In this document: piece after piece, positions 1 through 37,844 of the stretch
Numbering within the stretch: the stretch's first letter is position 1
Layout: each line of letters begins with the position of its first letter
Origin: a virus
Virus record (IMG/VR): IMGVR_UViG_3300045988_091806
DNA length: 37,844 nt
Reading direction: 5' to 3' (one strand)
Position numbers and translations under genes: made by a program
The notes under the pieces: model-generated
What the model saw: the letters and a program-made list of their open reading frames with translations, nothing else
What the model was told of the DNA's origin: nothing
Database searches by the model: none

Positions 1-58
1 AATTAATCATGTCTTCATTCTCATACTCAAAATCAGCCATATCACAGCATACGTCTAT
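1..58. repeat. Terminal direct repeat, copy 1 (58 bp, identical to 37787..37844). Implies a circular or terminally redundant unit of 37,786 bp.
   Basis: Read directly: bases 1-58 (aattaatcatgtcttcattctcatactcaaaatcagccatatcacagcatacgtctat) recur exactly at 37787-37844. Confidence 0.95.
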
Positions 59-226
59 GACTATTGCCTGCTGGAACTCTGTCAGATTATCAAAGCCTCT
101 TGATGTTATACGATTAAAAATAAGCGAGTCGATATGACGGCTCGCCTGCTTTAATCTTCGTTCTATCTGTTCATCCGGGATAAGATTATGCTCACTTAGG
201 TACTGTTCTTTACTTGCATATACCAT
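1..226 (-). CDS. Head-tail connector/adaptor protein, 5' part. The gene wraps the junction and is completed by 37638..37786, giving 124 aa in total.
   Basis: ATG at 226 gives MVYASKEQYLSEHNLIPDEQIERRLKQASRHIDSLIFNRITSRGFDNLTEFQQAIVIDVCCD. This runs in frame (226-40 = 186 nt) into the MADFEYENEDMIN ORF, which starts inside the repeat. It sits directly after the capsid gene. The gp6/YqbG-like family call is positional. Confidence 0.6.
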   Translation of the reverse strand, partial: MVYASKEQYLSEHNLIPDEQIERRLKQASRHIDSLIFNRITSRGFDNLTEFQQAIVIDVCCDMADFEYENEDMIN

Positions 227-237
227 AAGACCACCGC

Positions 238-372
238 CTATTCTGTCCTATCTTCCTTTGGTTCATCTGCTGTTACTTTCTCTTCCTTGGGCTTGTCTTC
301 CTTTGCCTTACCTGTTTTCTTTGACCTAATAACCTTTGGTTCAAAGGTCAATCCAATTACTGTATCTGCCAT
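238..372 (-). CDS. Small Lys/Glu-rich protein (44 aa), function unknown.
   Basis: Not in the ORF track because it is under 60 aa. Strong SD AAGGAGG lies 7 nt before ATG 372. Translation: MADTVIGLTFEPKVIRSKKTGKAKEDKPKEEKVTADEPKEDRTE, TAG at 238-240. It fills the gap between the capsid and connector genes. Confidence 0.55.
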   Translation of the reverse strand: MADTVIGLTFEPKVIRSKKTGKAKEDKPKEEKVTADEPKEDRTE

Positions 373-384
373 AATGATTCCTCC

Positions 385-1374
385 TTAATTATCCTTATGT
401 GATACATATACCCCAGCGGTCTTATTCTCATATACATGGCCATAAAGATTATTATTACGATACTTGAATACATGACTATCGCCATCCTGGTCCTGATCTG
501 GACTAAAGTACTTAATATACTGATCCATAGCTGTTACAGCTGCAGACTTCTCTACACATAAGAAGTTAACATTCTTAGCCGGCTTAGTTGTCATCTCGTA
601 ATTTTCAACCTGTGTTCCACTTGGACTACTAACAGCCTTATAATTGCCCTCACTTTCTTTTGTGTAATAAGTCTTACCCGGCTGTGGTGATGTATCCTTT
701 GATAATGTATAAGCTGCCTTAGTCTTTTCATATCCATATGAATTCTTACCATCATGAAGGGTTATTGATGTGTACATACGTGACTGTGGAACTGATATGA
801 TCTGAGAAAATCTCTTAAGTACTTCTCTTGATTTAGTTGTATCCATATCGTCCGCAAGAGAAGCTAATGTAGGTGTGATGAATAAAATACGTGATTCCAT
901 AGGAACTTCATCCTCATCCATCTTATTAGCACAAGCTCTTAACGCTGTTATTAATTCAGCTCCTGTTTCAATATTCTCTTCCTTTACTGTTATATCCTTA
1001 GTTCCACAGATTTTAGCAATACGCGCGGCATCTGTTTCCGGAATAACCTTTGTTCTTAAGAATTCGCTTGATAACTTGGCAAATGGCTGTGCAAGTGTTT
1101 CATCATTATCAAGACGGTCGATTCTTAAATCCTGTGAACGTTCCTTATCGTACTTAACTGTTTCCCATGTAAGTGAAGTTGAACCCTTTGTATAACCTGA
1201 CTTTCTATCAAAATCACCAAGTGCATCCATATCAAGCTTCGCAATCTTGATTTCACCGTTATTGCCTTTTCTTACTGTTGTTTCATCACCATCTAATACT
1301 GAGGTCTTTGCACCTTCCTTATACACCTCATCAAGTATTGGAAGGTATATTGTAGATAATTCGATATTATTCAT
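385..1374 (-). CDS. Major capsid protein (putative, HK97-fold type).
   Basis: A 329-aa ORF immediately downstream of the scaffold gene in a TerS-TerL-portal-MuF-scaffold-capsid order, with an SD-like AAGGAA upstream. The call rests on position and size; no catalytic motif is expected. Confidence 0.75.
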   Translation of the reverse strand: MNNIELSTIYLPILDEVYKEGAKTSVLDGDETTVRKGNNGEIKIAKLDMDALGDFDRKSGYTKGSTSLTWETVKYDKERSQDLRIDRLDNDETLAQPFAKLSSEFLRTKVIPETDAARIAKICGTKDITVKEENIETGAELITALRACANKMDEDEVPMESRILFITPTLASLADDMDTTKSREVLKRFSQIISVPQSRMYTSITLHDGKNSYGYEKTKAAYTLSKDTSPQPGKTYYTKESEGNYKAVSSPSGTQVENYEMTTKPAKNVNFLCVEKSAAVTAMDQYIKYFSPDQDQDGDSHVFKYRNNNLYGHVYENKTAGVYVSHKDN

Positions 1375-1392
1375 ATAATCCTATTCCTTTCT

Positions 1393-2043
1393 TTACTGCT
1401 TTGGCTTTAATCCGAATAACTTTCTTATCGCATCATCATTACCCGGATTGCCATTTCCATTGTTACCAGGAGCACCTATCTGGAAGCCAGCATTGTTATC
1501 CATACTTGGCTTAAGTGCTGGTACATCTTTAAGTACCTGCTCAAGTGAAGCTTTGATATTATCTTCAGACACCTTTCCATCCACACCCTTTACCTTGCTG
1601 AAATCAGCCATCTTAAGCACATAGGGAAGTGTCTTAGCTTCTATACCAAGTGTCATTGCTACCTTTGTAGCTGCAAGCTCAATCTGAGCCTGTTCAGCAA
1701 CCTTATGTGCTGCTGCCACTTCATTCTGAAGATTAGCATTAGCGTTCTGTTGCTGTTCTGTCTGCTGCTGCTTATTCTGTTTAAATGTCGCAATAGCCTG
1801 ACTTATCTCATCTTCTGATAATCCCTGCTGCTGAAAATAGCTTTTAAGCACAGCATTCTCTTTCTTGGCAGTCGCATTATCCAGCATTGCCTGTATCTTG
1901 TCATAATCAACACCAGCCGCCTGCTGATTATTCTGATTACCCTGCTGTCCTGCCTGTCCACTATCTCCTCCAGCGTTCTGGCCGCCGTTACCATCTCCAC
2001 CTTCTGCGAAGAGCTGTAAATTCATAGGTAATGTCTTTCTCAT
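1393..2043 (-). CDS. Capsid scaffolding protein.
   Basis: SD AAAGGAGA lies 7 nt before ATG 2043. The N-terminus is MRKTLPMNLQLFAEGGDG (MNLQLFA-type N-terminus), followed by a Gly/Asn/Gln-rich stretch and then helical Q/E/K-rich sequence. The track start at 2136 is a GTG lying inside a terminator hairpin. Confidence 0.75.
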   Translation of the reverse strand: MRKTLPMNLQLFAEGGDGNGGQNAGGDSGQAGQQGNQNNQQAAGVDYDKIQAMLDNATAKKENAVLKSYFQQQGLSEDEISQAIATFKQNKQQQTEQQQNANANLQNEVAAAHKVAEQAQIELAATKVAMTLGIEAKTLPYVLKMADFSKVKGVDGKVSEDNIKASLEQVLKDVPALKPSMDNNAGFQIGAPGNNGNGNPGNDDAIRKLFGLKPKQ

Positions 2044-2117
2044 CACTCTATCTCCTTTCTTCCGTTTACCGCCCGTCGGCATTTTCCTAAAGTTTAGTGC
2101 CATTAAGTTTTGGGCAT

Positions 2118-2156
2118 AAAAAAAATAGGCACACACAGCTTATTTGCCATGTGTGC
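2118..2156 (-). terminator. Rho-independent terminator downstream of the DUF2829 gene.
   Basis: On the minus strand: GCACACA..(14 nt loop)..TGTGTGC, then CTA and a run of 8 T (plus-strand A-run 2118-2125). Confidence 0.7.
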
Positions 2157-2200
2157 TTAATAACTAATATTAAATTGTGTTGCACTGGTTCAACTTTGGA

Positions 2201-2668
2201 CTATTCTACTATAATCCAATCTTCAGCGAGACAATCGTTAATACTTGGAACCCACATTGAATGTGAACCATCCACATTTTTTATCTGAAAATATGGGTTA
2301 CATATAAACAAATCGCCTTCGTTTAACCCCCATGCTTCCGCTGTTTGCTTATTGCAGGGGATTCCATTCGGATATGCTTTCTGATATACAACAAACATTC
2401 CTTTTCCGTTCCAACCTCTTCTTGCTACCTTATTACCTTTTTTCATGGCCTCAATAGCAATTCCAAATGTCATATTGTCACATTTTCTATACGCTTCATT
2501 AAATTGTTTCTTAGGACACCAACTTTCATATCCATCAGAATATCTTATATGATAGCCTTCATCTTCTGGATTCTCGTCACTTGGTATCTTCCATCCTCTG
2601 TATGCATTGTATTCGCCTCTGCTCATTGGCTCTGCTGCCACCACTTTTACTCCAATATAATCCTTCAT
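2201..2668 (-). CDS. Two-domain protein: an N-terminal small phage domain plus a C-terminal DUF2829 (Thoeris anti-defence Tad2-type) domain.
   Basis: The C-terminal half is MTFGIAIEAMKKGNKVARRGWNGKGMFVVYQ...PYFQIKNVDGSHSMWVPSINDCLAEDWIIVE. This matches the DUF2829 pattern (GxKVxRxGWNGKG ... W.PS..D.LAEDW.IV). SD GTGAGGA lies before ATG 2668. Confidence 0.7.
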   Translation of the reverse strand: MKDYIGVKVVAAEPMSRGEYNAYRGWKIPSDENPEDEGYHIRYSDGYESWCPKKQFNEAYRKCDNMTFGIAIEAMKKGNKVARRGWNGKGMFVVYQKAYPNGIPCNKQTAEAWGLNEGDLFICNPYFQIKNVDGSHSMWVPSINDCLAEDWIIVE

Positions 2669-2698
2669 TTCTAAATCCTCACTTTCTTAAAATTGGGT

Positions 2699-2730
2699 AT
2701 AAAAATACCACCAATCTTGCGACTGGTGGC
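2699..2730 (-). terminator. Terminator-like hairpin between the JAB-like ORF and the DUF2829 gene.
   Basis: On the minus strand: GCCACCA-10 nt loop-TGGTGGT followed by ATTTTTAT. The stem is 6 GC/AT pairs plus one G-U. Confidence 0.5.
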
Positions 2731-2860
2731 TACAAAACTGATTATTTTATTTCTGGCCAATCCGTAAGTTTATCACTTTCTTCTTTAAGCCTTTCTTCTT
2801 CTTTTTCAAAATCTTCTATTGTCCAATCTGGATGATGTATCACAACATCCAAATAACATC

Positions 2861-3550
2861 TTATTCTATTTCCTGCCATGATATACCATACTCCTTTCTA
2901 AACTCATTAAGTGCTTTTTCGTAAGCTTCTTTAATATTTAAATTGTATTCTTTTGAACAATACTTGTCAATCCTGTTATCTAACAAATAAGGTAAAAATG
3001 GTTTATCTCCTACGGAATATTTATATATTCTTCCATCATGTGTTACTACTATTCCATATTGATATCCTCTTGCCCCAGCAGCAACAAAATCACTTCCATT
3101 AGGTAATAAATTTGTTGGATGATTATGTATTCCTATTATATCATTTTTGTGCTTATTTATTATAGACATTTGCTTCTTATTTAGTTCAACACCTATTGCA
3201 TCAGGCTTTCCCCTTACATTAAGCAACACCTGTCTATTAGAAACGCTTATCACACATAATCCCTCAGTATCACTACTGTTATTACTTCTCAATATATCCA
3301 TTGATTTACTATATATTACATTATTTAATTCCATATCTTTGCTAATCTTCATATATTTATCCGCATAATCTTTGGAATTAATATAGTCTAGGTCTATTTT
3401 ATTCGTTCCTATTCTCTGAGAATTATTATCTATATATCCCCTCTCATATTCTTTTGAAACATTCTCCCATTGTTCCTTCCTCGCTGCATACACTTTCTTG
3501 TTATCCGGGTCTAATGAGTACTTAGACAGCCTGTCAAACTGCTCAACCAT
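2861..3550 (-). CDS. JAB/RadC-like (MPN-type) domain protein. The reading frame is open upstream to 3688 and continuous with the MuF ORF across one TGA.
   Basis: Motif ...TEGLCVISVSNRQVLLNVRGKPDAIGVEL...DIIGIHNHPTNLLPNGSDFVAAG...GIVVTHDGRIYKYS resembles the RadC/JAB layout (E...HNHP..x..PS..D). ATG 3550 has no convincing SD. Codons 3551-3688 contain no stop. Confidence 0.6.
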   Translation of the reverse strand: MVEQFDRLSKYSLDPDNKKVYAARKEQWENVSKEYERGYIDNNSQRIGTNKIDLDYINSKDYADKYMKISKDMELNNVIYSKSMDILRSNNSSDTEGLCVISVSNRQVLLNVRGKPDAIGVELNKKQMSIINKHKNDIIGIHNHPTNLLPNGSDFVAAGARGYQYGIVVTHDGRIYKYSVGDKPFLPYLLDNRIDKYCSKEYNLNIKEAYEKALNEFRKEYGISWQEIE

Positions 3551-3688
3551 TCTGCCTGCATACTGCTGCTTCTGGTCTTGCTTGTAATCTTCTTTGACCT
3601 TTTCTAACTCTTCCTTTGTGAACTTGCTGTCTGGCTCTTCATCCAGTTCAGGAAAGTATGTTGTATGTACGTCTTTGCAATTAGGTCG

Positions 3689-4519
3689 TCAAGGATGGTA
3701 AAGACCCGCTGCTATTGCCGAAGACATTAACGGATAATTACCATCACTTGCATCACCTCCACTCCATACATCATCTATCAGCACCTTACCAACAAATGGA
3801 AGGCACTTAGGACAGGCGTTAGCACGCTTATTCATAATAACTGTACTAATTCCCCATGATTGTCTCATTTCGCCTTCTCCGGTCAGATATGCACGCTTAC
3901 ACGCTGTCTGAATTGCCATCTTGGCATAGTCTTTCATGGTATGCCTTGCGCCATTTGCATATTCAATACAGTTGATACCTGCCTTAAGAAAGTCCTTTGT
4001 AGCCATGTCCACAGCCTTCTCATATGTTCCTGCGCCTGTATTCGCATAGACCTGAGCATTAAATATTATCTGTCGATATTTATCCTCCGACATTCTAAGC
4101 ATTGCTTTTTCTGCCCTATTAAAATCCGATTTCGTTGCTTTAATCAGGGCATTGAGCTTCCTTGTATTCAATCTGAAAAAAGCACCCTCAGCGCCTTGCG
4201 ACACCTTAGATGCTTTCAACCCTTTCTTTAATGCTCTTAATATTTTCTGCTCCTGTTCTGTTCCACCTTCCTGTCTGGCTGCAAATATCATTGCGTCAAT
4301 AGAATCATTTATGTTACTGAACGACTTCGTGAACTTCTTTTTATTCTGTGCCTTATACTTTTCCATAGCCTTAAGCTGTTCTACCTGCCACTGTGACCAG
4401 TTAAACCCCATATCTGTCTCTTCTGCTCTGTGGCTCGCAAGATTGCGCATCATAGAAGCAATCAGCTCATCTTCTATGGCTTCAAATGCTTTCTCTATAT
4501 CATAGTCCGTATTTAACAT
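3689..4519 (-). CDS. Head morphogenesis / minor capsid protein, Mu F / SPP1 gp7 family.
   Basis: A 276-aa ORF directly after portal. It contains CPKCLPFVGKV ... AAGLYHP and then TGA. The expected PNC(K/R) part of the MuF C-terminal motif appears just after the stop (RPNCKDVHTTYF). Confidence 0.8.
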   Translation of the reverse strand: MLNTDYDIEKAFEAIEDELIASMMRNLASHRAEETDMGFNWSQWQVEQLKAMEKYKAQNKKKFTKSFSNINDSIDAMIFAARQEGGTEQEQKILRALKKGLKASKVSQGAEGAFFRLNTRKLNALIKATKSDFNRAEKAMLRMSEDKYRQIIFNAQVYANTGAGTYEKAVDMATKDFLKAGINCIEYANGARHTMKDYAKMAIQTACKRAYLTGEGEMRQSWGISTVIMNKRANACPKCLPFVGKVLIDDVWSGGDASDGNYPLMSSAIAAGLYHP

Positions 4520-4530
4520 AGGCTACCTCA

Positions 4531-6030
4531 TTAAAAGCTTTCCACTTCAAATCCATCTAATTCTGTATTAAGTTCCGGTTCTGTCATCTGTTCAATTCCC
4601 TGTTCTGCCTTAAGCCTTGCAACTTCTTCCTGTTTCCAGTCATCATCCTTAGTGTCACCATACAGCTCATCAATGGACGCTTCTACACTCATAATGCCTC
4701 CCTGCTTGGCTTTGCTCACTGTCTCAACCTGGCTCTCAAAGCTAGGATTCGCATATTCACCAAATGTCACATCAACATCAATGTCCTGTGTTGTTGAATT
4801 ATTAAGTGTATCTATCGCCTGCAATGTCATTTTTACAAGCTTCGGAAGAACCTTCTGGAGCTGATTTACAATATTATTTCTACTGTACAGCGTTGCTTTT
4901 TCCTTCTCCCTCTGTGCTTCTGCATTATCAAGCTTCTTTACATCTATTCCCAATGTAGAAGGGCTCATGATTCCCTGTAAGCAAAGGTCCAATGCCGTGA
5001 TATATGTAGCAAGATACCCTTCATGTGGTATTTCACTCTGTTCTCTTTCAATCTTATAATTTGCACCTTCTGCCATAGGAGACGAATACTGTATATAAGC
5101 GTTGTCAAATGAATTTGGCAGCATAACCTCTCCATTACTAGGATTTCTAGGAAGTAAATTCTCTGGTATATATTCCTTTGTGCGGTTATGTCTTAAAGCG
5201 TCCATCCACTGGCTCCATGCTTCATCCAGCGCGTCAAATTCATCTATCTTGCTGTCATATATGCTCTTGCCTCTGCCTTTAAATTTCGCTGATTTATAGA
5301 ACATGAGCGGTATGGCCATCATAAAACTTTTATCTTCCCATGTTACAGGTCTTAAACCTGCAAGCTCCGGCACAGTGCTGATATCACATTCTTTATTATC
5401 TCTTGTGAGCATATATGTTATATAGCCTTTGCCATATGTTTCAAGCAGAATGTACTCTTGATTCTTAACTGTATATACTGTCTTAAACACAACCTCTTTC
5501 ACTCTGCCGCGTTCTCTTATTATCTCTACCCTGTCGCCAGGATAAAACTCTATGATTGGATACTGACTGAGATTCGTGTCTATGGATAGCTTAAATGCTC
5601 CATCTCCAACAATAAGTGTATCTGATATTGCTTGCTTTATAAGCTCTGTAAAGTCATTTTCTTCCGCTATCTTATCCCAATCTGACTGCCTACTGCCAAC
5701 ATCTACCTCGTTCATATCTGCAACAACAATACTTGCAAGCATATCAACCATCATTGCAGGTAATCCTACATGTATCTTTCTTATCGCTAATCCAGGAGAG
5801 CATTTTGCAGCCCAGAATCTTGTCTTGTCCCCATCAACCTGATCATACAGCTGTGACAGCTCTTCACTTACACCTCTGTACCATATCTGATTCTTAATGG
5901 CGTTACCTTCAAAGTCGAAGATTTCCTGTATATTAATTATTCCTCTCTGTGCCGGCTGCACACGCAACCATGTCCTTATTCCATCTCTTATCTTATCAGC
6001 CATAGTATTAAATATGCTCACCTCTCTCAC
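4531..6030 (-). CDS. Portal protein (SPP1 gp6-like size class).
   Basis: An ORF of about 490-499 aa between TerL and MuF. The start is uncertain: GTG 6030, GTG 6021 (SD AGGAGA 9 nt upstream) or ATG 6003. Confidence 0.8.
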   Translation of the reverse strand: MREVSIFNTMADKIRDGIRTWLRVQPAQRGIINIQEIFDFEGNAIKNQIWYRGVSEELSQLYDQVDGDKTRFWAAKCSPGLAIRKIHVGLPAMMVDMLASIVVADMNEVDVGSRQSDWDKIAEENDFTELIKQAISDTLIVGDGAFKLSIDTNLSQYPIIEFYPGDRVEIIRERGRVKEVVFKTVYTVKNQEYILLETYGKGYITYMLTRDNKECDISTVPELAGLRPVTWEDKSFMMAIPLMFYKSAKFKGRGKSIYDSKIDEFDALDEAWSQWMDALRHNRTKEYIPENLLPRNPSNGEVMLPNSFDNAYIQYSSPMAEGANYKIEREQSEIPHEGYLATYITALDLCLQGIMSPSTLGIDVKKLDNAEAQREKEKATLYSRNNIVNQLQKVLPKLVKMTLQAIDTLNNSTTQDIDVDVTFGEYANPSFESQVETVSKAKQGGIMSVEASIDELYGDTKDDDWKQEEVARLKAEQGIEQMTEPELNTELDGFEVESF

Positions 6031-6034
6031 TCTC

Positions 6035-7420
6035 CTATCCGTTCTCTACTCCAACTTTGTCCCTGTATGGTATCCAGCCATATTGTGTACTGTTTACCAT
6101 ATGATCATTTCCATCTTCCGGCTCACAGTCTTTATCTTCCAGCCAACTGTATACCTGCAGTTCCCCGGTGTAGTTCGTGCATGTATCTACAACATAATAG
6201 CTTGGCTCTTTGCCCTTTTCGTCGTTAAAGGACATCCAGCCAAGCTGCAGGTTTATTCTGTCTATTATTGTTACTTTCTTATACGCATTATTGAATATAT
6301 ACAGGCATTCATGATGTTCTCTCTTATACTTGGCAAATTCTGTTATTGTCGCCTGATCAGCGTTATCAATAAAGGTGTTCTTTGCCATGCCGCCCCATTC
6401 CTTACGATTTCTTTCAAGGAAATCTATATAATTCTTAACTGTATCGCTTGGAGCTATTGGTATATCAAGAGCCGCATTGTTATATACCTTTTCATCCAGT
6501 ACTATCAGCTTGCCTTTGTTGGTTATTCCCATAAAGGACATAGCAATAGTATCAGGACTCTTCGTTGAATATGCCGTATCAAGACCGCTTGTATATATTA
6601 CAAACCATTCTGTCTGCTTATCGTCATATTCTTGCTTAATAAATACCTTTGCCTGTTCTTTAGTAATAACATGTCTTTTGCAGAAATTAGAAAAGACAAG
6701 ACCTGTAGCCTTGCCTCTCAACCCTAATATCTTGTTTTTATATATCTTAGTACCAGGAGGATAGCTCATTTTCTTCTGTTCTATCTTCTCTGGTGTCATG
6801 GATATATTATCTTCAAATGTGAAGAACCAATATACCCAGTCTTTAATAGGCTCACAACCGTTAAGGTCCTTCCATATCTCTTCAGGCACATCTGCCTTGT
6901 ACTTATCAATCGGTCTTGCGTGATTGATGTACTCTGAATATATGGGTAATGTAGGTGCGTCTGGGTTAAGTGTACCGACAAAGTATTCACTTCGTCCGAA
7001 TATCTCTCGTATGAAGTCTATGTTAGCTGTATTGCACTCATCTACCCACACACAACCAAACTGACTTCCAAGTGCATTTTTCCATTTACTGGCATTATCA
7101 TAGCCAAGAATATATATTATCTTGGTACTGCTGCCAGTTTTAAATTTAATGTGTGGAAGTTTATTTTCTTTATCGCCATTACCACAGTATTCCAAATTAG
7201 GGAATATCTGAAGTAATCCCATATCTGCATTGATTATATTCTTCTCGATAACGCCTGTTGTATTACCAGCTATAACATGCAGCTTCATATCCGACTCAGC
7301 TACATTCATTATGAACTTCACAGCTACTGTTGTTGTCTTACCTGATGCAGTAGAGCCTTCAAGGAATTCTGCTCTTGCTGGTGTATCTATGTAATCCCAA
7401 TACTTATCACTTAGAAGCAT
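6035..7420 (-). CDS. terL: Terminase large subunit.
   Basis: Walker A-like EGSTASGKTT near the N-terminus and size of about 460 aa, following TerS. SD AAGGGGTGA lies 5 nt before ATG 7420. The track start at 7450 is a TTG. Confidence 0.85.
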   Translation of the reverse strand: MLLSDKYWDYIDTPARAEFLEGSTASGKTTTVAVKFIMNVAESDMKLHVIAGNTTGVIEKNIINADMGLLQIFPNLEYCGNGDKENKLPHIKFKTGSSTKIIYILGYDNASKWKNALGSQFGCVWVDECNTANIDFIREIFGRSEYFVGTLNPDAPTLPIYSEYINHARPIDKYKADVPEEIWKDLNGCEPIKDWVYWFFTFEDNISMTPEKIEQKKMSYPPGTKIYKNKILGLRGKATGLVFSNFCKRHVITKEQAKVFIKQEYDDKQTEWFVIYTSGLDTAYSTKSPDTIAMSFMGITNKGKLIVLDEKVYNNAALDIPIAPSDTVKNYIDFLERNRKEWGGMAKNTFIDNADQATITEFAKYKREHHECLYIFNNAYKKVTIIDRINLQLGWMSFNDEKGKEPSYYVVDTCTNYTGELQVYSWLEDKDCEPEDGNDHMVNSTQYGWIPYRDKVGVENG

Positions 7421-7997
7421 CAGGCTCACCCCTTGCCTTACGCTGAGCAAGAAGCTCTGATAGCTCGCTCCTGGTTGTATCGCTTACATTGGCTTCTATC
7501 TTGTCTGTAAAGATGCCTAAATGCTTGCCAAGAAGCTCCAATGCCCTTACCTTGTCACATGGCTTGACCTCTAATCCATCTCGTCCTTTCTTAATAACAG
7601 CTAATGCTCTCTTCTGTTCCTCTGTAAGTTCTTCTGTCAATACTGGCTCTACAGTCCTATATGTAACAGGTTTTCCATCTTCATCCAGTATATCCACAAG
7701 CATTCCGCCTACTTCTGCTTTCATTTTCTTTTCAACTACATGTGCATAATCTGCTGTATTAGAAAAAGCTATCAAGGCAAGTTCCCTGATAACTCTTTCC
7801 TGAGTTACCTCTGTACTCCTTGATAGCTCTTTTTGTCTTTTCGCTATATATTCCTGAACCTTAACATTCCTTAACAGTCTTGACGCTGTCTGTTCTGCTG
7901 TCTTTGGTGAATATCCTGCCCTAATAGCTGCCTGTGTAGCATTAAGGTCTATAAGATATTCTTCGCAAAACCTCTTTTGTTTATCAGTTAATGCCAT
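7407..7997 (-). CDS. terS: Terminase small subunit (Terminase_2-type).
   Basis: The N-terminus MALTDKQKRFCEEYLIDLNATQAAIRAGYSPKTAEQTASRLLRNVKVQEYI is the classic TerS HTH signature. SD AAAGGAG upstream. The ORF ends TGA-TAA. Confidence 0.9.
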   Translation of the reverse strand: MALTDKQKRFCEEYLIDLNATQAAIRAGYSPKTAEQTASRLLRNVKVQEYIAKRQKELSRSTEVTQERVIRELALIAFSNTADYAHVVEKKMKAEVGGMLVDILDEDGKPVTYRTVEPVLTEELTEEQKRALAVIKKGRDGLEVKPCDKVRALELLGKHLGIFTDKIEANVSDTTRSELSELLAQRKARGEPDASK

Positions 7998-8050
7998 ACA
8001 CTCAGCTCCTTTCTGGCATAATAAAAGACCTCATTTTAAAAACAAGGTCT

Positions 8051-8338
8051 TCACACTATATTACTTATTTTTTTATAATATTTATCGTATTCAATTATAT
8101 TACCAAAAAATTCTATTACTGACACTATCATAACAGCTATATCTAATGCTGTCAGCGTGCCAGTAAATATACTTTGTGCTAAATTAATACTTGTCAATAC
8201 AATAACCACAAAATATCCTGCTACTTTCCAAGCCGAAACTGCATCATGTTTTTTATCTTTAGAAAATATTTTTATACCTCCTCCTACAAAAAACATTATA
8301 AATACGATAATTAATACAGATGAAACTGCTACTTTCAT
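8051..8338 (-). CDS. Small integral membrane protein (about 3 TM segments), function unknown.
   Basis: 95 aa: MKVAVSSVLIIVFIMFFVGGG... with three hydrophobic stretches. SD AAGGGGGGA upstream. It is AT-rich and lies between the late activator and TerS. Confidence 0.6.
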   Translation of the reverse strand: MKVAVSSVLIIVFIMFFVGGGIKIFSKDKKHDAVSAWKVAGYFVVIVLTSINLAQSIFTGTLTALDIAVMIVSVIEFFGNIIEYDKYYKKISNIV

Positions 8339-8397
8339 AAATATCCCCCCTTATATATTTTATATATCGTCAGGTTGCTTATATTTCTTAAGAGTTA

Positions 8398-8430
8398 TTA
8401 AAAAAGACACCAGCCTTAAGCCAGTGTCTT
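8398..8430 (-). terminator. Terminator-like hairpin after the late-activator gene.
   Basis: On the minus strand: AAGACAC-13 nt-GTGTCTT followed by a T-run (GUGUCUUUUUUAAUAAC). Confidence 0.4.
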
Positions 8431-8526
8431 ACCGGGGGTATTAATATTTAATAATGGAGAAATCATGCTGTCCATCAAGTCCAGTTTAGATATTAACACA
8501 GACAAAACGAACAGAGCGAACAAACT

Positions 8527-8988
8527 TTAAATTTTTGCTAAAAATCTTTCTACTGCCATTCTGCAGCCGTCTGCTGTATGATGTTTTCCCATCTTTCTTG
8601 CTACCTGCACCCAGGATAAACCTTCTATGTATCTTAATGTTATAAGTCGTCGCATTCTGCTATTGTCAATTTCATTTATACATTGTTCTATTAGATTAAT
8701 CTGTGCATCTATCTTTTCTTTAACATCCATCTGCTGCCGCTGTCGCACTAAAAGAAGTGTTCTCTTTCGTGAATATGCCGGATAAGGGAAGCCTTCTACA
8801 ACAAAATGCTGCTTACCTCCGTTTCCACCGGTAACACTATCCTTTTCCGTATAGCCTTCAGCTTCCATTTTATCAAGTTCTCTTTGTATCTTATCAATTG
8901 CAGCCTGTATTTCCTGTTTCTCCTTAACCAGATCATTGTACTGCTTAAGAAGGTCTTTTATATTGTTATTTTTCAAGTTATTCATCAC
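8527..8988 (-). CDS. Sigma-70 region-4-like transcriptional activator (RinA/ArpU/DUF1492-type late gene regulator).
   Basis: The C-terminus RRLITLRYIEGLSWVQVARKMGKHHTADGCRMAVERFLAKI is a region-4 HTH. The N-terminus is a coiled coil. It is the last early gene before the packaging module. Confidence 0.65.
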   Translation of the reverse strand: MMNNLKNNNIKDLLKQYNDLVKEKQEIQAAIDKIQRELDKMEAEGYTEKDSVTGGNGGKQHFVVEGFPYPAYSRKRTLLLVRQRQQMDVKEKIDAQINLIEQCINEIDNSRMRRLITLRYIEGLSWVQVARKMGKHHTADGCRMAVERFLAKI

Positions 8989-9385
8989 CTACCCTCTTCT
9001 CATCTGCTGCCAGTTTTTCCTTATCCAAGATTTCCAAAATATAATACTGCTTATCCGGAGAAGCTCCCCACTGTGGTCTCCCTTTTCCAATCCTTAATCT
9101 GCATCTTGCTTTTATTTCTTTAGAATTCTTTGAATAGCCATTACGGAAAATAATCTCCTGAATGCCTTCTTTTCTTATCTCCTCTGGTACTGCCTCTCCT
9201 TGCAATAACTCATATTCGCTTCTATCTAAGAAATTGTCTGGTGGATATAATGGATGTATGGTTATGGCTCCGAACAGGTTCTGGAATCTTGTTTCGTAAT
9301 ATTCTTTTATTTCCCGATACTCTTCTTTCTTCTCACCTGAAAGAATCATATCAAACCATTTTTTCTTGATTGGCAATATTAGCAT
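8978..9385 (-). CDS. ASCH domain protein.
   Basis: The N-terminus MLILPIKKKWFDMILSGEKKEEYREIK matches the ASCH signature (IK..W...I.sGeKk.EyR). Confidence 0.65.
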   Translation of the reverse strand: MLILPIKKKWFDMILSGEKKEEYREIKEYYETRFQNLFGAITIHPLYPPDNFLDRSEYELLQGEAVPEEIRKEGIQEIIFRNGYSKNSKEIKARCRLRIGKGRPQWGASPDKQYYILEILDKEKLAADEKRVGDE

Positions 9386-9786
9386 TATGAATCACCTGCC
9401 TTTAATTTATCTAATGCTTTCATGGCTACTTCTAACATTGGTTTACTAGTTCCACAATTCTGGCCAGCATATGTACATTCTGTCTCTTTGAGATATCCGC
9501 ACCCTATACATATCGCCTTTGCTACAGCCCTTTTCGAATCCTCTATAGCCTTATTTCTTTCCTTTCCTTTTTCAAGATAATCTGCAGCTTCATTGACATC
9601 ATTATTGACTACTTTACTATTTAAAAATGCTGTTTTAAACATTTCAGCAATCTCCTTCTCGTCAACTCCGCATAAACTAGGAACATTTCTACTCATATCC
9701 CCAATGATTCTTATAAAGAAATCTTCAAATTTATCCTGCATAAAATGTATTTCAAATTCCTCTGGCATTTCTATTATTAATTTCAT
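9385..9786 (-). CDS. Hypothetical protein.
   Basis: A 133-aa ORF translationally coupled to its neighbours (ATGA overlaps). No family recognised. Confidence 0.55.
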   Translation of the reverse strand: MKLIIEMPEEFEIHFMQDKFEDFFIRIIGDMSRNVPSLCGVDEKEIAEMFKTAFLNSKVVNNDVNEAADYLEKGKERNKAIEDSKRAVAKAICIGCGYLKETECTYAGQNCGTSKPMLEVAMKALDKLKAGDS

Positions 9787-9965
9787 TTTTCATACTCCCT
9801 CCTAATAAACATCTCTCCATCGCACCAGAAGTATTCTTCTGTTGGCATATAATTCTCTATTATCGTCTTTCTATTGCATGTATATGTTCCGTCTGCTGCC
9901 ACGCTGTTAGAACACTGCTCACAGCATGTATATTCATTCAGGTGCTTATGTCGTCTTCTGCTCAT
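9783..9965 (-). CDS. Small Cys-rich (zinc-ribbon-like) protein.
   Basis: 60 aa with CCEQC ... C ... C. ATGA overlaps at both ends. Confidence 0.5.
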   Translation of the reverse strand: MSRRRHKHLNEYTCCEQCSNSVAADGTYTCNRKTIIENYMPTEEYFWCDGEMFIRREYEK

Positions 9966-10375
9966 CCGGACACCTCTCTATCTCCACTGCAATACCGTCT
10001 TTCTTTGTTATTTTCCACATAATCGTCTCCTTCTACTTTCTCAAAATAAAACTTCACATTATCCGACATATGCTTTACTATACCAAACCGCTCCGCCACT
10101 TGATAAGGTATGCTGTCACGCATAAGCCTTTTATGTATTTCCGAAAGATACTTTCGAAATCCCTCGACATCTAAAGTGGCTTTATAGTGGTTGCAGCTCC
10201 TACAAGCTGGCATGTAATTTGAAATGTCGTCTGCTCCACCTATCCTAAGCGGTGTTGCATGGTCTACCTGCATATCTTTGTAAGCTATTTCTGTACCACA
10301 ATAAGCACAATGTCCGTTATACATGAGATATACAGATTGTCTCACTTTTTTAGATATTGCTTTTCTTTTATTCAT
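9962..10375 (-). CDS. HNH endonuclease.
   Basis: YNGHCAYCGTEIAYKDMQVDHATPLRIGGADDISNYMPACRSCNHYK has the CxxC...DH...N...CxxCN HNH signature. Confidence 0.85.
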   Translation of the reverse strand: MNKRKAISKKVRQSVYLMYNGHCAYCGTEIAYKDMQVDHATPLRIGGADDISNYMPACRSCNHYKATLDVEGFRKYLSEIHKRLMRDSIPYQVAERFGIVKHMSDNVKFYFEKVEGDDYVENNKERRYCSGDREVSG

Positions 10376-10664
10376 TCTTACCTCTCAATTCTTTCAGTTT
10401 TTCTCTTAAATCAGCTATCGCCCATAAATTACGATAAAACAATGCCAGAAGTCCTACTGTACTATCTATTTCTACTGAAAGCATAGAACCCATATATTCC
10501 TCAAATTCTTCATCTGATAAATCAGTTAAATCTACATTGCAAATATCTTTCATAAGACTTCTTGCAAGCTGCCTACTGTCAATGTCTAAATTGTAATCTC
10601 TGTATCTTGCATTACGCTTATTATCTATATAGCAACTATTATGTGCCAGTTCAATCATAGACAT
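10368..10664 (-). CDS. Hypothetical acidic protein.
   Basis: A 98-aa ORF in operon context. No family recognised. Confidence 0.5.
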   Translation of the reverse strand: MSMIELAHNSCYIDNKRNARYRDYNLDIDSRQLARSLMKDICNVDLTDLSDEEFEEYMGSMLSVEIDSTVGLLALFYRNLWAIADLREKLKELRGKNE

Positions 10665-10837
10665 ATCAGATGTATTTTTTCATTTGCCTTCCTCCTTCTG
10701 CTGCCATCTCTATTGTATTTATCCGCCGGCTTATAGAATGGGCAAGGCTTATCCTCCTTGGCGCAATACAGTTCTTTAAGTCCTTTACAGTCTCTCCGCT
10801 CAAGATTAGCCATTATACAATCTCTATTGACCATCAT
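10655..10837 (-). CDS. Small Cys-containing protein.
   Basis: SD GGGAGG lies 5 nt before ATG 10837 (MMVNRDCIMANLERRDCKGLKELYCAKEDKPCPFYK...). Confidence 0.45.
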   Translation of the reverse strand: MMVNRDCIMANLERRDCKGLKELYCAKEDKPCPFYKPADKYNRDGSRRRKANEKIHLICL

Positions 10838-11114
10838 TACTACCTCCCTCAAAAAGTTCCTTTAATATTGCATTAGCCAATTTATCCAACTTTTCATCTA
10901 TTTTTTTATCAAGGTCTTTCGATACCTCTTCCTGCTCTTTGTCTGTTAAAAGTGCCAGCTCACAGGCTTTCTTAATTCTTTCTTCAGCAAATGCCTTATC
11001 AATGCCTGTATTAAGCATTGCTCTATATACAGTCTGTATTGCTGTTCCTAATTCTCCAACAAGTATTACTGGTGTTCCTTTTATTTCAATTCTATTTTTA
11101 TCACATTTAATCAT
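10824..11114 (-). CDS. Hypothetical protein.
   Basis: SD AAGGAGA lies 7 nt before ATG 11114 (MIKCDKNRIEIKG...). The C-terminus is helical and Lys/Glu-rich. Confidence 0.5.
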   Translation of the reverse strand: MIKCDKNRIEIKGTPVILVGELGTAIQTVYRAMLNTGIDKAFAEERIKKACELALLTDKEQEEVSKDLDKKIDEKLDKLANAILKELFEGGSNDGQ

Positions 11115-11136
11115 AATCATTCTCCTTATTATTTTA

Positions 11137-12840
11137 TTAGGCAAATCTTAATTGCCCTGTCTTTTCCTCGTTTATACTGCAGTTAGGCATTCTCTGCGCT
11201 ATACATAATTCTTTAAGGTTAGCCCTTACCAGTGCATTTGGTATCATTGGACTTACAGAGTTCCCGCACCGCTTAACCTGTTCTGTTCTTGGATATGTCT
11301 TACCAGTGTAATCATGGTCTATAATGTAATCGTCCGGGAAACCCTGGCATCCATATAGCTCTCTTGGCTCCAGCATTCGAAGTCCAATATCTACAATTTG
11401 ATAATCCTCACCTTCGATTGTTACTAAGCCGAATCGATCCCGCGATGTTACTGTATCTAACGGCTCTTGAATGTCCTGTCCGGTGCCTTGTCCGTAATAC
11501 TTTATCAGAAATGCCCGAACTTCCCCGAAATGTCCATCTCCGGCCGTAATGGTAGGTAAGGGTTGTCTTATGTCCTTCCCATCGCAGTGATTGTTCATCT
11601 GGATCAAATTTGCCGTAACAACGCTGTTATGATCCCACGCTGTTATTGTCGGCAGTGGATTTTCCATGCTTTCTCCGGCTCCCTTATAGCCACCATCATA
11701 ATATTTATGTAAGAATGATGTAACTAATCCATACCGGTTTGATCCATCCACGGTCATGATCGGATCCTTTATTGTCTGTCCCCGGACTTCTCCCTGTGCT
11801 GTTTCGGAATGGTACTGGATCAGTGTAGGACATATTAAACAATGCTCGTTTTTACTTACTATTGTAGATAACGGCTCCTGAATATTCTTGCTCCGGTCTT
11901 TTGTAAAACCAGTCTGTCCAATCTGAATCATGTAAGGTTCAACAATCCCATATCCATGTTTACCTGTAATTGTTGGCAATGGTTCTTTAGTATCCAGCGG
12001 TCTTCTGTCTCCACCATGATTACACTGAACAATAAAAGGCTCTGGATTATCCAAAACAAATTTCTTTAATCCTCTTGCGATTCTTTCCATTGTCTTAGGT
12101 GCTAATGGTCTTACCGCTTTTATTCCATATTTCTCTTTTATCTGTTCAGATGTATCAAAGATACTGGGGCATGGTCTGCTAAAATCTATCTGCGTATATG
12201 CTCCAACATAAGGCTTTAGCAGTCCCTCTTTCACGGCTTCGCTGTCTGCCGGTGCATGTGTAGGCTCTGGCCATATAATAGGTCTCTTGTCACATCTTGC
12301 AACCATAAAGAATCTCTTTCTCATGGTTGGCGCTCCGTAATCTGCTGCCACAAGCTCCCTGAACTGCACTTCATATCCTAAATCCTGCAGCTGGCTTACA
12401 AACTTATTAAATGTCTTTCCCTGCTTTGCTTTTATCGGATGATGTCCTCTATTCAGCGGTCCCCATGTCTTGAATTCTTCCACATTCTCCAACATGATTA
12501 CTCTAGGTCTTACCAGTCCAGCCCATCGGCATGCTACCCATGCAAGACCTCTTATATTCTTATCCTTTGGCTTGCCGCCTTTTGCCTTGCTGAAATGTTT
12601 ACAGTCTGGAGAGAACCAGGCAAGCCCCACAGGATGCCCATTACATGCCTGCACTGGGTCTACCTGCCATACATCTTCACAATAATGCTTTGTATTCGGA
12701 TGGTTTGCTTTATGCATTGCAATAGCCTTAGGATCATGGTTAATTGCTATATCAACACTAAAGCCGGTAGCTTCTTCTATTCCAGTGGAGGCACCGCCCC
12801 CACCAGCGAAATTATCAACTATTAATTCCCCGTTTATCAT
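11137..12840 (-). CDS. DNA (cytosine-5)-methyltransferase with six tandem TRD-like modules.
   Basis: Motif I NFAGGGGAS, motif IV SPDCKHFS, motif VI MLENV, motif VIII TMRKRFF and motif X GNSVSP are present. SD GGAGG lies 6 nt before ATG 12840. The variable region repeats xPLxT(I/V)T...LV...(L/M)I six times. Confidence 0.85.
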   Translation of the reverse strand: MINGELIVDNFAGGGGASTGIEEATGFSVDIAINHDPKAIAMHKANHPNTKHYCEDVWQVDPVQACNGHPVGLAWFSPDCKHFSKAKGGKPKDKNIRGLAWVACRWAGLVRPRVIMLENVEEFKTWGPLNRGHHPIKAKQGKTFNKFVSQLQDLGYEVQFRELVAADYGAPTMRKRFFMVARCDKRPIIWPEPTHAPADSEAVKEGLLKPYVGAYTQIDFSRPCPSIFDTSEQIKEKYGIKAVRPLAPKTMERIARGLKKFVLDNPEPFIVQCNHGGDRRPLDTKEPLPTITGKHGYGIVEPYMIQIGQTGFTKDRSKNIQEPLSTIVSKNEHCLICPTLIQYHSETAQGEVRGQTIKDPIMTVDGSNRYGLVTSFLHKYYDGGYKGAGESMENPLPTITAWDHNSVVTANLIQMNNHCDGKDIRQPLPTITAGDGHFGEVRAFLIKYYGQGTGQDIQEPLDTVTSRDRFGLVTIEGEDYQIVDIGLRMLEPRELYGCQGFPDDYIIDHDYTGKTYPRTEQVKRCGNSVSPMIPNALVRANLKELCIAQRMPNCSINEEKTGQLRFA

Positions 12841-12841
12841 A

Positions 12842-15370
12842 TTAAGCCTCCATAAAGTCAAACAGCGTAGGTGTTTCTATCTCATTTTCTGCTTCCTGAA
12901 GATATCCAACACCATCTCTGAAATAGTCACAGCTCAGTTCTATTCCATAGCCATATCTTTTCATCTTTACTGCCGTCATTGGAACTGTCATTAAGCCTCC
13001 AAACGGGTCAAGAACCATATCACCTTCATTACTGTATCTGTTAATGATTCTTTCAACAATATCAAGCTGTAGTGGGCATACATGCATCTGCTGCCTGCGT
13101 CTGCTCTGTGTTGTATTAAGTGTTCTCATTCTGTTTATATCATCCCATACGTCAAGGTTATTCCATGAACCGGGAGCGACAACCATAAATGTGGCTGGGA
13201 GCTTATCATTTTTATCTAACTCTTCCGCAAGCTTCACATGTTCTTCATAGCTGTATACATTGGAACGGCTGTATTCCCTATAAACTCTCTGTAAATCATC
13301 AACACTAAATTCCTTAAGCTCATCTTTGCTTATAAGCCTGTCGCCTGAACTTCTCCAGTATCCGTGAGCGTCTATCTGCCATTGTGCCCTTGTATAATCT
13401 TCCTTGGTTTTCTTTACAGGATCATCCGCATATGCATTAGACTTATCCGTTGGAAGCTTTCTAAACAGAAGTATGTATTCAGGACAGCCTACGCCCATCT
13501 TTGAACCGTCTTTACACTGTTCAGACCATCCAAGGCGGTATGTCTGGTTATTCTCCCTGACCACATCTGTAACAACTGTTATCATTCCAAAATACTGAAA
13601 ACCGTGTTTCATGTAGTGTTCTATACACTGTGCATGAAACGGCTCTATTGTAGGCATTCCAGTTCCTGTAGCATTTCCGAATAATACCCTGTCTTTAACA
13701 TGGATGGCTGCTACCCTGCCAGGTTCAAGAATCCTTAAAAGCTCCGGTGTAAGGAAGTCCATCTGCTCAAAGAACTTTTCTGTATTCTCATTGTGTCCGA
13801 AGTCGTTGTAATTGGCGCTATACTCATAATGGTTTCCGAATGGAATGGATGTGTGTATAAGTCCTACAGAATTACTTTCTATTCTTCTGCACTCTTCAAC
13901 ACAATCATCATTTACCGCTGTATAATGCTTTCCCTGTACTTTCACTGTCTCAACTCCCATCTTTCTCTCTAACCGCTTTATTTTAGATGCCGGACTTAAA
14001 CCATATTTCTTTACAATATCCGTCATTTTTTTAACCATGTGATTATGATTCTTCCATTTCTCAAGCAGTGCTTCTTTTATCTGTCTTTCGTTTTCCATGT
14101 ATATAATGTCTATAACAACTGTATCTGTCTGTAAGAACCTGTAACATCTATGTACTGCCTGAATAAAATCGTTAAACTCATAATCAATGCCCAAGAATAT
14201 CTCCCTATGGCAGTAACGCTGAAAATTACAGCCCGAACCTGATATTGATTTCTTTGTTGCAAATAGCTTGATTCTTCCCTGTGCAAAATCAATAACCCGC
14301 TTTTCCCTTAGGTCATAATCCTGCGAGCCGTATATATCTACAACTTCCGGTATTGCCTTAAGAATTGCTTTTCTTTCAGACTCTAAGTCATGCCACAAAA
14401 GGAAATGCTCCTCAGGTAAACTCTCTACAATCTCTTTCATCTTTTCAACACGCTGGTCAATGCTGTTTCTTTTTACTTCTGCAGCTTCCTTCAAGCCTGC
14501 TGCCGCTTCTGTAAATAACTGCATTTGTCCTGTTTTATCAGATGTATCTCCGTAATGTATTGGGATTTCATGCCACTTTACATCAAGGGGCGGTAATACA
14601 TATCCCTCATCGGAATATTCCGGATTTACATCTGAAGGTTTCGTTATGAACAACGCCCATGATGAAACCCACAGCCAGAATTCATCTTCCATATTCGGGT
14701 ACAATGTAAGATTGTTTGCCTTAGTGCTGTCTCTCTGAAAGAATCTTGTAAGTGCCTGCCCTGTATCCATTACCTCAAGATAGCCGGCATAATGTATAAG
14801 CTCTTTGTATTTGTTTGGACTTGGCGTTGCTGTTGCTACCAGCTTGTAAGGAACATTCTTGAACTTATCAAGAAATGTCTGGTATGTCTTGCTTCCAAAA
14901 GACCTTAAAACACTTGCTTCATCCAACGATGTTGCAACAAAATAATCCGGTCTTATATCACCATCCCTTACTCTTTCATAGTTGGTAAGCACAATACTGC
15001 TGTCACAGGATTCTACTTCTTCCATGCTTCTGCAATAAACAGGTGCATCATATCCAAGAACATTCACAGCGTCCTGTGTAAATTCCTGTTTTACTCCAAG
15101 TGGAAGAACAATCAAGGCCCTTCCGCCCTCATGATTTATTACCTGTTTACAGAATTCTATCTCCTGTATGGTTTTACCTAAACCAAAACTTTCAAACAAA
15201 GCTCTTCTTCCACCTTTAAGTGCCCATATTACGGCATCCCTTTGATGTGGCTTTAATGCTTTGTTAATATCTGTCGGATTTACTTCAAATCCGCTATCCT
15301 GTGCAAGTTCTATCTTGCTTTCTAAAAACTCTTTGTATGTCATTTCTGAAAGGAACATCGTACGAATCAC
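12842..15370 (-). CDS. Fusion protein: N-terminal SNF2/DEAD-like helicase plus C-terminal beta-class N4/N6 DNA methyltransferase.
   Basis: The helicase part has motif I FGLGKT, motif II SLDEAS and motif VI QAVHRCYR. The MTase part has motif IV SVGLIHTSIPF before motif I VLDPFGGLMTVPMTAV, which is the beta-class order. The start is uncertain: GTG 15370, or CTG 15379 which lies 9 nt after SD AAAGGAG. Confidence 0.8.
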   Translation of the reverse strand: MIRTMFLSEMTYKEFLESKIELAQDSGFEVNPTDINKALKPHQRDAVIWALKGGRRALFESFGLGKTIQEIEFCKQVINHEGGRALIVLPLGVKQEFTQDAVNVLGYDAPVYCRSMEEVESCDSSIVLTNYERVRDGDIRPDYFVATSLDEASVLRSFGSKTYQTFLDKFKNVPYKLVATATPSPNKYKELIHYAGYLEVMDTGQALTRFFQRDSTKANNLTLYPNMEDEFWLWVSSWALFITKPSDVNPEYSDEGYVLPPLDVKWHEIPIHYGDTSDKTGQMQLFTEAAAGLKEAAEVKRNSIDQRVEKMKEIVESLPEEHFLLWHDLESERKAILKAIPEVVDIYGSQDYDLREKRVIDFAQGRIKLFATKKSISGSGCNFQRYCHREIFLGIDYEFNDFIQAVHRCYRFLQTDTVVIDIIYMENERQIKEALLEKWKNHNHMVKKMTDIVKKYGLSPASKIKRLERKMGVETVKVQGKHYTAVNDDCVEECRRIESNSVGLIHTSIPFGNHYEYSANYNDFGHNENTEKFFEQMDFLTPELLRILEPGRVAAIHVKDRVLFGNATGTGMPTIEPFHAQCIEHYMKHGFQYFGMITVVTDVVRENNQTYRLGWSEQCKDGSKMGVGCPEYILLFRKLPTDKSNAYADDPVKKTKEDYTRAQWQIDAHGYWRSSGDRLISKDELKEFSVDDLQRVYREYSRSNVYSYEEHVKLAEELDKNDKLPATFMVVAPGSWNNLDVWDDINRMRTLNTTQSRRRQQMHVCPLQLDIVERIINRYSNEGDMVLDPFGGLMTVPMTAVKMKRYGYGIELSCDYFRDGVGYLQEAENEIETPTLFDFMEA

Positions 15371-15537
15371 TCTGGCCAGAGTTCCAGGCTCCTTTCTGAT
15401 ACTCTTATTTCTCTGCTGCTCTCATGCATTTATATGAGCAGTAATATTTACAATTTCTTTTGTAGCCCCATGTCTCTCTGCTTACCGTTATTGTGGATAC
15501 ATATTTACCACATTGTGCACAATAAAACCCAAAAGCA

Positions 15538-15894
15538 TCATTGCGCTTCTTTACTGGGAGACTTCGCCTTTCTATCCGGCTTGTCCTCTTTTACTGTTAC
15601 TGCATCGCTTAATGCAGAAATACAGACTTCTAAAGACTTACAATGTTCTTCAATTACCTCACTTAAGCGGTTCTTGATATATTCAGCCGCATCATCTGCT
15701 ATATCTTTCATGCCAGGGAGCTTGTACAGCTTTGTATACCCTGCGTAATGGCTTCTGTCTTCGCTTGGCTCCCCCTTGAATAAGTCTTCCCCTGTAAGTT
15801 CTTCCTTGACTCTGTACATATCCAATACCCTATTTGCGCCATCTTCTATTGCAAGTCCAAGTTTTCCTATCTGCAATAATGTTTCCTGTGTCAT
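15538..15894 (-). CDS. Hypothetical protein.
   Basis: A 118-aa ORF whose start overlaps the stop of the upstream peptide (TAATG). No family recognised. Confidence 0.55.
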   Translation of the reverse strand: MTQETLLQIGKLGLAIEDGANRVLDMYRVKEELTGEDLFKGEPSEDRSHYAGYTKLYKLPGMKDIADDAAEYIKNRLSEVIEEHCKSLEVCISALSDAVTVKEDKPDRKAKSPSKEAQ

Positions 15895-15980
15895 TAGTTG
15901 TCCTTTCCAGCTTTACAGAATCCGACAATAACACTTGCTAATGCTGCTCCGGCTATAAAGCTTATTATCTCTGCAATCAT
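15894..15980 (-). CDS. Small hydrophobic peptide (28 aa).
   Basis: Not in the track. SD GGAGGA precedes ATG 15980, which overlaps the upstream stop (ATGA). Translation: MIAEIISFIAGAALASVIVGFCKAGKDN. Confidence 0.4.
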   Translation of the reverse strand: MIAEIISFIAGAALASVIVGFCKAGKDN

Positions 15981-16597
15981 ATATCCTCCTCTGTCTTGCT
16001 ATAAATATCTATAACTGCTGCCACAACATCTTCTCTGTTCCATTCTGTTTTTTCGTCTGGTGGTGCAGTTATTGTCACCCTGCCTAATTCTCGATTTATA
16101 TCCATTGTATAAATCCTGTTATGTACACAACTCTGATACGCCGCTTCATCAGCATATAAGATTTCCATGATTTCCACTGTCTCAAGACTTGAAGTGTATA
16201 TTTTGTCTCTCAGATGCTTATTATCTTTAAAAAGCTGCTGTAATACCTGTTCAAGCACATTGTTATCTGCAGAATCTTCATACAGATAATTCTTTCCAAA
16301 TGCTTCCATCCATTCTCTACGGCTGTATACCTGTTCAAAACGTCTTTGACCTGCTCTTATAAGTTTCAAATCTGTTTCTCTGCTCTTATGTACAGCTTCC
16401 GCTCCTGTTCTATGGTCTTTTTCACATAGATATACGGTTAGCCCATACTTTTCAGCTATCTTTCTGTTTGCTACCCCATGCATAACATGGTGCTTTTCTA
16501 AGCCGTATGATGTAAGAGGTCCAAAATACCCCTGTCCCTCTGCTCTCATACGGCACAGAAAACATTCTTTTGTATCCTGCATTATGCTTCTGCTCAT
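15977..16597 (-). CDS. Zn-finger/HNH-like phage protein (NinG/DUF968-like N-terminal domain), function uncertain.
   Basis: ECFLCRMR...LEKHHVMHGVANRKIAEKYGLTVYLCEKDHRTGAEAVHKS follows the pattern CxxC...HH...NR...YGL...LC..H. SD AAAGGAGA upstream. Confidence 0.5.
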   Translation of the reverse strand: MSRSIMQDTKECFLCRMRAEGQGYFGPLTSYGLEKHHVMHGVANRKIAEKYGLTVYLCEKDHRTGAEAVHKSRETDLKLIRAGQRRFEQVYSRREWMEAFGKNYLYEDSADNNVLEQVLQQLFKDNKHLRDKIYTSSLETVEIMEILYADEAAYQSCVHNRIYTMDINRELGRVTITAPPDEKTEWNREDVVAAVIDIYSKTEEDI

Positions 16598-16750
16598 ATT
16601 CTCCTTTCCCCTCCCATAACAGGGAGGTCTGCTGCCATATTAATAGTTACTGTGATATATATACTTAGATAAATAAGTATCTTGTAGACATTTATGGAGT
16701 AAAACGCTTCTCCCATTTTGTATTTATGCGGATTGTTGCCATCCTGATTC

Positions 16751-16951
16751 TTAATATGTCGATGGATGCTGGCATTCATATAACTCTCTTTTCAGCTTTG
16801 CTATTCTCCCTGCTACTTGTGTAAGATGATTTACACGAATATTGGTATTAACAGCATTTTTGCCCTCATCATATGTAAGAATTGCCTGCCTCGGCCACTC
16901 CTGTTCTTTCAACTCATTCTTGATTCTTTCTTCCTCACTGGCATTTCTCAT
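16751..16951 (-). CDS. Hypothetical protein (66 aa).
   Basis: SD GGAGG lies 6 nt before ATG 16951 (MRNASEEERIKNELKEQEWPRQ...). It overlaps the RNase H 3' end by 17 nt. Confidence 0.5.
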   Translation of the reverse strand: MRNASEEERIKNELKEQEWPRQAILTYDEGKNAVNTNIRVNHLTQVAGRIAKLKRELYECQHPSTY

Positions 16952-17387
16952 ATTCTGCCTCCATCTTCTTAAGCTCATATTCCATCCACTTTGTAAAATC
17001 ATGCGGCTCATCCGACCAGCTTATAATATGTCCGCGGCTTACATTTAGGTACTGCTGCCACAAATCCGCATTCTTTACTGGCTTGCCTGTCTTTTTCTTC
17101 CAACCGTCCTTTTCCCACTGTTGTGGCCAAGCATTTCTACAACTGTTTAATACATGCTCACATTCTGTATTTATGCGGATTTCACAGTTTTCATGGAAAC
17201 GCATAAGTGCATGTATTATTGCCTGCAGTGTTGCCTGGTTCTCTGTTACATTCTCAAGTGTGCCTTTTCCATTACGGACAAATTCTTTGCCATTAATAAC
17301 TATCTTCAAAACATACATGTATGCGACATGCTTGCGGACTGCTGGTCCTCTTGCACTTGTTTTTATATAAACATCTACTTTCTGCAC
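16935..17387 (-). CDS. Ribonuclease H (RNase HI-like).
   Basis: TENQATLQAIIHAL...IRINTECEHVLN...WEKDGWKKKTGKPVKNADLWQQ parallels the RNase HI pattern (TNNRMEL.A...AL ... D S.Y...W..NGWK...G.PVKN.DLW). GTG 17387 lies 8 nt after SD AAGGGAG and overlaps the Rep stop (TAGTG). Confidence 0.75.
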   Translation of the reverse strand: MQKVDVYIKTSARGPAVRKHVAYMYVLKIVINGKEFVRNGKGTLENVTENQATLQAIIHALMRFHENCEIRINTECEHVLNSCRNAWPQQWEKDGWKKKTGKPVKNADLWQQYLNVSRGHIISWSDEPHDFTKWMEYELKKMEAEYEKCQ

Positions 17388-18142
17388 TAACCACACTCCC
17401 TTCCTTTATGTCGTCGAAACTTGGCTTCATAGTATCTAAAGCCCATCTCAGATATTCCGGTTCTCTCAGAATCCTTAACCATGTAATATCCTTGTTTCTC
17501 ATATTTGCGTATTGTGCTTCTCCTTGTTTTATCTGCAAACGTATTTGCATTAACTACCTGTTTTACAATCACTGGCTCTTTTAAATTTCTTGAAGAATTC
17601 CATCGCTTACCTATTCTTCTGCCAAGAGTCTCCTCTGTCTTATTTGCATACTTAACAAAATACTGAGCAATTCTTGTGTAGTCATTGTCACTGTCCAGCG
17701 GCTTTACATGGACAAACCCTTTGTTCCAACATCTCTTTAATACACGCACATCACATACACTCATGATCATGTGAATATGATGCGCTCCCTTACTTCCTAT
17801 CTCTTTAACATAGATGTACTTTAGAGGACCAATGTTCTCAAATTCTCTCCTCAAAGCTTTTAGCAGATTGCGAATATCTACTGTCATATCATCAGGTGTG
17901 GGAGGTCGGCTCTCCCTGGCATAAGTCCATGTAACCAACATTCCTGTCTCATCTGTAAAATTGGTATTCATCTTTGCCGCCAGCTTCCTTTCTGCCAGTC
18001 TCCGGTTTATGGTTTCCTGTTTCGCTGTTGTTACCTTCTCCCGGCTCTCCCTTCTTTCCCCTCGACAGTTATATCTAAGGGTGTGATATCGTCTTATTGT
18101 TATTACGCTACCTGCTATACATATTTCCTTTATGTATGGCAT
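17387..18142 (-). CDS. Rolling-circle replication initiator (HUH endonuclease, two-tyrosine phiX174 A / P2 gpA type).
   Basis: Motif 1-like MLVTWTY, HUH motif GAHHIHMIM and motif 3 AQYFVKYANK (YxxKY). SD AAGGAGA lies 9 nt before ATG 18142. Confidence 0.75.
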   Translation of the reverse strand: MPYIKEICIAGSVITIRRYHTLRYNCRGERRESREKVTTAKQETINRRLAERKLAAKMNTNFTDETGMLVTWTYARESRPPTPDDMTVDIRNLLKALRREFENIGPLKYIYVKEIGSKGAHHIHMIMSVCDVRVLKRCWNKGFVHVKPLDSDNDYTRIAQYFVKYANKTEETLGRRIGKRWNSSRNLKEPVIVKQVVNANTFADKTRRSTIRKYEKQGYYMVKDSERTGISEMGFRYYEAKFRRHKGRECG

Positions 18143-18180
18143 TAAAAATTGTCTCCTTGGTTCTTAACTTAATTAATACA

Positions 18181-18225
18181 ATCAAGTTTTTATGGGGATT
18201 TCCCCCCATTATTTTTCTTGATATT
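18181..18225. promoter_or_regulatory. Candidate double-strand origin / Rep nick region: an imperfect palindrome carrying CTTGAT(A) in both arms.
   Basis: The sequence is ATCAAG-ttttt-ATGGGG-atttcc-CCCCAT-tattttt-CTTGATATT. The plus strand reads CTTGATATT at 18217-18225. The minus strand reads CTTGATTGTATTAAT starting from 18186. Confidence 0.45.
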
Positions 18226-18236
18226 CACATCAAATA

Positions 18237-18265
18237 TTGACTTTATTCTTAAAATGATTTATTAT
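18237..18265 (+). promoter_or_regulatory. Sigma-A-type promoter driving an antisense small RNA.
   Basis: TTGACT (18237-18242), a 17-nt spacer, then TATTAT (18260-18265). Confidence 0.55.
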
Positions 18266-18271
18266 GTATTC

Positions 18272-18329
18272 AAGTTGTTACGCAACTTGTCGATTTGGTT
18301 CGAGCCGCTGGTCCAAGCGGCTCTTTTTT
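18272..18329 (+). ncRNA. Candidate countertranscript (ctRNA-like antisense RNA) against the rep leader, about 58 nt.
   Basis: Downstream of the promoter lie hairpin 1 CAAGTTG-ttacg-CAACTTG (18271-18289) and hairpin 2 GAGCCGCT-ggtcca-AGCGGCTC (18302-18323), followed by TTTTTT (18324-18329). No plus-strand ORF is present. The element lies wholly within the minus-strand intergenic leader. Confidence 0.5.
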
Positions 18330-18486
18330 ATATTGTTGGAAGTCTGTAAGTTCCTTCCGGCACAAAACTGAATATCTCCAACAATCTCAGCCTTGTATAC
18401 CATCTGGCAGCCAGCTCCGTGTTACCATTCCTAAGATTCTCATTAATTCTCTTGTTGTAAGATATTATTAAACCTACACGCCGCAT
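18328..18486 (-). CDS. Small protein (52 aa), unknown.
   Basis: Not in the track. SD AGGAGG precedes ATG 18486. Translation: MRRVGLIISYNKRINENLRNGNTELAARWYTRLRLLEIFSFVPEGTYRLPTI, TAA at 18328-18330. Confidence 0.5.
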   Translation of the reverse strand: MRRVGLIISYNKRINENLRNGNTELAARWYTRLRLLEIFSFVPEGTYRLPTI

Positions 18487-18500
18487 ATTATCCTCCTTTC

Positions 18501-18737
18501 CTAAATTACAATATCCTTTGGTTCATTCGGATTCGTTAAATCCTTTCCCTCGTTATCCCTGAAGAATCTTTCAAGCTCTGACTTTCTTATTCTTGTATGA
18601 GGGATTTTAAGCACCCTTATCTGATTTGCGTTGATAAGTGTATAAACATACTGTTTAGAAGCTCGCATGATTGTTGCCACTTCCTCCACTGTATACACCA
18701 TATCCTCCGGCTCTCTCTTTATTGTTGCTATCTTCAT
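18501..18737 (-). CDS. Excisionase-family helix-turn-helix DNA-binding protein (candidate Xis or early regulator).
   Basis: YTVEEVATIMRASKQYVYTLINANQIRVLKIPHTRIRKSELERF matches the HTH_17/MerR-like excisionase pattern. SD AAGGAGC upstream. Confidence 0.65.
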   Translation of the reverse strand: MKIATIKREPEDMVYTVEEVATIMRASKQYVYTLINANQIRVLKIPHTRIRKSELERFFRDNEGKDLTNPNEPKDIVI

Positions 18738-18758
18738 AAGCTTGCTCCTTTCCTTAAT

Positions 18759-18839
18759 CTATTTCCTCTTAGGTTCATGGCATAACACCAATATTGTTAT
18801 GCAGATAATTGCTGTTATCGCTATTGCTGTATAATTCAT
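18759..18839 (-). CDS. Small hydrophobic peptide (26 aa).
   Basis: The ATG follows the upstream TAA directly. Translation: MNYTAIAITAIICITILVLCHEPKRK. Confidence 0.35.
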   Translation of the reverse strand: MNYTAIAITAIICITILVLCHEPKRK

Positions 18840-19016
18840 TTACTTCTCCTTCATCTTCACCCAGTCTTCTACATCTTTCTGTGTCATCTTCATAGGAGCA
18901 AGCTTAGCTCCCCAGTATTCCGACTCTACTGTTACAACCTCAATATTTTCTTCCTGCATATACCGGAGTAAATCTTCCGGTTTGCCAAAATTGGCATATT
19001 CAGTTCGTATTATCAT
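18840..19016 (-). CDS. Small protein (58 aa), first gene of the leftward early operon.
   Basis: Not in the track. SD AAGGAGG lies 8 nt before ATG 19016. Translation: MIIRTEYANFGKPEDLLRYMQEENIEVVTVESEYWGAKLAPMKMTQKDVEDWVKMKEK. Confidence 0.55.
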   Translation of the reverse strand: MIIRTEYANFGKPEDLLRYMQEENIEVVTVESEYWGAKLAPMKMTQKDVEDWVKMKEK

Positions 19017-19071
19017 AAATTTTGCCTCCTTGCATTATCTGTACAATTCAGTAGTATTTTCTTGTTATAAG

Positions 19072-19080
19072 TGCTATACT
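19072..19080 (+). promoter_or_regulatory. Extended -10 promoter candidate for the 19110-19863 cassette.
   Basis: TGcTATACT at 19072-19080, about 30 nt upstream of ATG 19110. No good -35 element. Confidence 0.35.
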
Positions 19081-19109
19081 AATTTAATAAAATATAAAGG
19101 AGTAAATAT

Positions 19110-19523
19110 ATGCCACTATGGTTAGACTATTTATGTGCTGCTACCGGCTTAATAAGTTTTGCCTTATCCTTATTAACTTATTGGAACACTCGTAAATTAA
19201 AGCTGGTTGTTCTTTATACAAAAGAACGCGCTGATTATAAAAATGAATATCAGTCATTAGAAGCTCAGATTGACGGCTTCATTCTTTCTTTATCCCATGA
19301 TTTGCAAGCTTCTGACTTAAGCGACTCAATTGATATTTTTGTAAACAACTTAACTGAAAGATATTCTTTCTTGAAAAAATCACGAGTGCAAAATCATGTT
19401 CTTTATTTAAAAATGCTGCATAAATTCAATAAAAATAATAATCACTTATACATAACCAGATTAAATTCATTAAAAATTCAACTTAACAAGGAGGCACATT
19501 ATGACTCAACCCAACATTATTAA
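19110..19523 (+). CDS. Membrane-anchored protein (N-terminal TM helix plus helical domain), unknown family.
   Basis: SD AAGGAG lies before ATG 19110. The N-terminus is PLWLDYLCAATGLISFALSLLTYW. The gene is very AT-rich and lies on the strand opposite to the flanking early genes. Confidence 0.65.
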   Translation: MPLWLDYLCAATGLISFALSLLTYWNTRKLKLVVLYTKERADYKNEYQSLEAQIDGFILSLSHDLQASDLSDSIDIFVNNLTERYSFLKKSRVQNHVLYLKMLHKFNKNNNHLYITRLNSLKIQLNKEAHYDSTQHY

Positions 19524-19863
19524 TTTTGTTATGAATCTCTCTAATAAAACTGCTAATAATCAGTTAAATTGGCAGCAAGTTCTCTTTTTAGAACCATCCT
19601 TAAATAAATTATTTGATACATTTGATACTCTTCAATCTTTTGTCTGCCATCTTGACGCTGGTGACATATACCTTATTAATGGGAAATTAAAAAGTTCTTC
19701 GACTGCATTTAAAAATTACTTATTCCTTGATGACAAAAATGTTGTTCAACAGATATTTATTGATGATTGCTACATATATCAACTCTTAAATGCAATACAG
19801 GCATCTTCTAATACCACAAATGAACTCATTAATAAATTTAACAATGCAATAAATAATCAATAA
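19501..19863 (+). CDS. Asn/Gln-rich protein, unknown family, translationally coupled to 19110..19523.
   Basis: SD AAGGAGG lies before ATG 19501. It overlaps the upstream gene by 23 nt. Confidence 0.6.
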   Translation: MTQPNIINFVMNLSNKTANNQLNWQQVLFLEPSLNKLFDTFDTLQSFVCHLDAGDIYLINGKLKSSSTAFKNYLFLDDKNVVQQIFIDDCYIYQLLNAIQASSNTTNELINKFNNAINNQ

Positions 19864-20003
19864 TCATCTTTTCTGTCCCTGATTCCGTATACAATCAAAT
19901 CAGGGACTTCTTTTATGTGTTTTATTTCCCGTCTAATCTCATTCAGGTTCTTTACCTGAACAAAAATCGTAATTATACCAGCTATTAAGAAAATTACCTT
20001 CAC
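19857..20003 (-). CDS. Small membrane peptide (48 aa) downstream of cro-like gene; existence uncertain.
   Basis: GTG 20003 overlaps the cro stop (GTGA) and lies 7 nt after GAGGAGG. Translation: MKVIFLIAGIITIFVQVKNLNEIRREIKHIKEVPDLIVYGIRDRKDDY. The convergent terminator hairpin lies inside it. Confidence 0.35.
   Translation of the reverse strand: MKVIFLIAGIITIFVQVKNLNEIRREIKHIKEVPDLIVYGIRDRKDDY
19875..19915 (+). terminator. Rho-independent terminator of the two-gene cassette.
   Basis: GTCCCTGATT (19875-19884), a 13-nt loop, AATCAGGGAC (19898-19907), then TTCTTTTA. Confidence 0.7.
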
Positions 20004-20194
20004 TCTCTCACCTCCTCGAATAGATAATCAAACTTCACATTAAAGGTCTTACATAAAATCTTTATTTCAAATGTTGTAAATTTCCCTGTTTTTTTTTTGT
20101 TTTCATAAGAAACTCTTGATATTCCTAATAATTTTGCCACATCTGAATTTGTATATCCTTTTCGTGCTTGTTCCGCTTCTAAGTTTCTAAACAA
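20000..20194 (-). CDS. Cro-like XRE-family HTH regulator.
   Basis: GYTNSDVAKLLGISRVSYENKKKTGK is an XRE HTH. The TTG start lies 8 nt after AAAGGAGG. It is divergent from the cI-like gene. Confidence 0.75.
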   Translation of the reverse strand: MFRNLEAEQARKGYTNSDVAKLLGISRVSYENKKKTGKFTTFEIKILCKTFNVKFDYLFEEVRE

Positions 20195-20213
20195 TTTTGT
20201 TTCCTCCTTTCAT

Positions 20214-20230
20214 GTTTGCATAACGCAAAC
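20214..20230. promoter_or_regulatory. Operator: perfect 17-bp palindrome GTTTGCATAACGCAAAC.
   Basis: Read directly. Related sites are CTTTGCATTTTGTAAAC (20276-20292), a GCAAAC at 20256-20261 and a GTTTGC at 20306-20311 inside the rightward promoter spacer. Confidence 0.6.
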
Positions 20231-20239
20231 TTTGATTAT

Positions 20240-20268
20240 AATATAATTACTATCTGCAAACTTGTCAA
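20240..20268 (-). promoter_or_regulatory. Leftward (cro-side) promoter.
   Basis: On the minus strand: TTGACA (20268-20263), a 17-nt spacer, then TATATT (20245-20240). Confidence 0.55.
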
Positions 20269-20298
20269 TAGTTTCCTTTGCATTTTGTAAACTTTTTA

Positions 20299-20327
20299 TT
20301 GACATGTTTGCATTTCATTCATATAAT
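20299..20327 (+). promoter_or_regulatory. Rightward (repressor-side) promoter with consensus hexamers.
   Basis: TTGACA (20299-20304), a 17-nt spacer, then TATAAT (20322-20327). Confidence 0.65.
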
Positions 20328-20366
20328 CAAATCATACAAATGTTATTCAAGGCGGTGATTAATAAT

Positions 20367-20675
20367 ATGGGAGATATTTTTAACGAAAATTTAAAGTCAG
20401 CAAGAGAAAAGAAAGGTTTATCTCAAAAAGAAGTTGCTGAAGCTATTGGGGTCGCCAAATCTACATATTCTTTATATGAGAGTGGGAATAGAGAACCTAA
20501 TGTTCAAACTATAAAGCGAATTGCTGATGTATTAAATGTTTCTGCCGATGTGCTTTTAGGATTAGAAGAACCTCATACTATAGCTGCTCATTTTGATGGA
20601 GATGGATTTACGCCAGAGGAATTAAATAAGATAGAAGAATTCGCTAATTTTGTTAAGTCAAAAAGAAAAAACTAA
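20367..20675 (+). CDS. cI-like XRE-family repressor.
   Basis: GLSQKEVAEAIGVAKSTYSLYESGNREPNVQTIKRIADVLNVSADVLLG is a classic XRE HTH. ATG 20367 lies after AAGGCGGTGA. The track start at 20262 is a TTG inside the operator region. Confidence 0.8.
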   Translation: MGDIFNENLKSAREKKGLSQKEVAEAIGVAKSTYSLYESGNREPNVQTIKRIADVLNVSADVLLGLEEPHTIAAHFDGDGFTPEELNKIEEFANFVKSKRKN

Positions 20676-20687
20676 GGGGATGATTTA

Positions 20688-21161
20688 TTGACTGATTATG
20701 AGAAATTATTATCCAATGCAAACGATAATAATGTTACAGTTTATGATGACTACAATTTGAAGGGAACTAGAATAAAAGGATTATATTGTGATGGCTCTGT
20801 TGCTATAAGTAATAGCTTAAGAACACAAAAAGAAAAAACCTGTGTACTTGCAGAGGAATTAGGACATTTCTACACCTCAACCGGAAATATCTTAGATATG
20901 TCTGACACTGGTAACAGAAAGCAAGAAGCTAGAGCCCGTCTGTGGGCATATAACAGACAAGTTGGTTTGCAAGGTATTATTAATTGTTATAAGGCCAATT
21001 GCAGAACTTTACATGATATGGCAGATTACTTAAATGTAACAGAAGAATTTCTAAGTGACGCTATTGAATGTTACCGTTCTAAATATGGCATATCCGTGCA
21101 AGTAGACAATTATGTTGTTGGGTTTCAACCATCATTATATATTATGGAATTATTTGAATAG
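20688..21161 (+). CDS. ImmA/IrrE-like metallopeptidase domain protein (DUF955-like) with a variant motif.
   Basis: CVLAEELGHFYTS occupies the place of the HExxH motif (A-E-E-L-G-H). The TTG start lies 7 nt after AAGGGGA. It sits directly downstream of the repressor, as in ImmR/ImmA pairs. Confidence 0.65.
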   Translation: MTDYEKLLSNANDNNVTVYDDYNLKGTRIKGLYCDGSVAISNSLRTQKEKTCVLAEELGHFYTSTGNILDMSDTGNRKQEARARLWAYNRQVGLQGIINCYKANCRTLHDMADYLNVTEEFLSDAIECYRSKYGISVQVDNYVVGFQPSLYIMELFE

Positions 21162-21169
21162 GAGAAAAC

Positions 21170-22453
21170 ATGGGATTATCTGATATATTAAACGCTAAAA
21201 AACTTCGTGAAGAAAACGAACAATTAAAGAAAATGATCACTCCCGAAATGCAGACTAGTTTTGATTTATCACAACATATAGAATCACTAAAAGCTCAGGT
21301 TAATGATTTACAGGGACAATTTGATAATTTGAATAATCGCATTAACGATAAAGGACAGGAATACAATAATCTTCTTGACCTTATAGATGAAACAAAATCA
21401 AAATTGATTATTATGCAAGACGATGTACTTGTACAAGAGTTTGGTTTGTATACACCTATTTATGATTTCGCCACATCTGATGGCTATAAAGAAAAATTAA
21501 CAGCCATCAGGGATAGACAGAAACAAATGATAAAAAATGGTACTGCTGCCACTGGTGCTATTAATTGGCAAGTTAATGGTAGCCTACAAAAAGGTTCTAA
21601 GATGGTAAGTGATACTCAAAAACTTTTGTTAAGAGCTTTTAATAGCGAATGTGATGAGGTAATAAATAACGTCAAATACAATAATTTTGATATGTCGCTT
21701 AAAAGAATTACAACCTCTCGCAACGCAATATCACGACTGGGAAAAATGATGCAGATTTCAATATCCAATGAGTACTATCAGGCTAAAGTAGATGAATTAC
21801 ATCTTGCTTTTGAATATCGTCAGAAAAAACAAGCAGAAAAAGAGGAACAAAGAGAGGCTAGAGCTGCTCTTCGTGAAGCTGCCAAGCTACAAAAGGAAAT
21901 AGAAGAACAACGAAAAGCTATTAATAAAGAGCGTAATCATTATCAAAACGCTTTGCTATCTGTTTTAAAACAAATTGAATCTTCTCCTACGCCTTCAGAT
22001 GAGCTGATACAAAAGAAAAATGAGCTTGAATCACAACTTGGTGTTATTGATGTGAAAATAAAAGACTTAGATTACAGAGAAGCTAATCAGCGTGCTGGTT
22101 ATGTTTATGTTATTTCTAATATTGGTGCATTTGGTGAGAATATTTACAAAATTGGTATGACCCGCCGTCTTAACCCTCAAGATAGAGTTGATGAATTAGG
22201 TGATGCGTCCGTTCCTTTCAATTTTGATGTGCATGCAATGATATTTTCTGATGATGCTCCTGCACTTGAGAATGCTCTACATAAAGCCTTTGAAAATCGT
22301 AAGGTTAATATGGTCAACCATAGAAGAGAATTTTTCAATGTTACATTGGATGAAATAAAAGATGTTATACGACAAAACTATGACAAGACTGTTGAATTTG
22401 TCGATATCCCAGATGCAGAACAATATAGAGAAAGTCTGAAAATGAGACAATAG
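21170..22453 (+). CDS. DUF4041 plus T5orf172 (GIY-YIG-superfamily/MUG113-like) domain protein.
   Basis: The N-terminal part has VQEFGLYTPIYDFATSDGYKEKLTAIRDRQKQMIKNG...WQVNGS..KGSKM..DTQKLLLRAFNSECD. The C-terminal part has GYVYVISNIGAFGENIYKIGMTRRLNPQDRVDELGDASVPFNFDVHAMIFSDDAPALENALHKAF. SD AGGAGA upstream. Confidence 0.75.
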   Translation: MGLSDILNAKKLREENEQLKKMITPEMQTSFDLSQHIESLKAQVNDLQGQFDNLNNRINDKGQEYNNLLDLIDETKSKLIIMQDDVLVQEFGLYTPIYDFATSDGYKEKLTAIRDRQKQMIKNGTAATGAINWQVNGSLQKGSKMVSDTQKLLLRAFNSECDEVINNVKYNNFDMSLKRITTSRNAISRLGKMMQISISNEYYQAKVDELHLAFEYRQKKQAEKEEQREARAALREAAKLQKEIEEQRKAINKERNHYQNALLSVLKQIESSPTPSDELIQKKNELESQLGVIDVKIKDLDYREANQRAGYVYVISNIGAFGENIYKIGMTRRLNPQDRVDELGDASVPFNFDVHAMIFSDDAPALENALHKAFENRKVNMVNHRREFFNVTLDEIKDVIRQNYDKTVEFVDIPDAEQYRESLKMRQ

Positions 22454-22470
22454 TATATGGAGGTATTAAT

Positions 22471-22569
22471 ATGAGTGAAAAAGAACAGTTATTACAATTA
22501 ATTGACAATATGCCTGATTATAAGATTGGGTATATATTAGCTTTTGTAAAGGGGCTTTTTGCTTGCTGA
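22471..22569 (+). CDS. Small orphan ORF (32 aa) resembling the N-terminus of small antitoxin-like proteins; possibly truncated.
   Basis: Not in the track. SD GGAGG lies 8 nt before ATG 22471. Translation: MSEKEQLLQLIDNMPDYKIGYILAFVKGLFAC, then TGA. A G4/T5 homopolymer tract lies just before the stop. Confidence 0.45.
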   Translation: MSEKEQLLQLIDNMPDYKIGYILAFVKGLFAC

Positions 22570-22640
22570 TTTCTTTGAAAGCTTTGCACATGGATTATAA
22601 ATTACAATATAACGCTATAAATTAAAATATATTGGTATAC

Positions 22641-22668
22641 TTGACAAGACTTTTGGATATGATATAAT
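22641..22668 (+). promoter_or_regulatory. Near-consensus promoter with extended -10, upstream of the Abi gene.
   Basis: TTGACA (22641-22646), a 16-nt spacer ending in TGA, then TATAAT (22663-22668). This gives TGATATAAT. Confidence 0.65.
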
Positions 22669-22709
22669 GTCACTTGTAATTAGTGAATGACTGCTGGGCG
22701 GTCGCGGAA

Positions 22710-22741
22710 GAGTCTTGGGATTGTATTCCAAGGCTCTTTTT
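22710..22741 (+). terminator. Leader terminator/attenuator hairpin between the promoter and the Abi RBS.
   Basis: GAGTCTTGG (22710-22718), a 9-nt loop, CCAAGGCTC (22728-22736), then TTTTT. The RBS AAGGAG starts 7 nt later. The GC-rich segment CTGCTGGGCGGTCGCGG lies just upstream. Confidence 0.6.
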
Positions 22742-22759
22742 GCATATAAGGAGAAATAT

Positions 22760-23815
22760 ATGACTGATATACCTTTTTCATCAATTGATAAACAAATAGA
22801 AAAACTTGTATCTCAAAATTTAATTATAGAGGATACTGGTTATGCTAAATACATATTGGAGCTATTTGGTTACTCTAATCTTATCAAAAGTTACAGAGAA
22901 CCTTATGTTATCAAAACAGACACCTCAATTCAATATCGTTCAGGTGTAACATTTGAACAAATTCATTCTCTATATATGTTAGATAAGAATCTGCGTAATT
23001 CTGTTATGTCAGCAATGCAGGATTTGGAAGAACATATAAAAGAGACTGCTGCCAGCGTCGTAGCTGAAACCTTTGGTACTAATGAAGAAAATTACCTGGA
23101 TTACAGAAACTACAGAAATAAAAAGAAACGAAAGAAAAGATTTACTCTACCAGGTATACTTGATACATTAAAAAAGACTCTTGATACAGATAAAAATCCA
23201 ATATCACATTATGCTGAAAAATACGGCAATGTTCCACCTTGGATTCTTTTTAAAAGCATTTATTTTAGCACAATTATTAATTTCATTGACTTATTTAAAA
23301 AAGACGAATTGGTTAAGCTTGCTCATAAACTATATAGTGATGATTTAGATATGTCTGATGAAGAATTATGTACATTAATGATGGATACATTATTTATATG
23401 TTTGGATTACAGAAATACCGCTGCCCATGGAGGACGCATTTATAATCATAAATGCAGTTATACCCTTCGCAAAGAAAAGATATTTGTCAATGGCATTGAA
23501 CCTACCCCACCTGGTTTTAGTCAATTATTGTTTTTATTAAGTTTGATGGATTATAAAAGTCCTTATCTCTTTCTCCTCAAATCGTTAGAGATACAGATTA
23601 ACAAACACTGCGGTAATTTTCCTCAAGATACAACATATTTAGGTCAGATACTTAATATGAATATTGTACCTCACAATATAGTGTATGTAACCAATAATAG
23701 CAATAAATATCATTCTATTAACCACTGCAGTGGAATAAAAGATGCCTTCGAAATTGATACGGAGGAAGCAATAGAAAAGGGATATGTACCTTGCAAACGA
23801 TGTGTTAAAAAATAA
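22760..23815 (+). CDS. Abi_2 (AbiD/AbiF-like) abortive-infection family protein with an extra C-terminal Cys/His zinc-ribbon-like tail.
   Basis: The N-terminus is SIDKQIEKLVSQNLIIEDTGYAKYILELFGYSNLIKSYREPY, and the core contains LDYRNTAAHGGRIYN. The tail is VYVTNNSNKYHSINHCSGIKDAFEIDTEEAIEKGYVPCKRCVKK. SD AAGGAGA lies before ATG 22760. Confidence 0.7.
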   Translation: MTDIPFSSIDKQIEKLVSQNLIIEDTGYAKYILELFGYSNLIKSYREPYVIKTDTSIQYRSGVTFEQIHSLYMLDKNLRNSVMSAMQDLEEHIKETAASVVAETFGTNEENYLDYRNYRNKKKRKKRFTLPGILDTLKKTLDTDKNPISHYAEKYGNVPPWILFKSIYFSTIINFIDLFKKDELVKLAHKLYSDDLDMSDEELCTLMMDTLFICLDYRNTAAHGGRIYNHKCSYTLRKEKIFVNGIEPTPPGFSQLLFLLSLMDYKSPYLFLLKSLEIQINKHCGNFPQDTTYLGQILNMNIVPHNIVYVTNNSNKYHSINHCSGIKDAFEIDTEEAIEKGYVPCKRCVKK

Positions 23816-23863
23816 ATTACCATCCCGCTGACTTCACCGAGATGGTCCGACAAAATAAATAAA

Positions 23864-23893
23864 AGCTCCTGTGCTACCAACACAAGAGCTTTT
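23864..23893 (+). terminator. Terminator-like hairpin after the Abi gene.
   Basis: AGCTCCTGTG, a 7-nt loop, CACAAGAGCT (one mismatch). It is flanked by AAA and TTT. Confidence 0.45.
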
Positions 23894-24054
23894 GCCACGA
23901 TACTTACATAAGCAGTGCCTATGATATAATACCGCCCTGAACAAGCCATATTATATCATTCTGAACACCGCTTTTGCAAGTAGGTGTATTTTTTATACCC
24001 ATTTTTACTGTTGCACCAGTGCAACTTCCCAAAAAACAGAAAGGAATGATTAAT

Positions 24055-25266
24055 ATGAAAAAGAAAATATCTAAGGTCCTTACATATAAGCGTGGCAATC
24101 TATGGGCCTATCGTTTTGAATCTGCCCCTGTAGATAGCAAAAGGAAGTGGATTACCAAGAGCGGATTTAAGAACCAATCTGAGGCATATGAAGCCGGTAT
24201 GGTCGCATACACACAATATAAACAGACTGGCAAGAGCTTCACTCCATCTAATATCTCTGTATCTGATTACATGGATTACTGGATTGATAATTATTGCAAG
24301 GTCAATCTTAAAGCTAATACGGCATCAACTTACAAAAAGAAAATTGATTTATATATAAAGCCGGCTATTGGTTCATATTATCTTAAAGACATAGAGCCAA
24401 GTCTTCTCCAAGAGCTTATAAATAATCTTTTTAATACCGGAATGTCGCGAAACTCTCTCGGCAATGTTAAGGGCATTCTTACCAAGTCATTTGCCTACGC
24501 AAAGACTACTGCAAGATTTATTAATGATGACCCTTCTGCAACTATTTCTCTTCCGCTTCCAAGAGCAAAGGCAGAGGTTAAAACAAAAAAGAAAGTAAGA
24601 GTCGTATGGACTAATGAGCAGCTTGATACTGTCTTTAAAACATTTGCACAAGGACATATATATCATATGCCACTTCTTCTCGCTTATAGGTGCGGCATGC
24701 GTCTGGGTGAGATATTTGGTCTTATGTGGGATGATATAGACTTTGATAATGGATTATTAAGCATTAATAGACAGGTACAGAATCATGATGATAAATGGTA
24801 TCTGGAAAACCCTAAATATGATTCATATCGTACCATAGAACTTGATGATACAACGCTTTCAGAACTTAAAAGACTGTACGAACATGAAAAGGAATGTGAA
24901 CAGTACTATAATGAATATTACAATTATATCTACTGTGAGACACTTGAAGATGACTCTAAGAGACTTACTTATGAACCGGCTGGCAAATCAATACATATGG
25001 TGCTTGTAAGAGATGATGGCTCATGGATCCAACCAAGAACCATGATGCACTGTTTTAATGTTATTCATCACAAGCTTGGCTTCACTGAGCTTGATTTCCA
25101 TTCTCTCAGGCATACACACGCTTCTAATTTACTCGCCAAAGGAGCTGATGTTAAATATGTACAAGAGCGTCTGGGACATAAAAATGTAGCAACCACTCTT
25201 GATATATACGCCCATGTCACAGAAACCATGCGTGAGCGCAACAAGGACATATTAAATACACTATAA
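24055..25266 (+). CDS. int: Tyrosine integrase with an N-terminal arm-type (AP2-like) DNA-binding domain.
   Basis: The N-terminus is KRGNLWAYRFESAPVDSKRKWITKSGFKNQSEAYEAGMVAY. The catalytic region has RCGMRLGEIFGL, HSLRHTHASNLL and GHKNVATTLDIYAH (R...HxxR...Y). SD AAAGGA lies 9 nt before ATG 24055. Confidence 0.9.
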   Translation: MKKKISKVLTYKRGNLWAYRFESAPVDSKRKWITKSGFKNQSEAYEAGMVAYTQYKQTGKSFTPSNISVSDYMDYWIDNYCKVNLKANTASTYKKKIDLYIKPAIGSYYLKDIEPSLLQELINNLFNTGMSRNSLGNVKGILTKSFAYAKTTARFINDDPSATISLPLPRAKAEVKTKKKVRVVWTNEQLDTVFKTFAQGHIYHMPLLLAYRCGMRLGEIFGLMWDDIDFDNGLLSINRQVQNHDDKWYLENPKYDSYRTIELDDTTLSELKRLYEHEKECEQYYNEYYNYIYCETLEDDSKRLTYEPAGKSIHMVLVRDDGSWIQPRTMMHCFNVIHHKLGFTELDFHSLRHTHASNLLAKGADVKYVQERLGHKNVATTLDIYAHVTETMRERNKDILNTL

Positions 25267-25267
25267 C

Positions 25268-25649
25268 AAAAAGGCATCTGTACACACATATCATTGTACA
25301 CATTAAATCCTAATGTGTACAAAATGTGTACAAATGCCTTTTTTCAATGTGTACACATTAAAATTGTACACATATCAAAATCGTAAAACTTAGAATTTAC
25401 CGTTCTTAGCAGCTTCCTCAATAGAAACAGCAACAGCTACAGTAGCACCAACCATTGGGTTATTACCCAACTTTGAAATCAAATTTTTACAATTTATTTA
25501 TGTTTATTTTTATGCTGTTTTTATCAGTATTTATGCGGGTTTAAGAGCTTTACACATTTATATCAGATTATTCTGATTTATTCTAAATCAACATTATTTA
25601 AGCCATATTGTGTACAGAATGTGTACACTATTACAATGTACACATTCTG
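25268..25649. other. attP region: two clusters of TGTACA-containing arm-type repeats flanking an AT-rich core that holds a 3' gene fragment.
   Basis: TGTACA occurs at 25279, 25295, 25316, 25327, 25350 and 25365 in the left cluster. It occurs at 25611, 25622 and 25637 in the right cluster. The region also has nested inverted repeats and a 14-bp palindrome AATGTGTACACATT (25346-25359). It lies directly 3' of int. Confidence 0.65.
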
Positions 25650-25715
25650 ACTGTCTCTCTTCCTATTTATATAGGTTATCACAATGTTGCTATATGTGCA
25701 ATCCAGTATGAATAA

Positions 25716-26801
25716 TTAGTTGGGAAGTCTTAACTCCATACCAACATAGAGTGGTGTACTAATATCCATGTTGTTAAATTCTGCTAACTCAAGATATCTT
25801 GTGCCATCTCCTAATGCTCTTTCTGCTACCTGCCAGAATCCTTCGCCAGCTTCTACTGTAGTATACGCTACATCTTCTGTCTCATCTTCCTGTTCTTCTG
25901 GTGGTGCGTCATTAGGCTCATTATCATAATGGCCTGTAATACAATTATCATCTACAAATCCTGTTCCATCACCGATAAGGTAAGGGTGTCTGGCTCCTTC
26001 ATATACATGTGTTATAACTCCATCTGTATAATATGGTGCTGCACCATCGGTCCAGTCACCGGTCGTATAATAGATTCTATTATAACAAACGTGATCTCCT
26101 TCGCGGTACATTGTGCCCACATCTTCTATATCCCTTTCAGGTATAGGCTCTTCTGGCTCATATTCTGGTACTTTAATCTTTGCATAAGTACTAAAAGCTT
26201 CTTCGTTGATATATACATCTGTATCAGTTCTTGCAGATGAACCATCTATGCAGCCATCTGAACTATCCTGCCAGATTTCAGCCCAATCTACCGGGCAATT
26301 ATCAGGTCCCCAGATAGCAAGCCACTTCTTATCTGTAAGTGCTTCCCTATCTAAGATATTAGAGAACCAGTCAAGGTTAGCATATGTGCCTACAACCTCA
26401 AAGCCAGCCGCCTTTAAATCATCAATAACGATCTGGCAATATCTAGTGTATGCTTCTCCATTAGTGCGAGGATCTTTGTTGTTTCTTACTTTGTATCCAT
26501 CTGCATCTTCCATATCCAGATAAATACCTAATGCTGGATTATAGCCAGCAATCATTCTTAAGATATGTGCAGCTTCACTATGTGCCTCGTCTTCGTTGAG
26601 CGCATAACTATAAAGATATACAGCATATGGTTTACCAATTCTTTCAAGCTCCTGCATATTTCTTACAGCCTGTCTATCGTCCTGTGATTCATAGTTAGAG
26701 CCATATCCCACTCTAACAATTGCGAAGTCAATCTGTCCCTTGATAATGTCCCAGTTAAGTGTTCCGTTGTTATCGCTAATGTCAACTCCTCTAATACTCA
26801 T
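25716..26801 (-). CDS. Endolysin: GH25 muramidase plus a middle domain plus C-terminal LysM.
   Basis: The N-terminus MSIRGVDISDNNGTLNWDIIKGQIDFAIVRVGYG is a GH25 signature. The C-terminus YTTVEAGEGFWQVAERALGDGTRYLELAEFNNM...LYVGMELRLP is LysM. SD AGGAGG lies 9 nt before ATG 26801. Confidence 0.85.
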   Translation of the reverse strand: MSIRGVDISDNNGTLNWDIIKGQIDFAIVRVGYGSNYESQDDRQAVRNMQELERIGKPYAVYLYSYALNEDEAHSEAAHILRMIAGYNPALGIYLDMEDADGYKVRNNKDPRTNGEAYTRYCQIVIDDLKAAGFEVVGTYANLDWFSNILDREALTDKKWLAIWGPDNCPVDWAEIWQDSSDGCIDGSSARTDTDVYINEEAFSTYAKIKVPEYEPEEPIPERDIEDVGTMYREGDHVCYNRIYYTTGDWTDGAAPYYTDGVITHVYEGARHPYLIGDGTGFVDDNCITGHYDNEPNDAPPEEQEDETEDVAYTTVEAGEGFWQVAERALGDGTRYLELAEFNNMDISTPLYVGMELRLPN

Positions 26802-26802
26802 A

Positions 26803-27258
26803 TTATTTATCCTCCTGATTATCAATTGTTGTTTTCTGTTCTACCTGACTCTTTAAATTCTTAACAATAGGCTGTAAAAACGGAGGAAGTGTTACACCGA
26901 TATCATTGATGTTTTCCAATATACTTATAATTTCGTTACAGATCAGCCATATTGCCACAACACAAGCCACTAAAAATGTAAATGGCAATGTTATTCCAAT
27001 AACACCTGCAGAATAAGAAAGGAGCTGGTCTACTATCACACCAACTCCCACCAAAAGCCACATACATATTTTCTTTGCAATCCCTCTTATTCCTTTATAA
27101 CTATCTATCTGCTGCTTTCTAAATTTAGAAGCCGCAATACCTGTGAAATAATCTATTAGATTACATGTTACCAATAATAATACTGGAATTGCCAAAATTC
27201 CCAGGGCACTTAATATAATGCTCCACACCGCTGTTACAATTACTTTTAATTTTTCCAT
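26803..27258 (-). CDS. Holin (phage_holin_4-like, multi-TM).
   Basis: 151 aa with 3-4 TM segments and the motif NLIDYFTGIAASKF...GIRGIAKKICMWLLVG. It lies immediately upstream of the endolysin. Confidence 0.8.
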   Translation of the reverse strand: MEKLKVIVTAVWSIILSALGILAIPVLLLVTCNLIDYFTGIAASKFRKQQIDSYKGIRGIAKKICMWLLVGVGVIVDQLLSYSAGVIGITLPFTFLVACVVAIWLICNEIISILENINDIGVTLPPFLQPIVKNLKSQVEQKTTIDNQEDK

Positions 27259-27372
27259 AAGTCAATATCCTTTCTGTTACTGGTGCAATTTCATTTTTTC
27301 CATTGTTATATGTTCACAAAACAGTAATAATATTAAATACGACGGTACAATTACTAAGGCAGCATTCGAAAC

Positions 27373-28230
27373 TTAACTAAATATAAGTGAGCCTGTAATA
27401 TAATCGTCTTTCTTAAATTCAGTAGTTGCCCACGCTCCTTTCTTCCCATCTTTTGTGTAGTATCTTGCAAAAGCATAATGTTTGTTTGCGGAACTATATA
27501 ATAATGTCGTTCCATATCCAACCAGCTTTTGTCGAACTACACCTGTGGAATCGTATGGAGTATAATTGCTTTCCAATATTTTATTAAAGTTAGTAATACC
27601 CATATTTTCAAGAACTGTTGTCACATCATAATAGCCAGAAAAATTATTTAATGTAGAATCTGGTGTTTCAATTCGAGACGCAAAGTGTAATATTCCTATT
27701 TTAGTAGATTTATTATAATAACAATAATTATAGCCATAACCTTCAAGAGTACCATCTACACTTGCAATATTTTTGCAAAAACAGTTTTTTATTTCTATGT
27801 CTGTATTATTAGATTTCCAATTAGTCCAAAGTGTGTTATCAATATAAGTAGAACGAATGTAAATTGCAGTGTCATTTCCGGGAAGAATTATCTGTGTACA
27901 TCTTTTTGTGTTAAGCGCAATCACTATAAGATAACTATTTGTTACTTTGGTATTTGGAGCATTGCCCCATGTTGCTGCGTTTGGAAGATAATATATTCCA
28001 GATGTAGTTATGGTATTTAAGTCTGTGTTTGGTTCTAAATTTTTTGCTTTTCTTACCAAAGTGGAAAATTCTATATTACTGTTTAGTGCACTTACCTCGC
28101 TTCTGAGATTGGCAATCATGTCATTGTTATCTTTAATTCCCTTATCCATTATGTTAAGGTTTGTTGGGTTCCACGGTGTTTGCCCCGTCCAACCTACTCT
28201 TTTGTAGGCTATAAATCCGGATAAACTCAT
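27373..28230 (-). CDS. Tail fibre / receptor-binding protein with a knob-like C-terminal domain.
   Basis: The N-terminus has an anchoring/coiled segment (NDMIANLRSEVSALNSNI). This is followed by DLNTITTSGIYYLPNAATWGNAPN...SYLIVIAL, which is typical of fibre knob domains. It is the last structural gene before the lysis genes. Confidence 0.6.
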   Translation of the reverse strand: MSLSGFIAYKRVGWTGQTPWNPTNLNIMDKGIKDNNDMIANLRSEVSALNSNIEFSTLVRKAKNLEPNTDLNTITTSGIYYLPNAATWGNAPNTKVTNSYLIVIALNTKRCTQIILPGNDTAIYIRSTYIDNTLWTNWKSNNTDIEIKNCFCKNIASVDGTLEGYGYNYCYYNKSTKIGILHFASRIETPDSTLNNFSGYYDVTTVLENMGITNFNKILESNYTPYDSTGVVRQKLVGYGTTLLYSSANKHYAFARYYTKDGKKGAWATTEFKKDDYITGSLIFS

Positions 28231-28232
28231 AA

Positions 28233-28448
28233 TTACATCTCCTTAATTGCTGCCATTACTTCCGTTTCAAAATTAGCGTAATCTGTATCGCATTCGTCCT
28301 GATTTTCAAGATACGTTTTTTTATTCTGAATTCTTTTACTAAGAGAAATCTCTCCTGATGAAGGTATATTGGCTGAAAATGTGACTACAGTCTTTCCTTC
28401 TATAGAACTATTTCCATTTACTGATGTACTCTTTGTTGTATTTAACAT
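28233..28448 (-). CDS. Small structural-module protein (71 aa), unknown.
   Basis: The ORF is tightly packed between the tail tip and fibre genes. Confidence 0.45.
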   Translation of the reverse strand: MLNTTKSTSVNGNSSIEGKTVVTFSANIPSSGEISLSKRIQNKKTYLENQDECDTDYANFETEVMAAIKEM

Positions 28449-28485
28449 AACTTAATTCCTTTCTACCGCACTATGCGGATTTATA

Positions 28486-31400
28486 TTACTCCCATCTTTG
28501 CTCGCCCCATATCCATGAAGCTACTATTGTGTCGTCTACATATATTCTTAATACACTTCCATCCCAATCAAATGCAACAGGGTTGTGTGTATACATTGCT
28601 GGATAGCATCGTCTTCCCAATGATGAATGATATATAGATATATTGTTACAATCTGTGTCCAATCTTACCGTAGCCTCTGAATCCACATATAGAACTCCTT
28701 TTCTAATATCTACACCAAAATCTGTAATAGCATTTATTACCACATTGTCATCTCCAATAATGCTAACACCATGTGCATCAATGTTGTTATGTGTTTTAAC
28801 ATTTGGATTGTACATTTCTATATGATATGGTGATTCCTTCAAATAAGCATCTCCATAAGATAATTTAATCGCACTGTATGTTGATGTATCAGTCTCTATG
28901 TTAATAGAACCTCCTGTTATTTTCGCATTGCTCGATATTAGGTTATCACATCTTATAGTTCCGTCTGCATCAATAGTGGTATTTGTGCTATTTAGCGTGA
29001 ACAAATTCCCGTTAATATTAACAGACTTATTACCGCTTATATTAATTGCTCCGCTCGCATTAAGTGTTATATCGTCTGCAATCGCTTCGATTGCAGAACG
29101 AAGCTGTCCGTTTTCATTTTTTATAAATGCAGTCAGGCTTGCAGATGTTGCGTACTCCCCAAGCTTTGCTGTTACTGCCGCTGAAATCGAAGTGCTTCCA
29201 GGATTAATCTCACTAATGATTTTTGCTGTTGTGGAATAGCTTTCAAGTATTTTGTTCGTATTACTTCCCGCTGTTGCTATTGCGTCAGTACCAACTTTAT
29301 CAGCATAACTTTTGGTAGCATACTCGCCACTTAGTACAATGCTTGTTTCAGTTGTGTCGTCTGTAATTAGCTGTTTTATATAATTGTCAAGCTGTTCAGT
29401 TTTAGTGTAATACCGCTGCTCCTCTTGGAGATTGCCTATACTTTCATCGATACCGTTTAAGCTTTCTGACAACATATCACTGGTAACATATGTTCTAGAA
29501 ATCTCGCTTTTAATGCTACCACTCTCTGCACTAACTGCTTGTGTTATAGCATTGTTCATCTGCGTTGTTGTGCTATAATTGCCCTTTAAATCCTGCTGAG
29601 TTAATGACAAACTGTTACTTATGCTATCAATATTGATTCTCAAGGCAGAATTTTGTCTTAGCATATAAGCTGTTTCCGAATTTGGAATCTCTTTCCAGCC
29701 ATGGCTTCCATCCTCATTGCGGATGAACCGCCATGCGCTGCCTTCGTTTTCCCAGTAAGCAACCTTTCCAATATACTTATCCCACTCAGTATCATTGTAC
29801 TGCCATGTTTCTTCGCGTGGAAACTGTGTATCAGCCGGATACACAGGAACACACCAATCCCAAGCCGGATAATTATCCTTTGTTGGCACATAAGATATCA
29901 GGTATATTTCATCGTCATACTTGGCCATATTAGATAGGCTCACGCTGTATTCCTTCAATGTCTGGTTTACATTAGAAAACTTTTCCTTAACGCTGGTTCC
30001 GTCTATGTTCTCAGTCCACCAAAGCTTCTGTGTTATAAAATCATCAGACTGCTTTAATAAGCTTCCCCATTCAGAATAATCCTTTCCAGAACCGGTTTTT
30101 ATATCCTGCAGAAGAACATTAAGTGTCTGTGCTGCATCATCCAGATATATCTTGTTGCTCTTAAGCGTATGTGTGCCATCATTGTTAATAACATTAAAAA
30201 GGCTTGCTATATCCAGTTTCCCGGCAGATATGTTAGCATCCTCTTTTACCATGTCATTACGGATAATCTCACGTTGAACTCCCTGTTCTGTAAGACCTAG
30301 CGCGTCAAACATCAGGTTGCCCTTTACATCCCACACATACATGTTATAGTCTCCAGATGTATTTTTACCTATCTGAACGCGAACACGCTTAGAATCACTT
30401 ATCTGTATCGTATTATCAGACCATCTACTCAAACCGTCTTTGCTATGTACTGCAACATCTGTGGTATCAATGTCCAGAGCCTTTATTTTCTTTGCATCTA
30501 AAGAATCTATCATTGAATCCTTTATCTGTGCTGTACCTATCATGCTCACGACGCTATTTGCAAAATCTGTGGTAATGCTTTCGCCAGTGGAAGAGCCAAA
30601 CATTAATGTTTTAATACCAGCAACATCACCATCTAATATGCCTACTTTCTCATATTTAACATTAAGCTGCTCTATGTCAGATTTTATTACCTTTTCCTCT
30701 TTTATTGTTGCAAACTTTATGTCTGCCTCATTAGATTTAAGGTAATTATTCTTAATATACTGCAGCTCATTGTTTACAGACACAATAGTCTCTGCAGTTA
30801 CCGTATTAGCCTTAACCCATTCTGCATCTACCTTTTTAGAAACCAGTTCCTTAGTAAGCATCATTTCCGCATATGTTCGTTCTGCAAGCTTAGTAGATGG
30901 TCCTTTATAATCTGTCTCTGTTTCAGTTTCTGTTTTGCCATAAGCTGTAATAGTCATGGCAAGACCTCCATCATATTCCTGAGTTATATTCATAACCGGA
31001 ATCTTATAAGTCTTACCTAATTCTTCAACAGTTACAATATCCCATGGATCCAGTCGAATATCTCCTAGCGTCTTTAAGCTTGCGCCTCTATACGCAAATC
31101 CTCTTACTTTCTTGTATACAGAGTTAAGCTTTTCTTCTGTTGTAAGTGGATTATCAAATGTTATTCCCAAAGTTCCACTTCCTACTGTAAAAGAAGTATT
31201 ACTGTCAACATTACATGTAAGATAATCTAAATGGTAATCACTCTCATTCTTTTCAAATGTCATTATTCGTGATTCATTTATCGTATAGCCATTATCCTCA
31301 TACCACTTAATAACAATTGTTCCAGTTCTGTCTACGCAAGCAAAACCTCCAGCTAAAGAAGCGATATATCCGATAACCTCACGATAGGTATATCCTACCG

Positions 31401-31887
31401 GTGCAGTATCAATAGTTATTCCATTCAAGCCAGATACATTACAGGGAACGCCACATCCAGTACTTATCTCTTTTAAAACAGATTCTGCACTTGCAGGATA
31501 TGTCAATTCAGATACATATACACCTGTGGTCTTCATCATTCTGTCGTAAGCCGTAAATGTTGTGGTTGCCTGGTCAAGCGTTGGATGTTCTGCAGTAAAA
31601 AAGCCAAGTGGAATATACTCATACTTTCCGCTTGGCAGTTTCAATCCTATCTCTATAGGAATCTCTGTGTTTTCAAACAACTCATTTATTCTTTTTACTG
31701 TCAGTTCTATCTTAGCTGCAACAGCCGAACCTATCTGTATACCCTCATCAGATGTGGAAGCGGTCTCATAGCTCATCTTTTTAAAGCCAGCGTCAATCCA
31801 CTTACCATTTATCTTTAATCGTAAGTTAAATGTTCGCGATGGTGATCTGATCGTTGTCGCAAATTGCTTTGATACATTATTATACAT
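28486..31887 (-). CDS. Tail tip / tail-associated protein (Tal-like, 1133 aa).
   Basis: A large ORF following TMP and the Dit-like genes, with central coiled-coil-like segments. The call rests on size and position. Confidence 0.7.
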   Translation of the reverse strand: MYNNVSKQFATTIRSPSRTFNLRLKINGKWIDAGFKKMSYETASTSDEGIQIGSAVAAKIELTVKRINELFENTEIPIEIGLKLPSGKYEYIPLGFFTAEHPTLDQATTTFTAYDRMMKTTGVYVSELTYPASAESVLKEISTGCGVPCNVSGLNGITIDTAPVGYTYREVIGYIASLAGGFACVDRTGTIVIKWYEDNGYTINESRIMTFEKNESDYHLDYLTCNVDSNTSFTVGSGTLGITFDNPLTTEEKLNSVYKKVRGFAYRGASLKTLGDIRLDPWDIVTVEELGKTYKIPVMNITQEYDGGLAMTITAYGKTETETETDYKGPSTKLAERTYAEMMLTKELVSKKVDAEWVKANTVTAETIVSVNNELQYIKNNYLKSNEADIKFATIKEEKVIKSDIEQLNVKYEKVGILDGDVAGIKTLMFGSSTGESITTDFANSVVSMIGTAQIKDSMIDSLDAKKIKALDIDTTDVAVHSKDGLSRWSDNTIQISDSKRVRVQIGKNTSGDYNMYVWDVKGNLMFDALGLTEQGVQREIIRNDMVKEDANISAGKLDIASLFNVINNDGTHTLKSNKIYLDDAAQTLNVLLQDIKTGSGKDYSEWGSLLKQSDDFITQKLWWTENIDGTSVKEKFSNVNQTLKEYSVSLSNMAKYDDEIYLISYVPTKDNYPAWDWCVPVYPADTQFPREETWQYNDTEWDKYIGKVAYWENEGSAWRFIRNEDGSHGWKEIPNSETAYMLRQNSALRINIDSISNSLSLTQQDLKGNYSTTTQMNNAITQAVSAESGSIKSEISRTYVTSDMLSESLNGIDESIGNLQEEQRYYTKTEQLDNYIKQLITDDTTETSIVLSGEYATKSYADKVGTDAIATAGSNTNKILESYSTTAKIISEINPGSTSISAAVTAKLGEYATSASLTAFIKNENGQLRSAIEAIADDITLNASGAINISGNKSVNINGNLFTLNSTNTTIDADGTIRCDNLISSNAKITGGSINIETDTSTYSAIKLSYGDAYLKESPYHIEMYNPNVKTHNNIDAHGVSIIGDDNVVINAITDFGVDIRKGVLYVDSEATVRLDTDCNNISIYHSSLGRRCYPAMYTHNPVAFDWDGSVLRIYVDDTIVASWIWGEQRWE

Positions 31888-31891
31888 AGGC

Positions 31892-32302
31892 TTAATCCTC
31901 GATCATAAATTCAATGGCTGCAATATCCTCTAATGTAGTTCCATCGTATCTGCTGTCAGAATCACATACAGATATGTCTTCCATCTTAATCATATGTACA
32001 TCAACATCCGTTTCCATGTTGTACATCTCATCAATCTCTTTTACAACTTCCTGCTCTTTACCTTCTGGGAACTGGTAAGAATCTCCATCCATGACAGCAT
32101 TCCCATTTTCATCTTTAAGCACATTGTTCTGTATTACTTCAGTTCTCTGTGTAACAAAAATATCTACTTCTCCTAACAATGTCTTAAGGTTCTTTGCAAT
32201 CGCATAGTTTACTTTTACAGGCCAATGCTTTCTTAAACCCTGTAAATTCTTAAGCATTGTTGCACTATTATCAATCTGTTTAATAGTCATTGTTTTTTTC
32301 AT
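31892..32302 (-). CDS. Tail-module protein (136 aa), unknown (possibly DUF1617-like).
   Basis: SD AAGGAGC upstream. It lies between the Dit-like and Tal-like genes. Confidence 0.5.
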   Translation of the reverse strand: MKKTMTIKQIDNSATMLKNLQGLRKHWPVKVNYAIAKNLKTLLGEVDIFVTQRTEVIQNNVLKDENGNAVMDGDSYQFPEGKEQEVVKEIDEMYNMETDVDVHMIKMEDISVCDSDSRYDGTTLEDIAAIEFMIED

Positions 32303-32312
32303 GTTCTGCTCC

Positions 32313-32663
32313 TTACTGTTGTATTATAGATACACTGGCACTTCTGTAGTAATAGTTACCGTCCCCTATATCACCCAGCACCTCTTTACTCAATGTACCT
32401 CTATAGCTTGTTATTGTTATATCCTGTCCATCGTCATGGAATGTTATTGGAAAGAATCCGGCGATGAGTTTGTTCTTAATAAGTGCCATCTCATCTTCCT
32501 TCAATATTCCCCAATTAATAGATAAGGTCTTCTTTTCAGCGACAACATCACCCAACATTGTTCCGTCAAGTGCTCGTCCTGTAGAAGAAGACCATATAAT
32601 CTCATCATCCACCTTGATGGACACAGGAGCCGGAAGCTCCTGCCCGTCACATCTCAGTATCAA
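32313..32663 (-). CDS. Short distal-tail-protein-like protein (DUF6711-like).
   Basis: It lies immediately after the TMP. The pattern KKTLSINWGILKEDEMALIKNKL..GFFPITFHDD is reminiscent of small Dit-like proteins. The TTG start lies 9 nt after AAGGA. Confidence 0.5.
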   Translation of the reverse strand: MILRCDGQELPAPVSIKVDDEIIWSSSTGRALDGTMLGDVVAEKKTLSINWGILKEDEMALIKNKLIAGFFPITFHDDGQDITITSYRGTLSKEVLGDIGDGNYYYRSASVSIIQQ

Positions 32664-32678
32664 TTCATCACATCCTTG

Positions 32679-35237
32679 TTAAGTTATAATCTCACATTTT
32701 CCTGTCTGCTTTGTATGCTCGTTAATCTTATCAACCACATATTTTTTTAGGCTCTTTCCATCTAGCTGTATATCAAGGTCCAGTGTCTCCAGTATCTTAA
32801 GTATTTGTTTAAGAATACTTATGGCTTCTGCCAGCAGTTCTGCACTGGATGCCATAGCAGCTGCCTTCTGTGCCATATCAAGTAATTTATCCTCAGGTGC
32901 TACAACTTCGCCCTGATGCCTGTTATCGCCAATCATGGCAAGCTGTGGAGTGTTTGGCTTAACATATCCACCTTGTGCAAGGTATGGAATCTTGGAGAAG
33001 TCGGCTTCCGGTAAATGGAATCCAAAATCTTCGCCACCTATACCCGGTACCCAGTTTGGTACTTTAAAGCTTAATTTATTTACACCTTTTACAACAGCAT
33101 TAATTCCTCTCTGCATTCCTGAAAGTAATCCATTAATTAAGCCAATCACCATATTAATAGGACCTTTTGCAATATCAGCAATTCCGCTAAATATGCCATC
33201 AAAAGCCGTAACTATACCATTCCAAGCACCTTCCCAATCGCCAGAAAAAACACTCTTAATGAACTGTATAACTCCTTTAAATACAGTAATTGTATCGTTC
33301 ATTAAATCAGCTATGGTTCCAACGACAACTCCAACCTTATTTCCTATAGAATCAAATATTGCTATAAATATTGGTCCTAATAGTTCAGATAAAAATCCAA
33401 CTACAGGTGCAATAAAGTTGTTATATATTGTCGTAGCACATGTAACCACTTCACCGACAAAATCAAGGAAATTAGCAAGTAATGGCTGTAAATGTTCACT
33501 CCATACTCTATCAATTACATCTAAAGCATTCTCCCAGACTGGCTGAAGCATATTATTCCAAATATCTAAGAATACATCTCCGGTAGTCTTAACAGCCGCT
33601 TTTATTCCAGTAAATATCGGCTCTCCCCATTCGTTCCATGCCCCTGCCATTGTATTAACCAAGCCAATCCATACATTTGATATAGATTCAATGGCTGGAC
33701 TTACACCTTCGCTCCATAAAGAATTCCAAGATGCTTTAAATGTATCAAATATTGTTCCATTTAAAGATAGCGTCTGGGATGCAAAATCCGTCAGCATTGG
33801 TAATCCAACAGAAACAAAATTTGCAAGTATAGGATATGCTGCTTTATTCCATACATCCGAAAAGACTGTATTAAAGCTATCAAATAATCCATTTAATATA
33901 CTGCCATTAGTGTCGACCCATGTTACAAGATAATTTGTAAATGGACCGTTAAAATAATTTAACAACGGCGGTCCTAATGCTTTTATATCATTAAACGCAT
34001 TTGTTAAATTTTTCTTGGCTGTATCTGTATTCTTTGTAAGTCCATCCCATATTTTTGACATAGATGGAGAAAATGTTGATACACTCCATTTACGTAGTTT
34101 ATCTAATTCTTTCTTTGCCGTATTTGCAAAATCGCCAATTGCAGATGCTGCATTTGTGGTATCTGCCTGTGTGCTAGGTGCAACACTTATTCCACCTGAA
34201 GATGTGCCACCTCCACTAGAACTACTGCTGTCCGTCGGCTCTGAAAGTTTTTCTATCTGGTCAAATCCGGCCAGCGATTTCTCTATCTGCTTTGCTGTAG
34301 AAGATGCTGCATCTCCTATTCCACTTACATTGTCTGCTGTGTCTGACGCTATATCTCCAAGGCCTGTTATTGAAGAAGCTGAAGAAGATATATCCGCACC
34401 AGTAAGCATCTGTGTAAATGTTGCAAATCCATCTGCAACCTTCTGCAAGCCTGCAAGCACAGTATTTAAGCCTCGTAATATAGGTGTAAATAATGCTATA
34501 AAGCCTTTACCAAGAGAAGCCTTTAACTGTTCAAATCTGAGTGATAATATTCTTGTCTGATTTGCCCAGGAATCCTGTGTCTTAACAAAGTCTCCTGTGG
34601 CATTGGACAGTGCACTAGTAACATACTGATATTGGAGCATTACTTTTTCCTGCTCTGTCATCTTAGCCGTAGTCTTACCAAAGCCATTATTAAGTGCATA
34701 CTGATCCAAGTTCGTCTGAGTCATTACTACGCCCAGGTCCTTAAGTGTCTCTGTTTCACCAGTCCAGATGGATTTCAGCTTTGTATATGCTTCATCTGTG
34801 CTCAAATTGTAAAATGATGCAACATCACCTGTTAATCCGGTAACATCTTCTGCCATATCAAGTGCAGCCTGTCCTGTAATACCCATTGCATTACTCATCT
34901 GGCCAAATACACCCATGTACTTCTTAGCAGATAATTCAGATAGTCCAAAGTTAGTCATGGCGTTAGAAGCCCACTGATCTGCCTGTCCACTTAAGTCCTT
35001 AAATGCCGTATCTACAACATTCTGTACTTCTGTAACATTAGAACCAACTTCTATGCAGTCTTTCGTAAACTTAGTAAAAGCTGCTATACTTAATCCAGCA
35101 GCTATTTTCTTTCCCATACCAGAAAAGATGGATGTTGCCTGCTTTGCTGCCTTATTGGAAGCACCTGTAAGCTGATTAACTATCTGTGAACTGTCTATGC
35201 CAAGTTCCAGAGCTATCTGTCCTACTACATCCGACAT
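32679..35237 (-). CDS. Tape measure protein.
   Basis: 852 aa, helical and Gly/Ala/Ser-rich, following the chaperone pair. SD AAAGGAGGGAG upstream. Confidence 0.85.
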   Translation of the reverse strand: MSDVVGQIALELGIDSSQIVNQLTGASNKAAKQATSIFSGMGKKIAAGLSIAAFTKFTKDCIEVGSNVTEVQNVVDTAFKDLSGQADQWASNAMTNFGLSELSAKKYMGVFGQMSNAMGITGQAALDMAEDVTGLTGDVASFYNLSTDEAYTKLKSIWTGETETLKDLGVVMTQTNLDQYALNNGFGKTTAKMTEQEKVMLQYQYVTSALSNATGDFVKTQDSWANQTRILSLRFEQLKASLGKGFIALFTPILRGLNTVLAGLQKVADGFATFTQMLTGADISSSASSITGLGDIASDTADNVSGIGDAASSTAKQIEKSLAGFDQIEKLSEPTDSSSSSGGGTSSGGISVAPSTQADTTNAASAIGDFANTAKKELDKLRKWSVSTFSPSMSKIWDGLTKNTDTAKKNLTNAFNDIKALGPPLLNYFNGPFTNYLVTWVDTNGSILNGLFDSFNTVFSDVWNKAAYPILANFVSVGLPMLTDFASQTLSLNGTIFDTFKASWNSLWSEGVSPAIESISNVWIGLVNTMAGAWNEWGEPIFTGIKAAVKTTGDVFLDIWNNMLQPVWENALDVIDRVWSEHLQPLLANFLDFVGEVVTCATTIYNNFIAPVVGFLSELLGPIFIAIFDSIGNKVGVVVGTIADLMNDTITVFKGVIQFIKSVFSGDWEGAWNGIVTAFDGIFSGIADIAKGPINMVIGLINGLLSGMQRGINAVVKGVNKLSFKVPNWVPGIGGEDFGFHLPEADFSKIPYLAQGGYVKPNTPQLAMIGDNRHQGEVVAPEDKLLDMAQKAAAMASSAELLAEAISILKQILKILETLDLDIQLDGKSLKKYVVDKINEHTKQTGKCEIIT

Positions 35238-35272
35238 ACTCCCTCCTTTCCGGCATTTAAAAAGACCACTTT

Positions 35273-35650
35273 CTACTTAGAGAAAGCGGTCTTAGCCCAA
35301 TTTTGGAAGTCACTCCAATACTTATTGTAATTTGCAGGATCTTCCATTAATTTTCTATTCCTTCTTAATATCCAGTCATTGCGGATTTTCTTCTGTTCCT
35401 TCGTGAACTCCTTTATAACCTTAGAATCTTTTTCTGCTCTGATTCCTACAATTCTCCCAAGTGGTGTTTCAGGCATTATTCCTGACAATAAAGAACAGAA
35501 TTCAGCCCATGACATATCATCTTCTGTTCGCAATCGTATGCCATACTGGGACAGGAAGCTGGCTTCTATCAGTTCCCAATCATCCCATATATCATAATAT
35601 ACCTCATTATGCTGAGGGTGTCTGCTCCTCGCCGTACGTTCCCATAGCAA
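35273..35650 (-). CDS. Tail assembly chaperone, second ORF (Gp15/gpT-like), probably expressed as a frameshift extension.
   Basis: MSWAEFCSLLSGIMPETPLGRIVGIRA resembles the Gp15 family. The only listed start is a TTG without SD. The ORF overlaps the upstream chaperone by 44 nt in the +1 frame. Confidence 0.6.
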   Translation of the reverse strand: MLWERTARSRHPQHNEVYYDIWDDWELIEASFLSQYGIRLRTEDDMSWAEFCSLLSGIMPETPLGRIVGIRAEKDSKVIKEFTKEQKKIRNDWILRRNRKLMEDPANYNKYWSDFQNWAKTAFSK

Positions 35651-35939
35651 CCTGCATGATTGTATTATACATTTCCTTATATTCAGGAATAGGAAGGTCT
35701 AATGCCTCAATCTTATCTGAAGCATCTTTTCCTACAAGCATTTCAAGGCCTTTAATCATAAATGCCATATCGTCCTTGTTTTCCTTGCTTTCTGCTTCCT
35801 GTGCCATAGCCTGTATATTAAGAATTGTACTCTTTCTGTTATTAACAGTAACAACCAAATCTTCTGTTATACGAATCATAGGCAACTGGTTCGTAATCTT
35901 CATAGATATATCTATTACTTTAAAATCTGTCTTTGCCAT
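35607..35939 (-). CDS. Tail assembly chaperone (gpG-like).
   Basis: A 110-aa acidic ORF between the major tail protein and the TMP. Confidence 0.65.
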   Translation of the reverse strand: MAKTDFKVIDISMKITNQLPMIRITEDLVVTVNNRKSTILNIQAMAQEAESKENKDDMAFMIKGLEMLVGKDASDKIEALDLPIPEYKEMYNTIMQVAMGTYGEEQTPSA

Positions 35940-35959
35940 TATTCAAATCCTCTCTTTCT

Positions 35960-36460
35960 TTAAGCTGCTACATATGCTATATATGTTGGCTTTCCATCCG
36001 AATTTGCATCCCATTCAAGCGCATCAATACTTGTAGCATCTCCACCAAGAGATTTTACATCGATTACTGCAGGTACAAGAAGCTGATCAAGATTAGGGAA
36101 TATAATAGACACCCATGTATTGCAATCCTGACCTGTCTTCATAAATCGACTTGCTACATAATCATTTCCTTCATCTCCATAGTTACGCTTACCGCCGAAA
36201 GACATACCAAGTGACTTACCTGTCATGAGCCTTCTTACCCAGCCAGCCTGATCCATTGGATTCCATTCCTCAATGGTTCCATCTACAGATATACTTAAGC
36301 TCTCTGCATCTTTTACGATCTTAGTTTCTACTGTTTCTGGCGTGTCCGAATTCTTTCTTCCAGTTATACATACTCCAAACTGAATTTTATGTACCGGATT
36401 AACCCCTGTTAATGGTGTAGCTTCCGCGTTATACCCAGCTATCTTTGTATTCTGTGACAT
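35960..36460 (-). CDS. Major tail protein.
   Basis: 166 aa, located after the head-tail joining genes and before the chaperones. Confidence 0.7.
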   Translation of the reverse strand: MSQNTKIAGYNAEATPLTGVNPVHKIQFGVCITGRKNSDTPETVETKIVKDAESLSISVDGTIEEWNPMDQAGWVRRLMTGKSLGMSFGGKRNYGDEGNDYVASRFMKTGQDCNTWVSIIFPNLDQLLVPAVIDVKSLGGDATSIDALEWDANSDGKPTYIAYVAA

Positions 36461-36468
36461 ACTTCTAC

Positions 36469-36870
36469 CTACCTTTCATAACAAAATTTAAGTTCTATGA
36501 CCATTTCAAATATTCCTTTATCATCTGTATCAACCTCAATCGGTGCTGATACTAACATTTCTGTAAAAAGAATATTTGTGTCATTAATGTTTACATGTTT
36601 CATATCTCTGAGCTTGTCGTAAAGCTCCTGTGAGACTTTTTCAGTCTCCCTGACACTTTTATTCCAATGAACCAGTATACTTATGGATTTGACAGCGTAA
36701 GAGCTGTTCTGTATACCCCCAACAGCCATCTGAACATTATCTCCCCTGTTAAGATGGTATACACCTATGCTCTTATCTTTCTTATCATCAAGCTTTCCAC
36801 AATATACATGGTCATCAGCCGCTATTCCAAGACCTGCTATAAGGTCTCTCACATCACCTATTCCTAACAT
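36469..36870 (-). CDS. Head-tail joining / tail completion protein (minor capsid 3-like).
   Basis: The call is positional. The start is uncertain (ATG 36870 or 36891; the track start at 36945 overlaps the upstream gene by 68 nt). Confidence 0.5.
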   Translation of the reverse strand: MLGIGDVRDLIAGLGIAADDHVYCGKLDDKKDKSIGVYHLNRGDNVQMAVGGIQNSSYAVKSISILVHWNKSVRETEKVSQELYDKLRDMKHVNINDTNILFTEMLVSAPIEVDTDDKGIFEMVIELKFCYER

Positions 36871-36877
36871 CCTAACA

Positions 36878-37297
36878 TCACAACCCCGCATTCTTTTTAT
36901 AAAACTTTCCAAATGCTTCAGGTGCAAGATTCTGCTTCTTACCACCTTTCATATAGTCATCAAGCCATCTGCCTTTAGCATTCGCATTTCCTTCATGTTT
37001 CTTGCCGCTTTCATCTGTCCACGGCGTCTGATGGAAGTTGTATTCCGGATGATAATACAGCCGTCTGGCGTATGGTGTGCTAGACACAAGATATGCTTTT
37101 CCCTGATCTATATCAGATAAATCAACAAATGTGCTTTCATTCTGTAATGCACCTGTATCCCTCGGTATAACCTGGCTCTGAACGACATCTGTATGTATTG
37201 CTTCTGCTGTCTGTGCAACTGACACTTTTGCTGCTGCCGTAAGCTTCCTTACCATAGGCATATTAAGCTTCACCGTTGATTTAACATTTCTTGCCAT
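36878..37297 (-). CDS. HK97 gp10-family head-tail joining protein.
   Basis: VAQTAEAIHTDVVQSQVIPRDTGALQNESTFVD matches the gp10 pattern (P.DTG.L.nS). Confidence 0.65.
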   Translation of the reverse strand: MARNVKSTVKLNMPMVRKLTAAAKVSVAQTAEAIHTDVVQSQVIPRDTGALQNESTFVDLSDIDQGKAYLVSSTPYARRLYYHPEYNFHQTPWTDESGKKHEGNANAKGRWLDDYMKGGKKQNLAPEAFGKFYKKNAGL

Positions 37298-37635
37298 TAC
37301 ATCACATCCAATCTTACATAATTAACCGTACCATCCGGATTACGACACTTCGTACCCTTGTATATATGCCTTGTTACACCGAACACCGTTATATCACCTT
37401 CGGTAATTACCGGAAGCTCTGGTGCAATATCTCCTGGTATCAAAGCACATCCTTCAAGTTGTATAAGAACCTTTTCTGCTGTTAATACTGTCTTACCGCT
37501 GTCCTGATAGTTACATAAGCCATCCCAAATAATGGGTTCAAGAGGTTCTCCATAGACATTCCTGCCTTCTTGTTCTATCTCAAGGTGTATTTCTGTCTTA
37601 CACATGCTCTTTAGTATTAAACATGGGTACTTCAT
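37297..37635 (-). CDS. Head closure/adaptor protein (minor capsid 1-like).
   Basis: ATG 37635 lies after GGGGGTG and directly after the connector stop. The call is positional. Confidence 0.5.
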   Translation of the reverse strand: MKYPCLILKSMCKTEIHLEIEQEGRNVYGEPLEPIIWDGLCNYQDSGKTVLTAEKVLIQLEGCALIPGDIAPELPVITEGDITVFGVTRHIYKGTKCRNPDGTVNYVRLDVM

Positions 37636-37637
37636 AC

Positions 37638-37844
37638 TCACACCCCCAGACTTAAGCAGCACAAGCCAGTCTGACAGAGTATCTGGTATGTATCACGCTT
37701 TATAGCAATTCCATTCTGCACAAGAACATTCCAACTGCTGCCAAACTGCATAGATACTCCATTTACAGCATAATTCTGTAAGACACAATTAATCATGTCT
37801 TCATTCTCATACTCAAAATCAGCCATATCACAGCATACGTCTAT
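37638..37844 (-). CDS. Head-tail connector/adaptor protein, 3' part (continues from 226..1 across the junction).
   Basis: The frame is continuous through the terminal repeat. It ends ...CQTGLCCLSLGV with TGA at 37638-37640. Confidence 0.6.
   Translation of the reverse strand: MDVCCDMADFEYENEDMINCVLQNYAVNGVSMQFGSSWNVLVQNGIAIKRDTYQILCQTGLCCLSLGV
37787..37844. repeat. Terminal direct repeat, copy 2.
   Basis: Identical to bases 1-58. Confidence 0.95.

Follow-up and report, generated by a model that had tools for sequence, protein, structure and literature searches.

Sponge proteins are a main phage route past signalling immunity (Thoeris, CBASS and Pycsar). New sponge families have been found through the fusion partners of known sponges, and the Tad2 family covers signals of Thoeris I, II and IV, CBASS and Pycsar. 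The founding member, SPO1 Tad2 (gp34.65; PDB 8SME, 8SMF and 8SMG), has only one domain and comes from a lytic myophage, where its gene belongs to an early or middle cluster. ModTad2, from a Myroides odoratus prophage (PDB 8V3E and 9EIB), is a single domain of 89 aa that sequesters His-ADPR (type II Thoeris) and has a second pocket for cUMP/cCMP. HgmTad2/AcrIIA7 and pdAcrIIA7 (PDB 8KBI and 9KZR) share the Tad2 core; HgmTad2 has a cyclic-dinucleotide pocket in a 41-aa insertion, and pdAcrIIA7, with an N-terminal head domain of two helices (48 aa), is still tetrameric. The DUF2829 proteins of Bacillus phage phi4J1 and its relatives (SpaA1, BceA1 and Waukesha92) are single domains of 97 aa.

Sponges also occur as fusions. 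Acb4-Tad2 (Pasteurella phage Pm86), Tad2-Sequestin, and Acb4-Sequestin (phage Ab09) are modular proteins of small oligomeric sponge domains, Sequestin being another 3'cADPR sponge; each half of these fusions is a proven sponge. The gene for RyR Tad (gp68 of Pectobacterium phage vB_PatP_CB1) lies in an N4-like genome, within an early anti-signalling hotspot. RyR Tad is a dimeric protein in which an N-terminal domain (N-domain) precedes a signal-binding sponge domain; instead of a Tad2 fold, the latter has an all-helical one that resembles Repeat12 of the ryanodine receptor. Crystals of RyR Tad show the N-domain as a domain-swapped dimeriser whose beta1 completes the five-stranded sheet of the partner, a swap reported only for gp68, and the N-terminal fragment (residues 1 to 86) has no anti-Thoeris I activity alone. 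The N-domain had previously been mentioned once, in passing, for RyR Tad.

Here, we describe a gene in a 37,844-nucleotide stretch of viral DNA (IMG/VR record IMGVR_UViG_3300045988_091806; the window) that joins an N-domain to a Tad2 domain. The gene is probably an exchangeable anti-defence cassette that encodes a Tad2-family sponge and sits, within the late head operon of a temperate phage of Lachnospiraceae, in a hypervariable slot. The gene varies a known theme; what is new is the lead given by the N-domain, as a partner that sponge domains share generally.

Results

The open reading frame at 2201..2668 (minus strand, as are all features below) was confirmed as 468 nt with an ATG start, encoding 155 aa; a ribosome-binding site (GAGGA, 2676..2680, visible in the sequence itself) stands 7 nt ahead of the ATG. 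A match to PHROG 872 spans the full length of the protein (E 2e-54), and its homologues number over 2,500, with many close to 155 aa long. The gene order is terS, terL, portal, MuF, a 229-aa ORF, a 45-aa ORF, the two-domain gene, scaffold and major capsid, so the earlier note was right that the MuF-scaffold-capsid order is interrupted here, and the peptides it quoted are correct. MuF (minor capsid protein 2; 3689..4519) stops in the window at an in-frame TGA made by a 9-nt insertion. The 229-aa ORF (2861..3550) is the polymorphic C-terminal domain of MuF, the two forming one continuous ORF in relatives, and is always accompanied by the 45-aa ORF (2742..2879; both ORFs together, 2742..3550). 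Scaffold (1393..2043) and major capsid (385..1374) occupy 385..2043, directly downstream of the terminator-like element described below. The phage is temperate (integrase, repressor and ImmA are present), and no near-identical phage was found in the GenBank phage collection.

Both hairpins that the earlier note had placed around the gene were recovered by computation and are conserved in sister phages. The upstream element, hairpin1 (2690..2730), has a stem-loop at 2730..2707 (10 bp, −17.1 kcal/mol, z −5.9; an equally good fold arose in 0 of 200 shuffles) followed by AUUUUUAU, with the T-run at 2706..2699, and then by ATACCCAA. It is single copy in the window. Of the 80 sister phages, 71 carry it, again as one copy on the coding strand and irrespective of the gene that comes after; close relatives differ in the stem at one position (C-to-T in L015, T-to-C in L018), with pairing kept. 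Hairpin1 is the conserved left boundary of a cassette slot. The right boundary is likewise conserved and consists of terminator2 (2119..2156), an intrinsic-terminator-like element with a stem at 2156..2129 (11 bp, −17.8 kcal/mol, z −3.7) followed by CTATTTTTTTT with a run of eight T. At the right junction of the slot lies the palindrome GTTGAACCAGTGCAAC (2179..2194), which is perfect in relatives (GTTGCAC-CA-GTGCAAC). The spacing from hairpin1 to terminator2 is fixed at 533 nt in N-Tad2 alleles; with N-Sequestin it is 512 to 515 nt, and where the slot is empty it shrinks to about 41 nt. Minus-strand hairpin-plus-T sites with a stem of at least 10 bp number about five in the whole 37.8 kb, and two of them flank this 468-nt gene. 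An Rfam scan of 1..9000 gave nothing relevant, and a 36-nt repeat of L015 and L018 was absent from the window and from viral contigs.

The first gene after hairpin1 was typed in the 80 sister phages, which are otherwise collinear. The slot held N-Tad2 of the window type in 18, other N-Tad2 in about 5, deltaN-Tad2 in 5, Tad2 only in 1, N-Sequestin in 9, DUF4406 in 13, and nothing in 4 to 6. The sponge genes among these occupants, Sequestin being a 3'cADPR sponge of another family, point to functional equivalence within the slot. Occupied, alternative and empty alleles have identical junctions: the empty allele reads ATACCCAA/GTTGCACCAGTGCAAC (slash, junction), and the window reads ATACCCAA/TTTTAAG...TAGTCCAAA/GTTGAACCAGTGCAAC. 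The exchangeable cassette (2195..2692), absent from empty alleles, is 498 nt long and comprises the ribosome-binding site, the gene and 6 nt of 3' tail. The deltaN allele (115 aa; five phages) is a natural deletion of residues 25 to 61 that keeps the Tad2 part whole. Between sister phage L003 and the window, 2731..2175 is 96% identical and the flanking backbone 78 to 84%; judged by such sequence comparison, the cassette is exchanged horizontally between phages. No consistent target-site duplication or site-specific insertion signature was seen at the cassette junctions, and exchange by homology through the conserved flanks is more likely than site-specific insertion. The N-domain coding sequence is 93% identical between N-Tad2 and N-Sequestin genes, and hairpin1 together with this sequence may act as a homology arm for swapping the sponge domain behind it.

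The earlier note had called the gene a terminator-insulated moron. A moron-like insert is what the occupied, alternative and empty alleles with the same junctions describe, but the insulation does not stand: hairpin1 and terminator2 both occur in empty alleles and so are features of the backbone, not part of the insert.

The slot itself recurs outside the sister phages. In phi4J1-type phages, which belong to another genus and host, the DUF2829 gene has an identical position (MuF, DUF2829, scaffold, major capsid), and its product is 71% identical to residues 66 to 155 of the window protein (69% in the alignment used for the pocket comparison) and lacks an N-domain. Clostridium phage vB_CpeS-1181 has an N-domain-Acb4 gene in the same slot, and the arrangement is seen in about 20 other Firmicutes prophages. 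Two-domain genes also occupy other sites: P22-like phages of E. coli have theirs flanked by the lysis genes and terS, and N4-like phages have theirs within the early anti-signalling hotspot.

The C-terminal half of the protein (residues 66 to 155; 2204..2473), assigned to DUF2829/Tad2 in the earlier note from the letters alone, matches PF11195 over residues 66 to 154 (91.5 bits, cut-off 25; E 5e-26; profile positions 1 to 73 of 73). In a PDB sequence search, six solved Tad2-family sequences match (E 5e-19 to 4e-11), the closest being ModTad2 (5e-19), HgmTad2, SptTad2 and SPO1 Tad2. An AF2 monomer prediction (pLDDT 92.3) has the Tad2 fold, in which a helix at the N-terminus leads into an antiparallel sheet that bears helical inserts. 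All 24 Foldseek matches with E ≤0.001 (all ≤2.5e-5) are Tad2 structures, and the model superposes on ModTad2 (8V3E; TM 0.89, rmsd 1.9 Å). Residues 66 to 154 are a genuine full-length Tad2/DUF2829 domain.

The pocket comparison that the earlier note had proposed also came out in favour of a Tad2 protein. By alignment, the core ADP-ribose pocket of SPO1 Tad2 (W25, N26, W73 and D79) corresponds to W86, N87, W139 and D145, and the SPO1 contacts S76, D67 and I63 are kept as S142, D133 and I129; with the HgmTad2 pocket residues W21, N22, S90 and D93 taken into account, the core pocket is present in the window protein. Among 105 two-domain homologues, W86 and N87 never vary, and conservation of W139, S142 and D145 is 90% or higher. 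In place of the SPO1 adenine contacts T65 and T78 the window protein has N131 and N144, and in place of the water-coordinating H71 it has S137, so the ligand of the window Tad2 cannot be named from sequence; ModTad2 likewise departs from SPO1 at two of these three positions. The second pocket of HgmTad2 type (R31, S47, F70 and N85) is not kept, R31 corresponding to Q96 and N85 to M138.

ModTad2 is the best solved relative of residues 63 to 155 (48% identity) and shares the GWNGKGMF loop and the W-x-PS-x-SD-x-LAEDW tail; the window protein differs from it in its beta2-beta3 insert (QKAYPNGIPCNKQTAEAWGLNEGDLF) and in its extra N-terminal domain. SPO1 Tad2 is 42% identical, with the core 3'cADPR contacts kept, but the window gene lies in a head operon. 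The core fold of HgmTad2 and pdAcrIIA7 is that of the window Tad2. The insertion of the window protein is about 29 aa and unrelated in sequence to that of HgmTad2, and the helical head domain of pdAcrIIA7 is unrelated to the beta-rich N-domain. The 18 Tad2 homologues assayed in bioRxiv 10.1101/2025.08.24.671296 all lack this N-domain.

The N-domain (residues 1 to 62; 2483..2668) is a small beta-alpha-beta-beta-alpha domain, modelled with confidence (AF2 pLDDT 92; strands 2 to 5, 9 to 14, 38 to 42 and 48 to 52; helices 17 to 24 and 53 to 59). The suggestion that the first 65 or so residues form a separate, recurrent phage domain agrees with its spread over 2,449 representative clusters (50% identity) and with its many fusion partners. 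It has no Pfam family, no match among PDB sequences at E up to 10, and a best Foldseek E of 0.77 (weak SH3/Tudor-like noise); a Pfam Tudor_5 match (E 0.014) fell below threshold and was discarded. Aromatic or basic residues hold its most conserved positions (Y20, W26, Y39, Y43, W50, F56, R17 and R24). Partners in other phage proteins are Tad2, Acb4 (PF13876), Sequestin (PF21825), Lockin, an Acb2/Tad1 hairpin and RyR Tad, and some representatives have three domains (N-domain-Acb4-Tad2). A known sponge domain is present in 92 of the 149 top N-domain representatives, and the N-domain stands alone in about 30; it is N-terminal in most of these representatives and C-terminal to another domain in a minority (e.g., P0136).

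A profile HMM built from 131 N-domain proteins matches residues 5 to 66 of gp68 (36.5 bits; E 1e-13 for a single sequence), and pairwise BLASTP gives E 1e-6; by this profile similarity, the N-domain and its counterpart in RyR Tad are members of one family. The two proteins have the same architecture, with the RyR Tad N-domain divergent and without the YRGW motif. Three other identities were rejected. A cryptic second Tad2 repeat (both have R-x-GW and W-x-P/S motifs) was set aside because SPO1 Tad2 scores −0.6 bits with the N-domain profile; termini of Lockin deduced from published primers do not fit, and Lockin homologues bear the N-domain additionally; and the key residues of Acb5 do not fit.

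Discussion

By analogy with solved Tad2 proteins, the C-terminal domain would assemble into a homotetramer, with inter-protomer pockets formed by the conserved GWNG loop and the W-x-P-S-x-x-D segment. These pockets would trap the ADP-ribose-derived signal of Thoeris-type TIR proteins (3'cADPR, His-ADPR or N7-cADPR), and with the signal trapped the bacterial effector would never be activated. The N-terminal 62 residues are a separate accessory module common to many sponge families; most likely it self-associates via a domain-swapped beta-sheet, as in RyR Tad, which would stabilise or cross-link the oligomer. Most likely, too, the gene shares a transcript with the head genes through read-through of hairpin1, and the protein would be made alongside the structural proteins. 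This late-operon site behind a terminator-like hairpin counts against the sponge reading, since sponges are generally thought to be needed early in infection.

Independent expression, which in the earlier note would replace or add to late transcription, finds no sequence support: only 38 nt separate hairpin1 from the ATG, and a consensus scan found no promoter-like site in them. We therefore regard it as improbable that the gene is a moron transcribed on its own from the prophage and insulated from late transcription by two terminators, although the phage is temperate and strong terminator-like elements stand on both sides. Within the first 9 kb, the strongest sigma-70-like match (TTGACA-17-TACAAT, 2970..2942) falls in the 229-aa ORF, 270 nt upstream, and would need read-through of hairpin1; promoter-like matches are no commoner than in shuffled sequence (25 found, 30 expected). 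Both hairpins lie outside the insert, being present in empty alleles, and a sponge made in the lysogen would disarm the host's own defence. A capsid accessory, or a protein packaged and injected like MuF-type proteins, is scarcely credible. The MuF-scaffold placement does recur in unrelated Firmicutes phages, and the gene adjoins the polymorphic effector domain of MuF, but sister phages with 82 to 98% identical MuF have no gene or unrelated genes in the slot, so the gene is dispensable for head assembly; elsewhere the two-domain gene lies in the lysis-terS interval (P22-like) or the early hotspot (N4-like).

The product itself could be read in two other ways. An anti-CRISPR of AcrIIA7 type, a Tad2-fold tetramer that binds tracrRNA in a basic groove and blocks assembly of the Cas9 ribonucleoprotein, is highly improbable. 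AcrIIA7 (HgmTad2/pdAcrIIA7) belongs to the same family (E 2e-13 and 1e-11), according to a 2026 paper the core domain binds tracrRNA, and two E. coli phage homologues are annotated "anti-CRISPR." Three of the five groove residues of pdAcrIIA7 (K58, K66 and K71) correspond by alignment, with a +47 numbering offset, to K76, R84 and K89, but these positions are basic or invariant in nearly all Tad2 proteins and thus do not discriminate the AcrIIA7 type; the other two (K93 and R101) fall in an insertion not conserved in the window protein. Moreover, pdAcrIIA7 is active only once its N-terminal head domain is removed, and the window protein has an N-terminal domain; HgmTad2 gave no Cas9 inhibition in another laboratory; and an alternative cassette of the same slot is a Thoeris sponge. 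That the N-domain itself binds a ligand, making the protein neutralise two immune signals in the manner of the Acb4-Tad2 and Acb4-Sequestin fusions, appears unlikely, if less strikingly so. Fusion to known sponges is the logic behind the discovery of Sequestin, and the N-domain is joined to at least six sponge families, also occurs alone, is small (about 60 aa) and self-associating, and has aromatic or basic residues at its most conserved positions. Nevertheless, gp68 residues 1 to 86 are inactive against type I Thoeris, and the crystal shows dimerisation only; a natural allele lacks most of the N-domain; and its mostly N-terminal placement fits an adaptor.

Setting these alternatives beside the Tad2-family sponge, we favour the latter for the cassette as a whole. 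For its first half, we suggest only tentatively that the N-domain is a universal front-end of immune-signal sponges, either a ligand-binding sponge family of its own or a dimerising adaptor that raises avidity or cross-links. The fusion-partner search that yielded new sponges used Pfam, so a domain without a Pfam entry, such as this one, is invisible to it. Because the N-domain is N-terminal in at least six unrelated sponge families, it could be a beacon for new sponge domains among its uncharacterised partners.

The sister-phage comparison pinpoints a MuF-scaffold hotspot in gut Clostridia phages, where polymorphic MuF effector domains and sponge cassettes are exchanged, and the N-Tad2, deltaN-Tad2, N-Sequestin and empty alleles are a natural, isogenic-like set of variants for experiments. 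Be the N-domain one more sponge family or a helper of oligomerisation in general, the answer would better the annotation of thousands of DUF2829 and hypothetical phage genes.

The gene at 2201..2668 (minus strand, 155 amino acids [aa]) encodes a predicted Tad2-family signal sponge, a phage protein that would sequester an immune signal, and is carried on an exchangeable cassette. Residues 66 to 154 matched PF11195 (current name, Tad2-like) over its full length (E value, 5e-26), bearing out the earlier note's assignment of the C-terminal half to DUF2829. PDB sequence matches were ModTad2 (9EIB and 8V3E; 5e-19), HgmTad2/AcrIIA7, SptTad2, pdAcrIIA7, and SPO1 Tad2. An AlphaFold2 model of the product (105 homologues; mean pLDDT, 92.3) was searched against the PDB with Foldseek and gave significant E values for Tad2 structures only (ModTad2; TM, 0.89; rmsd, 1.9 Å). 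SPO1 gp34.65 was aligned to the product for pocket mapping. The 3'cADPR contacts of SPO1 Tad2 (W25, N26, W73, and D79, with S76, D67, and I63; bioRxiv 10.1101/2023.05.01.538930) corresponded to W86, N87, W139, D145, S142, D133, and I129, all conserved; among 105 two-domain homologues, W86 and N87 were invariant, and W139, S142, and D145 were at least 90% conserved. The nucleotide-binding pocket departs from SPO1 at three positions, where adenine contacts T65 and T78 are replaced by N131 and N144 and the water-coordinating H71 by S137. The closest relative of the domain, ModTad2, binds His-ADPR. Tad2 homologues act against Thoeris types I, II, and IV as well as CBASS and Pycsar (bioRxiv 10.1101/2025.08.24.671296), and therefore sequence alone does not name the ligand of the product, for which we infer a tetramer that would bind a signal of this kind.

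The window is a temperate phage (integrase, HTH repressor, and ImmA genes) with an assembly of ∼37.8 kb, taken as a complete circle because nucleotides (nt) 1 to 58 are identical to 37787 to 37844 and L003, an uncultured Lachnospira MAG, reads across the end-to-start junction. L003 is the nearest genome record (97% protein identity for the gene). In the lysogeny module (20262-25266, plus strand), which includes the HTH repressor and the ImmA/IrrE-like peptidase, two candidate defense genes lie beside the integrase, one for an Abi_2 (Abi-like) protein (22715..23815, plus strand) and one for a DUF4041 and T5orf172 protein (21170..22453, plus strand). The early region (11137-15370, minus strand) has two large DNA methyltransferase genes, encoding an SNF2-related and N6/N4 methylase fusion of 842 aa and a 574-aa C-5 cytosine methylase, which are probably anti-restriction functions. 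A small protein (8527..8988, minus strand) had a weak sigma-70 region-4-like match, and a strong terminator-like hairpin (8430..8404, minus strand) comes after its gene, just ahead of terS; this stretch (8404-8988, minus strand) is a candidate late-gene regulator and early/late gene boundary. The late genes, all on the minus strand, run terS, terL, portal, MuF (3689..4519), a 229-aa open reading frame (ORF) (2861..3550), a 45-aa ORF (2742..2879), the gene under study, scaffold (1393..2043), and major capsid (385..1374).

MuF of this phage lineage has a predicted polymorphic toxin architecture. Relatives keep MuF as one uninterrupted ORF whose C-terminal domain, beyond a conserved linker (...KQQYAGRMVEQFDRLSKYSLDPDNKK...), varies in type: ADP-ribosyltransferase PF03496 (two clusters), anthrax-LF-like, PBECR2 nuclease, HExxH, and others; the window-type C-terminal domain had no Pfam match. 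MuF of the window is split from the 229-aa domain by a TGA that arises from an in-frame insertion of 9 nt (TGACGACCT, 3683-3691). The 45-aa ORF is acidic, overlaps the 229-aa ORF at its end, occurs in sister phages only alongside the window-type C-terminal domain (98 to 100% identical), and behaves as an immunity or antidote partner would; the same pair was found in a different context in L018, a host locus.

The gene is indeed bracketed by two hairpin-plus-T elements, as had been read from the sequence: hairpin1 upstream (2730..2707, minus strand; 10 bp; −17.1 kcal/mol; z, −5.9; then AUUUUUAU) and terminator2 downstream (2156..2129, minus strand; 11 bp; −17.8 kcal/mol; z, −3.7; then eight T), among only ∼5 minus-strand sites of such strength in 37.8 kb. 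Both are backbone features, and the idea that they arrived with the gene as insulators was not upheld. Sister phages were collected from IMG/VR with a MuF probe (n = 80; MuF 82 to 98% identical); their MuF-to-scaffold interval was hypervariable (1.16 to 4.4 kb), and 71 of the 80 carried the 40-nt hairpin1 element as a single, coding-strand copy. The first gene after hairpin1 was a fusion of an N-terminal domain (N-domain) to Tad2, of the window type in 18 phages and of other types in about 5; Tad2 with N-domain residues 25 to 61 deleted in 5; Tad2 alone in 1; an N-domain-Sequestin fusion in 9; and a DUF4406 protein in 13, while 4 to 6 phages had nothing. The deletion allele (115 aa; L086, L094, L095, L100, and L103) lies ∼60 nt past the hairpin1 element; the missing stretch is bounded by two AYR motifs, and the Tad2 domain is intact. 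Nature thus supplies a control with which to probe what the N-domain does. The DUF4406 cargo is a 99-aa protein of a nucleoside 2-deoxyribosyltransferase-like family (13 loci, e.g., L119, L123, and L149), and L163 carries, ∼20 nt past the element, a Tad2 of another type that stands alone (84 aa). Longer intervals also hold Rha/ORF6C antirepressor-like and ribbon-helix-helix genes.

The distance from hairpin1 to terminator2 was fixed at 533 nt with N-domain-Tad2 and 512 to 515 nt with N-domain-Sequestin, and the two adjoin directly in empty alleles. Junctions were exact: empty alleles read ATACCCAA joined to GTTGCACCAGTGCAAC, and the window reads ATACCCAA, then TTTTAAG...TAGTCCAAA, then GTTGAACCAGTGCAAC, which places the insert at 2692..2195. 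A small palindrome at the right junction (2179-2194, minus strand; GTTGAACCAGTGCAAC) is found in occupied and empty alleles and is perfect in relatives (GTTGCAC-CA-GTGCAAC). No consistent target duplication was found at the cassette junctions. Between L003 and the window, the cassette was 96% identical and the backbone on both sides 78 to 84%, which indicates recent exchange. Hairpin1 and the N-domain codons of an N-domain-Sequestin gene shared 93% DNA identity with those of the window, homology that ends at the domain boundary (window position 2478). Exchange of cassettes via conserved flanks is the simplest reading.

In the assemblies of host loci L015 (L015:4219-9908) and L018 (L018:387-3083) and of 80 gut metagenome loci (L165-L244), outside the window, CRISPR-resembling arrays with unusually long "spacers" were observed. 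These have cas2, with or without cas1 (type-II-like cas1 detected in only ∼7 of 80 loci), and then a 36-nt repeat (GTTGAATGCCCCTCCAAAAATGGTGTATCGTTCAAC) from ∼65 nt past cas2; L170 had no effector gene within ∼9 kb. Repeat-to-repeat intervals on one strand were 169 to 6,040 bp (n = 91; median, 676), with none near 30 bp, and 35 of the 91 were at least 30% covered by head-region DNA (MuF-scaffold) of the window's phage family. The phage fragments occur in both orientations, with ends that interrupt genes at no particular place, and many stop at the base of hairpin1 (window position ∼2730). This 36-nt repeat was absent from the window, IMG/VR, and Rfam.

Single-domain Tad2 genes lie between MuF and scaffold in Bacillus phage phi4J1 and its relatives, as do Tad2 genes in ∼20 other Firmicutes prophages; Clostridium perfringens phage vB_CpeS-1181 has N-domain-Acb4 there. 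E. coli P22-like phages have the two-domain gene between the lysis genes and terS. A virion component, which a location among head genes might suggest, is less likely, since sister phages with MuF 82 to 98% identical have no such gene or have unrelated ones in its place. Expression as a moron in the lysogen is also less likely. A GAGGA ribosome-binding site lies 7 nt 5' of the ATG, and no promoter-like site was found within the 38 nt between hairpin1 and the ATG, contrary to the independent expression that had been proposed. The best nearby promoter-like match (2970..2942) is within the 229-aa ORF, upstream of hairpin1, and promoter-like matches were not enriched over shuffled sequence. Late transcription must cross both hairpins to reach the scaffold and capsid genes; the gene would therefore most simply be carried along in the late head operon, with its timing predicted from this arrangement.

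Residues 1 to 62, the N-domain, had no Pfam family, no relative among PDB sequences, and no fold relative in the PDB (best Foldseek E value, 0.77); the model (pLDDT, 91.9) shows a small unit of beta-alpha-beta-beta-alpha order. When the 65-aa segment was searched with phmmer against 1.84 billion cluster representatives, 2,449 proteins matched (E ≤ 0.001). The earlier note's reading of a separate, recurrent phage domain was thus correct. Y20, G38, and W50 were invariant, and A12, G18, N21, G25, W26, P29, E32, Y39, Y43, S49, P52, and F56 nearly so. A Pfam scan of 131 of the top matches gave as partners Tad2-like (38 proteins), PF13876 (21), the Acb4 sponge (PMC11722364), PF21825 (21), the Sequestin sponge (bioRxiv 10.1101/2025.07.12.664507), the Acb2/Tad1 hairpin (2), and OmpA (1). 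Known sponge domains were on 92 of 149 top representatives, ∼30 of the 149 were essentially N-domain alone, and some were triple proteins (N-domain-Acb4-Tad2). Sequestin was discovered via Pfam fusions to Tad2 and Acb4; that paper's text does not mention the N-domain, which its supplementary tables place on many Sequestin and two Lockin homologues (bioRxiv 10.1101/2025.07.12.664507). Our profile HMM scored 96 bits against a Sequestin homologue, 45 bits against a Lockin homologue, and 36.5 bits against residues 5 to 66 of RyR Tad (gp68, Pectobacterium phage CB1), and did not match SPO1 Tad2. The N-domain was absent from all 18 Tad2 homologues assayed in 2025. In the RyR Tad crystal, the N-domain forms a five-stranded, domain-swapped, dimerizing sheet, and residues 1 to 86 on their own do not inhibit type I Thoeris; a similar role may apply here. 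A dual sponge, in which the N-domain would bind a second signal, is less likely, given this RyR Tad result and the natural allele that lacks most of the N-domain. The second pocket of HgmTad2, for cyclic dinucleotides, needs a 41-aa insertion, R31, and N85 (PMC10680739); the insertion in our protein is shorter and unrelated, and these residues are Q96 and M138. An AcrIIA7-like tracrRNA binder (PMC13133391) is also less likely.

The family, the fold, the conserved pocket, the separateness of the two domains, and the cassette behavior of the gene are demonstrated by these results. The predicted Tad2-family sponge is itself a variation on a familiar type; the association of its N-domain with at least six sponge families is a new, testable lead. 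A possible rationale for its place in the late head operon is that the sponge would be made together with structural proteins that some signaling defenses sense.

Follow-up and report, generated by a model that had tools for sequence, protein, structure and literature searches.

Small rolling-circle plasmids control synthesis of their Rep proteins with antisense RNAs as a matter of textbook knowledge. Does a tailed temperate phage that carries a rolling-circle initiator gene limit its initiator in a comparable way? The question is raised by the 37,844-nt stretch of DNA analyzed here as a whole (hereafter the window; IMG/VR record IMGVR_UViG_3300045988_091806), from a tailed temperate gut phage of ~38 kb with an initiator gene, rep. 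A promoter-like site, two hairpins and a run of Ts lie just upstream of rep on the opposite strand, and the first-pass annotation had read them as a plasmid-style countertranscript RNA.

The initiator gene and its neighbors

The rep gene (17387-18142, minus strand) encodes an HUH rolling-circle replication initiator of 251 aa. The protein matches Pfam PF23343 (REP_ORF2-G2P) with 56.9 bits against a cut-off of 27.8 and is assigned to PHROG 3584/3419, and its residues H122-x-H124 (the HIH motif) and Y161/Y165 (YxxKY) are invariant in 11 relatives. Judged by the family HMM match above cut-off and by both motifs, rep is a genuine HUH rolling-circle initiator gene. Homologs of Rep are also present in small rolling-circle plasmids. 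Directly downstream lies an RNase H gene (16935-17396, minus strand; Pfam PF00075), a conserved member of the module that adjoins rep in 27 of 31 lineages and also in phage phiCs5676-1.

The genes upstream of rep are not conserved between lineages. In the window this place is taken by a 52-aa ORF of the early operon (18328-18486, minus strand, from the ORF list; stop codon 18330-18328). Neither this ORF nor the upstream ORFs of 58 aa and 48 aa had any Pfam or PHROG match, even at E = 5, and a role of these ORFs as CopG-like partners was rejected on that ground and because the genes differ between lineages. The 52-aa ORF is separated from the start codon of rep by 185 nt (18143-18327), the length given by the first-pass annotation; its description as a simple leader did not hold, since most of the interval is occupied by an origin-like module (~18159-18225).

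A short predicted transcription unit opposite rep

On the plus strand, a sigma-70-type promoter is located at 18237-18265, with the -35 element TTGACT (18237-18242), a 17-bp spacer and the -10 element TATTAT (18260-18265), a 10/12 match. It is followed by hairpin 1, CAAGTTG ttacg CAACTTG (18271-18289; arms 18271-18277 and 18283-18289), and by a predicted intrinsic terminator at 18302-18329, identified by stem search and from relatives. The terminator consists of hairpin 2, with an 8-bp GC-rich stem (GAGCCGCT, 18302-18309; AGCGGCTC, 18316-18323) and the 6-nt loop ggtcca, and of six Ts (18324-18329). Promoter, hairpins and T-run are thus present as the first-pass annotation had listed them, and its statements that no meaningful plus-strand ORF occupies the interval (by the ORF list) and that hairpin 2 on the minus strand lacks a U-tract (it is followed by GAACCAAATCG) were confirmed; the stretch separating the hairpins, given as 11 nt, is in fact 12 nt long (tcgatttggttc, 18290-18301). 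The linker considered below as the single-stranded, seed-bearing segment spans 18289-18301 on the plus strand (GUCGAUUUGGUUC), and the core of its seed is UUUGGUUC (18294-18301).

The 5' end of the RNA was assumed to lie 6-7 nt past the -10 element and the 3' end was placed in the T-run, which gives a putative small RNA of ~58 nt (18272-18329, plus strand) on the evidence of the fold, of a covariance model (R1) and of the relatives. The 58-nt sequence has a minimum free energy of -21.6 kcal/mol (z = -3.69). The stop codon of the 52-aa ORF overlaps the end of the T-run, so that the ORF and the small RNA gene are convergent. The hairpin 1 arm CAACTTG resembles CAACTTG of phiX174, and hairpin 1 was therefore considered as a second nick site; this was rejected because the likeness is confined to the window lineage.

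In the single sequence alone, the features of the unit are weakly above chance and one such site would not stand out. Between 14 and 23 kb of the window, promoter-like sites are as common as in shuffled sequence (38 vs. 36.8), and there are 7 terminator-like sites vs. 4.5 in shuffles. No Rfam family matched anywhere in the window at gathering thresholds. A permissive scan returned only sub-threshold matches (BjrC1505, 24 bits; ctRNA_pT181, 24 bits; RcsR1, 22 bits), which are dominated by the terminator and do not amount to family membership, and the families of pGA1 (RF00236), pND324 (RF00238) and p42d (RF00489) gave no match in 17900-18800 at E values up to 10.

Conservation of the unit in relatives

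What lifts the small RNA unit above chance is its conservation in the sequences compared. A blastn search with 17300-19100 against phage and plasmid collections gave no match, and relatives were found via the Rep protein. The same order of promoter, hairpins and terminator opposite rep occurs in 97 distinct relatives whose Rep proteins are 34-100% identical, among them human-gut Lachnospiraceae and Eubacterium prophages and the cultured phages phiCs5676-1, PhiS63 and phiSM101. At least one cultured phage, phiCs5676-1, has the unit over-annotated as a 36-aa “hypothetical protein” (CS5676_0051).

Across the 97 rep-upstream regions, the best promoter directed away from rep scores on average 10.3/12, compared with 8.0/12 for the best promoter directed toward rep. 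The promoter spacing is 17 bp in nearly all relatives while the spacer sequence varies. On the RNA strand, a hairpin with a T-tail follows 51-73 nt downstream of the promoter in 85 of the 97 regions, which puts the predicted RNA length in relatives at 51-73 nt; a terminator-like site on the rep strand was found in a single region (1/97). The T-tail of the RNA lies, in most lineages, no more than ~20 nt from the stop of a rep-strand ORF upstream of rep, whose family varies. A search for a promoter that would serve rep itself, located between rep and the RNA gene, gave nothing clear: within 360 nt upstream of rep no rep-directed promoter rises above background (best 8/12 in the window, mean best 8.0/12 in relatives). 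Given the lack of a rep-proximal promoter and of a rep-strand terminator, and an upstream ORF stop that abuts the T-tail, read-through would be the simplest route to rep transcription.

The predicted RNA structure is also conserved. The covariance model R1, which was built from close lineages, matches the window exactly once (18272-18328, 79.9 bits) and likewise has a single match at each related locus. Among the close lineages, pairing is kept in 98.8% of cells, and two pairs show the compensatory change from C:G to U:A. The alignment based on the model has 92% of cells paired and six pairs that have changed on both sides, as much as is reached by 2 of 500 shuffles. Lineages with Rep at least 54% identical keep the 5' hairpin with different sequences (AAGTCG/CGGCTT, AAAGTCAT/ATGACTTT, GAGTT/AACTC), and in more distant lineages the stems are entirely different in sequence. 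Judged from these comparisons, a short transcription unit opposite rep is very likely to be real.

An origin-like module between the RNA gene and rep

The module at ~18159-18225 is conserved across the Rep family and comprises a CTTGAT..TATTAA motif, a GC hairpin (18192-18209) and a second CTTGATA; it marks the probable replication origin of this phage family. The motif occupies 18159-18186 (rep-strand sequence CTTGATTGTATTAATTAAGTTAAGAACC), between the rep ribosome-binding site and the hairpin, and the form CTTG[AC]T..TATTA[TA]C..GACC is kept in all lineages down to 34% Rep identity, and also in phages Arawn, phiCs5676-1, PhiS63 and phiSM101. The motif resembles the phiX174 origin. It is a candidate for the region that Rep nicks or binds in a double-strand origin, and a similar ...CTTGATA occurs in the origin of pC194/pUB110 (PMC5031790).

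The center of the module is the GC-rich hairpin A (ATGGGG atttcc CCCCAT, 18192-18209), whose place is kept in most of the 97 relatives while the sequence of its stem changes. Together with a T-run, hairpin A was considered as a plus-strand terminator. This was rejected: in the L026/L155 lineage the T-run stays with the -35 element, 75 nt away from the hairpin, and thus the T-run is better read as an UP-like element of the promoter. The second CTTGATA (18217-18223, plus strand) is inverted relative to the copy at 18186-18181, and in most relatives its position is that of the -35 element itself (CTTGACT). Hairpin A is flanked by two inverted CTTGA copies, so that either strand could be the one nicked. 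Read on the rep strand, the sequence after hairpin A is AAAAACTTG and that after hairpin 2 is GAACCAAA.

The RNA gene sits on the far side of this module from rep; as a consequence, the RNA does not overlap the rep ribosome-binding site, and any pairing there would use a short separate seed. Phage Arawn keeps the origin-like motif and hairpin A and lacks the RNA unit, which argues that the unit is accessory to Rep and origin function, as expected of a regulator.

Predicted pairing of the RNA linker with the rep translation-initiation region

The proposed target is the rep mRNA segment GAACCAAGGAGAC (18151-18163, minus strand; -21 to -9 from the AUG), which contains the Shine-Dalgarno sequence GGAG (18156-18153). 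In the window, the linker at 18289-18301 is predicted to pair with 18163-18151 through 8 bp, a 2x2 internal loop and 3 bp (-14.3 kcal/mol; seed parts 18294-18301 and 18289-18291), with a net cofold gain of -14.8 kcal/mol and both hairpins retained. The contiguous seed is only 8 bp here, and its score of 18 is close to the average of non-cognate pairs (16.2 +/- 2.7); what speaks for pairing in the window is the interrupted 8+3 duplex and the sister lineages, whose homologous linkers pair over 13 bp (L155) or 9+4 bp (L115). Contiguous helices reach 13 bp in L155, L162 and L089, 11 bp in L044, 10 bp in L074 and L131, and 9 bp in L043, compared with 8 bp in the window lineage, and nearly all lie within -28 to -1 of the rep ATG. 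With the whole region from the -35 element to the ATG taken as target, every helix with a score of at least 25 in the relatives falls at -28 to -1.

If the complementarity were incidental, cognate pairs should do no better than permuted ones. Among 31 lineages, the helix-score sum is 550 for cognate pairs vs. 502 +/- 14 for permuted pairs (p = 0.001), and the structure-aware cofold gain averages -7.97 vs. -5.9 kcal/mol, with none of 20000 permutations as good. The cognate target is the best of 31 for seven of the small RNAs, including that of the window lineage (-12.8 kcal/mol). Among individual changes, a C/T polymorphism at 18301 among close relatives is wobble-compatible, one target position goes from A:U to G.U to G:C in the three closest lineages, and an AC insertion in the target of L131 is matched by a GU insertion in its RNA. 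On these comparisons, the predicted pairing of RNA and rep is lineage-specific, through an accessible single-stranded segment complementary to the initiation region. The first-pass proposal that an RNA of ~58 nt limits Rep is partly supported and gains from this lineage-specific pairing.

Pairing to the rep initiation region is weak (weaker than -6 kcal/mol) for about half of the 31 lineages. Many of these lineages carry instead an inverted repeat that spans the promoter -10 element and the early transcript; the repeat is significant in 12 of 31 lineages, L086, L074 and L088 being examples of lineages that have it, and covers the spacer and -10, never the -35. This repeat is left unexplained by the Rep-limiting model set out below. 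In L162, phiSM101 and phiCs5676-1, the repeated segment coincides with the origin motif and not with the Shine-Dalgarno sequence, which could mean a DNA-level repeat. A reading of the repeated seed as a DNA-level Rep-binding iteron was mostly rejected, since in L043, L089, L074, L044 and L131 the match follows the Shine-Dalgarno sequence and AUG, does not follow the origin motif, and has wobble-compatible mismatches; for L162, phiSM101 and phiCs5676-1 the iteron reading is possible.

A proposed Rep-limiting RNA and the alternatives

The best reading of the unit, and one that we consider reasonably probable, is an antisense-type small RNA that limits Rep. We infer the production of the RNA, its ends, a start of rep mRNA upstream of it and the direction of regulation. 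Under this model, a constitutive sigma-70-type promoter (18237-18265, plus strand) would make an RNA of ~58 nt (~18272-18329) composed of a 5' hairpin, a single-stranded linker of 12-13 nt and an intrinsic terminator, from a gene that has on one side the final upstream gene of the leftward early operon, on the other the origin-like module, and that is convergent with the operon. The linker would pair with the rep Shine-Dalgarno region (18151-18163, minus strand) and block ribosome loading. In addition, the RNA would be fully complementary to any early transcript reading through into rep, and convergent transcription with duplex formation should further cut read-through rep mRNA. Such an RNA would probably serve to silence the initiator in lysogens and, once the phage is induced, to hold Rep down; for relatives that live as episomes, phiSM101 for example, it could set copy number.

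The main rival, to which we give a small but appreciable chance, is that the unit belongs to the replication origin and is not a regulator. In one version, transcription beside the nick-region hairpin would open or negatively supercoil the origin and let Rep nick. In another, the short RNA, or RNA made from the promoter on displaced single-stranded DNA, would prime the complementary strand and the phage RNase H would remove the primer, an arrangement akin to that of an sso, of the f1 minus-strand origin or of ColE1. The promoter abutting the origin hairpin and the RNase H gene linked to rep (27/31 lineages) are equally compatible with such a replication role. The -35 element begins 5-10 nt past hairpin A in most lineages, but this gap is 28 nt in the window lineage and 75 nt in L026/L155. 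In most lineages the -35 (CTTGACT) repeats, in inverted orientation, the CTTG[AC]T motif conserved on the rep strand, and the polarity of the RNA would fit annealing to the rep-sense strand, displaced if Rep nicks rep-strand CTTGAT. The inverted repeat of 10-13 bp, which joins the promoter spacer and -10 to transcript positions +10..+30 in 12 of 31 lineages, can form only in DNA or in rep-sense RNA, not in the small RNA; it is absent from the window lineage. Arawn, as noted, lacks the unit although it has motif, hairpin and rep. The strength of the intrinsic terminator and the conserved length of ~57 nt suggest a released RNA, and covarying complementarity to the rep ribosome-binding site has no role in this origin model.

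It is unlikely, in our estimate, that promoter and RNA are built into the origin such that origin firing is coupled with Rep supply (an RNA-gated origin). Rep and RNA polymerase would then compete for one DNA site in most lineages, where the -35 CTTGACT is one of the two inverted CTTGA motifs, and the RNA would feed back on Rep translation. In some lineages, it would also act on DNA or as a primer handled by the linked RNase H, by way of the promoter-spanning inverted repeat or of an origin-motif copy inside the RNA. If true, this would be a class of origin control not described for tailed dsDNA phages.

A rather improbable alternative holds that transcription itself matters, the convergent promoter and terminator acting as a transcriptional-interference insulator that limits read-through into the origin and rep. 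Such an insulator would fit the convergent layout, in which most lineages have the upstream ORF ending no more than ~20 nt from the T-tail, and a rep strand that has neither a terminator (1/97) nor a rep-proximal promoter, but it needs neither the conserved order of hairpin, linker and terminator nor the lineage-specific match to the rep initiation region. Interference is compatible with a Rep-limiting small RNA, to which it probably adds rather than substitutes for it.

We regard as very improbable a trans-acting phage small RNA whose main targets are host or other phage mRNAs and whose place beside rep is incidental. The free-standing unit from promoter to terminator, its accessible linker and fast sequence change between lineages would be expected of such an RNA; its place beside rep nevertheless stays the same across Rep identities of 34-100%, although the genes upstream vary, and in seven lineages the cognate rep initiation region is the best of 31 targets, rep regions alone having been compared. 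That hairpins and a promoter-like site fell together by chance in AT-rich intergenic DNA, for which it could be said that promoter-like sites are no commoner here than in shuffled sequence of the region, is already effectively refuted by the relatives, with 97 distinct loci, a strand asymmetry of 85/97 vs. 1/97, constant 17-bp spacing, stem covariation and covariance-model matches.

For the preferred reading, a small RNA that limits Rep, no description of the RNA or of antisense control in these phages was found in the full-text literature. Antisense control of Rep is not described for tailed temperate phages with an HUH initiator, and the unit is not in Rfam. The unit is widespread: prophages of human-gut Lachnospiraceae and Eubacterium have it, as do phages of Clostridium perfringens, the episomal phiSM101 among them. 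If true, the model gives a handle on how abundant gut prophages silence their initiator and set copy number after induction. It would also describe a natural antisense-type RNA that reaches the ribosome-binding site of its target across the origin via a short co-evolving seed and not by overlap, and would offer genetic tools for Clostridia in the form of a compact set of orthogonal pairs of small RNA and target, the seeds differing among 31 lineages.

Comparison with known systems

The origin-like module has counterparts in plasmids and phages. The origins of pC194/pUB110 have the consensus CTT(G)TTCTTTCTTATCTTGATA (PMC5031790). As in these plasmids, a CTTGATA-type motif lies beside a hairpin directly upstream of an HUH rep gene, and the phage Rep shares the HUH and Y-x-x-x-Y motifs with phiX174 protein A. 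Unlike in either system, two inverted CTTGA copies flank the hairpin, and the Rep family is PF23343, not Rep_1 or Phage_GPA. The unit would also be like the single-strand origins ssoA/ssoU, the f1/M13 minus-strand origin and Frpo of the F plasmid in having RNA polymerase make a short RNA beside a rolling-circle origin, and in 12 of 31 related lineages inverted repeats involve promoter elements. Those promoters exist only in folded single-stranded DNA and yield primers of ~20 nt without a canonical terminator, whereas the phage unit has a canonical double-stranded promoter, a predicted 58-nt RNA and a strong terminator, and the window lineage has no promoter-spanning repeat.

Among temperate phages, lambda oop is a terminated antisense RNA of ~77 nt, directed against the early operon at a place immediately before the replication genes. 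Its target is the mRNA of cII, whose 3' end it overlaps, and not that of the initiator, and lambda O is not a rolling-circle nickase. The window unit likewise predicts a short terminated RNA against an early operon, upstream of a replication gene in a temperate phage. Unlike oop, it overlaps the upstream 52-aa ORF by the stop codon only (18328-18330), so that an oop-type overlap is lacking, and its seed matches the rep ribosome-binding site.

The first-pass annotation had compared the unit to countertranscript RNAs of rolling-circle plasmids (pT181, pMV158 and pC194 relatives), stated to be of exactly this design. For pT181 the match is not exact; the resemblance to pT181 RNAI/RNAII (RF00242) extends to a short, two-hairpin, terminated RNA against the rep leader of a rolling-circle replicon. 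In pT181, control is by attenuation, ctRNA binding letting a leader terminator form, and an attenuator of this style was rejected here since the rep strand has no U-tract after either hairpin and a terminator-like hairpin is found in 1 of 97 relatives. The RF00242 match reaches 24.2 bits (E = 1.2), where the gathering score is 56, and comes mostly from the terminator. In pT181 the origin is located within repC, and the initiator RepC belongs to Rep_trans and not to HUH.

The part of the plasmid analogy that survives is a layout like that of pMV158 RNAII, which appears to be the closest design. In the copG-repB control of pMV158/pLS1, binding of RNAII needs a single-stranded stretch 5' of the terminator hairpin, and RNAII inhibits rep translation (PMC4485353, PMC5717011). 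There are differences. RNAII is fully complementary to the mRNA region that it acts on; in the window an origin-like module intervenes, and a separate seed of 8-13 nt would pair at the ribosome-binding site. The window RNA has an extra 5' hairpin, the Rep families differ (Rep_2 in pMV158, PF23343 here), the carrier is a 38-kb tailed temperate phage, and the two RNAs have no sequence or Rfam relationship. Like RNAII, the predicted RNA is very small, has its own promoter and an intrinsic terminator, and lies on the strand opposite to the rep operon, upstream of rep (start 18142) and between it and an upstream co-transcribed gene; promoter, length (58 nt in the window) and terminator recur in 85-97 of the 97 relatives. 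The seed proposed to act against the rep ribosome-binding site occupies the same position as in RNAII, beside the terminator hairpin.

Genome context and rep

The window spans the complete genome of a temperate phage of siphovirus type. Its lysogeny genes comprise an integrase gene (23974-25266), an Abi-like gene, and a plus-strand repressor gene paired with one for an ImmA-type protease (20262-21161); on the minus strand, a Cro-like gene of 64 aa (20194-20000) is preceded by a near-consensus promoter at 20268. In the leftward early region lie an HTH_17/Xis-like gene, a 52-aa ORF, rep, the RNase H gene, a gene fusing helicase to methyltransferase, and another methyltransferase gene; the terminase, portal and tail genes come after it. 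The rep product is an HUH rolling-circle initiator (Pfam PF23343, 56.9 bits with a cut-off of 27.8), in which H-I-H and Y161-x-x-K-Y165 are invariant among 11 relatives; homologs are also encoded by small rolling-circle plasmids from Brevibacillus and Geobacillus, as well as by C. perfringens phage-plasmids of 38 kb.

Several other features of the genome were observed. The interval 20210-20330 looks like a genetic switch, with back-to-back near-consensus promoters (plus strand, 20299, TTGACA-17-TATAAT, 12 of 12 hexamer matches; minus strand, 20268, TTGACA-17-TATATT, 11 of 12), the repressor/ImmA pair on one side and the Cro-like gene on the other; a possible operator is the palindrome GTTTGCATAACGCAAAC (20214-20230). 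Two moron-like ORFs of 137 and 120 aa (19110-19863, plus strand), for which no family match was found, lie between the Cro-like and Xis-like genes and oppose the leftward early direction, and early transcripts must either run through them in antisense or be started anew within the 93-bp gap (19017-19109). The early/middle region (11137-15370, minus strand) encodes an 842-aa protein that joins an SNF2-type helicase to a DNA methyltransferase domain and, after it, the second DNA methyltransferase, of 574 aa.

A probable small-RNA unit opposite rep

Every element described by the first-pass annotation was found on the plus strand. The promoter (-35 TTGACT at 18237-18242, 17-bp spacer, -10 TATTAT at 18260-18265) is followed by hairpin 1 with a 7-bp stem, CAAGTTG/CAACTTG (18271-18289), a linker of 12 nt rather than the 11 first counted (18290-18301), hairpin 2 with an 8-bp GC-rich stem, GAGCCGCT/AGCGGCTC (18302-18323), and six Ts (18324-18329). 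With its ends placed from the promoter and terminator positions, the 58-nt RNA (18272-18329) has a predicted fold of exactly hairpins 1 and 2 (z = -3.69 vs. shuffles). On the minus strand there is no U-tract after either hairpin. As had been claimed, the gap between the 52-aa ORF (18486-18328, minus strand) and rep (18142-17387, minus strand) is 185 nt; the stop codon of this ORF overlaps the final bases of the T-run. Consensus promoter-like sites in the AT-rich region around the unit are as frequent as in shuffled sequence, thus a single such site is by itself unremarkable.

Nucleotide searches of phage and plasmid collections gave no match. Rep-based searches of IMG/VR, GTDB genomes and metagenomes yielded 176 loci (loci are numbered with the prefix L), reduced to 97 distinct rep-upstream regions with Rep 34-100% identical, mostly from human gut samples and with Lachnospiraceae, Eubacterium, Acetatifactor and Pseudobutyrivibrio as recorded hosts. 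Across these regions, the best promoter facing away from rep matches the two hexamers at 10.3/12 on average, vs. 8.0/12 for the best promoter facing toward rep, and the away-facing promoters have 17-bp spacing in nearly all regions with variable spacer sequence. A GC hairpin with a T-tail lies downstream in 85 of the 97, giving inferred RNAs of 51-73 nt, and just one region has anything resembling a terminator on the rep strand. In most lineages, the T-tail lies no more than about 20 nt from the stop of a rep-strand ORF, and the ORF families differ between lineages; the unit therefore always occupies the gap between whichever gene precedes it and rep. The RNase H gene (window 16935-17396, minus strand) directly follows rep in phiCs5676-1 and in 27 of the 31 lineages used for the pairing analysis. 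Since the genes upstream vary and RNase H stays beside rep, the conserved module comprises the small RNA, the origin, rep and RNase H.

Stem pairing persists as the sequences diverge. Among close lineages, 98.8% of the stem cells in the alignment are paired, with C:G replaced by U:A at two positions. A model-fitted alignment, which is biased toward the structure used to build it, has 92% of cells paired and six pairs changed on both sides; in distant lineages the stem sequences are unrelated. The close-lineage covariance model, a home-made one with rough E-values, has one match in the window (18272-18328, 79.9 bits) and one in each related locus. Three cultured phages also carry the promoter-to-terminator unit opposite rep: phiCs5676-1 from C. 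scindens, and PhiS63 and phiSM101 from C. perfringens. The unit is a widespread and previously undescribed candidate RNA element of gut Clostridia phages.

Two annotation matters were noted in these loci. In phiCs5676-1, promoter and predicted transcript lie under the 36-aa hypothetical CDS CS5676_0051 (L178 1347-1457) on the opposite strand, which is probably a spurious gene call. In L001-L016 and L021-L025, otherwise near-identical contigs differ in the length (6 to 9 bases) of a homopolymer, C on the small-RNA strand, that lies within a 131-133-codon ORF some 270 nt upstream of rep; the difference is either noise from assembly or sequencing, or the mark of a phase-variable frameshift site.

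An origin-like module

The 185-nt interval had been described as a leader; its length stands, and most of it is an origin-like module rather than plain leader. This module (18159-18225) separates the rep ribosome-binding site from the RNA promoter, and every relative has a motif and a GC hairpin at this place. The family-wide motif, CTTG[AC]T..TATTA[TA]C..GACC on the rep strand, is CTTGATTGTATTAATTAAGTTAAGAACC in the window (18186-18159); the GC-rich hairpin A (18192-18209) varies in sequence between relatives, and across it lies a second, inverted CTTGATA (18217-18223), 14 nt before the -35. In most lineages the inverted CTTGA doubles as the -35 hexamer (tttttCTTGACTttt), whereas in the window the two are separate. 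CTTGATA resembles the phiX174 origin, CAACTTG/ATATTAATAAC. The pC194/pUB110 origin consensus ends in this sequence, CTTGATA (PMC5031790). The module is probably the rolling-circle double-strand origin of the phage. Butyrivibrio phage Arawn (L177 1410-1500) keeps the motif, hairpin A and rep, with 91 nt from the upstream gene to rep and no small-RNA unit, indicating that the unit is separable from the Rep/origin core. The Arawn record has no annotated integrase.

Predicted pairing with the rep ribosome-binding site

Because the RNA gene and the rep ribosome-binding site do not overlap, pairing there was checked separately, each RNA against its own rep (-40 to +15) in 31 lineages with RNAs under 80% alike. 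Uninterrupted cognate helices reach 13 bp in L155 (UUCUCUCUGGUUU with GAACCAGGGAGAA), L162 and L089, 11 bp in L044, 10 bp in L074 and L131, 9 bp in L043 and 8 bp in the window lineage, mostly involving a loop or the single-stranded linker immediately 5' of the terminator hairpin. When the target was widened to everything between the -35 and the ATG, all helices scoring at least 25 lay in the interval -28 to -1 relative to the ATG. The helix scores sum to 550 for cognate pairs vs. 502 ± 14 for permuted pairs (P = 0.001, among lineages that are not fully independent), and the reverse-complement control averages 13.4 vs. 17.7. In structure-aware cofolding, the mean gain is -7.97 vs. -5.9 kcal/mol (0 of 20000 permutations as good), and for seven RNAs, including that of the window, their own target is the best of the 31.

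In the window, GUCGAUUUGGUUC (18289-18301) is predicted to pair with GAACCAAGGAGAC (18163-18151) through 8 bp, a 2×2 internal loop and 3 bp (-14.3 kcal/mol), covering the GGAG and leaving both RNA hairpins intact. One target position runs A:U, G.U and G:C among the three closest lineages. The L131 target has an inserted AC for which its RNA has a corresponding GU, and wobble pairing could accommodate the C/T polymorphism that near-identical contigs show at 18301.

Pairing with the rep translation-initiation region is weak in about half of the 31 lineages. A 10-13-bp inverted repeat spanning the promoter occurs in 12 of the 31, all distant from the window and mostly with such weak pairing (L083, L086, L040, L074, L077, L159, L094, L087, L090, L174, L081 and L044; in L086, TATGCCCTTATACT..AGTATAAGGGCTTA), and also in PhiS63 (L181) and phiCs5676-1. 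The promoter spacer/-10 forms its left arm and +10 to +30 of the transcript its right arm; it can form in DNA or rep-sense RNA only, not within the small RNA. In L162, phiSM101 and phiCs5676-1, the RNA has a 13-14-nt copy of the origin motif in place of the anti-Shine-Dalgarno segment; in phiSM101 (L180, about 700-830), GTTAATATCTAGTA is found both beside rep and inside the terminator hairpin. Together with the linkage of RNase H to rep in 27 of the 31 lineages, these observations keep alive the unlikely alternative that the promoter or the RNA acts in origin function, by activation or priming. Pure transcriptional interference is less probable still, and such interference would add to a Rep-limiting RNA.

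Proposed mechanism and comparison with known systems

The best reading of the sequences is that the RNA is a countertranscript controlling Rep, which would act as a Rep-limiting antisense-type sRNA whose linker blocks the rep ribosome-binding site. Lineage-specific pairing favors this part of the first-pass proposal; the RNA lies beyond the origin module and would reach the rep ribosome-binding site through a short seed. Neither a rep-directed promoter above background nor a rep-strand terminator was found upstream of rep, thus read-through from the early operon is the simplest route to rep transcription. With read-through, the RNA would also be perfectly complementary to, and convergent with, the early transcript.

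The window RNA falls in no Rfam family. Of the plasmids to whose countertranscripts it had been likened (pT181, pMV158 and pC194 relatives), pT181 has an attenuation design, which is not the one seen here; the closest known design is pMV158 RNAII, in which 8 nt of single strand beside the terminator hairpin drive binding and repB translation is inhibited (PMC4485353; PMC5717011). The unit would be a new variation on an already known sort of Rep control.
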